Source of the DNA: Planctomycetota bacterium
GTDB lineage: Bacteria > Planctomycetota > MHYJ01 > WSZJ01
DNA: 64,000 bases
NCBI GenBank assembly: GCA_038060895.1
Contig: JBBTCT010000009.1
Span: 208,082 to 272,081, forward strand
Reading direction: 5' to 3'
Shown: in pieces, positions 1 through 64,000 of the stretch
Position numbering within the stretch: the stretch's first letter is position 1
Layout of the letters: the number at the start of each line of letters is the position of its first letter
Program-made: the position numbers and the translations under genes
The notes under the pieces: generated by a model
The model's input: only the letters and a program-made list of their open reading frames with translations
What the model was told of the DNA's origin: nothing
Database searches by the model: none

Positions 1-7
1 GGTCCTC

Positions 8-3000
8 GTGTCGGATCTCGTGATGATCGAACGAACGGGCCGCGAGGGGCTTTTCTACGTGACCGACGCCGCCACCGGCAAGCCGGAGGACGGCGCCGAC
101 GTGCGAGTGCTGGAGCGGATCACGTGGTGGGCCAACGGCAAGCAGCAGGTGCAGGACAGCAAGTTCTCGAAGAAGACGGACGCGGACGGGCTCGCTTTCG
201 TCGATTTCACCGGCGGAAACCGCGGCGCGCAGGTGATGGCGTTTGCGAAGAAGGACGGGCGGCTGGCCATCGCGATGCCGGCGCACCACTACTGGTCGGA
301 AGAAGGCGGGCGCGGGGCACGCATCGACACCTGGACGGACCGTCCAGTCTACCGGCCGGGACAGGCCGTGAACTGGAAGGCAACGATCCGGGTTCCACGC
401 ATGACCGGATACGCCGTGCCCGAGGAGCGGACCGTGCACGTGAAGATCACGGACCCGAAGGGAAACGTGCTGGCCGACAAGGACCTGAAAACGAACGAAT
501 TCGGGAGCATCTCGGGAACCGTAACTCCGGCCGTCAAAGCGGCGCTCGGGGTGTACTCGATCCAGATCCAGGGACCCGAGAATTCGCGCGGCTGGAGCCA
601 GTTCCGCGTCGAGGAGTACAAGAAGCCTGAAGTGAAAGTCGAGGTCGTCGCAAAGACGGAGCTCGCAAGACTTGGAGAAGGGTTGACCGCCGAAATTCAC
701 GCGGACTACTACTTCGGCGGCGGCGTCCCCAACGCCGACGTCCACTACACCGTGACCCGTCGCGGATACCATTTCTGGTACCGCGAGCCGCAGGAGTTCG
801 ACTGGTACTACGGCGACCGCTGGGGCCGCCCGGGCCGCGACTGGAACGAAGAAGTGATCGTTGATGGGCGCGGCAAGACCGACGAGAACGGCGTGCTCCT
901 CGTCGAGTGGTCCACGCTGAAGGCGAAGTCCGAGATGCCGAATCAGGACCATGAGTACGAGATCCGCGCGGAAGTCACCGACGCTTCACGCCGCACCGTT
1001 GAAGGAACCGGAACCGTCAGGGTCACGCGGACGCAGATGTTTGCGACCATCTCCCCGAAGCGCGGCTTCTACACAGCCGGCGACCACGTGGAGATCGAGC
1101 TGAACACCCAGAACGCGAACAACCTGCCGCTTCCCAGCGAAGGGACCATGACGGTCGCCCGCATCGTCTGGGACGCGAAGATCGAGCCCAACGGGAACTG
1201 GAAGGACGAGCCGTTCTATACGGAACCCGCGACGACCGGGAAGGATGGCCGCGGCTTCTGGAAGTGGCAGGTGGATCGGGGCGGCTTCTACGCGTTCATC
1301 TTCGAGTCGAAGGACGGCTGGGGTGAGAAGGTGACGGGGCGCACGACCATCAACGTTGCGGACCCGAACGCCGCGAATGCCGCGGCAAGGTTCCGGGAAC
1401 TCGACCTTTCGCCCGAAGAGCGCACCTACCGGCCGGGGCAGACGGCGCGGATCCTTCTGTGGAGCGACGTGGCGGGCGCGGCCGTGCTTGTGACTACGGA
1501 AGCAAACCAGACGACCCTGAGCCGGCAGGTGGTGAGGCTGGAAGGGAAGTCGAAAGTGCTGGAGTTCAAGCTGGCGGAAGCTCAGTGCCCGAATTTCCAC
1601 GTGAAGGCGGTGACGGTGCGGAACGGCGAAGTCCACCAGGCGCACACGGAAATCTTCGTGCCCCCGGCGGACAAATTCCTCGACGTGAAAGTGACGCCCT
1701 CGAAGCCGGAATACAAGCCGGGCGAACACGTGCGCTACGACATCAGCGCGACGGACTGGCAGGGGAAGCCGGCCCAGGCGGAATTCGCGCTGGCGGTGTT
1801 CGACAAGAGCGTGCTTTATATCGCGCCGTCGAACGTGCCGGACCTGCGGCTCTCGTTCTGGGGCGGCCGCCGCTGGGCGAACGTGAACATGATGACGTCG
1901 CGGCAGTTCAGCACCAGCCCGACAACCTCGGACGGCAACAAATACCCCGAATTCAAGCTGCACGGCGACCCCGCCGGATACGGCGGTGGCGGGCGCTTCG
2001 GCGGCCGGCGCGGTCGCTCGAAGGGCGATGACGGCGGGGCCTGGGCTCCGGACGCTTCGACGGGTTTTGCCCCGGGCGCGGAGGAGTCGGACCACAATGA
2101 GTCGGCCGACCGCGAGGACCTGGCCGAGGGCGGTGCGGAGCTGAAGAAGCTGGAGTCCAAGGAGAAGGCTCCGGCCTCCCCGAAGCCGGCCGCCGACCCG
2201 GCGAACAAGGACGGCAAAGCGCGCCAGGAGCAGCAGGGTGGCGGCGGCGCGGCCGGCGCGGAGCCCGTGGTGCGCAAGAATTTCGCCGACACGGCCTGCT
2301 GGTCGCCGTCGGTCGTCACGGACGCGGACGGCAAGGCCACGGTTGAGTTCGACATGCCCGATTCGCTCACGACGTGGCGCGCGGTCGCACGCGGAATGGA
2401 CACCTCCACGCGCGTCGGCGGCGCTTCCGCCGAAGTGCAGACCCGCAAGACGCTCATGGCCCGGCTGCAGGCGCCGCGGTTCTTCCGCGAACGCGACGAG
2501 CTCCTCATCAGTGCGATCGTGAACAACGCGGCGAAGGTCGATGAGCAGGTCAAGGCGACGCTAAAGCTCGAGGGCGGCACGCTCGAGCTGGGTTCTCCGG
2601 AAGCGATCGACATCAAGGTTGCGGCCAACGGCGAGGTTCGGCTCGACTGGAAGGTGAAGGCCACGAAGGAAGGCTCGGCGCGCATTATCGTCAGCGCGGT
2701 CGGCCAGCAGGACTCCGACGCCATGCAGCTCGATTTCCCGGTCTACGTCCACGGGATGGACAAGCTTCAGAGCTGGGCCGGCGTCGTGAAGGGCGACACC
2801 GAGACGGCGACCTTCACGATCGACGTCCCCGCGGACCGCAAGGTCACCACGGCGGACCTGACGATCCAGATCAGCCCGACGATGATGGGAGCTCTTCTCG
2901 ACGCGCTGCCTTACCTCATCGAGTACCCCTACGGCTGCGTCGAACAGACGATGAGCCGCTTCCTCCCCGCGGTCGCCGTCGCCAAAACGCTGAAGGACAC

Positions 3001-4468
3001 CGGAATCAACCTGGAAGACGTGGGCAAGCGCCGCGAGCTTGCGTACGCCGATATCGCCCCTTCGAAGAACGCAGTGTTCCACACGGCGGCGCTGGAAGCG
3101 ATCGTCGAGCAGGGGCTCAACCGCCTGTACGGATTCCAGAACGGCCACGGAGGCTGGGGCTGGTGGCAGTCGGACAAGATCGATCCGTTCATCACGGCCT
3201 ACGTCGTCAATGGCCTGCGCGTCGCCAAGGCGGCGGGCGCGCCGGTGGATGCGAACCGGCTGCAGAACGGAATCAACGCCCTGAAGAACGGCCTGCGGGA
3301 GGAGAAGGACCTGCATCGCGCCGCGTACTGCGCCTACGTCCTGGCGGAGTGCGGGGCGCTCGACGTGAAAGATCGCGAGCACCTCTACACGCGCCGCGGC
3401 GACATGAACAGCTACGGCCGCGCGCTCATGGCGATGGCGCTTCATCTTTCCAAGGACAAGGAAAAGGCCGAGGTCTGCATCCGCAACATGGAGGACTTCG
3501 TCAAGGTGGACGAGAAGGCCGGCACCGCCTGGTGGGATCGCGAAGACAAGTGGGCCTGGTGGTACTGGTACGGCGATGACGTCGAAGGGAATTCCGCGAT
3601 TCTCCGTGCTTACATCATGGTGGACCCGAAGAACGCGAACGTCCCGAGGATGGCGAAGTGGCTGCTGATGAATCGCGACGGAGTCCGCTGGAAATCCACG
3701 CGCGACACGGCGCACGCGATGCTGGCGCTCCTGGAGTACGCCAAGGTCGCCGGCGAGCTCAACCCCGAGTACACGGCCGACATCGAGGTGGACGGGAAGC
3801 TGCTGAAGTCGTTTGGTGTGACCAGCGAGAATGTTCTGACGCTGAACGCGGAGACGAAGGTCAAGGGCGACGCCCTCGAGACCGGGAAGCACACGATCAC
3901 GGTGAGGAAGTCCGGCAAGGGAACGGCGTACTGGAGCGTGTACCTGAAGTACTTCACGACCGAGGAGGACCTGACGGCCGGCAGCTCGAAGATGAGCGTG
4001 AGCCGGACGGTTTATCGCCTGAAGGGCCACGTCGAGAACACGAATGAGAACGGCCGCCCCGTGAAAAAGATGGTTTACGACCGTGAGAAGCTGGCCAGCG
4101 GTGCCAAGGTCACCAGCGGCGATTTGCTCGAGATCGAGATGGAGATCGACGCCCCGAACGACTACGAGTACCTGGTGTTCGAGGACTTCAAGGCTGCCGG
4201 CGTCGAGCCGACGGAAGTCGTGAGCGGCCGCGTGTGGGGAGCCCTCGACAGCAACCGGGAGTTCCGGGACGAAAAGGTCGCCTTCTTCGTGGACTGGATG
4301 CCCCGCGGGAAGCACAAGATCTCATACCGCGCGCGCGCCGAAATTCCAGGCTCGTTCCACGCCATGCCAGTGAACGGCTACGCGATGTACGCTCCCTCCG
4401 TCCGCGCCATCTCTGACGAGTTCAGGATCACGATCGAGGACAAGCCGACGGACAAGGGGACCAAGTAG
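8..4468 (+). CDS. Bacterial alpha-2-macroglobulin family protein (5' end lies outside the window)
   Basis: MG-domain motif TDRPVYRPG, FRVEEYKKP, MPDSLTTW, and intact thioester motif YPYGCVEQ. The frame is open to the window edge. Confidence 0.93.
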   Translation: MSDLVMIERTGREGLFYVTDAATGKPEDGADVRVLERITWWANGKQQVQDSKFSKKTDADGLAFVDFTGGNRGAQVMAFAKKDGRLAIAMPAHHYWSEEGGRGARIDTWTDRPVYRPGQAVNWKATIRVPRMTGYAVPEERTVHVKITDPKGNVLADKDLKTNEFGSISGTVTPAVKAALGVYSIQIQGPENSRGWSQFRVEEYKKPEVKVEVVAKTELARLGEGLTAEIHADYYFGGGVPNADVHYTVTRRGYHFWYREPQEFDWYYGDRWGRPGRDWNEEVIVDGRGKTDENGVLLVEWSTLKAKSEMPNQDHEYEIRAEVTDASRRTVEGTGTVRVTRTQMFATISPKRGFYTAGDHVEIELNTQNANNLPLPSEGTMTVARIVWDAKIEPNGNWKDEPFYTEPATTGKDGRGFWKWQVDRGGFYAFIFESKDGWGEKVTGRTTINVADPNAANAAARFRELDLSPEERTYRPGQTARILLWSDVAGAAVLVTTEANQTTLSRQVVRLEGKSKVLEFKLAEAQCPNFHVKAVTVRNGEVHQAHTEIFVPPADKFLDVKVTPSKPEYKPGEHVRYDISATDWQGKPAQAEFALAVFDKSVLYIAPSNVPDLRLSFWGGRRWANVNMMTSRQFSTSPTTSDGNKYPEFKLHGDPAGYGGGGRFGGRRGRSKGDDGGAWAPDASTGFAPGAEESDHNESADREDLAEGGAELKKLESKEKAPASPKPAADPANKDGKARQEQQGGGGAAGAEPVVRKNFADTACWSPSVVTDADGKATVEFDMPDSLTTWRAVARGMDTSTRVGGASAEVQTRKTLMARLQAPRFFRERDELLISAIVNNAAKVDEQVKATLKLEGGTLELGSPEAIDIKVAANGEVRLDWKVKATKEGSARIIVSAVGQQDSDAMQLDFPVYVHGMDKLQSWAGVVKGDTETATFTIDVPADRKVTTADLTIQISPTMMGALLDALPYLIEYPYGCVEQTMSRFLPAVAVAKTLKDTGINLEDVGKRRELAYADIAPSKNAVFHTAALEAIVEQGLNRLYGFQNGHGGWGWWQSDKIDPFITAYVVNGLRVAKAAGAPVDANRLQNGINALKNGLREEKDLHRAAYCAYVLAECGALDVKDREHLYTRRGDMNSYGRALMAMALHLSKDKEKAEVCIRNMEDFVKVDEKAGTAWWDREDKWAWWYWYGDDVEGNSAILRAYIMVDPKNANVPRMAKWLLMNRDGVRWKSTRDTAHAMLALLEYAKVAGELNPEYTADIEVDGKLLKSFGVTSENVLTLNAETKVKGDALETGKHTITVRKSGKGTAYWSVYLKYFTTEEDLTAGSSKMSVSRTVYRLKGHVENTNENGRPVKKMVYDREKLASGAKVTSGDLLEIEMEIDAPNDYEYLVFEDFKAAGVEPTEVVSGRVWGALDSNREFRDEKVAFFVDWMPRGKHKISYRARAEIPGSFHAMPVNGYAMYAPSVRAISDEFRITIEDKPTDKGTK

Positions 4469-4485
4469 CAATTCGGAAAGCGCCG

Positions 4486-4521
4486 GGGAGGGGGCGGCGA
4501 ACAGCCGTCCCCTCTCTTTTT
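4486..4521 (+). terminator. Rho-independent terminator
   Basis: Stem GGGAGGGGGCGGC / GCCGTCCCCTCTC with a 5-nt loop, then TTTTT, just after the A2M stop. Confidence 0.8.
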
Positions 4522-4544
4522 GAGCCTGCTACACTGAGGCCCGG

Positions 4545-5141
4545 ATGAACTCCTCAAGGCCGCTCGCGCTTCTGATCGCTTTCCTTGCGGCGCTTGCCGC
4601 CGTGTTCTTCATCTGGAGCGACCGGAATCCGACTTCGACGGAAGGTCCACCCGCGTTCTCGAAGCCTGCCGAAATCGCATTCGAGCCTGGCAGCAAAATG
4701 GCGCCCAAGCCGCTTTCCCGGGAAGAGGCCGTACCGGTTGATGCTGGCGCGGAAGCGAAGCCGGAAACGGGGCCGGGGATGGATCCGGATCCTGTCGGCG
4801 GTCCAGCGGCCCATTCGGCGACGCCGGAGGCCCGCGACAGATCGAAACAACGGATGGAGCAGATTGGGCGCCAATGGCTCAGGCCCTTCGCAGCGGAGAC
4901 GGCCATGCCGGAATCCCAGGAGGCCAAGGTCTGGGAAGTCGTCAAGGCGTTCATTGTTGCCTACGAAGCGCTGCGATGGAGGCGTGAGGTCGAAGAGGAT
5001 GTGGAGACGACGATAGAAAGGCTCTACGGGAGGGCGGAGCGTGACATCCGGGCGCTTTTGGGTACGGGACAGGAGGGCTCGTTCCGCGGGCTTCCGCGCG
5101 ACTGGGGATTCAACCTTCTCGACCCCGGACCGGGGCGTTGA
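4545..5141 (+). CDS. Hypothetical protein with N-terminal membrane anchor
   Basis: Hydrophobic N-terminal helix, Pro/Ala-rich linker, helical C-terminus; fills the intergenic gap. Confidence 0.6.
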   Translation: MNSSRPLALLIAFLAALAAVFFIWSDRNPTSTEGPPAFSKPAEIAFEPGSKMAPKPLSREEAVPVDAGAEAKPETGPGMDPDPVGGPAAHSATPEARDRSKQRMEQIGRQWLRPFAAETAMPESQEAKVWEVVKAFIVAYEALRWRREVEEDVETTIERLYGRAERDIRALLGTGQEGSFRGLPRDWGFNLLDPGPGR

Positions 5142-5321
5142 CCCCGGCTTAAAATTCTTAAGAATCTGCTTGATTAGAAACCTGAGTTAATCAATAATTA
5201 ATGGGTCGCGGGTGGCACGACCTGCCGCCGCGGACGTGGGATTGGGGTTTCGGGGCTGTTCAGGCACAGAACTTTTTCCGCCGTCGCGGTTGAAGCGGAG
5301 AAGACGCCTCGTACGGGAGTC

Positions 5322-7937
5322 ATGGAAGGGACCACCGTGAGACGATTCGTCGCTGTTTCCAGTCTGCTAATTGCCCTCGTTCTCGCCTCGATTTCCCTTC
5401 AGGGCGCTCCGCGCGCCCCCCTCGGGAAGGTGGACCTGAAATCCGCCGGCGGGGTGCCGATTGCATTCATGGCGGCGAGCGGCGCCCTCAGTCCCGCGGG
5501 CCAGGATTACCGTCAGAACCTCCACGTGACGTGGAACGGAAATCGCGACTCCGCGATCATCACGTACACGACGCTTACGGGTGGCCTGTGGGCGCATCAC
5601 TTCAACGGAACCGCCTATACACCCGGCGTCAATATCGTCCCGGCCGACGGAAGCACAGCGAGCGTGATCGGCGACCGCGTCGTGACGGCCTTCATCAATA
5701 CGACGGACCATCCGAACGATTACGCCAAGAAACGCGACGGCGACGCGCTGATTCTCTTCACGGCCGTCGACAACGACAACGACGGCGCCGCGGCGGCGGA
5801 CGGCAAGAACCGCGCCCTTTACGTCGCGTACTTTGACACGACGTACAAAACGTGGCCTGCGCTCGAGTACGGCTTCCAGACGACCGGCGCCCGCATCAGC
5901 GACCGCGATGGCGAAGAGGAAAACGTCATCTGCCACGGTGTCGTGACCGACGGGCTGATCGGTGAAGCACGCTGGCTCAACTACCAGTACAGCTACAAGT
6001 ACGGCGACGCAACGAGCGGGTTGGCGATGTTCTGGTCGCAGGGGGAAAACCTGGACGGTGACGCGGACATCGAGGACATGGCGACCTACGCAGCTTTCTT
6101 CGATCTCGGTCAGCCTGGTTCCGAATCCCTTCCTCTGGTCGCAGGGCCGGACGCGCGTCTTTCCACCTTGAACTTCGGCGCTTCGGACTCCGGTTCGACC
6201 GCAGCCCAGACACGCGTGGACGCGCGGTACCTGGTCTACAACAACGTCCTGGTCTTGCGGTGCGCCGCAAATGCCGCGGGTCTTGGGGCCGAGCCGGAGC
6301 TCTGGAATTTCGGATCCACGATGAACCAGGGGGACGACGTGACGCTGCAGGCCGTCGCGTTCGACTTCGGCACGTCTACCGTGGGCGAAGCACGCCTGTT
6401 GCACGGCGCGCCGCCCGATGCCACCGACACATCGGAAAACAACGCCATGCCTCTTCGCCAGGACGGCTCGTTCCTGAGCGGCGGGCACGCGATGTACGGG
6501 CCCGACGAAGGGTTGTCGCGCCTGGAGCTCGTGTTCGCGGAGTTGGTGAACGGCCAGGCGAACGTGAGCTGGGGGACGAACGCGAACAACGCGCGCATCG
6601 GTGCGGTCGAGATCGACCCCGTCACGGGCGCCGTTTTGGGGCACGCCTACCTCGATCTCGAGGACCCGGCGATCAACGACAGCGTTGGCTCAACGACGGC
6701 GGACTGCCGGCTCTCGCGCAACGGCGACTACATGTTCGTGGGCTGGCTCGAGAACTGGAACGAAGGCGCGTTCCTCGACAAGGCCCTTTGGACCGCCCAG
6801 ATCCTCACTCCTCGTGGTTCCACCGCCCCTCCGGCGTTCATCGACCGTGTTGGCGGGGGCCTCAAGGTGAATACGGAGATCGACGACTTCCCGGTCACCT
6901 GGTTCTTCTTCGAAGAAGGGCTTTGTTACGTGACTGGTGCGCAGTCGAACGCCGAAGTCATGAACATCATCTACGAACAGAGCTGTCACACCGATGACGG
7001 CATCTGGATCGGCCGACTGACGGCCGACCTGGACGCGGCTCCTGTTTTGCCCGCAGGTTCCGTGGTCCTTGCTGAGTCGTTCGAAGAGGGCTCGCAGCCC
7101 GGAATGGGCACGCTCAACGAAGAACACTGGGGCTGCAATGGCACTGATAGCGGCTATGACGGGCAGCCGATCATCTTCTACATCAAGGATCTGCCGGCCG
7201 CAGGGACCGACATGGGGATGTACGCGGAAAAGGGCGGCGTCTCCCCGGCAACCTGCCGGATCGATCGGCCCAGCACGGCAACCGACATGGCGATGCAGGG
7301 CGTCGGCGTCGCGATCACGCAGGCAGGGTCGCTGATCGGCCCCGGCGCACGCACCTGGAGTTCCAATCGCGTCCATGTGATGTGGAACGAAGGGAGATCG
7401 ACGACCGGAATGTGGGCCGGGAGCGGACTCTGGACCCGCTACTGGAGCGTCGGCTCCACGGCGAGCGCTTTCGCCGACCAATTCACCCCCTCGGCTGCAA
7501 CGACGCCTTCGGGCACTCTGCGCCCGATCCAACTCGATCCTGAGGGCGTGCTCTTCGACATCACCGATGTGCAGGAAATCCACGGAATCGCACGCAACGG
7601 AAACAAGCTCGGCGTCTGGCTCGCTTCACGCGGACACATCTGGTGCTCGGAGTTCGGCCCCAACCCGTTCGGAACGAGTTGGGACGTCTATTACACCGCC
7701 TCCCTCGGCAAGCCCACGCAGGTCGACGACGGGGGCGGCGTCTCCAGCGCAGGCCGTATTTACAAGGTTCCTGGCTTCGTCGGACCCGCAACGCCCGCGA
7801 AGTCAGTAGGCCCGATGAAAGCGTTCTTTCCGCGGCCCGGCGCCAACTCGCTAGACCGCGCCCTGTACCTCTGGATCCAGGAGGTCAGTTTCGACGGGCT
7901 GCCCCTCCTCTTCGCACGCGCCAGGGCGAAGGACTAG
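5322..7937 (+). CDS. Large secreted hypothetical protein (acidic, beta-rich)
   Basis: 871 aa, GGGAG RBS, signal-peptide-like N-terminus, Asp-rich motifs (DNDNDG, NLDGDAD); no family recognised. Confidence 0.8.
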   Translation: MEGTTVRRFVAVSSLLIALVLASISLQGAPRAPLGKVDLKSAGGVPIAFMAASGALSPAGQDYRQNLHVTWNGNRDSAIITYTTLTGGLWAHHFNGTAYTPGVNIVPADGSTASVIGDRVVTAFINTTDHPNDYAKKRDGDALILFTAVDNDNDGAAAADGKNRALYVAYFDTTYKTWPALEYGFQTTGARISDRDGEEENVICHGVVTDGLIGEARWLNYQYSYKYGDATSGLAMFWSQGENLDGDADIEDMATYAAFFDLGQPGSESLPLVAGPDARLSTLNFGASDSGSTAAQTRVDARYLVYNNVLVLRCAANAAGLGAEPELWNFGSTMNQGDDVTLQAVAFDFGTSTVGEARLLHGAPPDATDTSENNAMPLRQDGSFLSGGHAMYGPDEGLSRLELVFAELVNGQANVSWGTNANNARIGAVEIDPVTGAVLGHAYLDLEDPAINDSVGSTTADCRLSRNGDYMFVGWLENWNEGAFLDKALWTAQILTPRGSTAPPAFIDRVGGGLKVNTEIDDFPVTWFFFEEGLCYVTGAQSNAEVMNIIYEQSCHTDDGIWIGRLTADLDAAPVLPAGSVVLAESFEEGSQPGMGTLNEEHWGCNGTDSGYDGQPIIFYIKDLPAAGTDMGMYAEKGGVSPATCRIDRPSTATDMAMQGVGVAITQAGSLIGPGARTWSSNRVHVMWNEGRSTTGMWAGSGLWTRYWSVGSTASAFADQFTPSAATTPSGTLRPIQLDPEGVLFDITDVQEIHGIARNGNKLGVWLASRGHIWCSEFGPNPFGTSWDVYYTASLGKPTQVDDGGGVSSAGRIYKVPGFVGPATPAKSVGPMKAFFPRPGANSLDRALYLWIQEVSFDGLPLLFARARAKD

Positions 7938-8929
7938 CCGTTCGACCTTAATGCCTTCACTGCCGGGTCCGCGTAGACGGGAACCAGGAAGCGCGCGCCG
8001 AAGTCCACGCCCGGCGCTTCACCGGCGACTTCCAGTTCCCAGTAGCGCGGGGTTACGGTCTGACGTTCGGTGGCGAAGTGCGACTCTGCGGGCAGCCGGA
8101 ATGAAACCGGGATCTCGCGGGACGGGGGCTCGACGACCCTTACTTCCTTCCAGATCTCGAACACCGCCAGGTTCAGCCCGGATCCCGTCGCCTCGGCGTC
8201 CACCTGCTCGCGGAGGCAGCGAAGCGTGAAGACCAGGTTCTTGAGCGAGCGCACGTCGGCGGAGGTGCGGAAGTCGGCCTCGAGAGTGTCGCCGAGAAAG
8301 AAGGGGAAGCGGCGGAAGACGAGCGTCGAAGCGCCGAATTTCCAGAGGCGCGCGAGATAGTAGAGGCCCTGGCCGAAGACGCCGATCATGACGAGGTCGA
8401 AGATGCCGACGACGCCGACGACGAAGAAGTTCCCCTCGCTGGACAGGAAAGCCCACCAGTTGAAGGGGATGAGAAACACGAAGAGGAAGGCTGCGGCGAA
8501 GAAGGACCCCGCGGCCTGTCCTGCGTTTCCGTCGGTCGCGGAGCGCGCGCTCCACGGGTGATCGGCGAGCCACGGCTCGCCGGGTCGCGTCAGGAGGATC
8601 TCCTTTCGACGCGCCATGTCCCAGATCTGCCAGATGCCCCGCCAGAGCACCAGGAGGCCCGCAATGGCGAACATCGAGCCGCCAGAGGCGATGACCCAGG
8701 CTGGCGAATTCGATTCGCCCTTGAGCGGCCACAACCGCAGGCCGGCCCCCGTCAGCATGACGCCTGCGGCGATGAAGGGAAGGCTGAAGACGATCAGGAA
8801 GCCCGAGTGCGCGCGCGCCTGTCCCTTCGGCGTGCGGTCCTTTAGCCGGACTTCGTGCGACGGCGGAACGGGGGCGTCACTCACGCGGCCATCGTAGCGC
8901 ATGCTGGCACGGCGTTCGGTCATAGGCAC
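7934..8929 (-). CDS. Hypothetical membrane protein (4 TM plus C-terminal beta domain); true start may be downstream
   Basis: Two pairs of hydrophobic helices, PWLADHPW motif, C-terminal YWELEVAGEAPGVDF. Confidence 0.75.
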   Translation of the reverse strand: MPMTERRASMRYDGRVSDAPVPPSHEVRLKDRTPKGQARAHSGFLIVFSLPFIAAGVMLTGAGLRLWPLKGESNSPAWVIASGGSMFAIAGLLVLWRGIWQIWDMARRKEILLTRPGEPWLADHPWSARSATDGNAGQAAGSFFAAAFLFVFLIPFNWWAFLSSEGNFFVVGVVGIFDLVMIGVFGQGLYYLARLWKFGASTLVFRRFPFFLGDTLEADFRTSADVRSLKNLVFTLRCLREQVDAEATGSGLNLAVFEIWKEVRVVEPPSREIPVSFRLPAESHFATERQTVTPRYWELEVAGEAPGVDFGARFLVPVYADPAVKALRSNG

Positions 8930-9090
8930 CTCCCGGTTCGAGTGTGCCGGTCAGTACCGCAACCGCGGGGCCAGCCGCACCGCGCGGGGTTTCCGGTTTC
9001 ACGGACGTTTCACGCCAATCCCTGCACAATCGCCGGACGACCCCGCACGCCCGGAGGTTCCACGCGTTCCACGCGTGATAAAGTGCTCGC

Positions 9091-9399
9091 ATGCCGCTCG
9101 TAACAGTCGCGACCGTCGACCAGGTCCCCCCGGGATGCGCCCTGCGCGTGAACATCCAGGCGCGCGAGATCGGGCTCTTCAACCACGGGGGCCAGCTCTT
9201 CGCGATCAAGAATCTCTGCCCGCACATGGGCGACGCGCTGCACAAAGGGAAGGTGACGGAGCTGGGGCGCGTCGTGTGTCCGGGCCACGCGTGGCACTTT
9301 GACCTGTCGACGGGGAAGTGCACGAGCGGGCAGACGGAGGCGAGCGTTAGGACGTATCCGGTTGTGGTTCAGGGAGATGACATCCTGATCGAAGTTTGA
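9091..9399 (+). CDS. Rieske [2Fe-2S] ferredoxin (NirD-like small protein)
   Basis: CPH...CPGH Rieske ligands; WHFDLSTG. Confidence 0.9.
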   Translation: MPLVTVATVDQVPPGCALRVNIQAREIGLFNHGGQLFAIKNLCPHMGDALHKGKVTELGRVVCPGHAWHFDLSTGKCTSGQTEASVRTYPVVVQGDDILIEV

Positions 9400-9424
9400 G
9401 TTGCGAGTCACAAGGAGTGGCGCG

Positions 9425-9760
9425 ATGGCCTGGTGGAAGCACGTCGGGGACGAAATGAAATTCGCCGCCGAGAAGATGGCGAAGACGAACCTGTTCGAGA
9501 CGGATCGCATGTTCTGCGATGTCTACGGGCTGGAGCCGGGGCAATCGCAGAAGTCGCACGTCCATGGCGACGCGGACAAGGTCTATTACGTCGTCGAGGG
9601 GGAGGGACTCTTTGAAGTAGGGAAGGAGTCCCGCGTCCTGGGCCCCGGCGTCGTCGTCCACGCCGCTTCCGGCGAGCCGCACGGCGTTACGAACACGGGC
9701 CAGGGCCGCCTCGCTTTGCTCGTCGTCATGGCCCCGCATTCGAGGTTCAAGAAGATCTGA
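9425..9760 (+). CDS. Cupin domain protein
   Basis: HVH...YYVVEGEG...PHGVTN cupin motifs; AGGAG RBS before ATG 9425. Confidence 0.88.
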   Translation: MAWWKHVGDEMKFAAEKMAKTNLFETDRMFCDVYGLEPGQSQKSHVHGDADKVYYVVEGEGLFEVGKESRVLGPGVVVHAASGEPHGVTNTGQGRLALLVVMAPHSRFKKI

Positions 9761-10224
9761 TGCGTCGTTTCACCATCCGTCGGGCCACCGTCCGTGACCT
9801 GAAGCACCTCCGTCACCAGCGCGACGGCATGTTCCGCGACATGGGTTGCGACGACGAAAAGGCCCTCGCCGCTGCCGACCGCGCGTACGCCAATTGGGTC
9901 CGCGTTCGCATTCGCTCCGGCCGATTTTTCGCCTGGCTCGCCGTCGCCCCCGGCAACCGCGTTGCTGCTGGTGGCGCCGTCTGGCTGCGGGAACAGCAGC
10001 CCGGCCCGCGGCGCGCCCGGCTCCTGCCTTACCTGCTCTCGATGTACACCGAGCCGGAGTTTCGCGGGAAGGGACTCGCGACGAAGATCGTCAAGGCGGC
10101 GACCGCGTGGGGAAAAAAACGCCGGCTGACAAAGATGCTGCTTCACGCGTCCTCGATGGGGCGCGGCGTCTACGTGCGTCTCGGATGGAAACGGACATGG
10201 GAAATGGAGATTCCGCTCAAGTGA
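9760..10224 (+). CDS. GNAT family N-acetyltransferase
   Basis: MYTEPEFRGKGLA acetyl-CoA binding motif; LHAS..GRGVY..LGW; coupled to the cupin stop. Confidence 0.9.
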   Translation: MRRFTIRRATVRDLKHLRHQRDGMFRDMGCDDEKALAAADRAYANWVRVRIRSGRFFAWLAVAPGNRVAAGGAVWLREQQPGPRRARLLPYLLSMYTEPEFRGKGLATKIVKAATAWGKKRRLTKMLLHASSMGRGVYVRLGWKRTWEMEIPLK

Positions 10225-10330
10225 AGAGGCTGCTCGTTGCGTGCGTCCTCCTGGCCGGCTGCGGCCGCGAGCCCGCGCTGTCCCCGGCCCAGCTCGCCTT
10301 GGACTGTTGCTCGGACTTTGACTGGATCCT

Positions 10331-11728
10331 CTACGTGTCGGGAATCAGCTTTCCGGGGTTGAGAATTCCCCTCGGATCAAACGCCGCCTTCACCCTCCGC
10401 ATCAGGTCAATCTCTTCCTTCGTCATCGCGATCGGCAGCCACTCGCGTTGGACGTACCCGATCCCGTGCTCACCGCTGATGGTCCCTCCGAGCTTGACGA
10501 CCTCCGTGAAGATCTCGCGAATGGCGGGCGGGAGCTTTTCTTCCCAATCCTTGTCGCTCATCGTCATCTTGAGGATGTTGACGTGGATGTTGCCGTCGCC
10601 GGCGTGCCCATAGCAGATGGTGGTGAGGCCGTGGCGTTTCTTGATGCCGTCGAGGGCGCGCATGAGTTTGGGGAGGTTGGCGCGAGGGACGACGGTGTCC
10701 TCTTCCTTGTAGATCGACAGCCCCTTCACCGCTTCGCCGATCGCCCGGCGCATGTCCCACATCTCCTTCTGCTGAGTCGGCGAGTCCGCGACGATGACGT
10801 CGAGCGCGTTGTTTTCGAGGCAGACTTCGCCGGTGCGCTCGCCGTCGCGCTGGACGACGTCCTTGTCGTAGCCGTCGACTTCGATCAGCAGGGTGGCTGC
10901 GGCTTCCATGCCGGGGAAGTGCTTTCCGCGCTTTTTCGCGGCGGCCTGGATGGCGGCGGATTCCATGAACTCGGTGGCGCAGGGGATGATGCGGGCTTCG
11001 AAGATCTTCGTGAGGGCGACGGCGGCGCCTTCGAGGGAGTCGAACGTCGCGACGAGAGTGCTGCGGAAGGGCGGGTATGGGATGAGTTTTACGATGATCT
11101 TCGTGACGATCGCCAGCGTGCCTTCGCTTCCTACCAGCAGCTGCGTGATGTTGTAGCCGGTCACGTTTTTGAGCAATTTGCCGCCGGTGTTGATGACCGT
11201 GCCGTCGGCGAGCACCGCTTCCAGCCCGAGAATCCAGTCTTTCGTCACGCCGTACTTCAGCGCGCGCGGGCCGCCGGCGCACTCGGCGACGTTGCCGCCC
11301 ATCATGCAGGAGCCGCGGGAAGCAGGATCCGGCGGGTAGAAGAGGCCTTCCTTTTCGACGGCTTCCTGGAGGACCTGGGTGATGACGCCGGGCTCGAGGA
11401 CGGCCATGAGGTTGGCGCGGTCGATTTCGATGATGCGGTTCATCTTCTCGAGGGAGAGGGCGATGCCGCCTTTGACCGGGAGCGCGCCGCCGCTCAGGCC
11501 GGTTCCGGCGCCGCGGGGGGTGACGGGGATCGCGTGCTGCGAGGCGATCTTCATGACGGCGCTGACCTGCGCGGTCGTCGTCGGCGTGACGGCGACGGCG
11601 GGCCAGAAGACGAGGTCCTCGGTTTCGTCGCTGGCGTACTTCTCGAGGGGCTCGCGGTCGACGATGAGATTTTCGCGGCCGACGGCGTCGCGAAGCTGGG
11701 CGACGACGGCGGCGGGGAGGGAGTGCAT
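10331..11728 (-). CDS. FAD-linked oxidase, GlcD / D-2-hydroxyacid dehydrogenase family
   Basis: PRGAGTGLSGG, PPDPAS, GSEGTL, GHAGDGNIH, SGEHGIG, LNPGK motifs. Confidence 0.93.
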   Translation of the reverse strand: MHSLPAAVVAQLRDAVGRENLIVDREPLEKYASDETEDLVFWPAVAVTPTTTAQVSAVMKIASQHAIPVTPRGAGTGLSGGALPVKGGIALSLEKMNRIIEIDRANLMAVLEPGVITQVLQEAVEKEGLFYPPDPASRGSCMMGGNVAECAGGPRALKYGVTKDWILGLEAVLADGTVINTGGKLLKNVTGYNITQLLVGSEGTLAIVTKIIVKLIPYPPFRSTLVATFDSLEGAAVALTKIFEARIIPCATEFMESAAIQAAAKKRGKHFPGMEAAATLLIEVDGYDKDVVQRDGERTGEVCLENNALDVIVADSPTQQKEMWDMRRAIGEAVKGLSIYKEEDTVVPRANLPKLMRALDGIKKRHGLTTICYGHAGDGNIHVNILKMTMSDKDWEEKLPPAIREIFTEVVKLGGTISGEHGIGYVQREWLPIAMTKEEIDLMRRVKAAFDPRGILNPGKLIPDT

Positions 11729-11833
11729 GGGCGAAGCGTACCAGACGGGAAATCCCCCGCGAACAGGAGGGCTCAACTCCGCTTCGCCCCGAAGCCGATA
11801 TACGGAATGCGGATCCCCCGCAGAGGAGACCCT

Positions 11834-12703
11834 ATGCCGACCGAAGCCGTCGCAGAAAAGAAGTCCTCCGCTTCCGAGAAACCGCAGTCCGTTCTCGCCC
11901 GGTACGGATTTTCAGCCTCCGTCGCGGTGCTCGGCGTTCTGATGCTGGTGCTCATTCACCGCTCGGTCTACGCGTACCTCACCAGCGGCGATGACTACAC
12001 GATCGATCTCGCGACGCTGCACGTCGCTGACCGCCCGGAATGGGCGGGGGACGGCCTGATCTCGGAAATCAAGTCGACCGCGCCGCTCTCCGGCAAGATG
12101 TCCATCTTCGACCCGGACCTCACGAAAAACGTGACCGAGCACTACCAGAAAAACCCCTGGGTCTCGCGGGTCCTGTCCGTGCAGAAGGAATTCCCGAATA
12201 CCCTTCGCGTGAAAGTCGAGATGCGCAAGCCGCTGGTCGCGGTCGAGCGGAAGGGCGAATTCATCCTGATCGACCGTGACGGCGTGCGGATTCCCGGCTC
12301 TTACGTGAACGTGCCGAAGTTCACCTTCACGGTCTGCCGGGTGCTGGGCGTCCGTTCGACGCCGCCGGAAGCCGGCAAGAAGTGGAGCGACGTCGGGGTC
12401 GATGCGGCCGTCGGCGTCGCTTCGGCCCTCTCCGAGAACCGTGTCGACCGCATGATGACCGTGCACTCGATCGACGTGTCGCGCGTCGGGCGCGGCGGGC
12501 GCGAGACCGAGGTCATCCTTCACGCCGAGGACAGCGTGCCGATCGAGTGGGGCCGGTCGCCGTCATCGCGCGAGTACGGCGAGCTGACCGTGGAGGAGAA
12601 GGTGCGAAATCTGAAAGGTGTGCTGATGAGCCAGCCGAGGCTGAAGGGCGTCGGGCGGGTGAAGGTGCAGTTCGACGACCCGGTGGTGATCATGCGGAGA
12701 TAG
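11834..12703 (+). CDS. ftsQ: FtsQ/DivIB-like membrane protein (POTRA domain)
   Basis: GAGGAG RBS, single TM, PWVSRVLSVQKEFPNTLRVKVEMRKP...LIDRDG pattern typical of FtsQ. Confidence 0.7.
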   Translation: MPTEAVAEKKSSASEKPQSVLARYGFSASVAVLGVLMLVLIHRSVYAYLTSGDDYTIDLATLHVADRPEWAGDGLISEIKSTAPLSGKMSIFDPDLTKNVTEHYQKNPWVSRVLSVQKEFPNTLRVKVEMRKPLVAVERKGEFILIDRDGVRIPGSYVNVPKFTFTVCRVLGVRSTPPEAGKKWSDVGVDAAVGVASALSENRVDRMMTVHSIDVSRVGRGGRETEVILHAEDSVPIEWGRSPSSREYGELTVEEKVRNLKGVLMSQPRLKGVGRVKVQFDDPVVIMRR

Positions 12704-12732
12704 AACCGCGCGGCTGGAAAAACGTTCAATAG

Positions 12733-12761
12733 ACGGGCCGGCGAGATGCCGGCCCGTTTTT
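12733..12761 (+). terminator. Rho-independent terminator
   Basis: ACGGGCCGGC-GAGAT-GCCGGCCCGT followed by TTTT. Confidence 0.75.
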
Positions 12762-12774
12762 CTTGAGGAGGCGC

Positions 12775-13353
12775 ATGAGCCGGCTGTTGCTCGCGTTCGC
12801 GCTGGTCCAGGGGCTCGCAGCTGCGGCCTTTCTGTGGGCGCCCCTGCCCCCGGAGGGTCGCGCCCCAGGGGACCTTCTGCCCTGGACGCTCGGCGCCGCG
12901 GCGTGCTTCATGCTCGTCGCCTGGCCGCTGCTGGAAGCGCGCGTGGAAGGCGTCGAGCAGCCGTACCGGGACGAAGCACTCGCGGTGGCCGGCCGCGGAG
13001 TGCTTCTGCTGCTCGCGGTCGTGCCGTTCGTGTCCGCCTCGCTCGCGCTGGCACCGCTCCCTGCGCGCGAATCGTTGCGCGCTCTTTTGCCGCTCCTGGG
13101 CGCCTGGGGCGCCGGCGGACTGCTCGCATGGTCCGTGCGCGCCGGCGGCGCCGAAGTCGGGCGCGCGGTGGCGGCGGCGGCGCTCGCGGGGCTCGCGCTC
13201 GGGCCGATCGCGCGGATGCTCTCGGGCGCGGCGGGTGCAGACCCCGGGCCCTCGATCACCGTGGCCGGCAAGCCCTGGCTGCTCCTTGCGGCCCCGCTGT
13301 TCGTGGCGGCGGCGGTCATGGCGCGGCGGCTGCGCGGAACGGAGGCGGCATGA
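12775..13353 (+). CDS. Hypothetical integral membrane protein
   Basis: GAGGAGG RBS, about 6 hydrophobic helices; its stop overlaps the next start (ATGA). Confidence 0.7.
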   Translation: MSRLLLAFALVQGLAAAAFLWAPLPPEGRAPGDLLPWTLGAAACFMLVAWPLLEARVEGVEQPYRDEALAVAGRGVLLLLAVVPFVSASLALAPLPARESLRALLPLLGAWGAGGLLAWSVRAGGAEVGRAVAAAALAGLALGPIARMLSGAAGADPGPSITVAGKPWLLLAAPLFVAAAVMARRLRGTEAA

Positions 13354-14780
13354 AGCGCGTCCTCGCCATCGTCCTGCTTGCCGCTCTTCCCGCCCCGGCG
13401 CTCACCCTCGAACTGGTCTCGTTCGGTTTCGACAAGATTGCCCGGCGAGGAAGGCCAGCTCCCGTCACCGTGCGGGTGTCAAGCGATGTGGCGTTCAAAG
13501 GGGATCTGTCTCTCGAGGGTGGACCGGTGACGCGCCTGTTCCCGCTCGACCTTCCGCCCCGCGGCTCCCTCGAATTGCGCACGACGTTCACTTTCTACGC
13601 AACGCCGGAAATCCAGTGGCGAGCCGGCCCGGAGTCGGGAACGCTGAAACTCGAACCTCAGGAACCGCTTCCCGGCGAAGCGCTGGTCGCCTCGGAGCGC
13701 GACGCGGTAGGGAGGCGCGCGGACAAGTACAAGATGGACTTCCCTCCCGGGACGCGGTTTTTCTTCGTCGAGTTCCCGAGGGACGCGACGCCTGAATTGT
13801 TCGCGGCCGTGGACGCGATCGTCCTCAAGGATCGCGGGGAGAGGGAAGCGCCGCTTCCCGGCCTCGCGGCGTTCCGGGCGCGGGGCGGAGCGATCCTGTG
13901 GGTCGGGGAAGCTGGGAAGGAGTGGGAAGGGCGGGTGGATCCGCGGGAAGACCTGTCGTGGGGCGAGGACCTGTACGCGGTGCTGGAGCGGCCGGCGTGG
14001 GCGGCGGGGCCGCGGCCGTACCTGGCGAGGCTGTTCGGGTTCGCGCTCGCGCCTGTGCTCCTGGCGGCGCTGGCGGGCGCGCTGGTTCCCGGGAGCGTCC
14101 GGCTCCGCGGCGCCGTCGCGGCCGTGCTTCTGGTCGCGGGTGCCGCGCTCGCGCCGCTGGCCGCACCGCGGACGCTCGCGATGCGCGAGTCCTGGGCCAT
14201 CGAGATCCTGCGGGGGCGGGAAGCCGACCGGCTGGAGATTTCCGCCGGAACGCTTCCGTCGAAAGGTTCGCCGTCGTTCGCATTCGCGGCGGGGCCTGTC
14301 CCCGAGCCCGTTTTCTTCTCGCGACGCGACGCGATGGAGCGGCGCGTGACGGTAAGGCACGAACCGGGCGGATACGAGATCTCAGCCGGCCAGGCAGCGG
14401 CCGGTGCGACGCTGGGCGTCATTCGCGAGACCCACCGGGCCGTTCCCGGCGTCATCCGTTCCGAAGGCTTCGACGCGATCAACGAGTCTACACGGGACCT
14501 GAAGGACAGTTTCATCATCGAAAAGGGGCGAGCCGGATGGATCGGCGATCTGCCGGCAGGAAGCTCGCGCGCGGCGCAGGGTTCACTACGGATGAGCGAA
14601 GTGCGCTCAAAGCTGGGCGCGACTCCGTGGCGGCGGATGGCGGAATTCTGGTGGCGCCGCGCGGACCACGACGGGCGCTACCTGGTCGGATTCGCGGAAG
14701 AAGAGCCGTCCCGCGAAGGGGAGGCGGCAGTCAGGCGAGGGCTCGGAGTGATGGTCGTGGTGCCGCTTAAGCGAAACTGA
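13350..14780 (+). CDS. Hypothetical exported/membrane protein
   Basis: GGAGG RBS, signal peptide MKRVLAIVLLAALPAPA, two internal TM helices. Confidence 0.7.
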   Translation: MKRVLAIVLLAALPAPALTLELVSFGFDKIARRGRPAPVTVRVSSDVAFKGDLSLEGGPVTRLFPLDLPPRGSLELRTTFTFYATPEIQWRAGPESGTLKLEPQEPLPGEALVASERDAVGRRADKYKMDFPPGTRFFFVEFPRDATPELFAAVDAIVLKDRGEREAPLPGLAAFRARGGAILWVGEAGKEWEGRVDPREDLSWGEDLYAVLERPAWAAGPRPYLARLFGFALAPVLLAALAGALVPGSVRLRGAVAAVLLVAGAALAPLAAPRTLAMRESWAIEILRGREADRLEISAGTLPSKGSPSFAFAAGPVPEPVFFSRRDAMERRVTVRHEPGGYEISAGQAAAGATLGVIRETHRAVPGVIRSEGFDAINESTRDLKDSFIIEKGRAGWIGDLPAGSSRAAQGSLRMSEVRSKLGATPWRRMAEFWWRRADHDGRYLVGFAEEEPSREGEAAVRRGLGVMVVVPLKRN

Positions 14781-14801
14781 CGATGCGAGAGGCCAGCGTG
14801 C

Positions 14802-16088
14802 CTATTTCTTCTTCTCCGTCGTCAGCGTCCGGATGTACTCGATCAGCGTCTTCATCTCGTCCTTCGAAAGTTGCGACGAATAGCTCGGCATCACGCCGCT
14901 GATGTTCATCGCCGGCCCGCCGTTCTCCAGCAGGTCGAAGAGATACTGGTCCGTCAGGTCGTTCATGCGTGCGCCGTCCGCAAGATTCGCCGCAACGAAC
15001 TCCTTCTTTGCGACTCCCGGCCCCTTGGAACGCGCCGTCGGGCCGTGGCACTCAGCGCACTTCATGCGGTCGTAGATTTCCCGCCCCGGGTGCGAGGCAT
15101 TCGGCATTTTTCCGGCCTTGATGTCCGCCCAGTCCTCGATGTCCTGCTCGATGCCGAGCACGAGACGCCAGTAAAGACGCTTCACGGAATCGCCCAGCAC
15201 TTTGGAAAGCTCGTCACGGCCGGCAATCACGGGAGGGTTCACGCCTGAAATCCCTGCGTCCGCGCCTTCGAAGGACTTCAGGAACGTGTCGACCGACGCC
15301 GTGTCCCGCTCCTTGCCCTTCAGAAGCACGACTTGCTCGAAGACCGCGGCCTTGTGGACTTTTTTTGCCTTGTCGATCGCCACGCCGATCGACACCTGTT
15401 TGCCCTCCGCCACGGGAATCCGCGTGAAGGCCACGTACCCTGCCAGGCCCGCCGTGTCGGGCGCCGGGACGGGTTCATCCACCTGCCGCGCGCGCCCCTT
15501 GACGTCCGACCAGACCGCGAAGACCGTCACCGTCGCGTCCCCGGGAGCCAGTTCGCTTCCCGACTTCGATTTCACCTGATCCGCCCGCGCCGGGGTCAGA
15601 ACCGATTCGTGCCGCGTCCAGTCGCCTGCCGCGACGAAATCCGGGATGTTCGGATGAAGCCTCCGCACCCACGCGAGGATGTCGTCCTGCTGGTGCGCAT
15701 TGAAGGTCGTGCTCCACGCCGGCATGATCCGCGACAGCTGCGACTTCGAATCCCGCCCGCCGTTTCCGAGAACGTCCAGCAGTTGCTCGTCCGACCGGCC
15801 GTTCATGTAAGAGCCGTCGGCAATGTTCCGCGGCCGGCGCCAGAGATAGGGGTCGCTCGGGCCGTCACCTTCTCCTCGCCACCCATGGCAGGCCGTGCAG
15901 TTCTGGTCGTACATCGTCCGCCCGTACATCGGGTCCACCGCGGACTCCGGGTCGCCCGGCTTGGGACGCAACTCCACCAGAATGTCGGAGCCCGGTTTCG
16001 GGCCGCCTTTCCTGAGCATCATCACGACCACGACGACGAGGATGATCAGCCCCGCCACCCCGATCGCCACCACCACCGGCTTCTTCAT
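14802..16088 (-). CDS. Membrane-anchored di-haem c-type cytochrome with a central FMN-bind-like domain
   Basis: N-terminal TM; CTACH...MPAW and CAECH...MPSY class I cytochrome c domains. Confidence 0.85.
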   Translation of the reverse strand: MKKPVVVAIGVAGLIILVVVVVMMLRKGGPKPGSDILVELRPKPGDPESAVDPMYGRTMYDQNCTACHGWRGEGDGPSDPYLWRRPRNIADGSYMNGRSDEQLLDVLGNGGRDSKSQLSRIMPAWSTTFNAHQQDDILAWVRRLHPNIPDFVAAGDWTRHESVLTPARADQVKSKSGSELAPGDATVTVFAVWSDVKGRARQVDEPVPAPDTAGLAGYVAFTRIPVAEGKQVSIGVAIDKAKKVHKAAVFEQVVLLKGKERDTASVDTFLKSFEGADAGISGVNPPVIAGRDELSKVLGDSVKRLYWRLVLGIEQDIEDWADIKAGKMPNASHPGREIYDRMKCAECHGPTARSKGPGVAKKEFVAANLADGARMNDLTDQYLFDLLENGGPAMNISGVMPSYSSQLSKDEMKTLIEYIRTLTTEKKK

Positions 16089-16122
16089 CTTCAGCCTCTC
16101 CCGGGTTTCCTTTTCCGCGACT

Positions 16123-17151
16123 CTACTTGCCGTTCCTCACCGGATACCGGCCCTTGTCGGAAAACGTGGCCCACCGGAACTTCATGTGGCATTCCGTGCA
16201 ATGAAGCGCCTCGACGGTCTTCCACGACTCCAGCGCCTTGGCGGCGTCCTTGCCGTTGACCACCGCCTCCATCTCGGCCAGGGCGCCGGCATACTCCTTG
16301 TCGATCGCCTTGAACTCGTCCAGCTCGTCCTCGAAGACGTGCGGCACCATGTGCTCGATCAGCCTCTGGTACGACTTCACCAGCGCGAAATTCTTCTTCG
16401 CCTCCTCGAGGTTCCCTTCCTCAAGCGCCATCCCCGCGCGCGTCCAGTACTTGCCCGTCTTCCTCATCGTCTCGTGCTGGATGATCATGTCCATGCGCTT
16501 GCCGTCGAACTCGTGGCCTGTGTCGTCGGCTTCGCCCGGAAGCACCGGAAGCTTGAATTCGACTTCGTCGTAGTTGCCGTCGTCGAACGTCACTTTCACC
16601 TTCAGGCGCAGCCGTCCGGGCGCGACGAAGCGGCAAGTGGAGCGGAAGATCCCCTTTTCCTTCAGCGCCTTGAACGTGAGCTTGGGATTCGACGTGGTAG
16701 AGCGGCCGCCGGCAAGTTCTGCAATGAGCTCGCACTCGGACTGCTCCACCTTCGTCGGCTTTCCCTTCGCCTCGGACGAGTTCGGCTGGATTTCCACGTG
16801 GAACTGCATTTCTTCGCCTGCGAAAAGTTTTGCGGGGCGCGAGAAGTATTTCGCGAGCCAGGTCTTGTCGCGCAGGTACTGCACCGCGCCGGCGTAGAAG
16901 CCGCGCTTTTCCTGGAAGAGCTTGAAGCACTGCTGGTTGCAGAAGTAATAGCGCTCGCCCTGGAAGTCCTCGAAAAAAGGCGCGGTGGACTTGTGGATGT
17001 TCATCTGGCAGACCGGGTCAACGGTCATGTCGTCCTGGGGGCCGCCCTTTGCGGGAGGAGGCATCGGCTCTTTAGGATCCTGCGCCGGCACGGACAGCGC
17101 GACGGCGACGAGGGTGGCGGACACGACGGAAAATGCGAAGAAGCGCTTCAT
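16123..17151 (-). CDS. Exported YHS-domain protein with C-terminal cytochrome c'-like haem site
   Basis: AGGAGG RBS, signal peptide, DPVCQM...YYFCNQQC (YHS), C-terminal CTECH after a helical region. Confidence 0.82.
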   Translation of the reverse strand: MKRFFAFSVVSATLVAVALSVPAQDPKEPMPPPAKGGPQDDMTVDPVCQMNIHKSTAPFFEDFQGERYYFCNQQCFKLFQEKRGFYAGAVQYLRDKTWLAKYFSRPAKLFAGEEMQFHVEIQPNSSEAKGKPTKVEQSECELIAELAGGRSTTSNPKLTFKALKEKGIFRSTCRFVAPGRLRLKVKVTFDDGNYDEVEFKLPVLPGEADDTGHEFDGKRMDMIIQHETMRKTGKYWTRAGMALEEGNLEEAKKNFALVKSYQRLIEHMVPHVFEDELDEFKAIDKEYAGALAEMEAVVNGKDAAKALESWKTVEALHCTECHMKFRWATFSDKGRYPVRNGK

Positions 17152-17354
17152 GGATCCTCCTGATGTACGGGAGAAAATACCAGACTGTGCCGGGTCCGTG
17201 GAGGGAAACTCGGCATGCCCGAAGGAGGTACGCAACGGGAGTGCCGGGGGGATTGAAATCCGTAACTGCTGGTGGGCCGGGGGCTAACGAAAGTTTGAAT
17301 CTCGCGAACCGGCCGGCCGGGTGTTTCCCCGTAGCCCGGCGGTAACGCCGGCAC

Positions 17355-17393
17355 AAATAAAAACAGCCTCTCCGCACGGAGCGGAGGGGCTGT
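17355..17393 (-). terminator. Rho-independent terminator downstream of the ferredoxin
   Basis: 13-bp stem (ACAGCCTCTCCGC / GCGGAGGGGCTGT) followed by a T-rich run on the minus strand. Confidence 0.75.
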
Positions 17394-17413
17394 CTGCGGT
17401 TTTCTTCAGGCCC

Positions 17414-17650
17414 TTACTGGTCGCCGTCTTCGCCGATGGCGTCCACCGGGCACTCTTCCATCGCCTGCTTGCACTGCTCCTCTTCTTCCGGCGTCTCCGC
17501 CTGCTTGAAGACGTAGGAGTAGCCGCCCTCGTCGTTGCGCGTGAAGTTGGCGGGAGCGGTCTGGCGGCAGAGGTCGCAGTCAATGCACTGTGTGTCGGTG
17601 TAGAACTTGCCGCCGGCGTTGGTCGGGTACTTGTCGTTCTTGTCGGCCAT
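17414..17650 (-). CDS. Single-cluster [4Fe-4S] ferredoxin
   Basis: CIDCDLC...CPVDAIG; GAGGAG RBS. Confidence 0.92.
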   Translation of the reverse strand: MADKNDKYPTNAGGKFYTDTQCIDCDLCRQTAPANFTRNDEGGYSYVFKQAETPEEEEQCKQAMEECPVDAIGEDGDQ

Positions 17651-17768
17651 GGTGGTCTCCTCGATTTCGTTCCCCGCGGCGCGGGGGTATGGTGGAAAGA
17701 CTAACACGGTGCTGCGGGGCGTCAACATTCGTCTGAGTCCTCCAGCAGATAATCAAGCGGAGGCTATG

Positions 17769-17837
17769 CTAATGAATCCGCAGGGGCGCGGCGAGGCCCG
17801 GTTTGTTTTCGGTGTAGCGGTCGTTTTGATCGGCCAT
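17769..17837 (-). pseudogene. Truncated ferredoxin N-terminal fragment (22 aa)
   Basis: AGGAG RBS; MADQNDRYTENKPG parallels MADKNDKYPTNAGG of the neighbouring ferredoxin, then stops before the Cys motif. Confidence 0.55.
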
Positions 17838-17869
17838 GGCCAGTTCTCCTGAGGTGGGAAAGCGAAGAA

Positions 17870-18133
17870 TCAAGCCGCGGGAGTACCTGCCGGCGTCCCG
17901 GCGGGCGGGTCTTCGCCGATGGCGTCCACGGGGCATTCCTGCATCGCATCGCGGCACTGGGCGAGCTCTTCCTCCGTCGCCGGCTGGCGGGCCACGATGG
18001 AGATTCCCAGCTCCTCGTGCCGGGCGAAATTGTCCGGCGCGGCGATGCGGCAGACGTCGCAGTCGATGCAGGCGTCGTCGACGAAAAAGGGGCCCGGTGC
18101 ATTGGGTTGCAGCCGTGCGGCGGGATCGGCCAT
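17870..18133 (-). CDS. Single-cluster [4Fe-4S] ferredoxin (paralogue)
   Basis: CIDCDVC...CPVDAIG; AGGAG RBS. Confidence 0.9.
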   Translation of the reverse strand: MADPAARLQPNAPGPFFVDDACIDCDVCRIAAPDNFARHEELGISIVARQPATEEELAQCRDAMQECPVDAIGEDPPAGTPAGTPAA

Positions 18134-18302
18134 GCGGAATCTCCTGAACGCCGACGCTATTAGTAAAGCATTGTATTTATGAAGTGAGGATGCGACATGG
18201 GGTCCTGTTAGTCAATATCCAGCTTGATTAAAGAACCGGATTCGGCCCGCGGTTTTCCTCGAAAGGAATTCTGGAGGTTCCACCTCTGATTTTCGCGCCA
18301 CA

Positions 18303-18331
18303 TTGACAGCGCCACTCCTTCCCCCTAGCAT
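18303..18331 (+). promoter_or_regulatory. Sigma70-type promoter, near-leaderless transcript
   Basis: TTGACA-17 nt-TAGCAT ending 9 nt before ATG 18341; no SD sequence. Confidence 0.6.
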
Positions 18332-18340
18332 CCCCTCAAC

Positions 18341-18613
18341 ATGATTTCAAAAGACCTCCTCGACATCCTCGCCTGCCCCCTCTGCAAGGGCGACCTCCGC
18401 CTCGAGGGCGCCAAACTCCACTGCGCCAACCCTTCCTGCGGCTGCCGTTACGCCGTCATCGATGACATTCCGGACATGTTGATCGAGGAAGCGGAGCGCC
18501 CCTGTCCCAAGTGCTCGGCGCAGCGGAAGTGGGAGCCGGAGAACGATTCGCTGACGTGCGAAAAATGCGGCGAGCGGTTCGCGTGGCAGCGCTCGGGGGC
18601 TAAGGCCAAGTAG
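18341..18613 (+). CDS. Trm112-like protein with an extra zinc ribbon
   Basis: LLDILACPLCKGDL...YAVIDDIPDML, plus CPKC...CEKC. Confidence 0.85.
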   Translation: MISKDLLDILACPLCKGDLRLEGAKLHCANPSCGCRYAVIDDIPDMLIEEAERPCPKCSAQRKWEPENDSLTCEKCGERFAWQRSGAKAK

Positions 18614-20430
18614 TGGACAAGCTGCGGCCGGTCATTGCGATCGTCCTGTGCCTGGTGATCTGGGGCGTGTACTTCAAGTTCTTTGCGCCGGACACCCCGA
18701 AGTCGCAGCCGAAAAAGCCCACGCCGACCGAGATCGGAAAGGGGCCGGGCGGGACCAACGGCAACGGAACGATCGTTGAAAAGCCGCCGGTCGATCCGGC
18801 CCAGCCGCCGCCGGCCGCGTTCACCCACCCGGTCGTCGCCGTTGATAACACGGTCCTCGAGAACGAGGTCCTCCGCGTCGAGATCACAAATGCCGGCGCG
18901 TCCGTCCGACGGTTGATCCTCAAGGCGTACAAGGATCCCTTCGAGCGCGACGAACACGGCAACCGGAAAGATCTCGCCTTCCTCGATGAATTCCAGGCGG
19001 GATTCCGGTCTCTCTCGCTTCGAGACTCCGCGGGCGTGCTTCCCCTCGATACCGTCAACTGGGAAACCCTGGAAGCGCCCGCAGGAGAGGTGAAGTACCG
19101 GTACACGACGCCCGACGGGCTTCGGATCGTGAAGACGATCGGCTTGGGGCCGGAGAAGCACGCGGTGAAGTTGAAACTGGAGGTGGAGAACATCTCCGAG
19201 ACCCCGCTGGCGCGCGGCCTGGAATTGATCGGGGCGGCCGGGATCGTGCAGGAGGCGAGCGGCGGGATTTATCCGTCGGACGCGGCGGGGCTGTGGCGCG
19301 ACGGCAAGACCTATTCGGTCGACACCCATTCGAGCGGAAGCGGATGCTGCGGGCCCAGCGCGCCGCTCAAGGACCTGACCGCGAAAATGCGCGAAACGGA
19401 CCTTGCGGGCGTGTCCTGGAACGCCGCCGTGAACAAGTACTTCGTCTGCGCCATCATCCCTCGCCCCGAAGACCGCGCGTCGGTCGCGAAGTTCCGTTCG
19501 TGGGCCATCGAATTCAAGGCCGAGGCGAAACGAAAACTCGAACACGAGAAGATTTCGCGGTCAGACCCGAAGGCGAAAGAGCTGCTCGACTGGACCGTGA
19601 ATACCGTCGCCATCAGCGCGGTGCTGAAGGACCGCACCTGGCAGAAGGGGGAGAAATCCTCCACCGAGTGGGTGATCTTCGCCGGGCCGAAGGAGACCGA
19701 CGCGCTGAACGAGGGGCGCTTCAAGGACTGGCGTCTCGGGGACCTGCTCGACTTCGGCTGGTTCGGGATCATCAGCAAACTGCTCCTCACAATCATGGGG
19801 TGGATGCACTTCGTGTTCCGCAATTGGGGCCTCGCGGTCATCGCGCTCGTCCTCATCGTCCGCATGTGCATCTTCCCGATCTCAAAGAAGGCACAGGTCT
19901 CGATGTTCCGGATGCAGAAACTGCAGCCGCAGCTCAAGGTGATCCAGGAGCGCTACAAGGGCGACCCCTCGCGCGTGAACGCCGAGACGATGAAGTTCAT
20001 GAAAGAGCAGGGCGTAAACCCGATCGGCGGCTGCCTGCCGCTCTTCCTGCAGCTCCCCATCTTCCTCGGCCTCTACAACGCACTTCTCAGCGACATCCAC
20101 CTGCGCCAGCAGCCGTTCTTCGGCTGGATCAACGACCTGTCGCAACCCGACCACCTCGCGAATCTCCCGTTCAGCGTCCCGATGCACGCGACGAACGCTT
20201 TCAACCTCCTGCCGCTCGTCATGATGGCAACGTGGTTCATCCAGGCGTTCATGGCGCCTCGGAGCCCCGACCCGCAGATGGCGGCGCAGCAGAAGATGTT
20301 CATGATCATGCCGCTGGTGATCGGCTGGATGATGTACATGAGCCCCTCGGGCCTCGTGCTCTATTGGCTCGTGTCCACGGCGTGGGGCATCGCCGAGCAG
20401 CAGTACATCAAGAGGACGTACCTGAAGTAG
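18613..20430 (+). CDS. yidC: Membrane protein insertase YidC
   Basis: DFGWF, NWGLAVI, MQKLQP, GGCLP...LQLPIF, WINDLSQPD, GLVLYW motifs. Confidence 0.96.
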   Translation: MDKLRPVIAIVLCLVIWGVYFKFFAPDTPKSQPKKPTPTEIGKGPGGTNGNGTIVEKPPVDPAQPPPAAFTHPVVAVDNTVLENEVLRVEITNAGASVRRLILKAYKDPFERDEHGNRKDLAFLDEFQAGFRSLSLRDSAGVLPLDTVNWETLEAPAGEVKYRYTTPDGLRIVKTIGLGPEKHAVKLKLEVENISETPLARGLELIGAAGIVQEASGGIYPSDAAGLWRDGKTYSVDTHSSGSGCCGPSAPLKDLTAKMRETDLAGVSWNAAVNKYFVCAIIPRPEDRASVAKFRSWAIEFKAEAKRKLEHEKISRSDPKAKELLDWTVNTVAISAVLKDRTWQKGEKSSTEWVIFAGPKETDALNEGRFKDWRLGDLLDFGWFGIISKLLLTIMGWMHFVFRNWGLAVIALVLIVRMCIFPISKKAQVSMFRMQKLQPQLKVIQERYKGDPSRVNAETMKFMKEQGVNPIGGCLPLFLQLPIFLGLYNALLSDIHLRQQPFFGWINDLSQPDHLANLPFSVPMHATNAFNLLPLVMMATWFIQAFMAPRSPDPQMAAQQKMFMIMPLVIGWMMYMSPSGLVLYWLVSTAWGIAEQQYIKRTYLK

Positions 20431-20442
20431 GCCGGTCGAGGG

Positions 20443-21732
20443 TTGAAGGTGGAGACGATCGTCGCGCTCAGTTCCCCTCCCGGCCCGGCGGCGCGCGCTG
20501 TCATCCGGCTCTCCGGGCCCCGCGCACTCGAAATCGGCGCTTCCCTCTGCGGCGTCCCGCGCCCGTCGTGCCGAACCGCCGTTCGCGGCGCGTTCACGGC
20601 GTGCGGCGCCCAGGCGCCGGTGCTTCTGCTCGCCATGCCCGCGCCGCGCAGCTACACGCGCGAGGACGTCGCTGAGATGCACCTGCCGGGCGCTGCACCG
20701 ATCGTGGCCGAAGCGCTTCGGCGCGCCCTCGCGGCCGGCGCGCGGCACGCTCTTCCCGGCGAGTTCACGCGCCGCGCCTACGAAAACGGGCGCCTCTCGC
20801 TGGCGCAGGCTGAAGCGGTGATGTCCGTGATCCGCGCGGGCGACGACGCCTCCCTGCGGCTCGCGGCCGAGAGGCTGGCGGGGAAGGGCGGCCGGGCGCT
20901 GGACGCCGCATCGGACCTGCTCTCCTCGCTTGTCGCAGACGTGGAGGCGTCGATTGATTTCATCGAGCACGACGTGCCGTGCGTCGGGCGCGAAGAAGTG
21001 ATCGAGCGGGTTGCCGCGCTCGCCGAAAGGCTGTCGCGCGCCGGCTCCGGCGCAGCGCCGGCCGACGACGCGCCCCGCGTCGTTCTCGCCGGCCCGCCAA
21101 ACGCGGGAAAGACCTCGCTCTTCAACGCGCTCACCGGCGCCCGCGGCCTCGTTTCGCCGCTTCCCGGGACGACGCGTGATGCGCTCGAAGCGGACCTGGT
21201 CCTGGGATACCTTCTCGTCCGCATCTCCGATGCGCCGGGGGACGCGCCCTGCGAACCGGGCCCGGACGCTGAAGCCGCTTCGCGCGGCCGTTCGGCGCGC
21301 GACCGGGCGGACATCGTGCTGCACCTGCGCGACGGTTCGCGCCCCTTCAACGCCCCGGCGCTCGACCCCGCGCGGGAGCTCCTGGTGATCACCAAGGCCG
21401 ACCTCGGCTCTGCCCTGAGCGAGTCGAAGGGACTTGCCGTCTCTGCGCTCACTGGCGCGGGGATTCCCCGGCTGCGCGCGCGCATCGCCCTCCTGGCCCG
21501 TCGCCGCGCCGGGGAGTCAGACAGCGTTCTCTCGGCGCGCGAACGCGAAGCGACGCGACGGGCGACCGATGCGCTGGAGCGCGCCCGGCGAGCGGCTGCC
21601 GACGTGTTGGGCGAGGAGTTCATTGCGCTTGAATTGCGCGAGGCGCTCGACGCCCTGGGCGAGGCGGTCGGGGTGGTTAGTAGCGAGGAAGTTTTGGACC
21701 GCGTTTTCGCGAGGTTTTGTATTGGGAAGTGA
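20443..21732 (+). CDS. mnmE: tRNA modification GTPase MnmE (TrmE)
   Basis: TIVALSS, SYTREDVAE, GEFTRRAY, GPPNAGKT, GTTRD, C-terminal FCIGK. Confidence 0.93.
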   Translation: MKVETIVALSSPPGPAARAVIRLSGPRALEIGASLCGVPRPSCRTAVRGAFTACGAQAPVLLLAMPAPRSYTREDVAEMHLPGAAPIVAEALRRALAAGARHALPGEFTRRAYENGRLSLAQAEAVMSVIRAGDDASLRLAAERLAGKGGRALDAASDLLSSLVADVEASIDFIEHDVPCVGREEVIERVAALAERLSRAGSGAAPADDAPRVVLAGPPNAGKTSLFNALTGARGLVSPLPGTTRDALEADLVLGYLLVRISDAPGDAPCEPGPDAEAASRGRSARDRADIVLHLRDGSRPFNAPALDPARELLVITKADLGSALSESKGLAVSALTGAGIPRLRARIALLARRRAGESDSVLSAREREATRRATDALERARRAAADVLGEEFIALELREALDALGEAVGVVSSEEVLDRVFARFCIGK

Positions 21733-21745
21733 ACGTGACGTCGGT

Positions 21746-21780
21746 GGGAGTGGGTAGGTGGTAGGGGGTATTGGGTAGGA
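21746..21780 (+). repeat. G-rich dispersed intergenic repeat, copy 1
   Basis: GTAGGGGGTATTGGGTAGGA (21761-21780) matches 52825-52844 at 19/20. Confidence 0.65.
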
Positions 21781-21850
21781 ACGGCTTCGTCGTGGGGAGC
21801 GTTCCGTCGGCTGAGGAGCACTCCCCATTCGTGTTACTACCTGCTACTCC

Positions 21851-22759
21851 CTACTTCCTGCCTTCCAGCCGTTCGAGCAACTCCCGCGCCCTGGCCGCGG
21901 CCTCGCAATCGTCACCCGCCGCGGTCTCCAGCAGAAGCGCTCGGGCCGCTTCCCCGGCGCGCGCCAGTCCGCGACTCGCCCTGTCGCGCACGGCTGCTTC
22001 TTCGTCGGCCAGGTCTCGAACCCAATTCGAAAGGTCTGCGGCCGTAATGGGCGTCCGCGCTTCACGGAATTCGTCCAGTTGTTGCGCCAGCGCCCCCGAC
22101 CAGTCCGACGCCTCCTCACCGCCGGGCTCTCCCCCCCGGGAGTGCAGCTCGGCGGCGTAGAGGCTGTGAAGCGTCTTTGCGAAGCAGAGACTTGAGACGA
22201 GCCGGTAGAACTCGCGCGCCCGGGCGAGAACGCCGCGGCCGGCACGGAATTCGTCGAGTTCGTTCGACAGCGACTGCCGGCGCGCTTCCCAGCCGGGGGA
22301 CCAGAGGCGCCAGCGTTCGAGGTTCTTGGTGGAGCTGCAGTCGTCGTGGAAGCGATGGAGTTCGTCGGTGAGCGAGACGATGCGCTCGTAAGCGGCGCCG
22401 AGCCAGGCGGCCTGAGGACGGGCGTAGGCTTCGCGCGCCTCTTCCGTTCCGGAGAGGACGTCGGCGCGGGCGGTGCTGCGCCCTGCGACGATATCGAGGG
22501 CGTAGGCTGCGGCGGGGAGGGCCCGGGGGCGGAGAAGGGACGAAAAGCGGCCGTTGGAAGCGATCGTTTCGCGCGTGGCGAGGACGAGCGGGTCGTCGGC
22601 GACACGGAGTTCGAGGGTGAGCGGTCCGTCGGGAGCGGTCCCCTCGACCCAGAGCGCTTGCGCGTCGGCGGAGAGCGAGATCCATTCGACGGTGGTCGTG
22701 AGGACGTCGCCGGCGCGCGCGGCGAGGGAGAGAGTCAGGAAGAGGAAAGTGGAGCGCAT
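21851..22759 (-). CDS. Exported hypothetical protein with C-terminal HEAT-like repeat
   Basis: Signal-peptide-like MRSTFLFLTLSLAARA; C-terminal VRDLADEEAAVRDRASRGLARAG. Confidence 0.7.
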   Translation of the reverse strand: MRSTFLFLTLSLAARAGDVLTTTVEWISLSADAQALWVEGTAPDGPLTLELRVADDPLVLATRETIASNGRFSSLLRPRALPAAAYALDIVAGRSTARADVLSGTEEAREAYARPQAAWLGAAYERIVSLTDELHRFHDDCSSTKNLERWRLWSPGWEARRQSLSNELDEFRAGRGVLARAREFYRLVSSLCFAKTLHSLYAAELHSRGGEPGGEEASDWSGALAQQLDEFREARTPITAADLSNWVRDLADEEAAVRDRASRGLARAGEAARALLLETAAGDDCEAAARARELLERLEGRK

Positions 22760-22994
22760 CGGTTGCGTCAGGAGTTGCAAAGGCTGTGCCGCCACCGTGC
22801 GCCGACCCAGCGCAAAGTCTTGGTAAATTAGAAGTTGCGAAGGGCGTCCTGCGGCGAATCGGCGCGCTCGTTACGTCGACGGCCACAGTTACCGTCCGGT
22901 AACAATAGTCCCATGATCCTCTTGACGGGTACCCGCAGCCCATTCAGACTTCCTACTATCCCTAGCGGAGCGCAACGACCGCTTCCACCACCCC

Positions 22995-23456
22995 ATGCGA
23001 TGCCCCTTCTGCAAAGCTGATAACGACAAAGTCATCGACTCGCGCTCAACGAGCGACGGCGCGTCCATCCGCCGCCGCCGCGAATGCCTCGGCTGCAAGA
23101 AGCGCTACACAACCTACGAACGCTCCGAGGAACAGCCCCTCGTCGTCATCAAGAAGGACGGCACGCGCCAGCAGTTCGACCGGAAGAAGATTCTCGATGG
23201 GATCCGCAAGGCCTGCCAGAAGCGCCCGATCGAAACCCAGCGAATCGAAGACATCGTCGTTCGCATTGAACTGGACCTCTACGAGCGCTTCGAAAGGGAA
23301 GTCCCCTCGAAGGAAGTCGGCGAGCTCATCATGCGGGAACTTCGCGATCTTGACTCGGTCGCGTACGTGAGGTTCGCCTCGGTCTATCGCGCGTTCCAGG
23401 AAGCGAAAGACTTCGTGGATGCGGCGCAGCCGTTTGGCGAGAAGCCGAAAGGGTAG
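22995..23456 (+). CDS. nrdR: Transcriptional repressor NrdR
   Basis: MRCPFC..DKVIDSR..IRRRRECLGC, ATP-cone, VAYVRFASVY. Confidence 0.97.
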   Translation: MRCPFCKADNDKVIDSRSTSDGASIRRRRECLGCKKRYTTYERSEEQPLVVIKKDGTRQQFDRKKILDGIRKACQKRPIETQRIEDIVVRIELDLYERFEREVPSKEVGELIMRELRDLDSVAYVRFASVYRAFQEAKDFVDAAQPFGEKPKG

Positions 23457-23469
23457 GGTCGGAACCCGA

Positions 23470-25908
23470 TTACTTCCGCAAGCGCGAGTCCAATCGTTTC
23501 ACCGATGCCGCCGCGTCGGCCTGAACCCGCGGCGAAGGCGACTGCGCCGCAACCTTCGCGAGGACGTCACAGGCTTCGCGCGTTCCCATGCGCTCGAGTG
23601 CGGCGTTGGCGCGGAGTCGGCGAAGAATCGGGTTCCAGCTCACGAGGCCGCTCGACAGCCCATCGAGGTGCTTTTCGAGAACCGTGCGAAGGCGTGGGGT
23701 GGCCGCGGGACGGCGGGACGCGATGTTCACTTCGAATCGATCATTCATCGTCGCCAATTCTCCCATCCCGATTTCCTGTATCTCGGGGTCTTCCCTGGTC
23801 ATCCCGTGAATCGCGCGTTCCAGGGCAGCCAGTTGGGCCTGCGAGAGCGGAACCCGAAGGTCCCCGAAATCCAGCACTCGCGCCGAGAGGTCGTCGACGG
23901 ACGCAGGGGCCAACCGGAGTTGCTCCAGTGCCTTCCATGCGATCGCTGCGTCGTGAGACTGCAGGTCGTTCCAGCATTGATCGACATCGGTCCGTGCTCC
24001 CGACGCAGTCGCCCCCTCCAGGCGCCAGGCTTCGAGTCCGGTGAACCCCGAATTGGAGACGAGCATGGCGCCATCGGGCGAGAAGCAGGCGAGTGGCTTG
24101 CGGCTCGTTCCCATTTCCATCTTCAGGGAAGTGACGAACTTGCCGGTCCAGGCTTCGTGGAGATCCACGGTGCGATTTGAAGCGACGACATAGAGGCGGG
24201 CGTCTGGCGACCAGGCAATCGCATTCTCTCTCGGGTCGCTGACGACCAGGCGCGGGGCGCGAAGTCCTCGCAGCTCGACGCATTGCGGCTTGACCATTCC
24301 TGACTGCCTGTCCACCAGCTGAACTCCGGATCCGTCCGGGAGCCACTGGATCGTCGTCCGGAAGAATGTGTCGACTTCGGGCATCGGACCTGCTTCATCT
24401 GCTCCCGTTTCGGCGTTCCAGATTCTCAGGACTTTTCCTTGCGCGACTGCGAGACGTTTTCCGTCCGGGCTGAAGGCGACGGCAATCGAGTGGGACCGCA
24501 AGGTCGGAATCGTGATGCCCTCATTGCCTGCGCCGGGTTTCACCACCAGGAGTGATGTTTCGTCCAGCCCATATTCCAGATACGCCGCGCGCGTGCCATT
24601 GTCGGCAATGAGCACGGGTCGCTCCGAGCCTCCTCGTCTGGCGGTGGGCGTTTCAAGGAGTTCCCGTTCCCACGTCACGGCGGTCTTGGGCTTGGGTACA
24701 CCAAAGACCCTGTTTCCATCAGGCGTGAACACAGGCGCTGAGGTTCCATACACGTAGACGCCGGCCACCGAGCGAGTCCGACCAGTAGTCAGGTTCAGCA
24801 TTCGAAATGTGCCGTTCTGTGACTGGGTGGCTATTTCCTTGCCGTCCGGAGAGAACCCCATGGCAATCACGGCAAGGTCCGGATCGGGACCGCGAGATCG
24901 TTCCGACGCTTCCTGAATCGCTTCTGCGCGCGGCCGAATGCCCGGGCCGGCCAGCAGGAATTTCGCCGGATTCCCCGCAATGCGAAAGACCGTCGGGGAA
25001 CTCCGACCCCAGCCTGTGCGGAACCGGGACCACGCGCCCTGCACCGGCCAGATTATTTTCGTCTCACCGACAAGCGGAAGAACCAGTGCTCCATCCTGCG
25101 GAATCCAGCCGAACAGGCCGTTGGAAATCGCGGATGTTTCTGGAAGCGCGAGCAAGCACGTCTGGTTCGAAAGATCCCAGATCGCCGCTTCTCCCGTCGC
25201 AGAGAGGGCCGCGACCATGACTCCATCCCCGGACAGGCCGGTTTGAGTCACAGGGCTGCGGAATCCCGAGAATTCCTGTACTTCACTTCCATCTTCGGAC
25301 TTCAAGACGCGGACGGAACCGTCCTGAAAACCGGCGGCCACTCGCGAGCCGTCTCCCGAGATGCCGAAGGACGAGACGATTGGGACACGGGCTTCGGTTC
25401 GATAAAGAACCTTTGACGGCCCAAGCCAGACGGCCAGATCCCCAGCCTCCCCGATGGTGGACAGCCTCCCGTCCGGAAGAAATGCAATCCCGGCGACGCC
25501 CGACGCATGTCCCTGCCATCGCTTCAGATCGCACCCGTCGATGCCGCACCACGCGACTTGGCCGGTTTCGAACCCCCACGCGAGGCGTGTTCCTTCGGAA
25601 TTGAGCGAGATGCCGCGAAAGGCGGAGGCGTCCTCGAGAAGCGTGAAGCGGTTTTCTTTCGAGTGGACATCGCGAAGTCGGACGACGCCGCCCCGAGTCG
25701 CAAGGGCGACACGCGAGCCATCATCCGAGGCTCCCATGAAATCCCAGCCGGAGTCCTGGTCCAGGTAACACTCCGCGATGAGGCCGAGCGGTGGCCTGCC
25801 GGGTCCCTGGAGTTCGACCCTTGCAGGACGGAAGAGATCGGGCGCGTCTTCGGCAGCCGCCGGCGCTGTGAGAAAGAGGAGGACGGCTATCAGCGACGTG
25901 AAGCGCAT
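23470..25908 (-). CDS. Exported WD40 / beta-propeller protein with helical C-terminus
   Basis: Signal peptide at ATG 25908; repeated FSPDG/WSPD/GH..V motifs. The upstream part of the ORF-track ORF is antisense to rfbB and spurious. Confidence 0.82.
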   Translation of the reverse strand: MRFTSLIAVLLFLTAPAAAEDAPDLFRPARVELQGPGRPPLGLIAECYLDQDSGWDFMGASDDGSRVALATRGGVVRLRDVHSKENRFTLLEDASAFRGISLNSEGTRLAWGFETGQVAWCGIDGCDLKRWQGHASGVAGIAFLPDGRLSTIGEAGDLAVWLGPSKVLYRTEARVPIVSSFGISGDGSRVAAGFQDGSVRVLKSEDGSEVQEFSGFRSPVTQTGLSGDGVMVAALSATGEAAIWDLSNQTCLLALPETSAISNGLFGWIPQDGALVLPLVGETKIIWPVQGAWSRFRTGWGRSSPTVFRIAGNPAKFLLAGPGIRPRAEAIQEASERSRGPDPDLAVIAMGFSPDGKEIATQSQNGTFRMLNLTTGRTRSVAGVYVYGTSAPVFTPDGNRVFGVPKPKTAVTWERELLETPTARRGGSERPVLIADNGTRAAYLEYGLDETSLLVVKPGAGNEGITIPTLRSHSIAVAFSPDGKRLAVAQGKVLRIWNAETGADEAGPMPEVDTFFRTTIQWLPDGSGVQLVDRQSGMVKPQCVELRGLRAPRLVVSDPRENAIAWSPDARLYVVASNRTVDLHEAWTGKFVTSLKMEMGTSRKPLACFSPDGAMLVSNSGFTGLEAWRLEGATASGARTDVDQCWNDLQSHDAAIAWKALEQLRLAPASVDDLSARVLDFGDLRVPLSQAQLAALERAIHGMTREDPEIQEIGMGELATMNDRFEVNIASRRPAATPRLRTVLEKHLDGLSSGLVSWNPILRRLRANAALERMGTREACDVLAKVAAQSPSPRVQADAAASVKRLDSRLRK

Positions 25909-25983
25909 GGCTCCATTCAACCGGTCCGGCCCTCCAAAACGAAGCGCGACGTTTCGGAATCCGCCGCATAGAATCCGCACGCC

Positions 25984-26994
25984 ATGCGCATCTTCGTCAC
26001 CGGCGGCTGCGGGTTCATCGGCTCGAACTTCGTGCGGTTCCTGCTGCGCGAGCGGGCAGACGCGCACGTCACGAATTTTGACGCGCTGACGTACGCCGGC
26101 AATCTCGAAAACCTGGCCGGGATCGAGGAGCACCCGCGCTACCGCTTCGTGCACGGGTCTATTCTCGACCGCGCGGCGGTGGACGCGGCGCTGAAGGACG
26201 GGGCGGACATCGTGTACAACTTCGCGGCGGAGTCGCACGTGGACCGGTCGCTGTACGAGCCGCAGACCTTTCTCGACACGAACGTGAAGGGCACCTCGAC
26301 GCTGCTCGAGGCGGCGATGAAGGCGAAGGTGAAGCGGTTCGTGCAGGTCTCGACGGACGAGGTATACGGGTCGCTGGGGAAGGACGGGGTGTTCACGGAG
26401 GCGACCTCGATCAAACCGTCGAGCCCGTACAGCGCGGCGAAGGCGGCGGCGGACCTGTGGGTGCTGGCGTACCACCACTCGTTCGGCGCGGACGTCGTCG
26501 TCACGCGCTCGTCGAACAACTACGGGCCTTACCAGTTTCCTGAAAAACTCATCCCACTTTTTATTTCGAACGCCCTCGAGAACAAGCCGCTTCCGGTCTA
26601 CGGCGACGGCAAACAGGTTCGCGACTGGCTCTTTGTCGAGGACAACTGCCGCGGGATCGAGTTGTGCGGCGTGAAAGGCAAGTCCGGCGAGGTCTACAAC
26701 ATCGGCGGCAAGTGCGAGCGCGAGAATCTCACGGTTACGAAAGCGCTTCTCAAGGCCGTCGGCAAGCCCGAGAGCCTGATCCAGTACGTCGCGGACCGGC
26801 CCGGGCACGACCGGCGGTACGCGCTGGACATTTCCAAGATCGAGAAGGAGCTCGGGTGGAGCCCGAAGGTGACGTTCGAAGAAGGGCTGCCGGCGACGGT
26901 GAAGTGGTACCTGGAGCACCGCGAGTGGTGGGAGCGGGTGAAGAGCGGGGCGTACCGGGAGTACTACAAGCAGAACTACGGCAAGCGGCTCTAA
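25984..26994 (+). CDS. rfbB: dTDP-glucose 4,6-dehydratase
   Basis: GGCGFIG, FAAESHVDRS, STDEVYG, YSAAK, NNYGPYQFPEKLIP, RPGHDRRY. Confidence 0.97.
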   Translation: MRIFVTGGCGFIGSNFVRFLLRERADAHVTNFDALTYAGNLENLAGIEEHPRYRFVHGSILDRAAVDAALKDGADIVYNFAAESHVDRSLYEPQTFLDTNVKGTSTLLEAAMKAKVKRFVQVSTDEVYGSLGKDGVFTEATSIKPSSPYSAAKAAADLWVLAYHHSFGADVVVTRSSNNYGPYQFPEKLIPLFISNALENKPLPVYGDGKQVRDWLFVEDNCRGIELCGVKGKSGEVYNIGGKCERENLTVTKALLKAVGKPESLIQYVADRPGHDRRYALDISKIEKELGWSPKVTFEEGLPATVKWYLEHREWWERVKSGAYREYYKQNYGKRL

Positions 26995-27176
26995 GGAGTT
27001 CCGGTTCCGCGCGGACTGCCGGCCGGCAATCTGGAATGGGCCGGCGACGGGTAAAATGCGGACAGGACCTTTCCGGTTCTGCCCCGCGCGACCCTCGTTG
27101 AGCCAGGATTCCTCACATGAACGCATCTGCCGATGATCCTCCGATCCTTCGTGGGGGGTGCGTCCATCGGGCCCGC

Positions 27177-28802
27177 ATGCGCTGGTTCGAGAAGCTCGTG
27201 GTCGCCGCGTACCGTCAGGGCGCGACGGTCATTCGGGCACGCGCCGGTCAGAGGTTCGCATTTCGATTCGGCGGAGAAACCCGAACGATTGGGACGCATC
27301 CGGTTCGAGAAGAGGATCTGCTCGATCGGTTGGGCGAGTTGCTTCCGAAGTCGCTGGCCAGATTTCTTCGCGTGGGCGGGCAGGTGGCGTTCGAATACGT
27401 CATCGTTCCATGGGCGCCGGCGCACGCTCACATATTTCACGGAGTTCGAGGGCTGGTCATGGGGGTCCGACTGGGCGGAGACGGTGAAGGAGTCCCGCAA
27501 CGCGCGACCCCGCCGGCGTCCAGGAAGCCGGTGCCGGGTGAAGAGGAGACTCAACTCTCGAAGCTGGTGCAGCCGTCTATCCCTCCGGATTCCGGAGAAC
27601 CGAATCTCCCGATCGCTCCGGTTTTCGGTGAAGGCGAGATCGAGATTCGTCCTTCCGAGCGGGACATTGACCGAATTCTTCGCGCGGCCTTCACCGCAGG
27701 CGCGAGCCAGGTGCTCATCAAGCCGCGCGCGCCGCTGGCGCTGAAAATCGGCGCGGGGTTCGTCCGCCCGGGCGCGCACGGCTTGTCTGCCGACTTCGTG
27801 GAGAAGCTGCTCGGCGAAATCCTGACGGCAGAGGAACGCTTCCTCCTGCTGCCGGACGCCGAGCTGCAGGTTGAAATCGGAGTGTGCCCGTTTGCGACCT
27901 GCGCCGCTGAAATCTTCCTCGGCGGCGGAGAGCCCAGTCTTCTCATCCGCCTTCCCGGGACCGAACTGACGCGGGAAGAGCCGCCTGCCGCGCCGCCTGC
28001 GGAGGCTCTCCGGCAGCCGCCGCCGAGCCTGACCGTCGAGGGATGCCGCCGGGAAATCCGCGATTGCATCCAGCAGTGCGCCCTGCTGCACGATCGCCGC
28101 GTCGCCGAGTCGGCGGCTGCGCGACAGAAGCGACCGGTTGCAGGGGAGGACTCGCGCGAGTTGCGGCTCGACTACGTGAAGTGGCTCGAATCCCGCCGGC
28201 GGTCGCGCCGCCTGATCGACCGGCTTCGCGCGGTCGTCTCCAGTACGGAGAGGGAGACGAGCCTGGAGATGGTCCGCGCGATTCTCCGGGAGTCCGTCGG
28301 GATCCATATCGAGATGAAGGACCTGAAGCCACCGCTGCCCGAGACACCGACGGCGGCCCCGGCCCTGGACCGCGGCTTCCCGGCGACCGGCTTTCCGCTC
28401 CTGAACGCAGGATTCGTGCTCGGTGCTTCCGAGTTGCTTCTGTTCGAAGGCGAAGTCCCCACCTACTTCATCAGCGGCGAGCCGAAGCGCCCGAGCTCGG
28501 CGCAGATTGCCCGGAAGGAGCTGGAAGCGCTTCTGGGCCTCTGGGAGACGGGCCCGGAGTACGACGCGGGCGAGGTCCCGGTGGCGGATGTGTTCCGGCT
28601 GAAGTTCACGAATGGGGACGTGGTGCGCGTCCTCGTGAAGCGGCAGGACGACCGTCTGGAAGTCACCGTGGTGTTCCTGAAAAGGGGAGGTGGAGCGGAA
28701 TCCGCCGGGGTGGGCGCCCTCCTCCCGAAGAATCCGCCGCGACCCTTCCTGCGCGCTCTTCCCCCGGATTCCGGCAATCAGAACCCTCCACTGCCGGCGT
28801 GA
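27177..28802 (+). CDS. Hypothetical protein with three PilT N-terminal-like domains and no ATPase domain
   Basis: Three ~100-aa segments align by eye to the N-terminal domain of the adjacent PilT; no Walker A. Start may be 27117. Confidence 0.7.
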   Translation: MRWFEKLVVAAYRQGATVIRARAGQRFAFRFGGETRTIGTHPVREEDLLDRLGELLPKSLARFLRVGGQVAFEYVIVPWAPAHAHIFHGVRGLVMGVRLGGDGEGVPQRATPPASRKPVPGEEETQLSKLVQPSIPPDSGEPNLPIAPVFGEGEIEIRPSERDIDRILRAAFTAGASQVLIKPRAPLALKIGAGFVRPGAHGLSADFVEKLLGEILTAEERFLLLPDAELQVEIGVCPFATCAAEIFLGGGEPSLLIRLPGTELTREEPPAAPPAEALRQPPPSLTVEGCRREIRDCIQQCALLHDRRVAESAAARQKRPVAGEDSRELRLDYVKWLESRRRSRRLIDRLRAVVSSTERETSLEMVRAILRESVGIHIEMKDLKPPLPETPTAAPALDRGFPATGFPLLNAGFVLGASELLLFEGEVPTYFISGEPKRPSSAQIARKELEALLGLWETGPEYDAGEVPVADVFRLKFTNGDVVRVLVKRQDDRLEVTVVFLKRGGGAESAGVGALLPKNPPRPFLRALPPDSGNQNPPLPA

Positions 28803-28871
28803 AACCTGTTAAACTTTAACATCTTCACCACACGCCCTTAGACCCGCACCGCGATCCAGGAGCCGAAGCCA

Positions 28872-30029
28872 ATGGATGACCTGAAAGACCTCGCCAACCT
28901 GGGGAAACCTGACGAATCGGGGCAGCAGCAGGCCTGGAAGGACATGGAGAAGTTGTTCATCGCCATGACCAAGAACAAGGCGAGCGACCTGCACCTCAAG
29001 CCGGGGATGCGTCCCGTGTTCCGCATCGCGACGGTGCTTCATGACGTCGGGAACCGGCCGCTGAAATACGACGAAGTGAAGCGGATGATCTACGAAATCC
29101 TTTCCGAGTCGCAGATCGACCAGTACGAGCGCGAGCTGGACCTCGATTTTGCGTATTCGATCCAGGGGTACGGGCGATATCGCGTGAACATTTTCCACGA
29201 CCGCGGCAACCCGGCGATGGCGGTCCGGCGCGTGAACACGGAAATCCCGAGCTTCGAGATGCTGAATCTCCCGCCGGGCGTGAAGAAGATTCCGACATTC
29301 AACCAGGGGCTGGTGATCGTGGCCGGCGCGACGGGCTCAGGGAAGTCCACGACGCTGGCGTCGATCCTGAATTACGTGAACGAGACGCGCAGGGTCCACA
29401 TCATCACGGTCGAGGACCCGATCGAGTACCTGTTCGAGGACAAGAAGTCGTTCCTCAACCAGCGCGAAGTCGGCATCGATGTCACCAGCTTCCAGAGCGC
29501 GCTCAAGCACGTCGTGCGCCAGAACCCCGACGTGATCCTCGTCGGCGAAATGCGCGACCACGCGTCGTTCGACGCGGCGCTTCAGGCCGCCGAAACGGGG
29601 CACCTCGTGTTCGGCACCATCCACGCCTCAAGCTCGGCGGGGACCGTCGGCCGAGTCCTCGATCTGTTCCCGACCGAGCGCCAGGACCTCATCCGGCAGG
29701 GACTCGTGTTCAACCTGAAGTGCATCGTCTGCCAGAAGCTGCTTCCGTCGTGCAAGGAAGGCGTCCGAATGGTTCCTGCGGTCGAGTTGCTGATGGTGAA
29801 CTCGACGGTTCAGAAAATGATCGCGCAGCGCGAGGACAAGAAGCTCAGCGACATCGTCCGCGGCGGCGCGGAAGAAGGCATGCAGGACTTCAACCAGTCG
29901 CTCGTCGCCCTCATTAACCAGGGCCTGATCACCAAGAAGGTCGGCCTCGCGTTCTCGCCGAACCCGGAGCAGTTGAAGATGAACCTGCAGGGGATTTACC
30001 TTGGAGAAGACCACAAGATCCTTGGGTAA
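28872..30029 (+). CDS. pilT: Type IV pilus retraction ATPase, PilT/PilU family
   Basis: ASDLHL, GATGSGKST, TVEDPIE, RQNPDVILVGEMRD, AAETGHLVFGTIH. Confidence 0.93.
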   Translation: MDDLKDLANLGKPDESGQQQAWKDMEKLFIAMTKNKASDLHLKPGMRPVFRIATVLHDVGNRPLKYDEVKRMIYEILSESQIDQYERELDLDFAYSIQGYGRYRVNIFHDRGNPAMAVRRVNTEIPSFEMLNLPPGVKKIPTFNQGLVIVAGATGSGKSTTLASILNYVNETRRVHIITVEDPIEYLFEDKKSFLNQREVGIDVTSFQSALKHVVRQNPDVILVGEMRDHASFDAALQAAETGHLVFGTIHASSSAGTVGRVLDLFPTERQDLIRQGLVFNLKCIVCQKLLPSCKEGVRMVPAVELLMVNSTVQKMIAQREDKKLSDIVRGGAEEGMQDFNQSLVALINQGLITKKVGLAFSPNPEQLKMNLQGIYLGEDHKILG

Positions 30030-30067
30030 GGCAGTTCGTAGTAGGTAGTTGGAAGTGAGTAGTGACA

Positions 30068-30095
30068 AGGGCCCTGCTTCGGCGGGGCCTTTTTT
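30068..30095 (+). terminator. Rho-independent terminator
   Basis: GGCCCTGC-TTCG-GCGGGGCC followed by a T run. Confidence 0.85.
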
Positions 30096-30105
30096 CGTCC
30101 GAGCA

Positions 30106-31143
30106 CTAGTTGGCGAGCGGTGAATGACCGGCGTCCGGCGGTGTCGGAGGCGCGACTTTTTCAGCGCGGACCTCTGCCAACGCCTGACGAAGGGCGTCGT
30201 CCTCAGGATGGGACGCCAAGCGTGTTTCGCCGATCGCGATCGCCAGGTCGAAGCGGCGATCGGACCGAAGCAGAGCGAAGATTGCGAGCAGCGTCGGAGA
30301 TGATCGGGGATTGGGGAATAACTTCCGATACAGCCACCTGGCAAGGCGCCAGGACTTTGGAAGCAGATACAGCCCGAACAGGACGAGGAAAAACCAGATC
30401 GCGGCATTCGAACTACCAGGGGTCCTGATCCGATGGGAGACCACGACGCAGATCATCAAGAGCCCGACCATGACGAAGAGTGCCGTCGTGAAGGTCGAGG
30501 ATTGCCGCGACTTCTCGCGCGTTTCCAGTGCTCGCAGCAACGCGCGGTGATCTTGCAATTCCTCACGCTCCACGGGGGGAAGTGACTCCGGGGCAATCGC
30601 CTCGCACAGCAGGATGGCCTCATTCAGGTTACCCATCCTGGAGTTCAGCTTCGACAAGCGGTACCGCGTTCTCGAGTCACCCCCATCGGATTTCAGGGCG
30701 ACCTGAGCGAGTGCGATGGCTTCCGCTCGGAATCCGAAGAGGTCCAGTGCATCTACTATGTCTGTTGCGGGCGCGCCCGGAGCGAGGAGCACAGGGCGCA
30801 GCGTCATGACCACGGACAGCCCGGCCGCGACGAGGAGGAAGACAACGGCTGCAGCATTCAGCCACGGATACCAGACCGGAGGGACCCATGGCCTCGCAAT
30901 CCAGCACAGCAGTGATGCCGCAAAGTGCACTGCCCCGAGCCCTCTCCGAAGGTACTGCGAGTCTCCAGAGCGCTTTGATCGCCGGATGCCACGGAGAAGT
31001 GCGAGTCCCGCCCAGAAGATGACGAGGGACCCGACCAGGACCGAAACACCCCGGTAATCCTGCCAATACTCCGGATCGAGCAGATCCGCCAAGGCGCACT
31101 TCACGAGAAGATCATAGCAGCAAGTTGCGAGGGCCATTCCCAA
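30106..31143 (-). CDS. Membrane protein with TPR-like segments (start uncertain)
   Basis: About 5 TM helices; RYRLSKLNSRMGNLNEAI is TPR-like. Confidence 0.6.
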   Translation of the reverse strand: MGMALATCCYDLLVKCALADLLDPEYWQDYRGVSVLVGSLVIFWAGLALLRGIRRSKRSGDSQYLRRGLGAVHFAASLLCWIARPWVPPVWYPWLNAAAVVFLLVAAGLSVVMTLRPVLLAPGAPATDIVDALDLFGFRAEAIALAQVALKSDGGDSRTRYRLSKLNSRMGNLNEAILLCEAIAPESLPPVEREELQDHRALLRALETREKSRQSSTFTTALFVMVGLLMICVVVSHRIRTPGSSNAAIWFFLVLFGLYLLPKSWRLARWLYRKLFPNPRSSPTLLAIFALLRSDRRFDLAIAIGETRLASHPEDDALRQALAEVRAEKVAPPTPPDAGHSPLAN

Positions 31144-31175
31144 CTGCTCCCGCTTCTGGCATCCTCTCTCCCCGC

Positions 31176-32570
31176 ATGAAATTCTTCCGCGTCCGCCTTT
31201 CTTCTCCCGCCTCCTCCGCCGAGGATGCCGCCGCTTCGCTGGCGGAGGTCGGCTGCAGCGGCGTGCACATCAAGGAGGGCGAGCCTTCGATCCTCGAAGC
31301 GCACTTCATCAAGGAAGTTGCCACCGAGGCCGCGGCGGTCGCGACGGCCTGGGGCGCGAAGGTGGAGAGCGCGGAGTGGGTGGAAGAGGACGACTGGACG
31401 GATGCGTGGAAGAAGCGGGCTCTTCCGATGGTGATCGGGGGGTGGTATGTGCATCCGTCGTTCGAGGGGCCGAAGGCGGGGATGAGGAATCTGAAGATCG
31501 ACCCGGGGATGGCGTTCGGGTCGGGGGACCATGCGACGACGCGGCTGATGCTGCTGGAGATGGAAGAGATGGTGAAGGTGCGGCCGCTGGGGCGGGTGGT
31601 GGACCTGGGGACGGGCTCGGGGATTCTGGCGATGGCGGCGATCCAGCTCGGGGCGACGGAGGTCATCGCGTGCGACGTGGACCGGCGGGCGCTCGACGAG
31701 GCGAGGAAGAACGTGAAGGAGAACGGGATCGAGCGGGTGCACTTTCTGGAAGGATCGCTGTCAAAGTGTCCCGGGAAGTTCGACTCGATCATTGCGAACG
31801 TGACGACGGACGTGCACCTGAAGCGGAGCGGGGACTACCCGAAGAAACTGGCGCCGGGCGGGCGGGCGCGGCTGGGGGGAGTTCGTGCGGACGAGTCGGA
31901 TTCGGTGGCGTCGGTGACGGGGACGGAGCTGTCGCGGGCCTGTGAAGGGTGGACGGTGCTGAAGTATCCGGGGGAGGCGACGATGGCGCCGCCGCCGGAC
32001 CTTCCCGAGGACGGCGTGGCGACGCCGGTGGTGCCGGTGGGAAAGAGCTCTCCCGGTGCGAAGCGCTCCGAGGATCCGCCGACGTTTCTTCCCGGGCAGA
32101 TCCAGCCGGGGGCGTTCCGCGACGCGGAGCCTGCGGCCGTTGCCCCGCCACCTGCGAAGCCGGTGGAGCGGAGGCGCGGCGCGTTTCATCACATGGACCT
32201 GAACGTGTCAAACCTCGAGGACTCGCGTCTGTTTTATGCGCGGGTGCTGCCGCGATTCGGATTTGAGCGGGGAGAGACCGGGGCCGACGGTGTGACGTTC
32301 ACCCACGGCGACTTTCACCTGACGCTTCGCCAGACGAAGGACCCGTGGCGGACGAACGGGTTTCACCGGAAGGGCGTGGGCGTGAACCATATCGCGTTCG
32401 CGGCGCCGTCGAAGGAAGCGGTGGACGTGCTGAACGAGTGGCTGATGTGGGAGGGGATTGCGGTGCTGTACGGGGGGCCGATGGAAAAGGGGACCGCGGA
32501 AGCGCCGAACTATGCGGTTTATTTTGAAGATCCGGATCGGCTGAAGCTGGAATACGTCTTTCGTCCCTGA
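31176..32570 (+). CDS. prmA: Ribosomal protein L11 methyltransferase fused to a VOC/glyoxalase domain
   Basis: IDPGMAFGSGDHATT and DLGTGSGIL; Pro-rich linker; then FHHMDLNV...GVNHIAF...YFEDPDRLKLE. Confidence 0.85.
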   Translation: MKFFRVRLSSPASSAEDAAASLAEVGCSGVHIKEGEPSILEAHFIKEVATEAAAVATAWGAKVESAEWVEEDDWTDAWKKRALPMVIGGWYVHPSFEGPKAGMRNLKIDPGMAFGSGDHATTRLMLLEMEEMVKVRPLGRVVDLGTGSGILAMAAIQLGATEVIACDVDRRALDEARKNVKENGIERVHFLEGSLSKCPGKFDSIIANVTTDVHLKRSGDYPKKLAPGGRARLGGVRADESDSVASVTGTELSRACEGWTVLKYPGEATMAPPPDLPEDGVATPVVPVGKSSPGAKRSEDPPTFLPGQIQPGAFRDAEPAAVAPPPAKPVERRRGAFHHMDLNVSNLEDSRLFYARVLPRFGFERGETGADGVTFTHGDFHLTLRQTKDPWRTNGFHRKGVGVNHIAFAAPSKEAVDVLNEWLMWEGIAVLYGGPMEKGTAEAPNYAVYFEDPDRLKLEYVFRP

Positions 32571-32590
32571 ACAGTGCGGATCCGCGCGAA

Positions 32591-33964
32591 TCAGGCCTGG
32601 GGCGCACTCTTCCGGCTTTTCGCCCACATCAGAGCGACGCCTGCGAACAGGAAACCCCACATGACGGGCAGCCAGCCCATCGGGCGCTTGTCGGGGGTCA
32701 ACGCGACGAGTTGAGCTTTCAGCTCCCTGGCATCGCGCTCGAACGAGGAGCGGACGCGCCGGCAATTCTCGGAGGAGACGCCGTGCGCGAGTGAGCCGAG
32801 CTCGTGGATGCTCCCGTCGAGCGCGGCCAGCGCCTCGCACCCTTCGCCGAGGTCGTGTCCCCGCTTCTGCGCCTTGTCCAGGAGCTGGTGAAGTTCCCGG
32901 AGGTCTTCGCGCGTCTTCGCGGAAATGTCCGAGATCTGGTTGCCGGCCTCCAGTTCCTTCGTCCCAGGCTCGTGGCACTTGCCGCAGGTCTTCGCCGCGA
33001 ACGGCGCTTCCGGCCTCCGCGCACCGTGTGCGCCGTGGCAGTGCTCGCAGTTTACCGGCGACGCCACGCCGCTCTGCGGGTCGGTCCAGGTCGCTTTGCC
33101 GTGCGGGCCCGCGGCGAGTTCCCGCGCCGGGCCCTCGTGGCAGCGCCCGCACAAGGCGCCCATCTCGTCGAAGCCCGGGACGCGCGCGAAGTGCGGACCG
33201 TGGCAAGCGGCGCACGAGGGAGCTCCGTCCTTGAGCGTCCGCGCGTGAGGCGAGCCGTCGAACTTCGCGACGAGCCCGTGGCTCAAGCCGTGGCTCTTCA
33301 TCACCTTCTCGTCGGAATGGCAGCGCCCGCACGTCGCGGATTGCCGCGTCACGTGGGTTTCGCTCGCGGGATTGGAAGAGCGAAGGGACTCATGCGCGTT
33401 GTGGCAATCGACGCAGGACGCCCCGTCTTCTTCCTTCTCTTCCAGCACGTTGTGCGCGTGCTTGCTTTTCGCGTACAGCGCCATCGCGTCCGCGCGCAGG
33501 CCGCTCCGCGCCATCTGCCCCGCGTCGCCGTGGCAGCGCGCGCAGGTTGCACCGACGTTCAGCTTCTTCGTCGGCGCATCTCCTTCGCCGCAGTCCACGA
33601 TCGAATGCGACGAAGGTGCGGCCGTCCGCGTGTGGCAGGAAGCACACGACGCCCCCGCCGGGTCTCCCTTCAGCATCCCCTCGATGTGCGGCGAGAGCTT
33701 CCACGCGTCCGTCGCCTTCTTGTGGCAGTCGCCGCACATCACGGCGAGCTGAAGCGGCTGCGGCCTGCCGATGAACTTCTTTGCCTCGGAATGCGACGCT
33801 TCCATTTCGGCGGCCGAAGGATCTCCGTTGTGGCAGTCGGCGCAGGAGAGCATGGGGTGGGCGGAATTCTCGACGGGCGCCTGCTGCGCGTCGTGGCATT
33901 CGATGCAGGTGTTCTGGGCATCGGCGGCGGCTGCGAGGAGAAGGAGAAGAAGGAGACGGTTCAT
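32591..33964 (-). CDS. Multihaem cytochrome c (11 CxxCH) with C-terminal membrane anchor
   Basis: Signal peptide; CIECH, CADCH, CGDCH, CASCH, CARCH, CVDCH, CGRCH, CAACH, CGRCH, CEHCH, CGKCH; coiled coil and terminal TM. Confidence 0.92.
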   Translation of the reverse strand: MNRLLLLLLLAAAADAQNTCIECHDAQQAPVENSAHPMLSCADCHNGDPSAAEMEASHSEAKKFIGRPQPLQLAVMCGDCHKKATDAWKLSPHIEGMLKGDPAGASCASCHTRTAAPSSHSIVDCGEGDAPTKKLNVGATCARCHGDAGQMARSGLRADAMALYAKSKHAHNVLEEKEEDGASCVDCHNAHESLRSSNPASETHVTRQSATCGRCHSDEKVMKSHGLSHGLVAKFDGSPHARTLKDGAPSCAACHGPHFARVPGFDEMGALCGRCHEGPARELAAGPHGKATWTDPQSGVASPVNCEHCHGAHGARRPEAPFAAKTCGKCHEPGTKELEAGNQISDISAKTREDLRELHQLLDKAQKRGHDLGEGCEALAALDGSIHELGSLAHGVSSENCRRVRSSFERDARELKAQLVALTPDKRPMGWLPVMWGFLFAGVALMWAKSRKSAPQA

Positions 33965-35112
33965 TTCGGCCTCCCGTAGGTGTCGAGCTTCCACTCGCGT
34001 CCGAAGACCCTCTCGCGGTTGTCGGAGACCGCCCCGAGGAACGTGAGAGCGCTCCATACCAGCACGCCGGCCGCGAAAATCGCCAGCGCTCGCTTCCGGT
34101 TTGCGGGACGGCGCTCGGGGGAGCGATCGAGGAAGGGGAGGAGCGCGAACGCCACGACTGCGAGAATCGGGAGAATCTGGCCGACTGTCTCGCCCGGCAT
34201 GCCGAGCACGCGCCCAGGCCAGTACTTCAGGTACTGGAAAAGCGCGAGGAAGAACCACTCGGGGCGAAGGCCGTCCGGTGTCGCGCCGCCGGCTTTCGGT
34301 GCGGGACCCGCCGGAAACAGCGCGGAGACGGTGATCAGCACCCCCGCCGTGACCGTCGCGGCTGCGGCGGCGCGCAGGGCGAGATGCGGGATCCACGGCG
34401 CGCCGCCCTCACTGCAGGCCGTGTGGCCCTTTTCCTGCTCCTCGTCCGTGCGGACCGCGGGCGCGAGCCCGAGTCGCCGCACCAGCCGCAGGTGCATCCA
34501 GAGGAGCAGGGCGAGCAGGGCGGGGAGGACGACGACGTGGAGCGCATAGAAGCGCGTAAGGGTTGAGGCGCCGATTTCGTCGCCGCCGCGAAGAAGGCGC
34601 GCGACGAGGCCTCCGACGAGCGGCGCTTCTTCGGTATGGCCGAGGCGCACGGCGGTTCCCCAGCAGGCCTCGTTGGTCCACGGGAGAAGGTGTCCCGTGA
34701 CCGAGAAGCCGAGCACGACGAAGAGGGCGAGGGCCCCCGCGACCCAGGTCAGCTCCCGGGGGCGCTTGTGGCCTCCCGAAATAAAAACCTTGGCTGCGTG
34801 CAGAAGCGCGAGCCCGACCAGCGCGTGCGTTCCCCAGGCGTGCACGGAAAGCCAGAGCCACCCGAGCGGCACCGAGTCCCGGATCTGCGCCACGCTCGCG
34901 TGCGCCGCTTCCGGCGTCGCCCTGTAATGGAACGCCAGGACGATACCGCTGACGCATTCCATTCCGAGGACTGTCAGCGCCATCACCCCCAGCGTCGCGC
35001 CCCACCCGACGTTCGGCGGCTGCGGGCGCGTCGCGTCCGCCACCACGCGGTCGCGCGATTCGCGCCACCCGGTGCGCCGGTCGAGGCCGTCGAGGAATCC
35101 GCCCCAGCTCAA
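33961..35112 (-). CDS. Cytochrome b subunit of a Rieske/cytochrome b complex
   Basis: Haem His pairs (VHAWG..LLH; ALH..MH), RELTWVAG, LLPW, RPEWFF Qo motif; TTG start overlaps the Rieske stop. Confidence 0.92.
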   Translation of the reverse strand: MSWGGFLDGLDRRTGWRESRDRVVADATRPQPPNVGWGATLGVMALTVLGMECVSGIVLAFHYRATPEAAHASVAQIRDSVPLGWLWLSVHAWGTHALVGLALLHAAKVFISGGHKRPRELTWVAGALALFVVLGFSVTGHLLPWTNEACWGTAVRLGHTEEAPLVGGLVARLLRGGDEIGASTLTRFYALHVVVLPALLALLLWMHLRLVRRLGLAPAVRTDEEQEKGHTACSEGGAPWIPHLALRAAAAATVTAGVLITVSALFPAGPAPKAGGATPDGLRPEWFFLALFQYLKYWPGRVLGMPGETVGQILPILAVVAFALLPFLDRSPERRPANRKRALAIFAAGVLVWSALTFLGAVSDNRERVFGREWKLDTYGRPK

Positions 35113-35522
35113 CCCGTCACCTCCCACGAATCGCCGGCGTCGATGACCGTGAAGCGGCGAAGGTCCGCGGGGGGCGGCCCGGAGAGGCGGCGCCCCTCCG
35201 GGTCGAAGGTCCCCTTGTGACACGGGCATAGAAAGCGCTTCTCGGCGTCTTCCCACCGAACGATGCAACGGGCGTGAGTGCAGACGAGGGAGAGCGCGAC
35301 GGCGCCCGAGCCGGACACGACCAGGACGAAGGGCGTGCCTCGCAGGGAACCAGCCGCGCGTCCGCCCGCCACGGCCGACTTGGGGATGCGCGTCGTCGAA
35401 GGGGGTTCTTCGCGGGGCCACAGCGCCGCGCCTGCTGCCGCGGCGCCGCCCACGGCCGCGGTCGCGGCCCACGCCCCAAGGGCGCGATTGAGGAAATCTC
35501 TTCGGCTGGTCGGCTCGTCCAT
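35109..35522 (-). CDS. Rieske iron-sulfur subunit (Tat-exported)
   Basis: SRRDFL twin-Arg motif; CTHARC...CPCH; GPPP. Confidence 0.93.
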   Translation of the reverse strand: MDEPTSRRDFLNRALGAWAATAAVGGAAAAGAALWPREEPPSTTRIPKSAVAGGRAAGSLRGTPFVLVVSGSGAVALSLVCTHARCIVRWEDAEKRFLCPCHKGTFDPEGRRLSGPPPADLRRFTVIDAGDSWEVTG

Positions 35523-35565
35523 CGGGTGACACGTTATCGCCGGCGGGCGGAACTCGCCACACGCG

Positions 35566-36825
35566 CTACTTCAGCCGGTAGATCCGCCCTTCCCACGGCT
35601 TCTCCCACGGCCATTCGGGCGGCATCACGACGCTCCATTCAAATTGCAGCCGTTCCTTCGGGATCGCGTCGAAGGACTCGTTTCCGCCCGGCGACGTCGC
35701 CCACGTCAGCGGCGTCCCGGCTGGCATCCGCTTCCATTGGTCGATCCGGATCCACTCGCTTCCCTCGATGCGCGCCACGGTCGAGTGATCGGTCATGACC
35801 CCGCGGACGTGCGCGAGTTTCTGCGCGCCCTTGAAGGAATTGGGGCGGTACCAGGCCGCGAAAAGGGCGCAGGCCGCGGCGACGGCGAGAATCGCGGGAC
35901 GGGCGAATCTGTGCAGGGATTCGAGCCCGAACGCCGCGCAGAGCGCGAGCGCCGGGATCATCGTCACGAGGTATCGCGGCATCCCGTACGAGCCGAGAAT
36001 CCCCGCCGTCCAGAGGATCGAATGGCCCGCGAGGACCGAAGCGCAGACGGCCACCGCGAGCGAGGGGGCGCGCCTCAATCCCGCCGCGGCAGGCTCGACC
36101 AGCACGCCCGCCGCGACCGGGAGCAGAGCGAAGAACGTCCACCAGTGACCGCTTCCGTAATGTGAATGTCCCCAAGGGTGAGGCTGCTGTGCGAAGAGAA
36201 ACCTCGCGTTCCCCGTCGCGGCCCAGCCGGCGAGGTGCCAGAGCAGCGGGGCGGCGGGCAGGCAGGCGAGACCGGCCCAGGAGCGCTTCTTGAGCAGGAA
36301 GGGCGTCCACGCGACCCAGAAAAAGATCGCGTCGAAGCGCGCTAGAAACGCGAAAGAAGCCGCCAACGCGGACCAGGCAAATTTCTCGCGCGACCAGAGG
36401 TAGAGGGCCGCGGCCAGGAAGAGCGCGCAGGATGTTTCGGTCAGGGCGGAGGTGACACCGCGCACCCAGAAGGGGGCGAGGCCGGCAAGCGCTACGGCGA
36501 CGAGCGTTTCGCGCTCCTTCGCGCCGAAGCGCAGCGCGGCGGCGCGGATCAGCGCGAGGGCCGCCGCGGCCAGCGCGGCCTGCACGAGCTTGACGCCGAC
36601 CGCGGCGCCGCCGAACAGGATCACGCCCGCCATGAGCGTGGTCAGCACCGGCTTGTGCCACGGGTCCAGCAGAAACGACGGGTTGTCCAGCGCCCATTTC
36701 GCGCCGAGGTACCGCGCGTCGCTGTCCGCTTCGCTCAGGTAATTGCCGGTTGCGAAGGCGAGCACCGCGTAGACCGAGAACGCGGCGGCGAAGACTGCGA
36801 GGTTCCGGGAAGATTCGACCTTCAC
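35566..36825 (-). CDS. GT-C fold membrane glycosyltransferase (ArnT/PMT-like); start approximate
   Basis: Many TM helices; D..RY, HKP, LTET, LARFD and PRYL..P motifs. Confidence 0.7.
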   Translation of the reverse strand: MKVESSRNLAVFAAAFSVYAVLAFATGNYLSEADSDARYLGAKWALDNPSFLLDPWHKPVLTTLMAGVILFGGAAVGVKLVQAALAAAALALIRAAALRFGAKERETLVAVALAGLAPFWVRGVTSALTETSCALFLAAALYLWSREKFAWSALAASFAFLARFDAIFFWVAWTPFLLKKRSWAGLACLPAAPLLWHLAGWAATGNARFLFAQQPHPWGHSHYGSGHWWTFFALLPVAAGVLVEPAAAGLRRAPSLAVAVCASVLAGHSILWTAGILGSYGMPRYLVTMIPALALCAAFGLESLHRFARPAILAVAAACALFAAWYRPNSFKGAQKLAHVRGVMTDHSTVARIEGSEWIRIDQWKRMPAGTPLTWATSPGGNESFDAIPKERLQFEWSVVMPPEWPWEKPWEGRIYRLK

Positions 36826-37102
36826 GGGCGCGGATGGTATCCGCGCTTCGATTATTCGTCTCGCCGCTAGAGCGTGACAGCCGCCGCGGTGCCGGGGCCC
36901 CGCACGGCGTCTACTGCAAAAACCGTCCGGAAGCAATGCCGCTTCCCGCCACTCGATGATCTGCAGGTCGTCCACTTTCAGCGTGGTCTCGCCCGTGGGG
37001 GGGGATTGAGGGCGACATGAAAGAGCAGCATTCTGGCGGCCAGAGTATCGCGGGTCGCGAGGGATTGCGGGCCGGCGCAATCTCGGCTAGATTGAGGGGT
37101 TT

Positions 37103-38074
37103 ATGCCCTCGGAGATCGTCCTCGGCGTCGACGTCGGCGGAACGGCGATCAAGGCCGGAGCCGTGGACCGGCGGGGGCGGATTGTCGCGAAGCGTGAAGT
37201 TGCGACGCCTTCGGGCGGGCCGGCAAAGGTCGTGGCCCGCGTCGCTGAGGTCGTGAAAGAGCTGGAAGCGGAAGCCGGCCGGGCGCTGGCGGTCGGGATT
37301 GGATGGCCGACGCCGCTCGATCCCGTTCGTGGAGTGGTGCTTTTTGACAACAAGCTGGGAAGTGCCGGGGTCAATGTTGCTGCGCTCGTGGCGCAAGCAA
37401 CGAAGCGCCTGACGTGCATCGAGAACGACGCGAACGCCGCGGCCCTGGCGGAATACCTGTACGGCGCGGCGAAGGGCGCCGGTTCGGTCGTGCTGCTGAC
37501 GCTCGGGACGGGAGTCGGGGGCGGGATCGTTCTGGGCGGGGAGGTCTGGCACGGCCGTGACGGCGCGGCCGGGGAAGTCGGGCACGTGAAAGTTCATCCG
37601 GGCGGGCGGCGGTGCCTGTTCTGCGGCCGGCGCGGATGTCTCGAAGCGTATGCCGGAGCGCAGGCGATTCTCAAGCGGTACCGCGCTTCCGGAAAGAAGG
37701 CCGAAGGAATGAAAGACGTCGTCAACGCGGCTCGCCGCGGTGACCGTCTGGCCGTGACGATCGTGTCGGAGATGGCCGAAATGATCGGGATGGCGGTCGC
37801 GGATCTCGCGAACGTGCTCAATCCCGAGATCGTTGTGATTGGGGGAGGCGTTGCCCGGGCCGGAGACATCCTGTTCCGCCCGATTCGCGCCGCCGTCGCA
37901 AGAGAAGCACTTCCTAATGTTTCAAAAGGCCTTCGCATCGTGCCGGCGAAACTCGGCAACGACGCGGGCCTCCTCGGAGCCGCCGGATGCGCCTGGAAAA
38001 GATTCGGAACTTCTGCATCATCGCCCACATCGACCACGGCAAATCGACGCTCGCGGATCGCCTCCTCGAGCTGA
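37103..38074 (+). CDS. ROK family sugar kinase (glucokinase-like)
   Basis: GVDVGGT, ENDANAAALAE, LGTGVGGG, GEVGH, CxxCG..GCLE. Confidence 0.93.
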   Translation: MPSEIVLGVDVGGTAIKAGAVDRRGRIVAKREVATPSGGPAKVVARVAEVVKELEAEAGRALAVGIGWPTPLDPVRGVVLFDNKLGSAGVNVAALVAQATKRLTCIENDANAAALAEYLYGAAKGAGSVVLLTLGTGVGGGIVLGGEVWHGRDGAAGEVGHVKVHPGGRRCLFCGRRGCLEAYAGAQAILKRYRASGKKAEGMKDVVNAARRGDRLAVTIVSEMAEMIGMAVADLANVLNPEIVVIGGGVARAGDILFRPIRAAVAREALPNVSKGLRIVPAKLGNDAGLLGAAGCAWKRFGTSASSPTSTTANRRSRIASSS

Positions 38075-39795
38075 CCGGCGCGGTCGCCATGCGGGACATG
38101 CAGGCGCAGCTTCTCGACTCGATGGACCTCGAGCGCGAGCGCGGCATCACGATCAAGGCGAAGTCCGTTGCGATGAAGTACGTGCTCGACGGGCAGACTT
38201 ACCTGCTCAACCTGATCGACACGCCCGGGCACGTGGACTTCACGTACGAGGTGAGCCGGTCGATGGCCGCATGTGAAGGCGCGATCATGCTGGTGGACGC
38301 GACGCAGGGGGTGCAGGCGCAGACGGTCGCAAACACGCTTCTCGCGCTCGAAGCGAACCTGGACATCGTGCCGGTGATCAACAAGGTCGATTCGCCGAAC
38401 GCCCAGATCGAGGAGACGATCCTCGAGATGACGAACTCGCTCGGCGTGCACGCCGAGGAGATCCTGCAGATCAGCGCGAAGACGGGCCGCGGCGTGGAAG
38501 AGCTGCTCGCGGAGGTCATCAAGCGCGTGGACGCGCCCGAGTCGGAGCCCGGGCGGCCGCTTCGCGCCCTCATCTTCGACTCCGTCTACGACAGCTACCG
38601 CGGCGTGATCATCCACGTCCGGCTGGAGGACGGCACGATCAAGGCCGGGCAGGAAATCATGCTGCTGTCGAACAAATCGATCCACAAGGTCGAGGAGGTC
38701 GGCGTCTTCACGCCGAAGCGCCTCGCGACGGGCGAGTTGAAGGCGGGGGAGGTCGGTTACATCATCGCGGGGCTGAAGCAGATCCGGGACGTGAAGGTCG
38801 GCGACACGCTGACGACGGAAGGCGACACGGTGGAGATGCTTCCCGGCTTCCGCGAGCCCAAGCCGATGGTGTTCTGCGGCATTTACCCGACGAACGACCA
38901 GGACTTCACGGAGCTGAAGAAGGCCCTGGAGAAGCTGTCGCTGAACGACTCGGGATTCACGTGGGAGCCGGAGACGTCGGAAGCGCTGGGATTCGGGTTC
39001 CGGTGCGGCTTCCTCGGGCTCCTGCACATGGAAATCGTGCAGCAGCGGCTCGAGCGCGACCAGGACGTGGACGTGATCCAGACGGCGCCGAACGTGACGT
39101 ACGAAGTGGTCCGGAGGGCGCGCGGGGGGAAACCGGAAACGATCCGGGTGGATAACCCGGCGAAGCTGCCGGACGAGGGGGAAATCGAGGAATTCCGCGA
39201 GCCGATCTGCCGCCTGAAGTTGATCTGCCCGACGGAGTCGATCGGGTCGTGCATGAAATTGTGCCTGGAGCGGCGCGGGAAGTTCGTGCAGCAGGAGTAT
39301 CTTTCGCCGATCAGGGTCATCCTCTCGTACGACATTCCGTTCGCGGAGATCATTTTCGATTTCTACGACAAGATGAAGTCGATCACGCGCGGCTACGGCA
39401 CGATGGACTACCAGATCCTCGGGTACGAGCCGGACAACCTTGTGCGTCTGCGCGTCCTCGTCGCGGCGGAGGAAGTCGACGCGCTTTCCATCGTCTGCCA
39501 CCGCGACCAGGCGGAGCACAAGGGGCGCCGGATGATCCAGATTCTCCGCAAGGAGATCCCCCGCCACCTGTTTGAGGTCGCCCTTCAGGCCGCCGTGGGC
39601 GGGCGGGTGATCGCGCGGGAGACGATCAAGTCGGTCGGCAAGAACGTCACGGCCAAGTGCTACGGCGGCGACATCAGCCGAAAGCGAAAGCTGCTGGAGA
39701 AGCAGAAGGAAGGCAAAAAGAAGATGAAGAACGTCGGAAGCGTCGAGATTCCGCAGAAGGCGTTCCTGGCCGTTCTGTCGGTGGACAAAGAATAG
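37987..39795 (+). CDS. lepA: Elongation factor 4 (LepA)
   Basis: AHIDHGKSTLADR, RGITIK, DTPGH, GFRCGFLGLLH, KCYGGDISRKRKLL. Confidence 0.98.
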   Translation: MRLEKIRNFCIIAHIDHGKSTLADRLLELTGAVAMRDMQAQLLDSMDLERERGITIKAKSVAMKYVLDGQTYLLNLIDTPGHVDFTYEVSRSMAACEGAIMLVDATQGVQAQTVANTLLALEANLDIVPVINKVDSPNAQIEETILEMTNSLGVHAEEILQISAKTGRGVEELLAEVIKRVDAPESEPGRPLRALIFDSVYDSYRGVIIHVRLEDGTIKAGQEIMLLSNKSIHKVEEVGVFTPKRLATGELKAGEVGYIIAGLKQIRDVKVGDTLTTEGDTVEMLPGFREPKPMVFCGIYPTNDQDFTELKKALEKLSLNDSGFTWEPETSEALGFGFRCGFLGLLHMEIVQQRLERDQDVDVIQTAPNVTYEVVRRARGGKPETIRVDNPAKLPDEGEIEEFREPICRLKLICPTESIGSCMKLCLERRGKFVQQEYLSPIRVILSYDIPFAEIIFDFYDKMKSITRGYGTMDYQILGYEPDNLVRLRVLVAAEEVDALSIVCHRDQAEHKGRRMIQILRKEIPRHLFEVALQAAVGGRVIARETIKSVGKNVTAKCYGGDISRKRKLLEKQKEGKKKMKNVGSVEIPQKAFLAVLSVDKE

Positions 39796-39846
39796 CCGTC
39801 CGCTTCGCCATCCGTCCGGAACTCACAATCGTTTAACACGGTGACG

Positions 39847-41721
39847 ATGTACGCCAAAATCCAGGGCATTCGCGACCTCTGCGCGGGCAACCTCCTCCTG
39901 CGCTGGCTGACGGCGTTCGGCCTGGCCGCCACGTGCGTGGGGCTCGGGATCGTCTACGCACGGCTTCACGCGAGCGGGACGGGCGGCCCCGAAAACCTCC
40001 TGATCCTCGCGATGCTCGCCGGGCAGATCGTCGCCGCGCTGGCAATCGCGTTCGGGTCCCGCCTTGCATGGATCGTGGCCCAGTACTTCTGCGGCATCCA
40101 GGCGCTTTGGAACGTCGTGCAGTTTTTCCGCTCGCAGAACGCCAGCCCCGTCGAAGCGAATTTCGGCGACGCCCCCTTCCACGTCGCCTTCGCAGTCTGG
40201 TTCATTGCGCTCTGGATCATCACCTTCCTCGGGTTGCCCGCCGTGAAGACCGCCGACACACCGGAGGGCGCAGGACCCGAAGGAAACCCGGACTTCAGCC
40301 CCGGCGCCGTCGCGGCGCCTCGAAAGAAAGGCGCCGACCCGCTCGAGTGGACTCGCGACAACATCGAGGCCATCGCGGTAGCCTTCCTGATGGCACTCAT
40401 CATCCGGTGCTTCTGCATCGAGGTCTTCAAGATCCCAACCGGCTCGATGGAGCCCACGCTCTTCGGCGACACGAAAGCCGGCGAACCGCCCCCCGCCCAC
40501 ACTGGCGACCGCATCATGGTCGACAAGCTCGGGCTCATTCTTCACGGCGTGAAGCGTTACGACGTCTGCGTCTTCAAGTACCCGCTCGACCGCTCGCGCA
40601 ACTTCATCAAGCGCATCGTGGGCCTGCCCGAAGAGGATTTCCGCGTGGACCACGCGGACATCTGGACCAGGCCGCACTCGGGGGGCGACGGCAAATTCCA
40701 CCTTGCGCGCAAACCGGCCAGGGAGCAGGCGAGCATCTGGCTGCACGCCTGGCCCGGGGAGGATGTGTCGGCGGAGAAGTGCAAGAAGATGTGGGATGGC
40801 GCGCCCGCGGGATGTTACGCGGGCGGGGCGACGTTCGACACGGGGCCCGCGAACGGGGAAGCGGTGTTCCGGCTTCAGACGCCGGTGAAGGACTATTACC
40901 GCGGCAAGGGGACCAACGCCCGCGTCAACGACCTGGCGATACGCTTCAAGGCCACGATGGCGGCCGGTGCCGAGCTCTTCGTCACCAACGCGCGCAGCGA
41001 CGGTTACGGCCGGTTCACGACATCCCTTTCCGCCGACGGCACCGTCCGCTTCTCACATATGCCCGACGAAGGGGGGACCTTCGCGCCTCTTCCCGCCCCC
41101 ACTCCCGCCCCGGCGGGCGCCGTCGCGGCAGGAGCGGATGTGGAGATTGCGCAGTGGGACGGCGCCATCCGGGTCCGGGTGTCGGGACGCGAAGTCGCTT
41201 CGTGGGAATACGTCGATCTCCTCCCCGACAAGCTTCGGATGCCCGACGCGCCGGCGTTTCAGATGTCGTTCGGCTCGCGGGGCGGCGCGGTGAAGTTCCA
41301 GGGAGTGTGGATCGGAAGAGACATCCTGTACAACGAGGCGGGGCAGTCGAGCGGCGAGTCAGTGCTGACGGGCCAGGATCATCTCTCGATCCCGAAGGAC
41401 TCGTATTTCGCGATCGGCGACAACGTGTGCAACTCGAAGGACGGGCGGCTGTGGAAGGAACGGATCGTAAGACTGAAGAGCGGGCTGACGATCCACGGCG
41501 ACGGGGACTCCCCGGAAAACTACCCGCAGAACCGGACCGGAGAGACGATTGTCGAGAGATTCCGGGACCTCGAGGGCACCGATCATTTCTTCAAGCAGGA
41601 GGACGTCGAGGACGAAGGGGACCGGGACAAGCCCTGGCATCCGTTCGTGGCGAGGGAGGAACTGGTCGGCAAGGCGCTGGTGGTGTGGTACCCGTTTGCG
41701 CGGTTCAAGATGATTCGTTAG
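39847..41721 (+). CDS. lepB: Signal peptidase I with an extra N-terminal membrane domain and a large insert
   Basis: IPTGSMEPTL (Ser), FIKRIVG (Lys), GDN..NS.DGR; located downstream of lepA. Confidence 0.9.
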   Translation: MYAKIQGIRDLCAGNLLLRWLTAFGLAATCVGLGIVYARLHASGTGGPENLLILAMLAGQIVAALAIAFGSRLAWIVAQYFCGIQALWNVVQFFRSQNASPVEANFGDAPFHVAFAVWFIALWIITFLGLPAVKTADTPEGAGPEGNPDFSPGAVAAPRKKGADPLEWTRDNIEAIAVAFLMALIIRCFCIEVFKIPTGSMEPTLFGDTKAGEPPPAHTGDRIMVDKLGLILHGVKRYDVCVFKYPLDRSRNFIKRIVGLPEEDFRVDHADIWTRPHSGGDGKFHLARKPAREQASIWLHAWPGEDVSAEKCKKMWDGAPAGCYAGGATFDTGPANGEAVFRLQTPVKDYYRGKGTNARVNDLAIRFKATMAAGAELFVTNARSDGYGRFTTSLSADGTVRFSHMPDEGGTFAPLPAPTPAPAGAVAAGADVEIAQWDGAIRVRVSGREVASWEYVDLLPDKLRMPDAPAFQMSFGSRGGAVKFQGVWIGRDILYNEAGQSSGESVLTGQDHLSIPKDSYFAIGDNVCNSKDGRLWKERIVRLKSGLTIHGDGDSPENYPQNRTGETIVERFRDLEGTDHFFKQEDVEDEGDRDKPWHPFVAREELVGKALVVWYPFARFKMIR

Positions 41722-41795
41722 GGGTTTCGGGTTCCGGAAGTTGAGTTCCGGGTTCCGGGTTCAGAGTTCCGGGTGGGGTTTGGAGTTTCCGGTTA
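41722..41795 (+). repeat. Degenerate heptamer tandem repeat (G[G/A]GTTCC)
   Basis: GGGTTTC GGGTTCC ... GAGTTCC GGGTTCC GGGTTCA GAGTTCC directly after the lepB stop. Confidence 0.65.
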
Positions 41796-41844
41796 CTCGT
41801 TGACGGCGATCTTGTGCGGTCACGGCAAAAACTTGAGGCGCTTC

Positions 41845-42624
41845 ATGAAGATCACGTTGCTCGGCGTCCTGGCGATCCTGGCGTTCGCTCCCGGTGCGGA
41901 GGCCGAAGTGAAAACGAAGGCGGTGGAGTACAAGCACGGGGACGTCGTCCTGGAGGGGTGGATGGCGTGGGACGATGCGGCGAAGGAGAAGAGGCCCGGC
42001 GTGCTGGTCGTCCACGAATGGTGGGGGCACAACCCTTACGTCCGCAAACGCGCGGAGCAGCTCGCTGCGGAGGGCTACGTTGCTTTTGCGCTGGACATGT
42101 ATGGGAAAGGGGTGCTGGAGACGTCGATGGAAGGAGCGGGGAAGCGGGCGGGAGCGCTGAAGGGTGACCGCCGGCTGATGCGCGACCGGGCGCTGGCTGG
42201 GCTGGGGGTGCTGGCGAAGGACGAGCATGTGGACGCGAAGAAGCTTGCCGCGATCGGCTACTGCTTCGGCGGAACGGTGGCGCTGGAGCTGGCCCGGGAT
42301 GGGGTGGACCTGGCGGCGGCGGTGTCGTTTCACGGTGGGCTTGAGACATCGATGCCGGCGGAAAAGGGGAAGGTGAAGGCGAAAGTGCTGGTGTGCCACG
42401 GTGCGGACGACGGATTCGTGCCGGCGAAGGAGGTGGCGGGTTTTGAGGAAGAGATGCGCAGGGCGGGTGCGGACTGGCAGTTGGTGAAGTACAGCGGCGC
42501 GGTGCATTCCTTCACGAGTCCTGAGGCGGGGAACGATCCGGCGAAGGGGGTGGCGTACAACGAGGCCGCGGACAAGCGAAGCTGGCGTGCCATGAAGAGC
42601 CTGTTTGAGGAGGCGTTTCGATAG
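41845..42624 (+). CDS. Dienelactone hydrolase family protein (exported)
   Basis: Signal peptide, HEWWG, GYCFGG nucleophile elbow, HGADD, HSFT. Confidence 0.93.
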   Translation: MKITLLGVLAILAFAPGAEAEVKTKAVEYKHGDVVLEGWMAWDDAAKEKRPGVLVVHEWWGHNPYVRKRAEQLAAEGYVAFALDMYGKGVLETSMEGAGKRAGALKGDRRLMRDRALAGLGVLAKDEHVDAKKLAAIGYCFGGTVALELARDGVDLAAAVSFHGGLETSMPAEKGKVKAKVLVCHGADDGFVPAKEVAGFEEEMRRAGADWQLVKYSGAVHSFTSPEAGNDPAKGVAYNEAADKRSWRAMKSLFEEAFR

Positions 42625-42813
42625 TGGTGCAGGAGCCTCGGCGAACCACGGCTTTTCCCCGGGTTTTCAACATCTCGCCATGGGAAGACTCCCGGCTGTT
42701 GAATTCTTGTGAAAACAGCCATAAGTTGTTGTTACATAAATATTTGCAATATTTCAGTGAGGCGAGACGCCTTTCGGGGCTGCGAGGTTCTCCGAGGGTT
42801 TTCAACGCCTGAT

Positions 42814-43536
42814 ATGCCCCTCCTCACGGTACAGGATCTTGTCAAATCCTACGGCTCGCGCGCCGTCGTCAACGGCGTTTCCTTTCACATGGAACCGGGG
42901 GAGATCGTCGGCCTTCTCGGGCCAAACGGCGCCGGCAAAACCACAACGTTTCGAATGACCATCGGTATGATCACTCCGGATTCAGGGTCAGTCCTCTTCC
43001 GCGACCAGAACATCACGCGGCTCCCCGTCTACAGGCGCGCCCGCCGCGGAATCGGCTACCTCTCCCAGGAACAGTCCGTGTTCCAGCGCCTCACCGTGGA
43101 ACAGAACCTCCTCGCCATCCTCGAGACCCTTCCCCTGGCGCGCGCCGATCGCCTCGCCCGCGCGGACGCCCTCCTGAAAGAATTCGGCCTCGAGCATGTC
43201 CGGAAAAACCTGGGCGGCCTCTGTTCCGGCGGCGAAAAACGCCGGCTTGAAATCGCGAGGGCGCTCATTACCCAGCCGACTCTGCTCATGCTCGATGAGC
43301 CCTTCTCCGGCGTCGATCCCATCGCCGTGGAAGAGATCCAGAGGATCATCCGCCGGCTTCGCGAAAAAGGGATCGGAATCCTGCTCACGGATCACAACGT
43401 CCGCGAGACCCTCTCCGTCACGGACCGCGCGTATATCATCGCCGATGGCCAGATCCTCGCTCACGGCCCGGCGTCCGAACTTGTCGACAATCCAGCCGTG
43501 CGCAAGGCCTACCTCGGCGAATCGTTCCGCATGTAA
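42814..43536 (+). CDS. lptB: LPS export ABC transporter ATPase LptB
   Basis: [48 protein letters not shown]. Confidence 0.94.
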
Positions 43537-43564
43537 GCCGTCCAGTCGTTAAAGTCTCACCCCG

Positions 43565-43969
43565 ATGAAACGCGACCCCCTCATCGCCATCGCCCTCGCC
43601 TGGCTCATCCCGGGACTGGGCCACCTCTTCCTCGGCCGCCCGCGGAAGGCCCTCTTCTTTTTCGCCACGCTGTCCCTCACCTACCTCCTCGGTTACGTCC
43701 TCGCAGACTTCCGCTTCGTCCGCTACGACGACAACCCGTTTTATTACGTCGGGCGTTTCGGAAGCGCGATGACGTGGCTGGCGACGTGGCTGATCCGGGA
43801 CAACGGTCCGCGCGGAATCTCCCCGATGGAGTTCTACGAGCCCGGTCTCCTCTACATGTGCTCGGCGGGCCTTCTCAACGTCGTTCTCGTGCTGAACCTG
43901 CTTTCACTGAAAGCAACTCCCGCTTCCTCGCCCCAGCAGGGCGATGCGCCGCCCGCCGCCGAAGCTTGA
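43565..43969 (+). CDS. Membrane protein, DUF6677-like
   Basis: LAWLIPGLGH...K...G.LY...AGLLN pattern. Confidence 0.7.
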   Translation: MKRDPLIAIALAWLIPGLGHLFLGRPRKALFFFATLSLTYLLGYVLADFRFVRYDDNPFYYVGRFGSAMTWLATWLIRDNGPRGISPMEFYEPGLLYMCSAGLLNVVLVLNLLSLKATPASSPQQGDAPPAAEA

Positions 43970-44027
43970 CGGTCCTGCGACGCGGCCGCACAATTTCGCT
44001 CCAACGCGATTTCACGGAGACGCCGAG

Positions 44028-44135
44028 ATGCCGGGTGACCTGAAACTGTCCGTGACGGGCTGGGTTGCCGCAGCCCTCCTTACTGTCATCACATTCGTCA
44101 TCATGGGGCTGCTCGCCAGAGCTGATAGAAAGTAG
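44028..44135 (+). CDS. Putative small single-TM peptide (35 aa)
   Basis: GGAG upstream; hydrophobic core WVAAALLTVITFVIMGLLA; basic tail. Confidence 0.4.
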   Translation: MPGDLKLSVTGWVAAALLTVITFVIMGLLARADRK

Positions 44136-44168
44136 CGCGCCCCGGCGCTGCGACCCGTGATCGCCACA

Positions 44169-45026
44169 ATGCTCTCATGGTTCGCGTCGCACGGGATCGA
44201 ACTGACCGGGGAGAATCTGGCCGCCGTCGGATTGCTGGTGATCCTCGAAGCGATCCTGAGCGCCGACAACGCGATCGTCCTGGCGCTTCTCGCCTACGGG
44301 CTGCCGAAGGAAAGACAGAAGGTCGCGCTCAAGATCGGGATCTGGTGCGCGTTCATCTTCCGCCTCATCGCCGTCATCTTCCTGCTCGAACTCCTGAAAC
44401 ACTCCGGGACGAAGATCGCGGCCCTCGCTCTCGGCGGCTCCTACCTGGCATGGCTCCCCATCAAGCACTTCCGCGAGAAGGCGCGCGGCGGAATCAAGGT
44501 CGATGGCGAAGGTCCCGCCGTCGCCGCAGCCACGAGCCTCCTCGGAATGTCCCTGTTCTGGTCCACCGTCGCGCGCATCGAATTCACGGACATCGTCTTC
44601 TCGGTGGACTCCATCCTCGTCGCGATGGCTGCTTCCAAGGTGCCGTGGGTCATCATCACCGGCGGCATCCTCGGCATCATCGCGATGCGTTTCGTCGCGG
44701 GCGGATTCCTCAAGGTCATCGAACGCTTCCCGCGAGTGGTCGACGGCGCCTACATCATCGTCGGCGTGGCCGGGACAAAGATGCTCGTCGAACTGGCCCA
44801 CATGGGCATGACCGGGGGCAAACCGGATGAGCACTTTGAGAAGCTCCTGAAACTGGTCTCATTCGGCCTCATCCTGGTGATTTTCACCGGGAGTCTGCTG
44901 CTCGGGAGGAGCCGGCCGAGCGAGGAAGCGGACGATGTTCCCGAATCGGACCTCACCGGGAAGGCGGACGAGGCCGCAAATCCGCCGGAAAGCACGGCGG
45001 CGCCCGAAGCGCCGAAGCAGACCTAG
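44169..45026 (+). CDS. TerC family membrane protein
   Basis: LEAILSADNA, DIVFSVDSI, GIIAMRF. Confidence 0.92.
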   Translation: MLSWFASHGIELTGENLAAVGLLVILEAILSADNAIVLALLAYGLPKERQKVALKIGIWCAFIFRLIAVIFLLELLKHSGTKIAALALGGSYLAWLPIKHFREKARGGIKVDGEGPAVAAATSLLGMSLFWSTVARIEFTDIVFSVDSILVAMAASKVPWVIITGGILGIIAMRFVAGGFLKVIERFPRVVDGAYIIVGVAGTKMLVELAHMGMTGGKPDEHFEKLLKLVSFGLILVIFTGSLLLGRSRPSEEADDVPESDLTGKADEAANPPESTAAPEAPKQT

Positions 45027-45214
45027 ACGAATCTCCCGACGAACCACACCAGCGCGCCGCCGCCCAGGATCGCCAGGCTCAGCAGCCCGAAGGTCTTGAA
45101 TCCCTTGCGCGCGATGTTCGCAGCGCCGTCTTCCTTCGCGGCCGTCATCACCAGCGAAGTGATGAGCGCGATGGGAAAGTACAGGAGAAGGTAGGAAAGC
45201 GGTTTCGGTCCCAC
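45023..45214 (-). CDS. Small two-TM membrane protein
   Basis: 63 aa with two hydrophobic helices; fills the gap between convergent genes. Confidence 0.6.
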   Translation of the reverse strand: MGPKPLSYLLLYFPIALITSLVMTAAKEDGAANIARKGFKTFGLLSLAILGGGALVWFVGRFV

Positions 45215-45306
45215 GGAAGGATGCTATAGCGCCTGAGCGACCGGCGCAACGCCGTGTTAGAATGCTCCTCACCGCCGGAAACCTCCGGCCCGATTGAGGT
45301 GAAAAA

Positions 45307-45852
45307 ATGTCCAACCAAAAGCGCTTCCTGATCGTTCTCGTCATCGCCGCCATCGCGGGCGGCGGGTATTACTTCTATTCGAAGGGGCTGAAGGCTAAGA
45401 CCGACGCGCAGCTTTTCGAGATGGTTGCCGGCGGCGGCTCGACGGCAAGCATGGCCGAGGCCGAGATTTCTCTTCGCGCCCGCGGCAGCACCGGCGCCGA
45501 CATTTTCCGCGCGCACCTGAAGGACGAGTCTCCCGCGAGCCGCAAGGCCGCGATCGGCGCGCTTGCGATCAAGAAGGACAAGGGGTCGGCGGATGCGCTG
45601 ATCGCGCTGCTGAACAACCCGAAGGAGGACGCGGAAGTGAAGGCCGCGGCGTGCACCGCGTTCGTGGACATCCGGGTGAAGGAAGCCGTGCCGGTGCTGA
45701 TGCAGATGCTGGAAGTGAAGAGCGAGGCGGTGCGGATCGCGGCGAGTTCGGCGCTTCGATCGATCACAGGGCAGAGTTATTCGAACAAGGAAACCGACAA
45801 GTGGAAGATCTGGTGGCAGGACAATTCGAAGACTTTTGAGGTCAAGGGGTAG
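45307..45852 (+). CDS. Membrane-anchored HEAT repeat protein
   Basis: GAGG RBS, N-terminal TM, three HEAT-like units, LRSITGQ...W..WW ending. Confidence 0.85.
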   Translation: MSNQKRFLIVLVIAAIAGGGYYFYSKGLKAKTDAQLFEMVAGGGSTASMAEAEISLRARGSTGADIFRAHLKDESPASRKAAIGALAIKKDKGSADALIALLNNPKEDAEVKAAACTAFVDIRVKEAVPVLMQMLEVKSEAVRIAASSALRSITGQSYSNKETDKWKIWWQDNSKTFEVKG

Positions 45853-45922
45853 CCGGCGGGTTGATGCATGGCCGGCATTGCAAGGCCACCCGAACGACGG
45901 CCCTGGTTCGTCGCTCAGGCCG

Positions 45923-46055
45923 TTCTGTGTGCCTCCGTTCCTCCGTGTTCTCCGTGTATGAAATTGTTTTTCAGTGACACCCGGAAGACGATCTTGGAGC
46001 CGGGAAGAAAGACGGCTTGAACACGGAATACACGGAGGAACGGAGAGACACGGAA
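45923..46055. repeat. 35-bp imperfect inverted repeat built from CTCCGTG/CACGGAG units
   Basis: 45923-45957 matches the reverse complement of 46021-46055 at about 30/35; 63-nt spacer; lies between convergent genes. Confidence 0.75.
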
Positions 46056-46076
46056 TCTCTCCGGCGAGGGAGACCG

Positions 46077-46973
46077 TCAGGCCCTGGAACTCCGGCCATG
46101 CATCCCTGCCGAGTCCACCCACGCCCACGCGCCGGGTTCAGGGCGTCCGCCCCGCAGCGCAGTCGCGATGATCGCCGCGCTGTCCGCGAGCCGTGGCCCC
46201 GGCCGGTTGATGTAGGCGTTGCCGTCCACGGCGCAGATGCGGCCGGGAAGGCGTCGCGGAAGCCGCGCGAGAACCGCCATGGCGCGATCGAGTGAGAAGC
46301 CGCACGGCGCCACGATCGTCAGGTCCGGGCGCGCAGCGTCGATCGCTTCCCATGAAATCCGCTCCGTGCGTTCGGTGGGCGGCACGGCCGGGACGCCTCC
46401 TGCGATGGCGATCAGCTCGGCGAACCAGTTTCCGGCGGCCATGGGCGGATCGAGCCATTCGAGGCCGAGGACGCGGGGGGGCGGCGTCGTTCGGAGGCGC
46501 AGGCGCACGGCTTCGAGAGCCGCATCGAAGGCGGCGGCCATAGGCGCGGCGTTGCGGCCGAGCGCGCAGCCGACGCGGAAGAAGTCTCCGCGGACATCCG
46601 CCAGCGACATCGGCGACAGCGAAACGATCGCGACGTCACGTGCGAGCGCCTGTCTCGCAGCCGCTTCCACCTGCGACAGCGGCACGGCGCAGACCGCGCA
46701 CTGGTCCTGCGTCAGAATGACGTCCGGCTCCAGACGGGCCAGGAGCGCGACGTCGATCTCATAGATCGCAAGGCCGCGTTCGACCAGCGCCTTGACCGAA
46801 GCGTGGATCTCCGGCCCGGGGCGTGACGGGTCGAGGCGTGGACGGGAAACGACGGGGAGTGAAGCGGCCTCCGCGGGGAAGTCGCACTCGTGCGAGCGCC
46901 CGACCAGGTCGCTGCCGGCACCGAGCGCGAACGTAATTTCCGTCGCGGCGGGGAGAAGCGAGACGACTCTCAA
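46077..46973 (-). CDS. Class III substrate-binding protein (cobalamin/Fe-siderophore-like)
   Basis: RVVSLLPAATE, GRSHECDFP, TQDQCAVCA, EWLDP, NRPGPRL. Confidence 0.88.
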   Translation of the reverse strand: MRVVSLLPAATEITFALGAGSDLVGRSHECDFPAEAASLPVVSRPRLDPSRPGPEIHASVKALVERGLAIYEIDVALLARLEPDVILTQDQCAVCAVPLSQVEAAARQALARDVAIVSLSPMSLADVRGDFFRVGCALGRNAAPMAAAFDAALEAVRLRLRTTPPPRVLGLEWLDPPMAAGNWFAELIAIAGGVPAVPPTERTERISWEAIDAARPDLTIVAPCGFSLDRAMAVLARLPRRLPGRICAVDGNAYINRPGPRLADSAAIIATALRGGRPEPGAWAWVDSAGMHGRSSRA

Positions 46974-48232
46974 CGTGAGTCCAGCGGAACGGTGACCTTC
47001 AATTCAACATCCTTGCCGTCCCGCAAAACGACGAGCGTGAACTCGGCCTTCTTCCTCAACTCCAGGAAATGCCGGATCGACTCCGGCTTTGCCATGGTGC
47101 GTTTGCCGGCCTTCCGGAGCACGTCCCCGACCTTCACCCCGGCCTTTTCCGCCGCGGAGCCGGGGGCGACCATCGTGACGGCGAGCTTGTCGTCCATCGA
47201 AACTCCCAGCCGCGGCGGCGGCAGCGCGTGGTCCTCTTTCGTCCACCAGATCCAGTCGGCGCCGGGCGCGAGCATGAAGTCAAAATTGTCGTCAGGCGTG
47301 CCGGAATCCCGCGCGTAGAGGACGCGGTACTTCCCCTTGAAGCGACGCTTGAGCCGGTCCGGAATTCCACGGCGATGCCTCACGTGCCCGCTTCCCGCAA
47401 TGACCAGCAATCGCCCGCCGTGCGCCTTCAGCCAGGCGGCGCCGCGGTCGGCCATCGTTTCGTCCCAGACGCAGAAGGCCTCGTAGAACGTGTCGATTCT
47501 CATGCCGGGATGATGCGGCATCGTCTCTTCGAAGTGCCGCCTGTGCTCGACGTCCGTGAGCACTATCTCGGCGGGAAGCAGCGCGCGCTCTTCGTCCGTC
47601 AGCGACTTCAGCCCGCCGCGGCCGACCTTGCGATTGATGTCCGGCGGAGCGTTCAGGGCGACGAGCGGGATCTTGTTTTCGCGGCAAAAAAGGAAGATGG
47701 GGCGGAAGAGGCGATACGGGAATCCCCAGGACTTGTACCAGTTCACGCCCTCCATGAATTCCCACTCGGAGAGCTCCCCGGCGTTCCACTTGTCGAGGAT
47801 CGGCTGAAGCGATTTCGGGAACATTTCGAGGCCGACGGCGAAATCGCCCTGATCGCCGGCGAGTTGCTTCACGGCTTCGAGCTCGAGTTCGTGGCCGCGG
47901 ACGTGGTCGTGAGTCTCGGCGAAGTGGACGACGGTGGCCTTGCGGAGGTCGGCCCAGAGCGCTTCGACGTCCGCGGTCTCACCGTTTTCGCGCATGAGGA
48001 CTTCCGGCTTGACGCGGCGGGTGGCCTCGCGGATGGAATCGACCGTGCCGGCGCGTTGAGCGGCGTCGAGCCGGCGGGCGTGGCCGATTTCGTGGAGGAT
48101 CAGGTCATGGAGTTCGCCCTTGAGGGAGTCGGCGTGGCCGCGGAAGAGGTCCTCGATGCGGCGGTCGAGGGCGTCTTCTGCGAAGGCGAGGGAGGAAAGG
48201 AGGGCGAGGACGGCAGGGAGGAGTGTTCGCAT
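46970..48232 (-). CDS. ChaN/PhuW-like iron-regulated protein with C-terminal PDZ domain
   Basis: Signal peptide; ETHD..H, GLEMF, WDETMA, AGSGHV; PDZ motif V.PGSAAEKAGVKVGD. Confidence 0.85.
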   Translation of the reverse strand: MRTLLPAVLALLSSLAFAEDALDRRIEDLFRGHADSLKGELHDLILHEIGHARRLDAAQRAGTVDSIREATRRVKPEVLMRENGETADVEALWADLRKATVVHFAETHDHVRGHELELEAVKQLAGDQGDFAVGLEMFPKSLQPILDKWNAGELSEWEFMEGVNWYKSWGFPYRLFRPIFLFCRENKIPLVALNAPPDINRKVGRGGLKSLTDEERALLPAEIVLTDVEHRRHFEETMPHHPGMRIDTFYEAFCVWDETMADRGAAWLKAHGGRLLVIAGSGHVRHRRGIPDRLKRRFKGKYRVLYARDSGTPDDNFDFMLAPGADWIWWTKEDHALPPPRLGVSMDDKLAVTMVAPGSAAEKAGVKVGDVLRKAGKRTMAKPESIRHFLELRKKAEFTLVVLRDGKDVELKVTVPLDSR

Positions 48233-48331
48233 GGGGTGAGGATAGTGCGGAGATGGCGGTTCTGGAAGTTGCGAACGATCCGATGGGGTAAATGGGATCG
48301 GGGGATATCGCAGATTTGTGTCGAGTTGGAC

Positions 48332-48360
48332 TTGACTCCGGCGCCTGGATGCCTGATAAT
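48332..48360 (+). promoter_or_regulatory. Sigma70-type promoter
   Basis: TTGACT-17 nt-GATAAT, 35 nt upstream of ATG 48396. Confidence 0.6.
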
Positions 48361-48395
48361 GTGAGTGAACGCTCACTCGCATCTCTGGAGCCTCC

Positions 48396-51300
48396 ATGAA
48401 CGCCCCCGCGCCCGCCGCAGCCCGCCAGCTCTTCCATTGCGAATTCTGCGATGCTCCCCTCCGCGACTTCATGGTCTTCTGCCCTCGCTGCAGCCTACGC
48501 CTCGACGCCGGACAGCTTGCTCTCCGACGCGCCAATGTCCTCCTCGGCGAAGCGGGTTCGTGGTGCAAGTCGGGGGACCTGCCCTCCGAGATCGCCGAGC
48601 GCATGCTCGACAAGTACCGGACCGAGTACGGCACCGCCATGACCGGGCTCATCGCTCGTTCGCCGAAGTTCCGGTCCGGCGCGGTTCCCGTTGCGAACGC
48701 GGTGGCGCCCGGGGCATCGACTCCGGCGGCAGCCGCTTCCGTCGTGCTTGCCCCGCCCGCCGCGGCGCCTGAACCGGTCGAGGTTCCGAAGCCGGCCGAA
48801 AACCCGCCCGGTTGGGTCACCATTCCCGTCGATCCCGCCCCTCCTGTGGCGGCGGCGCCGGTCGTCCTGTCCACCGAGCCCGAAGACATTCCGGCCGCCG
48901 CGCCCGTCGAGGTCGTTTCGATGGGCGCGGACGGCCGGCCACGATTTGCCGCACCGCGTCATTCCGCCGTACGCCCGCAGGAGCCGCAGGAAGACCTGCT
49001 GTTCGGCGTGCTGTCCGAACGCCACCTCAACGTGCTCGCGAGCGTCGGCATCTTCGCGGTGTTCGTCGCCGTCGTGCTTCTGGTCTACAAGGGGTGGGAA
49101 GGGTACGCCGCGGCATCCAAGGTCGGCATGATCGCCGCTGCCGCCGGTGCTTCGATGGGCCTCGGCGCCCTTCTGCGCTCGAAGACCGTTCTCAAGACGA
49201 CCGGGAACGCGCTGTTCGTGCTCGGCACGCTTTCGACGCCCATCGTCTTCGCCGCGGCCGCCTGGTACGACCTCTTCAGCATCTCCGACTCCGTGCTCGG
49301 CGTGGCCGGGGCCGCCTCGAGTGCCGCGCTCTACGCCTGGCTGGGCCGCAAAAAGGAATTCGCGTACTTCTCATGGCTGGCGTGCGCTTCGGTGATCGTC
49401 GGGCACGGGTTCCTGCTGGACCTCTGCGGCGTGACCGGCCACGACCTGGCACCCGGGTACGGGTTGCTCGGCGCGGCGCTGGCAGTCCTGGCGGCTCGGA
49501 CCCGGCGCAAGGAACTCGAAGTCTCCGCGGGCGCCGTGCTGATCGGTTCGATGATCGCGTGCGTGCCGCTGGTGATCTGGGGACAGTTGTCGCCCGGAAT
49601 CGGGCTGGTGGGCGCGCTGGCGATGTGCGGCGGGTTCGTCGCGATGTCCGCGATCCATCCTCTCTGGATGCACGGCGCGTGGCTCGCGGCCGGCGGCGCA
49701 TCGCTCGCAGCGTGCAGGGCCTCGCACGCGACCTGGCCGGCGTGGCCGGGAGGACTCGCGGTGGCCGGGGCGCTGTCGCTGGCGGGGGCGCTGAAGAAAC
49801 ACGTGCGCACGGAGCCGCTCGTCGCGGGGGGCGCGGCGCTGCTCCTCGTCGCCGGGATCATGTGCGGGATGGGCTACGGCTCGGCGAAGTTCCCGCTCGC
49901 GGACCAGGCCCTCCTGTTCTTCGCGATCGTTGCGACGCCGGCGCTTGCCGTGACGGCCTGGAAGCGAAACGAAGAGCCGTGGGCGCTCGTGTCGATGGTG
50001 CTTCCGGGGGCGGCGTTCTTTGCGATCCGCCGGCTGCTGGAGCTTCCGGTGGGATGGCTTCCCGTCGGGCTCGGCGCTTACGCCGCGGCGCTCTACGCAT
50101 TCGGCCGCGGCACGAACGTCTTCGCGCGCGCAGCGACGCCCGTCGCGATCTTCTCGCACGTCGTCGCCTTCCTGGTCTGCTGCTACCCCGGGGCCGCGGC
50201 GCTCTCGTTCCTCGACGCCGACGCGGCGCGCATGGCTCGCGCGATCCCGCATTTCTGGGGCGACTTCGCCTGGCGCGGTGCGTTCGCCATGCTGCTCCCG
50301 GGGCTCGCGATTCTCTTCGCCCGCGTCCGCCCAGATCCGCACTTCCTGTACGGGGCGCAGCCGTCCCTTCTCGCCGCGCTCGTGTTCTCCGCTCACGCTC
50401 TTCATCTGCCTGGAGAGTGGATGACCTCGCTCGTCGCGGGGGCTTCTCTAGCCGTCGTCCTGGCGACGGTCCGGCTCGAGGACGTCTTCCGCGGTCCGGT
50501 CCGGATCATGGGAGGCGTTGCCGCCGTCCCCGCCGCGATCGCCGGGTTCGTGTTCTGGGCACAGCCCGAAGGCGCGACCTCGCTCGCCGCCTCCGGCGCG
50601 CTCGCCGTCGCTCTCGGGCTCTTCACATCCGTCGAAATCCCGATCGCCCTCGGCGCCGCGCTGCTCGCGGCCTCCTGGGCCTCGACTTCGGAAATCATGT
50701 TCGTCGCTCCGCGCTTTCTAGCCGTCGGCGCCCTCGAGTTCGTCCCCGCAGCCGCGGCGTCGCTCGTCGTGCAGGATGCGAAGAAGCGGATCGCGGCGCT
50801 GGCCGGGGTCGGTCTGGTCTGCTCCGTTGAAGTCATGCGCATGCTCGCCCGCCCGGATTCGTGGAGCGCCCCGGGCGCCGCTCTGCCCGCCCTGACGCTT
50901 GGACTTCTCGCAGCGACGTCGCTCGCGCTCGGGTTCCGTGAGAAGAGCGCCGACGAACCCCAGGAGCCCGCAGCGTGGTCGGGAATCGGCGCACTGCTCG
51001 CCATGGCCGCTGGCGGGTTCGTGGTTCTCCAAATTGGAGTGGGAGCGGATTCCCGCGCCGCCGCGTGCGCCGTGATCCCTGCCGCGCTCGTGATCGCCGG
51101 CGCGCTCCGCCTGAAGAGCGCCCAGGGTCTCCCCTGGATCGCCCTCGGCTCGGCCGGCGTCCTCCTCTCCGTCGCCTGGTCGTTCAACAGCGGTTTCGCT
51201 TCCGCAGCGGCCGCGACCGCGGTCGCCGCCGTTCCCGCCATGCTCCTCGCCTTCACCGGCCCATCGAAGGAAATCGCCTCCGCCACCGGCGCCGGCCTCC

Positions 51301-52790
51301 TCAGCATCTCCGCCGGTTGCCTCGCCCACGCCGCCCACGTCCGCGCCCCCTGGCTCGCCCCTGCCTGCGCCCTCGTCCCCGTCGCCTTCGCCCTCGCCGG
51401 CCGCGCCCGCTTCGAATTCCCGCAGGGACGCCCCTGGCTCTTCACCGGCACAGCCGGCCTCGCTCTCGCCCTCATCCTCGGCGCCACCGGCTCCTCGCTC
51501 GAATTCGCAATCGTCGCCGCCATCGCCGCCGTCCCAGCCTTCGCCCTCTCCTGCTACGGCCCCGAACGCGAAGGCACCGCCGCCGCCTTCGCCGCCCTCG
51601 CGGCCGCCTCCGCCGCCGCCTTCGCTCACAACATGCACCTGCCCGCCGCCTGGATCCCTGTCGCCTGCGCGGCCGTCCCCGCTTCTCTCGTGGCCCTCGG
51701 CGCCTACGCCCATTTCCTCCCGCAGGGAAAACCCTGGGCCGCCACCTCCGCCGCCGCCCTCGCCATCGCCCTGAGCTACTCCCTCGTCCACGGCCCGCTC
51801 TCGTTTGCCGTCACCGCCCTCATCTGCGCCGGCGCGGCCGGAAGCGCCATCCGCTTCGCCCCCGCCACGCTGGCCGGAGTCGCCGCCCTCCTCTTCAACG
51901 CCAGCGTCACCGCCTTCCTCATCCACGCCGGCCTCGACGTCCGCGTCGCCGCGCCGCTCCTCGTGTCCCTCGCCTCCATGGAAGCGCTGGCCGCTTCGCT
52001 CGCCGGCTCGCGCACGGCGTCGCACTCGGTGTTCGCGGCCGCGGGCGCGCTCGCGTTCTCGGCGGTGGTCTGGGCCTTCGTGGGACCTCGTGGAGGCGAA
52101 GTCCACCTTCTCCCCGGAATGATCTCCCTCGGCATCGCGGCCGTCGCCGCTTCCGTCGCCGCGATAATCCGCCGGCAACCCTACCTCTGGGCCGTCACCG
52201 CCTGCGCCGGCGTCGCCGAGTTCTACCTCGCCCTCCGGCATTTCGACGTCACGACCCTCGAGGCTTACACCTTCCCGCCCGCGATCGCCCTCATCGCCTG
52301 GTCTCATTTCGCCACCCGCCGTACCGCCACCGTCGTCCCTGACGCGCCGCACGGGCCGGTCGTCGAAGCGGTGCTCAGCGACTGGGCGCGCCGGCAGGTC
52401 GCGACGCTTCATGAACAAATCGGCAGCGTCCGCCTTCTCGCGATCCTCGGCGCGCTCGTGCCGACGGTCTTCCTCGCCCTGCCGTCCTCCGAAGTCGCCC
52501 ACCTTCCGTACGCGCTCGGCGGAAGCGCCGCCGTGCTGGTGGCGGGCGTTCTCGCGCGCCGCAAAGCGGAAGCGGTCGCCGGGATTTGCGGGCTTGGCGG
52601 CCTGGTTGTCGTCAAGGCCATCGAGTGGATGGTGGAGCAGCAGCTCAGCGCGGCGTGGTGGATCCTGGTCGTCGGCGCGGCGCTGATCGGGTTCGTCGCG
52701 GTGTTCGAGGTCCGCAGGAGCTGGTACTTGAAAGGCAAGGGGGAGGCGGTGAGGAAGGTGGTTGAGGCTTACCTGGCGAAGTGGAGGTAG
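48396..52790 (+). CDS. Giant polytopic membrane protein with N-terminal zinc ribbon (DUF2157/SCO7613-like)
   Basis: CEFC..CPRC, Pro/Ala linker, dozens of hydrophobic helices, LEAYTFP near the C-terminus. Confidence 0.8.
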   Translation: MNAPAPAAARQLFHCEFCDAPLRDFMVFCPRCSLRLDAGQLALRRANVLLGEAGSWCKSGDLPSEIAERMLDKYRTEYGTAMTGLIARSPKFRSGAVPVANAVAPGASTPAAAASVVLAPPAAAPEPVEVPKPAENPPGWVTIPVDPAPPVAAAPVVLSTEPEDIPAAAPVEVVSMGADGRPRFAAPRHSAVRPQEPQEDLLFGVLSERHLNVLASVGIFAVFVAVVLLVYKGWEGYAAASKVGMIAAAAGASMGLGALLRSKTVLKTTGNALFVLGTLSTPIVFAAAAWYDLFSISDSVLGVAGAASSAALYAWLGRKKEFAYFSWLACASVIVGHGFLLDLCGVTGHDLAPGYGLLGAALAVLAARTRRKELEVSAGAVLIGSMIACVPLVIWGQLSPGIGLVGALAMCGGFVAMSAIHPLWMHGAWLAAGGASLAACRASHATWPAWPGGLAVAGALSLAGALKKHVRTEPLVAGGAALLLVAGIMCGMGYGSAKFPLADQALLFFAIVATPALAVTAWKRNEEPWALVSMVLPGAAFFAIRRLLELPVGWLPVGLGAYAAALYAFGRGTNVFARAATPVAIFSHVVAFLVCCYPGAAALSFLDADAARMARAIPHFWGDFAWRGAFAMLLPGLAILFARVRPDPHFLYGAQPSLLAALVFSAHALHLPGEWMTSLVAGASLAVVLATVRLEDVFRGPVRIMGGVAAVPAAIAGFVFWAQPEGATSLAASGALAVALGLFTSVEIPIALGAALLAASWASTSEIMFVAPRFLAVGALEFVPAAAASLVVQDAKKRIAALAGVGLVCSVEVMRMLARPDSWSAPGAALPALTLGLLAATSLALGFREKSADEPQEPAAWSGIGALLAMAAGGFVVLQIGVGADSRAAACAVIPAALVIAGALRLKSAQGLPWIALGSAGVLLSVAWSFNSGFASAAAATAVAAVPAMLLAFTGPSKEIASATGAGLLSISAGCLAHAAHVRAPWLAPACALVPVAFALAGRARFEFPQGRPWLFTGTAGLALALILGATGSSLEFAIVAAIAAVPAFALSCYGPEREGTAAAFAALAAASAAAFAHNMHLPAAWIPVACAAVPASLVALGAYAHFLPQGKPWAATSAAALAIALSYSLVHGPLSFAVTALICAGAAGSAIRFAPATLAGVAALLFNASVTAFLIHAGLDVRVAAPLLVSLASMEALAASLAGSRTASHSVFAAAGALAFSAVVWAFVGPRGGEVHLLPGMISLGIAAVAASVAAIIRRQPYLWAVTACAGVAEFYLALRHFDVTTLEAYTFPPAIALIAWSHFATRRTATVVPDAPHGPVVEAVLSDWARRQVATLHEQIGSVRLLAILGALVPTVFLALPSSEVAHLPYALGGSAAVLVAGVLARRKAEAVAGICGLGGLVVVKAIEWMVEQQLSAAWWILVVGAALIGFVAVFEVRRSWYLKGKGEAVRKVVEAYLAKWR

Positions 52791-52811
52791 AGCCGCGTTG
52801 CGAGTTTTGAG

Positions 52812-52850
52812 CGGGGAGGGGTGAGTAGGGGGTACTGGGTAGGAGGTAGG
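52812..52850 (+). repeat. G-rich dispersed intergenic repeat, copy 2
   Basis: GTAGGGGGTACTGGGTAGGA (52825-52844); four G-runs. Confidence 0.65.
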
Positions 52851-52923
52851 AAGAACATTCGATCGCGGGCGGATTCCCCGTGAAGCGGCTGCGGACTTCG
52901 GCATCGGATTGTTGAGGTGCGGC

Positions 52924-53844
52924 ATGACACTGAAGAGACGGCTTTGGGCGCCGGGCGCCATCGCGGTCGGGGCGATTTCCGCGATGGGCGCTTACGTGCA
53001 CTACAAATTCTCCCGCCCGGTCGGCAGCGGCCCCGCGGGTCCCTCCGTCGCGCGCGCGCCGTTTGAGAAACCGTGGTCCGCGCGGCCCGCGCTTCTCCTC
53101 GGCCTCGGCGACAGCGTGACGGCCGGATTCGGGTCAACGCGCGGGCATTCGTACTTCGACAGGCTGTACCAGAACCCGGCGGACGAGTGGGACGACATGA
53201 AGGGACTCTGCCTGCGAGCGGCGCTTCCTGGATTGACGGCTTCCAATCTCTCCCTGAGCGGCTCGACGTCGCTCGAACACATCGAGACGATCCGCGGCAT
53301 GAAGGCCGCGGCGCCGGACGTGCTCGGGATCGTCGTGATCACGACGGGCGGCAACGACGTCATTCACAATTACGGCCGGACGCCACCGCGCGAGGGGGCG
53401 ATGTACGGCGCTTCCTGGGAGCAGGCGCAACCCTGGATCGCGGCGTTCGAATCGCGCCTGGACGAAATGCTGATCGCGCTTCGCAAAAAATTCCCGGGAG
53501 GTTGCCACGTTTTCGTTGCGAACATCTACGACCCGACGGACGGGGAAGGGGACATTGCGAACGCGGGGCTTCCGGCGTGGAGCGATGGAATGAAGGTGCT
53601 GACGGCGTACAACGAGACGATCGCGCGAGTCGTGAAGCGGCACGACCACGCGCACCTGGTGGACATGCGCGGCGTGATGCTCGGCCACGGGATTCACTGC
53701 AGGCAGTCATGGGGGAAGCATTACGACGCGGGGGATCCGCACTACTGGTACTACTCGAATCTCGAGGACCCGAACGACAGGGGGTATGACGCGATCAGGA
53801 GGGTTTTCCTGTCGGCGGTGGCCGAAGTTATGGCCGGGAATTAG
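52924..53844 (+). CDS. SGNH/GDSL hydrolase family protein
   Basis: GLGDSV (block I), SGS (II), GGND (III); block V is atypical (NLEDPNDRGY). Confidence 0.85.
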   Translation: MTLKRRLWAPGAIAVGAISAMGAYVHYKFSRPVGSGPAGPSVARAPFEKPWSARPALLLGLGDSVTAGFGSTRGHSYFDRLYQNPADEWDDMKGLCLRAALPGLTASNLSLSGSTSLEHIETIRGMKAAAPDVLGIVVITTGGNDVIHNYGRTPPREGAMYGASWEQAQPWIAAFESRLDEMLIALRKKFPGGCHVFVANIYDPTDGEGDIANAGLPAWSDGMKVLTAYNETIARVVKRHDHAHLVDMRGVMLGHGIHCRQSWGKHYDAGDPHYWYYSNLEDPNDRGYDAIRRVFLSAVAEVMAGN

Positions 53845-53862
53845 TCTGGTAGAATCCGGTGG

Positions 53863-55134
53863 ATGCTGCGGGCCGCTCTCATTGCCAGCCTTTCCGTGCT
53901 CAGTGCGCTCGTCGCGCGCGCCGAGAGCGCCATTCCTTCCGGCTTCGTCAAGGTCGAGAAGAACGGCGCCGTCCAGATTCACATGGCCAACGCCAAATGG
54001 ACGTCCAAGACGGAGTTCATGATCAAATTCAACGACCTGCAGAAATCGCTCAACGAGTTCTGGAAAGCGGACGTGGAATCTCTGAGCGCCGGGTCCAATT
54101 CGCGCTTCGAGGAGCGTGCGATTCCCAGGGTGGACCTCGTGATCTTCGACAACGAGGCGGATCACGATGACTTCATGATGAAGAACGGCGCGCCCGACGA
54201 TTCGCGCCCCGGTGCGCCGTCCGACACGGTCTACCTGATGCTCATCGACGGGAAAGTCAAGGGAGCCGGCTGGGAAGTTCTCGCGCGGCGGCTATCGAGG
54301 GCGTACGCGTGGCACGGCCTGTACTTCGGCCCTCCGCCCTGGCTCGATCGCGGCATGGCGGAGTACTTCGCTTTCGCGAACAAAGCGGTGAAACCGGCCG
54401 AATCGGAAGCGTATCTCGCAATGGTGGAGCGGTTGCACGAAGTGCAGACGCGCGGCGCGGAGAAACCGCTGGCCGACACGCTTTCCAACGCTGGCGAGAA
54501 CTGGACACGCGAGGATACCGACAACGCGTGGTGTCTCTGCCACGTGCTGATGACCGAGTGCAAGAACCTGGCGGTCGACCTGTGGGCGATTCTCAGCACG
54601 CAGCAGGGCTGCGCGTACGACCGGCGCGACGGCGTCATCAGTGACTCCCGGCGGCTTGTGAAGTACCAGCTCGAACGCGCGTTCGGCGGGACGGAGCCGC
54701 TTCAGGCCGGCTGGGACTGGCACCGCGACCAGGTGATCAAGGGCGGGGCGGGAATGGCGAGGCTGAAGAAGGCGCCTGGGTCGGTGCGGGACGCCACGGC
54801 GTTCATGGTCATCAGTTTTTCGGCTGTGGTGAAGTCGGCGAACTCGACGAGTCTGGAGACGGGCGGATTTTTCGCGTACAGCGGTCCCTGGCCCGGACCG
54901 ATCACGGTGACGGCGGCGCTCGCCGACAAATCGAAGTCCTTCGGCGGGGAAACGGAAATCGCCGGTGATCGATCGGACAAGCAGGGGACTCCGGCGAAAT
55001 GGAAAGAGAAGCGGATACCGGTGCCGGTGAGCTGGTGGAATGCGTTTCTTCGAGTGACGGTGAGGTGGGAAGTGGATGGCGGTGGGGTCTACCAGTTCTC
55101 CAGTGTGCGGGAGGTTTCGATCCCGAACCGGTAG
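53863..55134 (+). CDS. Exported hypothetical protein with a degenerate gluzincin/DUF1570-like region
   Basis: Signal peptide; PPWLDRGMAEYF resembles PxWLxEGxAEYF; no HExxH. Confidence 0.7.
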   Translation: MLRAALIASLSVLSALVARAESAIPSGFVKVEKNGAVQIHMANAKWTSKTEFMIKFNDLQKSLNEFWKADVESLSAGSNSRFEERAIPRVDLVIFDNEADHDDFMMKNGAPDDSRPGAPSDTVYLMLIDGKVKGAGWEVLARRLSRAYAWHGLYFGPPPWLDRGMAEYFAFANKAVKPAESEAYLAMVERLHEVQTRGAEKPLADTLSNAGENWTREDTDNAWCLCHVLMTECKNLAVDLWAILSTQQGCAYDRRDGVISDSRRLVKYQLERAFGGTEPLQAGWDWHRDQVIKGGAGMARLKKAPGSVRDATAFMVISFSAVVKSANSTSLETGGFFAYSGPWPGPITVTAALADKSKSFGGETEIAGDRSDKQGTPAKWKEKRIPVPVSWWNAFLRVTVRWEVDGGGVYQFSSVREVSIPNR

Positions 55135-55370
55135 TAAGGAGGTCGGGGCGGTTCGTGCCTTTGAAAAGGGGAAATGTAAGGTCGGGTGAACGTTCCCTCG
55201 ATGGGTAGACATAAGTAATTACATGCCATTGTGTTGCGTCATGATCCAGCGCTGCTTTCAGCGTTTTTAAGTAAGCCGCGCTGAACAATGGATCGACTGA
55301 CATGTGCCTATCACAGCCACAAACCCATTGATGCCAATACTTTGTGTCCGTGATCACCGCGTTGTCACAG

Positions 55371-55386
55371 GGGCACACCCTTTGCT
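55371..55386 (+). promoter_or_regulatory. Sigma54 (-24/-12) promoter
   Basis: GGGCAC-ACCCT-TTGCT versus consensus TGGCAC-N5-TTGCW; exact GG-N10-GC spacing; about 50 nt before ATG 55438. Confidence 0.6.
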
Positions 55387-55437
55387 TCCTCTGCCCCTCG
55401 CTCGTCCCTCTTTCCTCATCCTCACCGGAGACTCTTC

Positions 55438-58400
55438 ATGGTTCACCTGCTCGTGCGATTCGAAGGCGCCGAAGAGAAGTTCTCTTTCTCGCAGGACGTC
55501 ATCACACTGGGACGAGTCGCTTCCAACACGATCCAGGTCAAGGACGTCAAGGCCAGCCGCACTCACTGCGAGATCCGCAGAACGGATGCGGGCTGGAAAC
55601 TTGTGGACCTCGAGTCGTCGAACGGGACGACGGTCAACGGCACGAAGGTGAACACCCACGCTCTGGTCCCCGGCGACGTCCTGTCGATCGGCGCTTTCGA
55701 AATGGTTTTCGAGCCCGCCGAGGCCAGTGCCGTCAAGGTTCCTGAAAAGAAGCACGAGGAGCCGATTGAAAAGACCGTCGTGGACAAAGCTCCGTCCAAG
55801 GCTCATCCCCATCTTCATCACGCTGGCGCGGCATCGGAAGCCCCTGCGATGGCGGTTTCCGAGGCCGCTGCCAAGCGTCGTCTCACCTCAATCCTCGTCA
55901 AGAGCGGCGTCGCCGCCGCGGTCCTCATCGCGGGCGTCATCGCGCTGAACTCGATGCGCGGCGAGTGGGCCCGCCGGGACGCCCAGGAAGCCGCCTATAA
56001 TTCCGCGATCAAGCTCGCCGATGCCGGCGAACTCTCCGACGCCGTGACACGGCTCGAATCCTTCGTCAGCAGCAGGCCCGATTCCGATCTCGCGAAGAAA
56101 GCGTCCGCCAAACTGGGCGAGCTGAAAGGCGTCATCGCGAAGCGGACCGAAGAATCCGCCCGCCGGTTTGAAAAAGTCGTCGCAGAACTCCTGGCCCGCC
56201 AGCACGCCACCAGCGCCGCCGTCCGCTTCGACAGCGCGCGATCGCAGGTCGACGCCTACCTCTCGAGCGGCGATTTCTCCGCCGCCGTCGACGAGGCCAA
56301 GCGCTTCATGATGGATTACACCGAAGGCGAGTCGCACGACCGCATGGCGTCCCTGCTCAAGAAGGCCCTCGGCCTGGCCGCGACGGCCTGGGACGACCTG
56401 GAAGCCGAAGCCAACGCCCTCGTCAAGGCGGAGAGATACGCCGAGGCGACGGCCCTTCTCGCCGACGCGCAGGACCGCTTTGCGGGAACGCGCTACGGTT
56501 ACGAGGTCGCTTCCAAGGTCCGCGCCATCGGCCGCCTGTCGGGCGTGACCGCGGCCTACGCTTCCGGCGCCCCCGAAATGTCGGCCCAGGCGCAGGAATC
56601 GATGCTGGCCGTGTCGGACCTGGTGAAGGCGCGGCAGTACGCAGCGGCGCTGAAGGCGTACGACAAAGTGGTCGGCGCGATGGCAGAGAAGGAGCGCGCG
56701 GCCTTTGCGGCGCGGCGCGAGGACATCGCGCGCGAAGCCGGCATTTTCGGGAAGCTTCTCGCAGCGATCAACGACGGCGGCATGAAGGACTACGCGATCG
56801 ACCTCGGCGGCTCCGTGACCGGCCACCTGTCGCAGGCCTCGGACCTCGGCGTCACGATCGAGTTCAAGGACCAGACAGGGAAGGGCGGGACGACCGGACG
56901 CAAGTGGGTGCAGGTCCCGGGCGCCGAAATGCTGGCTTACTTCCGGCAGCTGAAGATGGACGCGATGGAACTGCTCGGGCTGGCGGCCTTCTGCTACGAC
57001 AACCGGCTGCCGCAGGACGGCGCGGACATCCTCAACGACCTCATCAAGGAGCAGGGCTCGATGCAGTCGCCGGCCTACCAGTTCATCGCCCGCGTCCGGT
57101 CCATGGGCGTGCCGAGCGACGGCTTCGTCTTCTTCGAGCGCGGCTGGTACACCCACACGGAATACCTGTACGCGAAGCTGGATTACAAGGCGAAGAAGGC
57201 CGCGACGATGATCGGGAAAATCGACGCGAAGCTCGCGGACCAGGGATATGCGATCTACCAGGAGCTGAAGGGCGACTCCACCCTCGAAGCGGAGTTCATG
57301 GCGAAGGCGACCGGGTACTTCCTGACGGCGCTTCAGGAGAAGCGCCAGGGGATCATGAACGGCCTGAAAAACTCTCAGAACATTGCGAATTTCAAGGCGC
57401 TTCAGGAACTCAAGAAAGAGCTGAACAAGCGCCGGGCCGCGGCGATCGCGATCATCTACGACAAGACGATTTATCCGGACGAGAACCACGGGATTGAAGG
57501 GCAGCCGAAGGTGGACGACGCGGTGGCGCTGGTGAGGGAGCTGTGGGACAAGCCGCTGGCGGTCGTGGCGCGGCTGGACGACGGCGTCCGGGTGCTGGTC
57601 GAGGCCGGCGAGAAGACGAACGCGTGGCTGAAGGAGATGGGGGAAGCGGGGGACGAGGCGGCGATGGAGGAGTACGAGCTGCTGCTGGGGCACGTCAACG
57701 AGACGCTGAACCTGAAGAACGTGTGCCTGGACAAGACGGAGCAGAAGCTGCGCGACTACAACAAGCGGGTTGCCGCCTACAACAAGACCGGCGGCGAGAC
57801 GCAGATGGTGGGCGTGGAGATCGAGTGCGCGAAGATCACGAACGAATACCGCGAGATGATGGGCCGTGCCTACCTGGAACTGGACGACATGCTCGGGAAG
57901 TGCGCGAAAAAGCACAGCCAGGAGATGATTGATCTCGCGTATTTCGCGCACGAGTCGCCGACGGCCCGGCTCCGGACGCCGGGCGACCGTGCGAAGGTAG
58001 AAGGGTATTTGGGGGGCGTGGGCGAAAACATCGCGATGGGTTACGGCGACGCGCGGTCGGCCTTCATGGGCTGGTACAACTCGAGCGGCCACCATCGCAA
58101 CATGCTTTCGGACAGCTGGAACCACATCGGCCTCGGCGCCATCGGCTCGATGTGGACGGAGAACCTCGGTCGCGGCACGAGTCATCTCGGCAGCAAGGCC
58201 GACGACGGCAAAGCTTCTGCGGGCGGGCCGAAACCGAAGAATCCGGTGCGCGCAGGCGTCGATGGACTGCCGACGCGCGGCGAGAAGGAGAAGGGCGCCA
58301 GCAACAAGCCGGCGGCCGGTGGCGACAAGTCCGCGGGAAAGGACCAGCCGGAGAGCCCGCACAAACAGCCTGACGGCAAATGCACGGGCACGACGCCGTA

Positions 58401-58470
58401 TGATGGGGGCATCGGGAACCAGGAAGGTGACGGGAAGAAGAAGGATGCCGGGTCCGAAGAAAAGAAATAG
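55438..58470 (+). CDS. FHA - TM - helical - CAP(SCP) domain protein, copy 1
   Basis: FHA: LGR..ASRTHC..DLESSNGT; TM; CAP: KHSQEM..YFAH..GENIA..WYNSSGHHRNML. Confidence 0.9.
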   Translation: MVHLLVRFEGAEEKFSFSQDVITLGRVASNTIQVKDVKASRTHCEIRRTDAGWKLVDLESSNGTTVNGTKVNTHALVPGDVLSIGAFEMVFEPAEASAVKVPEKKHEEPIEKTVVDKAPSKAHPHLHHAGAASEAPAMAVSEAAAKRRLTSILVKSGVAAAVLIAGVIALNSMRGEWARRDAQEAAYNSAIKLADAGELSDAVTRLESFVSSRPDSDLAKKASAKLGELKGVIAKRTEESARRFEKVVAELLARQHATSAAVRFDSARSQVDAYLSSGDFSAAVDEAKRFMMDYTEGESHDRMASLLKKALGLAATAWDDLEAEANALVKAERYAEATALLADAQDRFAGTRYGYEVASKVRAIGRLSGVTAAYASGAPEMSAQAQESMLAVSDLVKARQYAAALKAYDKVVGAMAEKERAAFAARREDIAREAGIFGKLLAAINDGGMKDYAIDLGGSVTGHLSQASDLGVTIEFKDQTGKGGTTGRKWVQVPGAEMLAYFRQLKMDAMELLGLAAFCYDNRLPQDGADILNDLIKEQGSMQSPAYQFIARVRSMGVPSDGFVFFERGWYTHTEYLYAKLDYKAKKAATMIGKIDAKLADQGYAIYQELKGDSTLEAEFMAKATGYFLTALQEKRQGIMNGLKNSQNIANFKALQELKKELNKRRAAAIAIIYDKTIYPDENHGIEGQPKVDDAVALVRELWDKPLAVVARLDDGVRVLVEAGEKTNAWLKEMGEAGDEAAMEEYELLLGHVNETLNLKNVCLDKTEQKLRDYNKRVAAYNKTGGETQMVGVEIECAKITNEYREMMGRAYLELDDMLGKCAKKHSQEMIDLAYFAHESPTARLRTPGDRAKVEGYLGGVGENIAMGYGDARSAFMGWYNSSGHHRNMLSDSWNHIGLGAIGSMWTENLGRGTSHLGSKADDGKASAGGPKPKNPVRAGVDGLPTRGEKEKGASNKPAAGGDKSAGKDQPESPHKQPDGKCTGTTPYDGGIGNQEGDGKKKDAGSEEKK

Positions 58471-58515
58471 CCAGGGCCGCGTTACGGCCCTAAAGACAAC
58501 CTTGAGGGAAATACC

Positions 58516-61419
58516 ATGAAGCTGGCGATTCGCGTGAACGGGCAGGTCCACGTTTTTGAAACCGATCAGCCTGCCGTGACGTTCGGGCGCTCCCCGGATT
58601 GCGCGATCCAGGTCGGCGACCAGGCCGCAAGCCGGCTTCACTGCCGGCTGGAATCGACGCCGGAGGGGTGGAAGCTTGTCGATCTCGAATCCTCAAACGG
58701 GACGTCGGTTAACGGCCAGCTCACCAACAGCCGCCTCCTCAGGGATGGCGACGTGATCTCGATCGGCGCCTTCTCCGCCGTTTTGAACCCGGCCGCCGTA
58801 ACGCCCGTCGCCGATCCCGTTCGACCACTGCCCGCAGGTCCGGTCGCGCAGGTCGCCCGCGTCGATCACGCCCAGCGGGTCGTGTCTTCCGGCGCTCGCC
58901 GCGAAAAGGACGGAGCGCGCGGCCTGGTCGTCTCAGGCCTGCTCGCGGCTTCGCTCCTCTTCGGAGGCGTCTGGGCCGTCAATCACTTCTATGGCGGCAA
59001 CAACACCGCGGAACAGCGCGCCACGCTCGAAAAGGCATCGCAGCTCGCGTCCAGGGGCGAGCTGGACTCGGCCGAAAAGGCGCTGATCGAACTCCTCAGC
59101 CACCCCGTCGGCTCGGACATCCATAAGGACGCCAAAAAGGCGCTCGCGGACATCCAGGGCAGAATCGCCACGCGCGACGCGAAGGCGAAGCAGGCCGCCG
59201 AGGCCGCCGAGTACGCCGCGGCTTCGACGAAGCGCGCCTCCGATCTCCAGGCCGAATTCGACAAGGCCACGGCCGACGCCGACGCTCTCGTCGTGCAGGA
59301 GGCGTACGGTCCGGCGCTCGACATCTGGAAGCGGTTCAACGCGGACAACCCCGGTTCGGCGCTGTCTGCGAAGGCGGACGCCCGTCTCGCCGAGGTGATG
59401 AAGTCGGTCCAGGATGCCTGGGACGTCCTTGAGAATCGCGCCAACAGTCTTGTGAAGATGGAGGAAACGTCCGCCGCCGCGGCCCTCGTCGGGTCGTCAA
59501 TCGAGAAGTTCCAGGGCACGCGCTTCCAGTTCTCCGCGCAGGACAAACTCGCCGCCCTGAACCGCCTTGCGGGGCTGGGCACCGATGTTGCCGGGACCGG
59601 CTCCAAGCTTTCCTCCAGGACCCAGGACTCCCTTCTCACCGTGCTCGACCTCGTCAAGGCCCGCCGTTACGCGCAGGCCCTTCGCGAAATCGACGGCGTG
59701 CTGTCGGGCGCCGCCGCGGCCGAGAAGGCGAGCCTGGAAGCGCAGCGTGCGGAGATCGCTTCGCAGGCCGCCCTGTTCGGCAAGCTGGTGGACGCCGTGA
59801 ACGGCGGCTGGTTCAAGAGCCGCCCGCTCCAGCTGGCCAACGACATGAGCGCATACCTCGTGACCGCGACCGAGGACACCCTCTCGATCGACTTCCGCGA
59901 CGAGGCAGGCAAGGGCGGGACGACTTCGAAGCGCTGGCACCAGGTCGAGGCCGAAGACATGGTCGGCTACTTCCGGTCGCTGGACCTCAGCTCCGCCGAC
60001 CAGCTCTCGCTCGCCGCCTTCTGCTACAGCAACGCGATGAATTTCACCGCCGCCGAAGTGCTTTACGCCCTGATCCGCAAAGATGCTTCCCGCCAGGCCG
60101 CCGCCTTTGAGCTCGTGGCGCGCCAGCGCGGGATCGCCGTGCCGCAGAACGGATTCCAGTGGTACGAGGGCGGGTTCTACACGCAGGAAGAACTGAAGTT
60201 CGCGAAGCTCGAAGTGGACGCCAAGAAAGGCGCCCAGCTCGTGGCGCAGTCGGATCCGAAGAAGGCCGCTGAGGGGTACGCGCTGTACCAGCGGGTGATG
60301 GCGGACCCGTCCGGCTCGGCCGACCAGAAGGCCCGGGTGAAGGCCCAGTACATGAGCGCCGTCAAGACCCGGAAGGCGGCCCTGCTGAAGAAGCTCCAGG
60401 ATCCGACGGGCGTCGCCAGCGCGATTGCGATGCGCGAGGTGAAGAAGGAGCTGAATGAGCGGCGAGAGGAAGCTCTTCGCCTGATTTTCGACAAGGGGAC
60501 CTATTCGGACGAAGACAAGGGCCGGTCCGGGCAGTCGAAGGTGAATTCGGCGGTCGCGGCCGTCAAGGAGTTGTGGGACAACCCGATGCCGTGGGCCTCG
60601 AAGTCGGTCAAGTCGATCGCGGACCTGGTGAGCGGCGTCGAGCAGTCCAACGAGTGGCTGCGCAGCATGGGCGCCCCGGCGTCCGAGACCGATCCGTCCG
60701 CCGTCTCGTCGGCGTTGTCGGCCGCGGGAGCCGCTATGAATCTGCGCGAGTTCTGCATGACGGCCACGGAACGCATGCTTCTCGATCGTCACAAGGCCGT
60801 GACCGCGTACAACGACGGGCTCAGCGGATTCGAACTTCCGGAAAAGGCCTGCATCCGGGCGATCAACGACTATCGCTTCATGATGGGCCGCGCGGATCTC
60901 GAAGCGCAGGTGCAGCTGGGGACCGCGGCCCGGCAGCACGCTTCCAATATGCACGAAGCCAAGTACTTCTCGCACGAGGGGCCGTTGGCGAGTCGCAAGT
61001 CGCCCGCGGACCGCGCGCGCTACGCCGGTTATCCGGGCGGCGTGATCGGAGAGAACATCGCACAGGGCGTCGAGAGCGCCGGTTCGGTCTTCGAGGCCTG
61101 GTACAACTGGAGCACCTATCACCGGAACATGCTCAGCGACCTCTACACGCAGGTCGGCGCCGGCAAGTCCTGGACGCTCTGGACGGTTGACTTCGGCCGC
61201 GGCGGGTCCGCGATGGGCGCGACGGTAGCGGGCAAGGGCAAGGGCGGTTCCAAGGGGGGCAACCGCGATGGCGGCGGCGCTTCGGGCACCTCCGGCACTT
61301 CGGGCGGCTCCTCGAGCCGTGGCGGAACCAGCGGAAGCAGTGGCGGAATGACAGGTGGAACGAGGGGTGGAGTCGCAGGCGGAGTTGCAGGTGGTTCAAC
61401 CGGCGGCGGAGGATGCTGA
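58516..61419 (+). CDS. FHA - TM - helical - CAP(SCP) domain protein, copy 2
   Basis: FHA: FGR..ASRLHC..DLESSNGT; TM; CAP: QHASNM..YFSH..GENIA..HRNML; Gly/Ser tail ending GGGGC. Confidence 0.9.
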   Translation: MKLAIRVNGQVHVFETDQPAVTFGRSPDCAIQVGDQAASRLHCRLESTPEGWKLVDLESSNGTSVNGQLTNSRLLRDGDVISIGAFSAVLNPAAVTPVADPVRPLPAGPVAQVARVDHAQRVVSSGARREKDGARGLVVSGLLAASLLFGGVWAVNHFYGGNNTAEQRATLEKASQLASRGELDSAEKALIELLSHPVGSDIHKDAKKALADIQGRIATRDAKAKQAAEAAEYAAASTKRASDLQAEFDKATADADALVVQEAYGPALDIWKRFNADNPGSALSAKADARLAEVMKSVQDAWDVLENRANSLVKMEETSAAAALVGSSIEKFQGTRFQFSAQDKLAALNRLAGLGTDVAGTGSKLSSRTQDSLLTVLDLVKARRYAQALREIDGVLSGAAAAEKASLEAQRAEIASQAALFGKLVDAVNGGWFKSRPLQLANDMSAYLVTATEDTLSIDFRDEAGKGGTTSKRWHQVEAEDMVGYFRSLDLSSADQLSLAAFCYSNAMNFTAAEVLYALIRKDASRQAAAFELVARQRGIAVPQNGFQWYEGGFYTQEELKFAKLEVDAKKGAQLVAQSDPKKAAEGYALYQRVMADPSGSADQKARVKAQYMSAVKTRKAALLKKLQDPTGVASAIAMREVKKELNERREEALRLIFDKGTYSDEDKGRSGQSKVNSAVAAVKELWDNPMPWASKSVKSIADLVSGVEQSNEWLRSMGAPASETDPSAVSSALSAAGAAMNLREFCMTATERMLLDRHKAVTAYNDGLSGFELPEKACIRAINDYRFMMGRADLEAQVQLGTAARQHASNMHEAKYFSHEGPLASRKSPADRARYAGYPGGVIGENIAQGVESAGSVFEAWYNWSTYHRNMLSDLYTQVGAGKSWTLWTVDFGRGGSAMGATVAGKGKGGSKGGNRDGGGASGTSGTSGGSSSRGGTSGSSGGMTGGTRGGVAGGVAGGSTGGGGC

Positions 61420-61480
61420 GGGCAGTAACACCCCGCCGGCAGTTGCCGGCAACGGAACGCACGAGACCGAAACTTAACTG

Positions 61481-61518
61481 GCGCACCCCGGAGGCGGAAG
61501 ACGCCTCCGGGGTTGCGC
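61481..61518 (+). other. GC-rich intergenic hairpin without a U-tract
   Basis: GCGCACCCCGGAGGCG / CGCCTCCGGGGTTGCGC between copies 2 and 3. Confidence 0.55.
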
Positions 61519-61545
61519 TTCAAGAAAAGCGGAGAAAGCCACGTC

Positions 61546-64000
61546 ATGATTCGCCTTCTCATCCGGACGGGTGGGCAGAGCCGCGAGCTCTCCTTCGACG
61601 GGGCCGTCGTCAACTTCGGAAGCGGCGCGGAGTGCAAGGTCTGCGTGGACGATCCTCAGGCCGATGCGGAGCAGTGCCGCATTGAAAAGGTCCCCAACGG
61701 CTGGAAGCTCGTTGACCTCGAATCCACGAACGGCACGTCCGTGAACGGTGCCGTCGTGAACGCCCGCCTGCTCAAGGACGGCGACGTTATCCGCATCGGG
61801 GAGTTCGAGGCCGTGTTCAACCCGGGCGGCGCCTCCAGGACAGGCAAGCCGTCGCGCGCCGCGGCCCGCGCGGGAGCCGACGCCATGTTCTGGATCAAGA
61901 CCGGCGGCGTCGCGGCCGCTGTCCTGATCGCCACGGTCGTCGGCATCAAGGTTTTCGTCGGCGACGACAAGGCCGCCGCCCAGCGCGATTCCCTGAAGGC
62001 CGCACAGCAGACGGCCGGTAACGGCGACCTTGAGGCTGCCGAAGCGGCCATCAACGCGCTCCTTTCGGCGCCCATCGACCCGGGCGTCCAGCGTGATGCA
62101 AAGAAATCGCTCGACGACGTGCGCGCGAAGATCGCCTCCCGCAATGAAAGGGAACAAAGGGAACTGGAAGCGGCGATTGCGGCCGAGGAGGCCCGGCGGC
62201 GCGCAGACGAATTCCGGGTTCTGTTTGACGAGGCGACGACCGAGTCCGACCGCCTCGTCGTGCAGGAGAATTTCGGCGAGGCTCTGAACGTCTGGAAGAG
62301 CTTCGCGCGGGAAACGACGGACGCGGAATTCGCTTCAAAAATCGACGGACGCACGAAGGAAGTGCTGAAGGCTTCGCAGGACGCGTGGGATGCGCTGGAG
62401 ACGCGCGCGAACAGTCTGGTGAAAATGGAGGAGTATCCCCAGGCGGCGCTGGCGGTGGCGGCGGCCATCGAGAGATTCCAGGGAACGCGTTTCCGCTACC
62501 GCGCCCAGGAGAAGCTCGAGGGGATCCGCCGCCTGATGGGTGTGACGTCGGCGTACGTCGCCGGCGGCGCGAGCCTTACCGCCGGGGCGCAGGACTCCCT
62601 GCTCGCGATCGACGACCTCGTCAAGGCTCGCCGGTACGGGCAGGCGCTTCGCCAGATCGACGGCCTCCTCTCCTCGGTCACCGCCGACCATTCGGCGGCG
62701 CTTCGGGCCCAGCGCGCAGAAATCGCCGCGCAGGGAGAGTTGTTCGGAAAACTGGTGGCTGCCGTGAACAACGGCTGGTTCACGTCGCACCCGATCGAGC
62801 TCGGAAACGGAACCAGGGCCATCCTGGCGAAGGCGAACGACGAGGTTCTCGACGTCGAGTTCAAGGACGAGGAAGGGAAGGGCGGGACGTCTTCGCGGAA
62901 GTGGCCGCAGGTGGATGCGGAGGACATGCTCGGGTACTTCCGCGCGATCGAACTCGGGCCTGAGGACACGATCGCGCTGGCGGCGTTCTGCTACAGCAAC
63001 GGGCTCACCTTCGCTGGCGCGGAAATTCTGAGCGCAGCGATCGCTTCGGACCCCTTGAAGAAGCCGGCCGCGTTCGAGCTCGTCGCGCGCCACCGCGGCA
63101 TCCCGATTCCCGACGGCGGATTCGTCTGGTACGAGGGCGGCTGGTACACCAGCGAAGAACTGAAGTTCGCGAAGCTCGACCTGGACGTGAAGAAGGCGGC
63201 CCTGCTGCTCGGGAACATCGACGCGAAGAAGGCGGCGGAGGGGATGGCTCTGTACCGCCGCGCGACGAGCGACCCGTCGGCAGGGACCGAAGTGAAGTCG
63301 AAAGCGGTGACGCTCTGCGTCGGCGCCCTCAAGACGCGCCGGACGGCGATCCTGCGGAGGCTGCAGGACAGCCGGGGGCTCGTGAATCCCGCGGTGATGA
63401 CTGCGCTCAAGAAGGACCTGATCAAGCGTCGCCAGGCGGCCATCAAGGTCATCTTCGACGTGAAGATTTACCCCGAAGAGAATCACGGAATCGTCGGGCA
63501 ACCGACCGTGGACGCCGCCGTTGGAAAGGTTCGTGAGCTCTGGGACAACCCGCTTCAGGTGGTTTCGAAAGCAAATCCCGCGATTGAAAACATGATCGCC
63601 GCGAGCCAGCAGACGGACGACTGGCTGCGAGAGCTCGGCGCTTCCGCGACCGAAGCGGAGAAGGCCCTCGTGGCCAAGCTGCTGCTTCAGGTGAACGACG
63701 CGCTCAGCCTGAAGAACTACTGCATCAGCGGAAACGAGCGCTCCCAGCTCGAGAAATTCCGGGCCATCATGTCGTACAACGACCGCCATCTCGGCTTCGA
63801 CTCGCGCGAGAAGGACTGCATCCGGGCCACCAATGAGTACCGCTTCATGCTGGGAATCCAGGCCGTGGAAGCGCAGGACCAGCTGGGCCGCGCGGCGCGT
63901 AAGCACAGCGTGGAGATGGAGAAGCTCGGGTACTTCGCGCACGTCGGGCCGACGAAGGGCCTTGCGACGCCTGGCGAGCGGTGCGCAGCGGAAGGGTATG
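61546..64000 (+). CDS. FHA-like - TM - helical - CAP domain protein, copy 3 (3' end lies outside the window)
   Basis: Not in the ORF track because it has no stop. Manual translation gives MIRLLIRTGG...WKLVDLESTNGTSVNG...KHSVEMEKLGYFAH, colinear with copies 1 and 2. Confidence 0.88.
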   Translation, partial: MIRLLIRTGGQSRELSFDGAVVNFGSGAECKVCVDDPQADAEQCRIEKVPNGWKLVDLESTNGTSVNGAVVNARLLKDGDVIRIGEFEAVFNPGGASRTGKPSRAAARAGADAMFWIKTGGVAAAVLIATVVGIKVFVGDDKAAAQRDSLKAAQQTAGNGDLEAAEAAINALLSAPIDPGVQRDAKKSLDDVRAKIASRNEREQRELEAAIAAEEARRRADEFRVLFDEATTESDRLVVQENFGEALNVWKSFARETTDAEFASKIDGRTKEVLKASQDAWDALETRANSLVKMEEYPQAALAVAAAIERFQGTRFRYRAQEKLEGIRRLMGVTSAYVAGGASLTAGAQDSLLAIDDLVKARRYGQALRQIDGLLSSVTADHSAALRAQRAEIAAQGELFGKLVAAVNNGWFTSHPIELGNGTRAILAKANDEVLDVEFKDEEGKGGTSSRKWPQVDAEDMLGYFRAIELGPEDTIALAAFCYSNGLTFAGAEILSAAIASDPLKKPAAFELVARHRGIPIPDGGFVWYEGGWYTSEELKFAKLDLDVKKAALLLGNIDAKKAAEGMALYRRATSDPSAGTEVKSKAVTLCVGALKTRRTAILRRLQDSRGLVNPAVMTALKKDLIKRRQAAIKVIFDVKIYPEENHGIVGQPTVDAAVGKVRELWDNPLQVVSKANPAIENMIAASQQTDDWLRELGASATEAEKALVAKLLLQVNDALSLKNYCISGNERSQLEKFRAIMSYNDRHLGFDSREKDCIRATNEYRFMLGIQAVEAQDQLGRAARKHSVEMEKLGYFAHVGPTKGLATPGERCAAEGY

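Follow-up and report, generated by a model that had tools for sequence, protein, structure and literature searches.

Within the 64,000-nucleotide stretch of DNA analysed here (the window), a gene that we call X lies on the same strand as pilT and immediately upstream of it. The features of the locus are as follows.

27117-28802, + strand: gene X, encoding protein P0001 (561 aa; open reading frame and translation)
27129-27482, + strand: module A (aa 5-122), a degenerate PilT N2D (BLASTP, hhalign, pLDDT)
27483-27608, + strand: linker 1, proline-rich and predicted to be disordered (pLDDT)
27609-27971, + strand: module B (aa 165-285), the N2D-like core module of the family (BLASTP, TIGR01420, hhalign)
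28014-28331, + strand: helical middle region, with helices at aa 307-337, 346-375 and 383-401
28368-28691, + strand: module C (aa 418-525), a probable, divergent third N2D-like module (predicted models, hhalign)
28692-28799, + strand: C-terminal tail, predicted to be disordered (pLDDT < 50), with the motif LLPKNPP..RPFLRALPP
28803-28871, + strand: spacer of 69 nt between X and pilT
28872-30029, + strand: pilT (protein P0002, 385 aa), a complete retraction-type ATPase
30076-30098, + strand: weak terminator-like hairpin and T-run 3' of pilT

Gene X is a real gene. Its ATG is preceded by AGGA at 8 nt and that of pilT by AGGAG at 9 nt (both by eye), and the N-terminus of P0001 is kept by its orthologues in the family alignment. 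The two genes share one frame and are parted by in-frame stops at 28800 and 28839 (also by eye). A search of the spacer for terminator-like sites found none; across the region such sites number 4, compared with 3.0 ± 2.0 in shuffled sequence. Co-transcription of X and pilT is a possible prediction from the sequence, given the common strand, the short gap and the lack of a terminator-like site within it. The pilT product matches TIGR01420 at 6.5e-118 (393.9 bits, cut-off 319.1) and PF00437 at E 4e-45, has the Walker A sequence GATGSGKS and is 92-94% identical to its orthologues at three related loci (L001-L003). The original prediction placed X directly upstream of 'pilT/U'; pilT does indeed begin 69 nt downstream, but there is a single ATPase gene here and no separate pilU. 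It also named homologues unlinked to pilT as a sign against its proposal, and we find the two genes linked in 4/4 loci (window, L001, L002 and L003), with X flanked by rfbB and pilT in each and with two X paralogues between these genes in L002. The surroundings of pilT are otherwise housekeeping in character (nrdR, rfbB, prmA), and the 64-kb window holds no further pilus gene besides pilT, the platform genes pilC and pilM being absent. GC3 is 0.77 in X versus 0.87-0.91 in neighbouring genes.

P0001 is composed of three PilT-N2D-like modules, the helical middle region and the disordered tail, and has no ATPase domain. The Walker A pattern [AG]xxxxGK[ST] is absent from P0001, as had been predicted, and is found in 0/11 family members. 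The protein falls outside the PilT/PilU family, scoring 17.2 bits on TIGR01420 against the cut-off of 319.1, and neither PF00437 nor any other Pfam family is found in it at E <= 10. Three segments had been proposed to align with the N-terminal domain (NTD) of PilT, and two of these alignments hold up well; the residue strings cited for them do occur in the sequence. Module A (aa 23-118) aligns with PilT residues 22-119 at 24% identity (BLASTP, E 4e-6) and module B (P0001 aa 182-302) with residues 23-135 at 22% identity (E 2e-5), each with a score reached by 0/2000 shuffles; comparison with the PilT NTD by hhalign gives 94.5% (E 7.5e-8) for A and 95.4% (E 1.9e-8) for B, and 98.4% for A with B. 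Residues 184-278, in module B, also map to TIGR01420 positions 2-96 (NCBIfam, E 0.0023), and the family alignment profile matches PilT N-termini in the PDB, with 5fl3 as the best (E 2e-6). The third segment fared less well, since module C compared with PilT gives BLASTP E 0.64, a score reached by 786/2000 shuffles, and an hhalign value of 4.8%; its predicted start at 28390 is, moreover, one base out of frame. Module C has a weak relation to module B (BLASTP E 0.043, 23/2000 shuffles; hhalign 90.7%, E 1.3e-6 over 55 columns), and in the full-length AF2 model its helix/strand order is that of A and B. When modelled alone (AF2, three-sequence alignment) it reached a mean pLDDT of 39.1, too poor for a fold search. 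An ESM Atlas model of aa 419-525 gives a TM by query of 0.70-0.78 to the 10 clusters listed, among which PF00437 is present in 100% of members in six and in 56% in one. Judging from the predicted models, module C probably has a PilT-NTD-like fold. We conclude that P0001 contains degenerate PilT N2D copies, of which two are certain and the third is probable.

The expectation that the modules would adopt the PilT N2D fold is borne out by the predicted structure. The AF2 model contains three units with the N2D order of helix, three strands, helices and three strands, and 17/17 PDB rows listed by Foldseek at E <= 1e-3 (94-141 alignment columns) are PilT, PilU or DotB. The best rows, obtained with the whole P0001 model and without specification of the matched module, have an rmsd of 2.1-2.8 Å over 94-103 columns and are led by 3jvv_C (E 6.3e-6, 2.4 Å, 99 columns). 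The pLDDT is ~79-87 in module A and 80-92 for the secondary structure of the helical middle region, and falls below 50 at aa 123-180; the helical region has weak PDB profile matches to coiled-coil proteins (E 0.4-2.6). R102, R104, R111 and R120 are invariant among 53 aligned PilT sequences, and the modules have largely lost them: R102 is kept in 0/16 module copies, R111 in 0/16, R120 in 0/15 and R104 in 5/16. The replacement of the RYRVN strand had been foreseen correctly, GRYRVN being changed to APAHAH in the first segment and to ATCAAE in the second. Presumably, the arginine fingers lie among these four N2D positions. The fingers are two in number and fully conserved across the superfamily (PMC5424180). 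D39, another PilT-invariant residue, is replaced in all module copies. The PilT positions that are kept comprise R51 (R/K in 16/16 copies), the Ser/Thr of the A-S-D motif and F108.

We also considered, and rejected, the PIN domain (PF01850), for which Pfam gives no match at E <= 10 in P0001 or at E <= 1 in the 11 family members; in the fold search it is ATPase N2Ds that match. PIN stands for 'PilT N-terminus', a historical name, and only the name is in common with X. The c-di-GMP-binding N1 domain of PilB, GspE and MshE (MshEN/T2SSE_N, PF05157) likewise has no match at E <= 10. Across the 11 members Pfam returned single-member, chance-level matches only (E at least 0.024), and PHROGs and PADLOC gave 0 families for P0001, P0008 and P0010 at E <= 0.01, so that no profile of a known anti-pilus or defence protein matches. 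In a viral fold library we found four matches at E <= 0.001, two of which resemble full PilT/DotB-type ATPases and two of which have an rmsd of 22-23 Å, and no stand-alone phage N2D mimic.

The X family is limited to a few uncultured Planctomycetota. It numbers 10 cluster representatives among 1.84 billion and is present in 3 further genomes, all of them Planctomycetota MAGs; its sequences come from MAGs or metagenomes throughout, and related loci were searched for with a six-sequence alignment as the query. A search of proteins of 58-212 aa with a profile built from modules A and B found P0010 only, and an Atlas search with whole P0001 gave a TM of at most 0.25 throughout. Members differ in architecture and have between one and three N2D modules, module B being carried by 11/11, A by 5/11 and C by 3/11, and the helical middle region differs in length. 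A short motif in the tail, LP[KRE][NDH]PP (the LPKxPP motif), is present in 8/11 members, always 18-32 residues before the C-terminus, and is absent from P0004, P0005 and P0011; six-frame translations of the window and of L001-L003 contain it once per locus, in X alone. In the minimal members P0008 and P0010 the common parts are module B and this motif only. Because the number of modules, the middle region and the tail are all variable, a conserved function can reside in module B only. Its family-specific residues A196, S197 and Q198 (A-S-Q) are invariant and C262 is nearly so.

Evolution of the gene is fast. Identity between genomes is 38-67% for X as against 92-96% for PilT, and dN is 0.238 for X compared with 0.038 for pilT and 0.027 for rfbB, making X 6-9 times faster than its neighbours. 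Pseudogene-like decay had been named as a sign that would speak against the original proposal, and what we see instead is purifying selection: between the window and L001, dN/dS is 0.26 overall, 0.11 in the core module B, 0.19 in module A, 0.34 in the helical middle region and 0.38 in module C. Linker 1, in the same comparison, has a value of 0.63 and 29 gapped columns, and L001 has lost the last strand of module B (17 gapped columns). The X open reading frame is intact in 4/4 loci at a synonymous divergence of 0.4-1.9. In the tree, modules A and B form separate clades (support 99/95 and 96/91), and both must therefore have been kept since before the split of these genomes.

A metagenomic protein, P0013 (569 aa), links PilT with the X family at the sequence level. 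In one open reading frame it joins an extra, arginine-less N2D-like module, a linker of ~70 aa and a PilT that is 88% identical to that of the window. The extra module shares 39% identity with the PilT NTD and clusters with the PilT NTDs in the tree (support 98/97), and it also matches P0010 (E 1.5e-11), module A (2e-6) and module B (7e-5). Unlike X, the fusion has a single module and lacks the helical region and the LPKxPP tail. An added, non-competing role for a cis module on a PilT that has its own N2D fits no less well than a decoy function. Among known systems, the N2Ds of PilT and PilU (3JVV, 6OJX/6OJY, 5FL3, 2EWV, 9N32) have the fold and helix/strand order of X and are homologous in sequence to modules A and B, but in X the modules are in tandem, lack the linker and C-terminal ATPase domain, and are followed by the helical region and the proline-rich tail. 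PilU, a PilT-dependent accessory retraction ATPase often encoded next to pilT (PMC6762196), is a PilT-derived paralogue thought to act through PilT, and X is alike in being such a paralogue beside pilT. PilU is, however, a complete hexameric ATPase, in contrast to X, which has no ATPase domain. The phage protein Aqs1, an inhibitor of the extension ATPase PilB, is small and non-enzymatic, acts at the N2D of this motor and disrupts its oligomerisation (available part of PMC13436744), a mechanism like the one that we propose for X below. It differs in being phage-encoded and in targeting PilB instead of PilT, and that part of the source gives no sign of a motor-domain origin.

The original prediction put X forward as a putative motor-mimic adaptor or inhibitor, and X could plausibly serve PilT as a non-catalytic partner or decoy. 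Our preferred interpretation, to which we assign a probability of roughly 0.4, is that X is a gene restricted to one lineage, that it originated when the 5' (N2D-coding) portion of pilT was duplicated, and that its non-catalytic product would most likely work together with, or act on, the adjacent PilT. The proposed mechanism starts from the packing unit of PilT-like hexamers, in which the N2D packs against the C-terminal ATPase domain of the following subunit. Of the contacts between chains, this N2D(n)-CTD(n+1) interface is the main one (~1,600 Å2), and the residues of the closed interface in Geobacter PilT include D32 and R81 (PMC5424180 and PMC6858323 for the contact, PMC6858323 for the residues). 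A free N2D-like module could fill that ATPase-domain surface of PilT, or of PilT molecules in a sub-hexameric pool, and its occupancy might then brake or modulate hexamer assembly and hence pilus retraction. Higher avidity, or an oligomeric X, could come from the tandem arrangement of modules and from the helical middle region, and the conserved proline-rich C-terminal motif might serve as a tether to a further partner. A simple tight-binding mimic is harder to reconcile with two of our observations: the mismatch in rate between X and PilT, which is odd for the partner of a surface that hardly varies, and the fusion of a module in cis to an intact PilT in P0013.

A more specific version makes X a decoy of the cell's own, built from the N2D of the retraction motor. 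Such a version, in which X would cover the site on the PilT ATPase domain where the N2D docks and keep PilT inactive and sub-hexameric, or poison hexamers, until release, is in our judgement unlikely. If it were true, X would be the first cell-encoded protein built by self-mimicry to inhibit the retraction ATPase of type IV pili, and its fast evolution and variable modules could be read as tuning or as conflict with pilus-specific phages. X may instead be an adaptor and not a brake, serving as a scaffold for the placement or recruitment of PilT, or standing in for PilT at the pilus base, by means of the LPKxPP motif and the helical region. Its modules would then not compete for the packing-unit surface, and X would amount to a detachable extra N-terminal domain of PilT. 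P0013, with such a module N-terminal to an intact PilT, favours this idea, as do the position of the motif near the C-terminus in 8/11 members and its retention with module B alone in P0008 and P0010. Three members nonetheless lack the motif (P0004, P0005 and P0011), the window has no platform genes, and the fast evolution of X counts against an adaptor as it does against our preferred interpretation; we regard it as somewhat unlikely.

Evolutionary debris is a further alternative. The X genes would then be functionless, slowly decaying products of repeated partial duplication at the pilT 5' end, open by chance or through transcription/translation coupling to pilT, in keeping with a dN 6- to 9-fold higher than in the flanking genes, the low GC3 (0.77 versus 0.87-0.91), the variable architectures, the loss of the last strand of module B in L001 and the very narrow family. 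Set against this are a dN/dS of 0.11-0.38 in each folded part compared with 0.63 in linker 1, reading frames intact in 4/4 loci at their synonymous divergence (0.4-1.9), the long retention of A and B as separate clades (99/95, 96/91) and the invariance of A196, S197 and Q198, with C262 nearly so, all of which make debris decidedly unlikely. The N2D fold is itself PAS-like, and X might conceivably be a sensor of that kind or a protein unrelated to the pilus, which binds a small ligand or another protein and sits beside pilT by birth only. PpsR (rank 43, prob 0.33) and DosP (rank 46, prob 0.21) do appear as low-ranking Foldseek matches, viral PAS histidine kinases are matched in the viral fold library at E of at least 5.5e-4, and the genes around pilT are housekeeping ones. 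The strong sequence and structure matches are, however, all to PilT-type N2Ds, no Pfam PAS family matches at E <= 10, and both the pilT adjacency in 4/4 loci and the fusion to PilT in P0013 speak for a pilus connection, so that we consider a PAS-like or unrelated protein highly unlikely.

In the literature outside subscription journals, we found no account of ATPase-less PilT-N2D proteins or of a conserved gene of this type preceding pilT. Little is understood of the way in which pilus retraction motors are turned on and off. The protein regulators and inhibitors known so far mostly target the extension motor PilB. Under our preferred interpretation, the X family is a testable candidate for regulation of PilT via self-mimicry of the main inter-subunit contact, and it documents how duplicating part of a motor gene can yield a new gene that then diversifies quickly. 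As a separate observation, Atlas feature matches of 0.86-0.89 point to unnamed clusters of 194-273 aa from Gemmatimonadota and Myxococcota, which we record as leads only.

Gene X encodes a conserved protein under selection, P0001, which lacks the ATPase domain and is composed of degenerate copies of the N-terminal domain of PilT-type ATPases (N2D), and it lies directly upstream of pilT. The genes of this part of the window are as follows.

22995-23456: nrdR, upstream of X
about 23470-25902, minus strand: WD40/beta-propeller protein with a signal-peptide-like start, upstream of X
25984-26994: rfbB, upstream of X
27117-28802, plus strand: gene X, encoding P0001 (561 aa)
69 nt: spacer between X and pilT
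28872-30029, plus strand: pilT, encoding P0002 (385 aa)
30106-31143, minus strand: 345-aa ORF between pilT and prmA
31125-32570, plus strand: fusion of a PrmA (ribosomal protein L11 methyltransferase) domain with a C-terminal glyoxalase/VOC domain
32591-35562, minus strand: Rieske protein, cytochrome b and multihaem (MtrC/NrfB-like) cytochrome c in a row

The pilT gene codes for a complete PilT-type ATPase, P0002 (TIGR01420 at E 6.5e-118, 393.9 bits with the cut-off at 319.1; PF00437 at E 4e-45), with the Walker A motif GATGSGKS. The genes around X and pilT are housekeeping genes, and no pilus gene other than pilT was found in the 64 kb of the window. No terminator-like site was found in the gap between X and pilT, in a scan that is itself weak (4 sites in the region vs 3.0 +/- 2.0 in shuffles).

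P0001 has no Pfam match at E <= 10, and its only NCBIfam match is a weak one to the PilT/PilU model (aa 184-278 on positions 2-96, E 0.0023, 17.2 bits). The original prediction was that three segments of the protein, here modules A, B and C (aa 5-122, 165-285 and 418-525), align to the N-terminal domain of the neighbouring PilT, and this held for two of them. Module A matches PilT in BLASTP over aa 23-118 (PilT 22-119, 24% identity, E 4e-6) and module B over aa 182-302 (PilT 23-135, 22% identity, E 2e-5), while the two segments match one another at E 4e-6 in a pairwise alignment. None of 2000 Smith-Waterman shuffles reached the score of either segment against PilT 1-130, or of one segment against the other. 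Profile comparison with the PilT domain gave 94.5% (E 7.5e-8) for A and 95.4% (E 1.9e-8) for B, and 98.4% (E 8.9e-15) for A against B. When the X-family profile was searched against PDB sequences, the nine best of 20 matches at E <= 10 were all PilT, PilU or DotB, covering their first 90-145 residues, with T. thermophilus PilT2 (5fl3, E 2e-6) at the top. On this sequence evidence, modules A and B are real homologues of the PilT N-terminal domain. The third segment, whose proposed start at 28390 is one base out of frame, has no significant match to PilT (BLASTP E 0.64; score reached by 786 of 2000 shuffles; hhalign 4.8%), and module C is detectably related to module B only (BLASTP E 0.043; 23 of 2000 shuffles; hhalign 90.7%, E 1.3e-6, 55 columns).

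The predicted structure extends the likeness to all three segments. An AlphaFold2 model of full-length P0001, built from an 11-sequence family alignment (mean pLDDT 69.3, pTM 0.33), contains three alpha/beta units (aa 10-119, 183-278 and 427-521) with the same order of elements, namely a helix, three strands, one or two helices and three strands. The units are separated by linkers predicted to be disordered (aa 123-180 and 286-301) and, between the second and third, by three long helices (307-337, 346-375 and 383-401); the tail (524-561) is also disordered in the model. Foldseek returned 35 PDB matches with E <= 1e-3 for the whole model, without specifying the matching module; PilT, PilU and DotB chains account for all 17 of the matches listed within this threshold, led by chain 3jvv_C of P. 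aeruginosa PilT (E 6.3e-6, rmsd 2.4 A, 99 columns). Module C modelled alone was unusable (pLDDT 39.1). A structural search with the ESM Atlas model of residues 418-525 listed 10 clusters (TM by query 0.70-0.78, 92-99 aligned residues), of which six have PF00437 in 100% of their members and one in 56%, the remaining three being unnamed proteins of 106-128 aa, and we accept from these predictions that module C is probably N2D-like in fold. Unnamed Atlas clusters of 104-128 aa proteins (58-192 members), from Verrucomicrobiota, Myxococcota and Bacillota, resemble module C in features or predicted structure. They may be stand-alone N2D-like proteins of other phyla, in which case N2D-only proteins might be more widespread than the X family.

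The arginine fingers of the PilT/VirB11-like superfamily are located on the N2D. Among 53 aligned PilT sequences of this clade the N-terminal domain has 14 invariant positions, including S38, D39, R51, R102, R104, R111 and R120. We compared these with an almost gap-free alignment of 16 N2D-like copies (10 of module B, 5 of module A and one further module from P0013, a metagenomic PilT described below). The position of R51 is R or K in every copy, R104 is kept in 5 of 16, and R102 (0/16), R111 (0/16) and R120 (0/15) in none, which bears out the expectation that the arginines had been replaced as regards these last clade-invariant ones. D39 is likewise kept in no copy, with Q in its place in all 10 B modules. 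The reported absence of a Walker A motif extends to the whole family (present in 0/11 members).

The family is very small and limited to a handful of uncultured Planctomycetota. Searching 5.8 billion clusters by word index yielded 3 proteins with the query among them, HMMER run in full over 1.84 billion representatives yielded 10 with E <= 1e-3, and a profile of A and B modules found 1 match among proteins of 58-212 aa; from one genome for each of 185,579 species, 95 pattern matches were obtained and 3 confirmed, all in Planctomycetota MAGs. Across the 11 family sequences module B is always present, module A in 5 and module C in 3, and the helical region varies in length. Invariant residues peculiar to the family include A196, S197 and Q198, and C262 is nearly invariant. 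Eight of the 11 carry a C-terminal motif, LP[KRE][NDH]PP followed by RP..LRA, always 18-32 residues from the end, and when the window and the three related loci (L001, L002 and L003) are translated in six frames, LP[KRE][NDH]PP occurs once per locus, in the X gene only. The L003 protein is a one-module form of 286 aa, whereas L002 has two tandem paralogues between rfbB and pilT (L002:5961-8268), a 207-aa one-module form with the motif (P0010) and P0004, a two-module form of 488 aa that ends in a long helical C-terminus and lacks the motif. At L001:3324-3644 the closest orthologue, P0003, has lost the final strand of module B together with the linker after it (17 gapped columns), even though conservation is otherwise highest in module B.

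Linkage to pilT is as the original prediction supposed: the order nrdR - rfbB - X - pilT - prmA - multihaem cytochrome is found in all four loci, with X directly upstream of pilT in each. Between these genomes PilT is 92-96% and RfbB 85-95% identical, X only 38-67% (aligned columns). By the Nei-Gojobori method (window against L001), X has dN 0.238 and a dN/dS ratio of 0.26 (A 0.19, B 0.11, helices 0.34, C 0.38, tail 0.25, and 0.63 for linker 1 between A and B), compared with dN 0.038 and ratio 0.09 for pilT and dN 0.027 and ratio 0.06 for rfbB, the ratios for X being rough because its dS is higher (0.93 vs 0.42-0.45) and its GC3 lower (0.77 vs 0.87-0.91). X thus evolves 6-9 times faster than its neighbours, yet not neutrally, and its folded modules are the most constrained; pseudogene-like decay, a possibility raised at the outset, is not what these values describe, and they make it less likely that X is functionless duplication debris. 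A maximum-likelihood tree of 26 N2D sequences has three groups, a B-module clade (support 96/91), an A-module clade (99/95) and a clade uniting the PilT domains with the P0013 extra module (98/97). The separation of A from B implies that the two modules split before these genomes diverged.

P0013 (569 aa, on a 2,140-nt contig) was found among PilT homologues and consists of an arginine-less N2D-like extra module at the N-terminus, then about 70 residues of linker, then a PilT 88% identical to P0002. The extra module matches the PilT domain (39% identity, E about 1e-25) and also P0010 (E 1.5e-11), module A (2e-6) and module B (7e-5), and so links the X family to PilT in sequence; the protein provides a gene-fusion argument for a functional tie between the two. 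X and pilT share a reading frame with two in-frame stops between them (TGA at 28800 and TAG at 28839, by eye), so that stop loss could create such a fusion. It may nonetheless be an assembly or gene-calling artefact. The junction residue where PilT would begin is V, and the pilT of P0013 may also start alone there.

We infer that X works with PilT. McCallum et al. (PMC5424180 and PMC6858323) report that conservation of two arginine fingers is complete across the PilT/VirB11-like superfamily, and that chains contact each other chiefly through N2D(n)-CTD(n+1), the CTD being the C-terminal ATPase domain (about 1,600 A2). The most economical mechanism would be that an X module docks on the PilT ATPase domain where the N2D of the neighbouring subunit normally sits, and there modulates assembly or activity of the hexamer; a module devoid of the arginines could still bind while giving no support to catalysis. 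In the main rival model X does not compete for this N2D-receiving surface but serves as an adaptor or a detachable additional domain, and the cis fusion in P0013, the conserved C-terminal motif and the mismatch in rate between X and a nearly invariant PilT fit it at least as well as they fit surface occupation. A PAS-like sensor unrelated to pili is less likely, given the linkage to pilT and the P0013 fusion. The idea that X regulates PilT is testable.

X shares its fold with the N2D of PilT-type ATPases, but it cannot be counted in the PilT/PilU family itself, as it scores below the cut-off and lacks both Walker A and the invariant arginines; there is no match to MshEN/N1 domains or to PIN domains, with which only the name 'PilT N-terminus' is shared. 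There are two nearest functional analogies. PilU, a partner of PilT that derives from it, is encoded next to pilT and retains its ATPase (PMC6762196); Aqs1, a protein from phage, binds PilB at its N2D and disrupts PilB oligomerisation (PMC13436744). No description of X or of ATPase-less PilT-N2D proteins was found in the full-text literature, the coverage of which excludes most subscription journals. What is new in X is a known domain in a stand-alone, repeated architecture, tightly linked to its parent gene. We consider this anatomy solid, with module C assigned from predicted structure.

Some further features of the region were noted. A listed 1218-aa ORF (23470-27126, minus strand) is an artefact of GC-rich DNA, the real part being the C-terminal ~810 aa (the WD40 protein) and the remainder antisense to rfbB. 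The 345-aa ORF at 30106-31143 matches nothing in Pfam or, by tblastn, in L001-L003; it is a variable insertion or else an ORF that arises spuriously from GC-rich sequence. The pilT-prmA spacer is far shorter in L001 and L002 (roughly 200-350 nt) than in the window. The PrmA-glyoxalase/VOC fusion is kept in all three related loci. The Rieske, cytochrome b and multihaem cytochrome row represents a bc-type complex with a multihaem partner, and the synteny of the multihaem cytochrome extends to the related loci. Elsewhere in the window, 8-4468 (plus strand) encodes a 1486-aa bacterial alpha-2-macroglobulin (domains MG2, bait region, TED and MG10), and 55438-58470 and 58516-61419 (plus strand) encode two tandem paralogues of about 1000 aa, each pairing an FHA domain at the N-terminus with a CAP (cysteine-rich secretory protein) domain.

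What the first reader, a model, noticed from the sequence alone, without database searches (positions are those of the whole stretch)
55438..64000. Tandem array of at least three FHA-TM-helical-CAP(SCP) proteins: candidate transmembrane phospho-signalling system
Seen: three co-oriented, colinear ~1000-aa paralogues with an N-terminal FHA, one TM helix, ~600 aa of helical sequence and a CAP domain with its His residues retained. They share private motifs: KGGT(T/S)..(K/R)W.QV, LAAFCY.N, GF..(Y/F)E.G(W/F)YT..E...AKL and GQ..V..AV..V.ELWD.P. Known: FHA domains bind pThr set by Hanks-type kinases; CAP/SCP domains are extracytoplasmic and bind metal or lipids. Inference: a cytoplasmic pThr reader linked by a long periplasmic stalk to a CAP effector, possibly as a hetero-oligomer. 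I know of no characterised system with this architecture.
Basis: partly seen in the sequence, partly recalled or inferred. Interest (0 to 1): 0.82.

Follow-up and report, generated by a model that had tools for sequence, protein, structure and literature searches.

The report
Triplicated FHA–CAP envelope-spanning signalling proteins
Three neighbouring copies of an unstudied planctomycete membrane protein pair a phosphothreonine-reading domain inside the cell with a CAP domain outside it, and in related genomes they sit beside a secreted HEAT/von Willebrand A protein and a Ser/Thr kinase, which suggests a new way of linking protein phosphorylation to the cell envelope.

Summary
Three co-oriented paralogues (37-45% identical) each have an N-terminal FHA domain, one TM helix, about 620 aa without a Pfam family, and a C-terminal CAP/YkwD domain.

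- The array has exactly three copies in complete relatives.
- The third copy starts at ATG 61546 and is cut at residue 818 of 905.
- Only the first ~270 aa of the "stalk" look like helical repeat. The next ~350 aa are a conserved region with no Pfam or PDB sequence match.

New findings:
- The family is large (338 clusters at 50% identity, E<=1e-30). Every named member is a Planctomycetota MAG, and names are generic.
- In relatives the array is followed by an exported HEAT+vWA protein with an intact MIDAS motif (14 of 27 loci). A PknB-like Hanks kinase lies about 1.8 kb downstream in 8 loci.
- Two tandem duplications gave copies A, B and C. C lost the pThr-binding Arg and Ser. B changed a near-invariant CAP His. 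A keeps both.

Best reading: a kinase-controlled, envelope-spanning adaptor. It is an undescribed variant of the FHA/vWA/kinase theme.

The parts
55176..55286 (+). Two copies of GTAAG-N6-TGAAC (55176-55191 and 55271-55286) upstream of the first paralogue. Candidate promoter or regulator sites.
   Evidence: These are the only 2 matches in the 64-kb window, against 0.08 expected. The same motif lies upstream of the first family gene in L001, L002, L003, L004, L005 and L007. The blocks are conserved in the 5-locus alignment.
55371..55386 (+). Conserved block GGGCACACCCTTTGCT about 60 nt before the start codon. A GGAG (Shine-Dalgarno-like) follows just before the ATG.
   Evidence: Invariant in 5 of 5 aligned upstream regions. 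Exact match in L001-L004.
55438..58470 (+). Paralogue A (P0001, 1010 aa). FHA covers residues 22-85 (55501-55692), the TM helix 152-170 (55891-55947), the TPR-like region ~183-450, the conserved unknown region ~440-795, and CAP 801-901 (57838-58140). A Lys/Gly/Pro-rich tail carries a conserved Cys motif.
   Evidence: A keeps FHA R26/S40/H43/N62 and CAP H826/H838/E863/H885/H886.
58516..61419 (+). Paralogue B (P0002, 967 aa). FHA covers residues 21-84 (58576-58767), the TM helix 137-155 (58924-58980) and CAP 781-883 (60856-61164). A Gly/Ser-rich tail ends in Cys.
   Evidence: The FHA residues are canonical. The CAP position equivalent to H885 is Tyr, or Asp in one orthologue; these are the only 4 of 118 rows without His there.
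61480..61519 (+). Strong stem-loop in the B-C intergenic region.
   Evidence: Folding energy -40.9 kcal/mol, z = -5.2, and 0 of 200 shuffles fold as well. It is conserved in L002, L004 and L009, with 90% of cells paired against 34-54% when the partners are slid. There is no Rfam match.
61546..64000 (+). Paralogue C, cut by the window end (818 of 905 aa; the full protein is P0015). The degenerate FHA lies at 61612-61800 and the TM helix (residues 121-139) at 61906-61962. CAP begins at about 63823.
   Evidence: Position R26 is Ser, S40 is Asp and H43 is Gln.

Best explanation
The three genes encode bitopic inner-membrane proteins of a large, uncharacterised family seen so far only in Planctomycetota. 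Each has a cytoplasmic FHA domain, one TM helix, a periplasmic TPR-like stretch, a conserved ~350-aa region of unknown fold and a distal CAP/YkwD domain.

Shown here:
- The architecture and the likely N-in/C-out topology.
- Invariant CAP-site residues across 118 family members.
- Two successive tandem duplications (A, then B and C) with complementary site changes.
- Conserved linkage in relatives to an exported HEAT+vWA protein with an intact MIDAS motif, and to a PknB-like Hanks kinase.

Inferred mechanism:
- The co-encoded kinase creates pThr sites, either on itself, on the conserved EKTVVD linker motif of copy A, or on another membrane-proximal protein.
- The FHA domains of A and B bind these sites.
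- Binding recruits or clusters the A/B/C proteins, probably as a mixed complex in which C is a pseudo-FHA subunit.
- Clustering positions or activates the periplasmic CAP module, together with the HEAT-vWA protein, on the cell envelope. The target is most plausibly peptidoglycan or its remodelling enzymes.

In short, this would be a kinase-controlled trans-envelope adaptor. The FHA protein would act downstream of the kinase, as in characterised bacterial FHA systems known to me.
For: Domains and topology:
- FHA and CAP are confirmed by HMM, with a single TM helix and positive-inside bias.
- FHA-less relatives begin with a signal peptide or TM anchor ahead of the shared module.

FHA:
- Its nearest solved relatives are the pThr readers Rv1747 FHA (E 1.6e-23), GarA and OdhI.
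- R26 is kept in 95 of 118 rows, S40 in 93 of 118 and H43 in 111 of 118.
- 25 of 26 non-C copies in the loci keep both R26 and S40.

CAP:
- H826, H838, E863, N888, R805, R851 and W879 are invariant in 118 of 118 rows. H886 is kept in 115 of 118.
- The domain aligns to the solved bacterial SCP domain 4ifa at E 3e-15.

Linkage (27 loci with at least 1 kb downstream):
- A HEAT-vWA gene starts within about 200 bp downstream in 14 of 27. It is Pfam-confirmed in 10, confirmed by tblastn in L004, and identified by a HEAT-vWA profile HMM and BLAST clustering in L020, L025 and L026.
- A kinase lies within 10 kb in 13 of 27. That is 11 of the 14 loci with the HEAT-vWA gene and 2 of the 13 without it.
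- An orthologous soluble kinase sits 1.75-1.9 kb downstream in 8 loci.
- The linkage spans both sides of the midpoint root of the family tree (L024 against the rest).

The partners:
- HEAT-vWA has a signal peptide and an invariant DxSxS..T..D.
- The kinase has HRD and VAIK-type motifs and no TM segment. PknB is its nearest solved relative (E 1e-36).
- A HEAT-vWA homologue (P0190, 70% identical to that of L002) is recorded on a contig of 500,106 b. That is the same longest-contig length as for the window's three proteins.

Duplication and divergence:
- Tree support is A 100/100, B+C 98/94, B 100/100 and C 100/100.
- C lost R26 and S40 only after the B/C split, yet its FHA stays 72% conserved among orthologues.

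Precedents:
- DalA, a CAP-domain lipoprotein, binds peptidoglycan and co-precipitates L,D-transpeptidases, Pal and FtsZ (PMC10470522, abstract and passages; CAP/YkwD assignment in PMC5442454, passages).
- ArnA/ArnB/ArnC form an FHA-vWA-kinase trio (PMC12852372, abstract).
Against: - The kinase and HEAT-vWA genes are not in the window, which ends inside copy C. Their presence is inferred from relatives whose family proteins are 64-88% identical, and from P0190.
- The linkage is not family-wide. 13 of 27 loci lack HEAT-vWA and 14 of 27 have no kinase within 10 kb.
- Planctomycetota genomes are rich in Ser/Thr kinases, so some adjacency is expected by chance.
- No PP2C phosphatase was seen among the 156 neighbour proteins scanned.
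- No binding, phosphorylation or oligomerisation was tested.
- The CAP link to peptidoglycan rests on one distant relative. The DalA model scores 26-45 bits against a cut-off of 200.
- Copy C cannot read pThr in the canonical way.
- In more distant genomes the neighbouring kinases are receptor-type (TM segment plus TPR). The direction of signalling may therefore differ, or be outside-in.
Confidence: 0.45

Rival explanations
1. Outside-in 'split receptor kinase'. The periplasmic CAP/unknown-domain module, with HEAT-vWA as co-receptor, senses an envelope or external ligand. Ligand-driven clustering of the A/B/C receptor brings together soluble kinase molecules docked on the FHA domains. The kinases then trans-activate and phosphorylate cytoplasmic targets.
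For: - In the A/B/C clade the co-encoded kinase has no TM segment and no sensor domain, only a Pro-rich tail with a conserved basic end.
- The FHA-CAP proteins carry the module's only sensor-like periplasmic parts.
- The CAP site is invariant, as expected for a ligand pocket, and the vWA MIDAS motif is intact.
- Conserved Thr motifs follow the kinase domain.
Against: - In the characterised bacterial FHA systems I can recall, the FHA protein acts downstream of the kinase (recalled; ArnA/B abstract PMC12852372; PpkA-Fha1 abstract PMC13713981).
- In distant single-copy genomes the linked kinases have their own TM segment and periplasmic TPR region.
- No docking was tested.
Confidence: 0.2
2. Phosphorylation-independent structural scaffold. 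The proteins would form an envelope-spanning strut of some machine, in the manner of YscD/EscD, GltG or TolA. The FHA domains would serve as plain protein-protein modules, and the kinase would be only a neighbour.
For: - All three hit PF16697 (the YscD cytoplasmic FHA) and, weakly, GltG (25-47 bits) and the Tol-Pal protein YbgF (24.7 bits).
- GltG has the same outline: FHA, TMH, a long periplasmic extension and a globular end (PMC11761067, passages).
- Copy C has lost the pThr-binding residues yet is conserved.
Against: - A and B, and 95 of 118 family members, keep the pThr-binding Arg.
- No secretion, pilus or motor genes adjoin the array in the window or in the scanned loci.
- The kinase holds a fixed position in 8 loci.
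- GltG and YbgF scores are far below their cut-offs.
Confidence: 0.15
3. Regulated-proteolysis circuit. The conserved C-terminal tails of the three proteins would be substrates of the neighbouring C-terminal processing (S41) peptidase, and cleavage would release or activate the CAP module.
For: - An S41/Prc peptidase with HEAT and PDZ domains lies convergent to the kinase. This holds in 5 of 5 A/B/C-clade loci that extend that far: L002, L006, L009 and L012 by Pfam and L004 by BLAST cluster.
- The prc model scores 285 bits against a cut-off of 218.6.
- The tails carry conserved Cys-containing motifs.
Against: - The linkage is seen only in close relatives.
- The peptidase is on the opposite strand.
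- The tails differ between A and B/C, and no test was done.
Confidence: 0.05

Closest known systems
Mycobacterial FHA / Hanks-kinase pairs (GarA-PknB, Rv1747 FHA domains, FhaB/FipA Rv0019c)
   Same: - These are the nearest solved FHA sequences (E 1e-23 to 1e-21).
- PknB is the nearest solved kinase (E 1e-36).
- Copies A and B have the canonical GR/SxxH/NG residues.
- There is an NCBIfam FhaB_Rv0019c hit (34-47 bits).
   Different: - None of them has a periplasmic CAP domain or this TM architecture.
- Scores are below the equivalog cut-offs (125-200 bits).
- The cell-envelope roles of the mycobacterial proteins are recalled, not checked here.
GltG of the Myxococcus Agl-Glt gliding machine
   Same: Cytoplasmic FHA, one TMH, a long periplasmic extension and a C-terminal globular domain. 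The authors compare it with TolA (PMC11761067, passages).
   Different: - GltG has two FHA domains and a TonB-C-like end instead of CAP.
- It works with AglRQS motors, and no such genes are here.
- The NCBIfam score is 25-47 bits against a cut-off of 650.
FHA + vWA + Ser/Thr kinase gene trios (Sulfolobus ArnA/ArnB/ArnC; Deinococcus DRA0331-0334)
   Same: The same three domain types are encoded side by side. In ArnA/B the FHA binds the phosphorylated vWA protein (PMC12852372, abstract; bioRxiv 10.64898/2026.01.23.701218, abstract).
   Different: - There all parts are cytoplasmic. Here the vWA protein has a signal peptide, so it can only meet the periplasmic part of the FHA protein.
- No PP2C was found.
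- The FHA protein is membrane-spanning and carries CAP.
Pseudomonas aeruginosa H1-T6SS threonine phosphorylation pathway (TagQR-PpkA-Fha1)
   Same: Periplasmic sensing proteins, a Hanks kinase and an FHA protein link envelope state to the assembly of a machine (PMC13713981, abstract).
   Different: - Fha1 is soluble.
- The periplasmic vWA domain is part of PpkA itself (recalled, not checked here).
- No T6SS genes were seen near the array.
DalA (RSP_1200) of Rhodobacter sphaeroides, and the YkwD family (PDB 4ifa)
   Same: - It is a bacterial CAP/YkwD domain outside the cytoplasm, and the HS..M, F.H.SP, GENIA and GH.N.L motifs align.
- DalA binds peptidoglycan and associates with the divisome (PMC10470522).
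   Different: - DalA is a small outer-membrane lipoprotein without FHA or a TM helix.
- Model scores are 26-45 bits (DalA cut-off 200) and 51-64 bits (YkwD cut-off 171).

Membership tests
FHA domain (PF00498) | HMM score above the Pfam gathering score | tested here: met
   58.8, 63.4 and 50.8 bits against 20.7. 18 of 18 A1 members match.
FHA domain (PF00498), as a pThr reader | Conserved Arg (GR), Ser and His (SxxH) and Asn (NG) that contact the phosphothreonine. The role of these residues is recalled from the FHA literature. | tested here: met
   - Copies A and B have R26, S40, H43 and N62.
- Not met for copy C, which has Ser, Asp and Gln at positions 26, 40 and 43.
- The same loss is seen in 4 of 4 C orthologues in the loci and in 6 of 7 C-type rows of A1.
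CAP / SCP superfamily (PF00188) | HMM score above the gathering score | tested here: met
   - Copies A and B score 49.4 and 38.2 bits against 21.1.
- Copy C scores 15.1 bits in the window because it is truncated.
- The full-length P0015 matches CAP at E <= 0.001 and YkwD at 51 bits.
CAP / SCP superfamily (PF00188) | Conserved His/Glu cavity residues. The His-Glu-Glu-His tetrad is recalled; the mapping is by motif alignment to 4ifa. | tested here: met
   H826, H838 and E863 are kept in 118 of 118 rows, and H886 in 115 of 118. In copy B the neighbouring H885 is Tyr.
YkwD family (TIGR02909) | Score at or above the curated cut-off of 171 bits | tested here: not met
   64.4, 54.4 and 51.1 bits.
DalA divisome-associated lipoprotein (NF052539) | Score at or above the cut-off of 200 bits, and a lipoprotein signal | tested here: not met
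   26.5 and 45.5 bits. There is no N-terminal signal peptide or lipobox, because the N-terminus is an FHA domain.
GltG (NF033760) | Score at or above the cut-off of 650 bits, and an Agl-Glt gene context | tested here: not met
   25-47 bits. No motor or Glt genes appear among the neighbours.
T3SS YscD/EscD inner-membrane ring protein | FHA-TM plus periplasmic ring-building motifs, inside a T3SS gene cluster | tested here: not met
   Only the FHA part matches PF16697. No T3SS genes appear among the neighbours.
FHA-vWA-Ser/Thr kinase signalling trio (ArnA/B/C-like) | FHA, vWA and Hanks kinase genes adjacent | tested here: met
   - Met in relatives: L002, L004, L006-L009, L012 and L024 have all three in a row.
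- Not visible in the window itself, which ends inside copy C.
FHA-vWA-Ser/Thr kinase signalling trio (ArnA/B/C-like) | FHA and vWA proteins in the same compartment, so that FHA can bind the phosphorylated vWA protein | tested here: not met
   The HEAT-vWA protein has an N-terminal signal peptide in L002, L006, L011 and L012, with similar hydrophobic N-terminal segments in the remaining rows of A3. The FHA domain is cytoplasmic.
Known anti-phage defence systems (PADLOC) | Match of the FHA-CAP or HEAT-vWA proteins to a defence-system model | tested here: not met
   There are no hits for P0001, P0002 or HEAT-vWA. P0015 has one weak hit (E 1.2e-4). Only the kinase matches generic kinase models.

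The most novel reading that the evidence does not exclude
A, B and C assemble into a hetero-oligomeric, single-pass receptor that serves as the missing sensor and membrane anchor of a soluble Hanks kinase. That would make it a bacterial counterpart of cytokine-receptor/JAK logic. The invariant CAP pocket and a novel ~350-aa periplasmic domain would read the state of the planctomycete cell wall, together with a MIDAS-bearing HEAT-vWA co-receptor. The subunits would be specialised: A has both sites intact, B has an altered CAP pocket, and C is a pseudo-FHA subunit.
Probability: 0.15. Interest if true: 0.8.

Novelty: new variant of a known kind. Interest (0 to 1): 0.6.

Why it matters
Planctomycetota have unusual envelopes and divide without FtsZ. 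They also encode very many Ser/Thr kinases, almost none with a known target.

This family offers a concrete, conserved candidate link between Hanks-kinase signalling and the periplasm or cell wall. It has at least 338 clusters at 50% identity, invariant CAP-site residues, and a fixed exported vWA partner and kinase in one large clade.

It would also give bacterial CAP/YkwD domains a defined signalling context. Their function is almost unknown apart from DalA. The conserved ~350-aa periplasmic region has no Pfam or PDB sequence relative.

The A/B/C array is a natural experiment in subfunctionalisation: one copy lost the pThr site and another changed the CAP site.

One limit on immediate impact is that every named member seen here comes from an uncultured MAG.

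Tried and rejected
There is therefore no model, no fold search and no fold for residues ~440-795.
- **Complex prediction** was sent for the periplasmic part of the L002 copy-A protein with the L002 HEAT-vWA protein.
- **Sequence routes to the unknown region** gave nothing. Pfam at E <= 10 found nothing credible. A PDB profile search found only E >= 0.013 chance-level hits. The Atlas feature search scored 0.80, in the noise. hhalign against HEAT-vWA gave probability 0.15%.
- **Search for a kinase fusion (Rosetta stone).** P0182 is a kinase-TM-helical protein with only a weak TPR-like match and no MID2 or CAP. Rejected.
- **Profile word-search with A2** was swamped by FHA-only proteins and added no annotation.
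- **Cluster look-up** of 10 diverse members gave only generic names.
- **Defence-system reading:** no PADLOC support.
- **Secretion-system reading:** no such neighbours. The T2SS-type ATPase at 28872-30029 is 25 kb away.
- **RNA elements:** Rfam found nothing in the region or the window, and there are no tRNAs. No sigma-70-like promoter, and no terminator on the + strand inside the array.
- **Gene caller error:** my greedy caller missed the HEAT-vWA gene of L004. tblastn corrected this, and all linkage counts were redone on six-frame ORFs.
- **Not checked:** The source contig beyond base 64000 was not available.
Full report
**1. What is in the window.**
Three long ORFs lie head to tail on the + strand: 55438-58470 (A, 1010 aa), 58516-61419 (B, 967 aa) and 61513/61546-63999 (C, open at the window end). 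The gaps between them are 45 and 126 bp. No terminator-like site lies on the + strand inside the array.

The copies are 37% (A-B), 45% (B-C) and 38% (A-C) identical over more than 920 residues, all with E = 0. At the DNA level they share only short stretches of 66-78% identity, so there is no recent gene conversion.

Copy C is identical over 818 of 818 residues to the 905-aa database protein P0015. P0015 starts at the ATG at 61546 and supplies the missing end.

**2. Domains and topology.**
Pfam finds FHA in all three copies. CAP (PF00188) is above its gathering score in A and B. In C only the start of CAP is inside the window. All 18 of 18 members of alignment A1, including P0015, match both families. 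NCBIfam gives only sub-threshold hits: YkwD, OdhI, FhaB/FipA, GltG, DalA and YbgF.

Each protein has a single strongly hydrophobic segment, with the more positive flank on the N-terminal side, and no N-terminal signal peptide. FHA-less relatives of the family begin with a signal peptide or a TM anchor instead. FHA inside and CAP outside is therefore the consistent reading, though it was not tested experimentally.

Between the TM helix and CAP there are two parts:
- Residues ~183-450 give weak TPR/YfiO/YbgF signals and a profile match to a designer PPR protein at E 7.5e-6.
They have no Pfam hit even at E <= 10, and no meaningful PDB sequence match. A crude Chou-Fasman scan gives mixed helix/strand propensity.

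'About 600 aa of helix' is therefore only half right. The second half is a conserved region of unknown fold.

**3. The family.**
An exhaustive HMMER search with A found 338 representative clusters (50% identity) at E <= 1e-30. I classified 147 of the 150 listed hits with sub-profiles cut from A1. The three already held were left out. Of the 147:
- 146 have CAP.
- 110 have FHA plus CAP.
- 108 have FHA, the conserved middle region and CAP.

All 32 genome loci that hold a true member are MAGs titled Planctomycetota, Planctomycetia, Planctomycetales or Brocadiia. Every name a source gives is generic: 'FHA domain-containing', 'CAP domain-containing', 'YkwD' or 'hypothetical'. The 338 clusters themselves carry no taxonomy.

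In a 118-sequence alignment (A2) the following hold:
- CAP-region residues H826, H838, E863, N888, R805, R851 and W879 are invariant, as is R666 in the unknown region.
- H886 is kept in 115 of 118 rows.
- The FHA Arg (R26) is kept in 95 of 118 rows and the Ser (S40) in 93 of 118.

**4. History of the array.**
I built a careful IQ-TREE tree from 30 near-full-length rows. The 13 partial rows among the 43 true members were left out. Support values are A 100/100, B+C plus the second copies of L006 and L007 100/100, B+C 98/94, B 100/100 and C 100/100.
- Genomes L006 and L007 have two copies, A and an undivided B/C.
- L002, L004 and the window have three.
- Three further MAGs have the three copies split over contigs: L001+L009, L003+L012 and L005+L008.
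- More distant genomes have one copy.

In L002 and L004 the third copy is followed by a different gene, so the array stops at three.

The copies diverged in a complementary way:
- C lost R26 and S40. This is seen in the window, in 4 of 4 C orthologues in the loci, and in 6 of 7 C-type rows of A1.
- The undivided B/C copies of L006 and L007 keep both residues, so the loss followed the B/C split.
- The FHA of C is still 72% conserved among orthologues, against 84% for A and 82% for B.
- B alone replaces the near-invariant H885 by Tyr or Asp. These are the only 4 of 118 rows without His there.
- A keeps both sites. Its FHA-TM linker also has a conserved motif EP[IV]EKTVVD.

**5. Neighbours.**
Upstream in the window lie a ~30-TM protein of 1464 aa, a GDSL lipase and a 423-aa secreted ORF. 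None of these is linked to the family outside close relatives.

The informative genes lie downstream, beyond the window. I redid all counts on six-frame ORFs with profile HMMs. Among the 27 loci with at least 1 kb after the last family gene:
- 14 have a HEAT+vWA gene starting within about 200 bp on the same strand. Ten are Pfam-confirmed, L004 is confirmed by tblastn at 91% identity, and L020, L025 and L026 are identified by the HEAT-vWA profile HMM and BLAST clustering.
- 13 have a Hanks kinase within 10 kb. That is 11 of the 14 HEAT-vWA-positive loci. The other three have only 1.0-3.9 kb of sequence beyond the last family gene, most of it taken up by the HEAT-vWA gene. Only 2 of the 13 HEAT-vWA-negative loci have one.
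- In 8 loci an orthologous kinase sits 1.75-1.9 kb downstream.

HEAT-vWA-positive loci fall on both sides of the midpoint root, so the linkage is old.

The partner proteins have these features:
- The HEAT-vWA protein has a signal peptide and an invariant MIDAS motif, DxSxS..T..D. Its vWA part resembles the vWA domain of inter-alpha-trypsin inhibitor heavy chains (E 2.8e-17).
- The kinase of the A/B/C clade has intact catalytic motifs and no TM segment. It has a Pro-rich tail with a conserved basic end and conserved Thr motifs. PknB is its nearest solved relative.
- In distant single-copy genomes the linked kinases are receptor-type, with a TM segment and TPR repeats.
- A convergent S41/Prc peptidase with HEAT and PDZ domains follows the kinase in 5 of 5 A/B/C-clade loci that reach that far.
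- No PP2C phosphatase was seen among the 156 neighbour proteins scanned.

A HEAT-vWA homologue (P0190) is recorded on a contig of the same length (500,106 b) as the one carrying the window's proteins. This fits the genes lying just past base 64000 but does not prove adjacency.

**6. Mechanism.**
Shown here: the architecture, the conserved sites, the duplication history and the gene linkage.

Inferred: the kinase writes pThr marks, and the FHA domains of A and B read them. That recruits or clusters the A/B/C proteins and so positions the periplasmic CAP module, together with the exported HEAT-vWA protein, on the envelope.

I favour this kinase-to-FHA direction because the characterised bacterial FHA systems I know of work that way. 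The examples are the ArnA/B abstract (PMC12852372), the PpkA-Fha1 abstract (PMC13713981) and the mycobacterial cases (recalled).

I favour an envelope or peptidoglycan target because the one studied bacterial CAP protein, DalA, binds peptidoglycan and associates with L,D-transpeptidases, Pal and FtsZ (PMC10470522, abstract and passages; its CAP/YkwD assignment is in PMC5442454, passages).

The rivals are:
- An outside-in 'split receptor kinase'.
- A phosphorylation-independent strut like GltG, YscD or TolA (PMC11761067, passages).
- A Prc-type proteolytic circuit.

**7. Comparison and novelty.**
The parts are known, and the FHA+vWA+kinase trio is a recognised theme in Sulfolobus Arn and in Deinococcus DRA0331-0334 (abstracts read). 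What differs here:
- The FHA protein spans the membrane and ends in a CAP domain.
- The vWA partner is exported, so FHA and vWA cannot meet.
- The FHA protein is triplicated, with complementary site changes.

Three full-text searches for the combination found nothing relevant: FHA domain/Planctomycetes/CAP domain, forkhead-associated/SCP-like/transmembrane/Planctomycetota and FHA/YkwD. The library omits most subscription journals. I file it as a new variant of a known kind.

**8. What stayed open.**
No structure or complex prediction could be run. The fold of the unknown region, any A/B/C or HEAT-vWA interface, and FHA-kinase docking are therefore all untested.

Noticed in passing
window 55176-55191 and 55271-55286 (also 55371-55386): A direct repeat GTAAG-N6-TGAAC occurs twice, 95 bp apart, upstream of paralogue A and nowhere else in the 64-kb window (2 found, 0.08 expected). 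It recurs upstream of the first family gene in L001-L005 and L007. A further invariant block, GGGCACACCCTTTGCT, lies about 60 nt before the ATG. These may be ECF-type -35 elements or regulator sites.
   Followed up: partly
window 61480-61519: There is a very stable stem-loop (-40.9 kcal/mol, z = -5.2) between paralogues B and C. It is conserved in L002, L004 and L009 with a few compensatory changes. It has no T-run and no Rfam match. It may set different expression levels for C and for A/B. A weaker hairpin after A (58473-58491) is not significant (z = -1.7).
   Followed up: partly
window 53863-55134: A 423-aa ORF with a signal peptide sits between the GDSL lipase and paralogue A only in this genome. 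In L001, L002 and L004 the same gap is roughly 100-280 bp by different gene calls. It has no Pfam or NCBIfam hit. The Atlas gives only a lead to DUF1570/Peptidase_MA-like proteins (score 0.88-0.89, TM 0.42-0.51).
   Followed up: partly
window 48396-52790: A 1464-aa protein has about 30 predicted TM segments and an N-terminal CxxC...CxxC zinc-ribbon-like motif. It has no Pfam family, and only a sub-threshold SCO7613 C-terminal domain hit (37 bits against a cut-off of 45). It is conserved upstream of the array in L001, L002 and L005, with a fragment in L007.
   Followed up: partly
P0001 residues ~915-1010, P0002 ~900-967, P0015 ~875-905 (window 58180-58470 and 61215-61419): Low-complexity tails follow the CAP domain and carry conserved Cys-containing end motifs: 'GVAGGSTGG..C' in B and C, and 'PEGKCTGTTPYDGG' in A. 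Their function is unexplained. They might be a ligand for the vWA MIDAS site or a substrate of the nearby S41 C-terminal peptidase.
   Followed up: no
L029-L033, L037 (same MAGs as L001-L009, L012): The same genomes carry a second conserved locus. It has a different ~730-850-aa protein whose N-terminal FHA domain is 45-49% identical to that of paralogue A. Next to it lie conserved unknown genes and a ~1000-aa kinase.
   Followed up: no
L023 13048-14547: In this single-copy genome the HEAT-vWA gene is replaced by two tandem ~207-aa paralogues. By eye they have a thioredoxin-like Cys motif. They sit between the FHA-CAP gene and the orthologous kinase.
   Followed up: no
window 2-4468, 18613-21732, 37987-41721: The rest of the window looks like ordinary chromosome. 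It has an alpha-2-macroglobulin homologue, YidC, MnmE, LepA and a long signal peptidase I homologue. There are no tRNA genes, no Rfam matches and no kinase in the 64 kb.
   Followed up: yes
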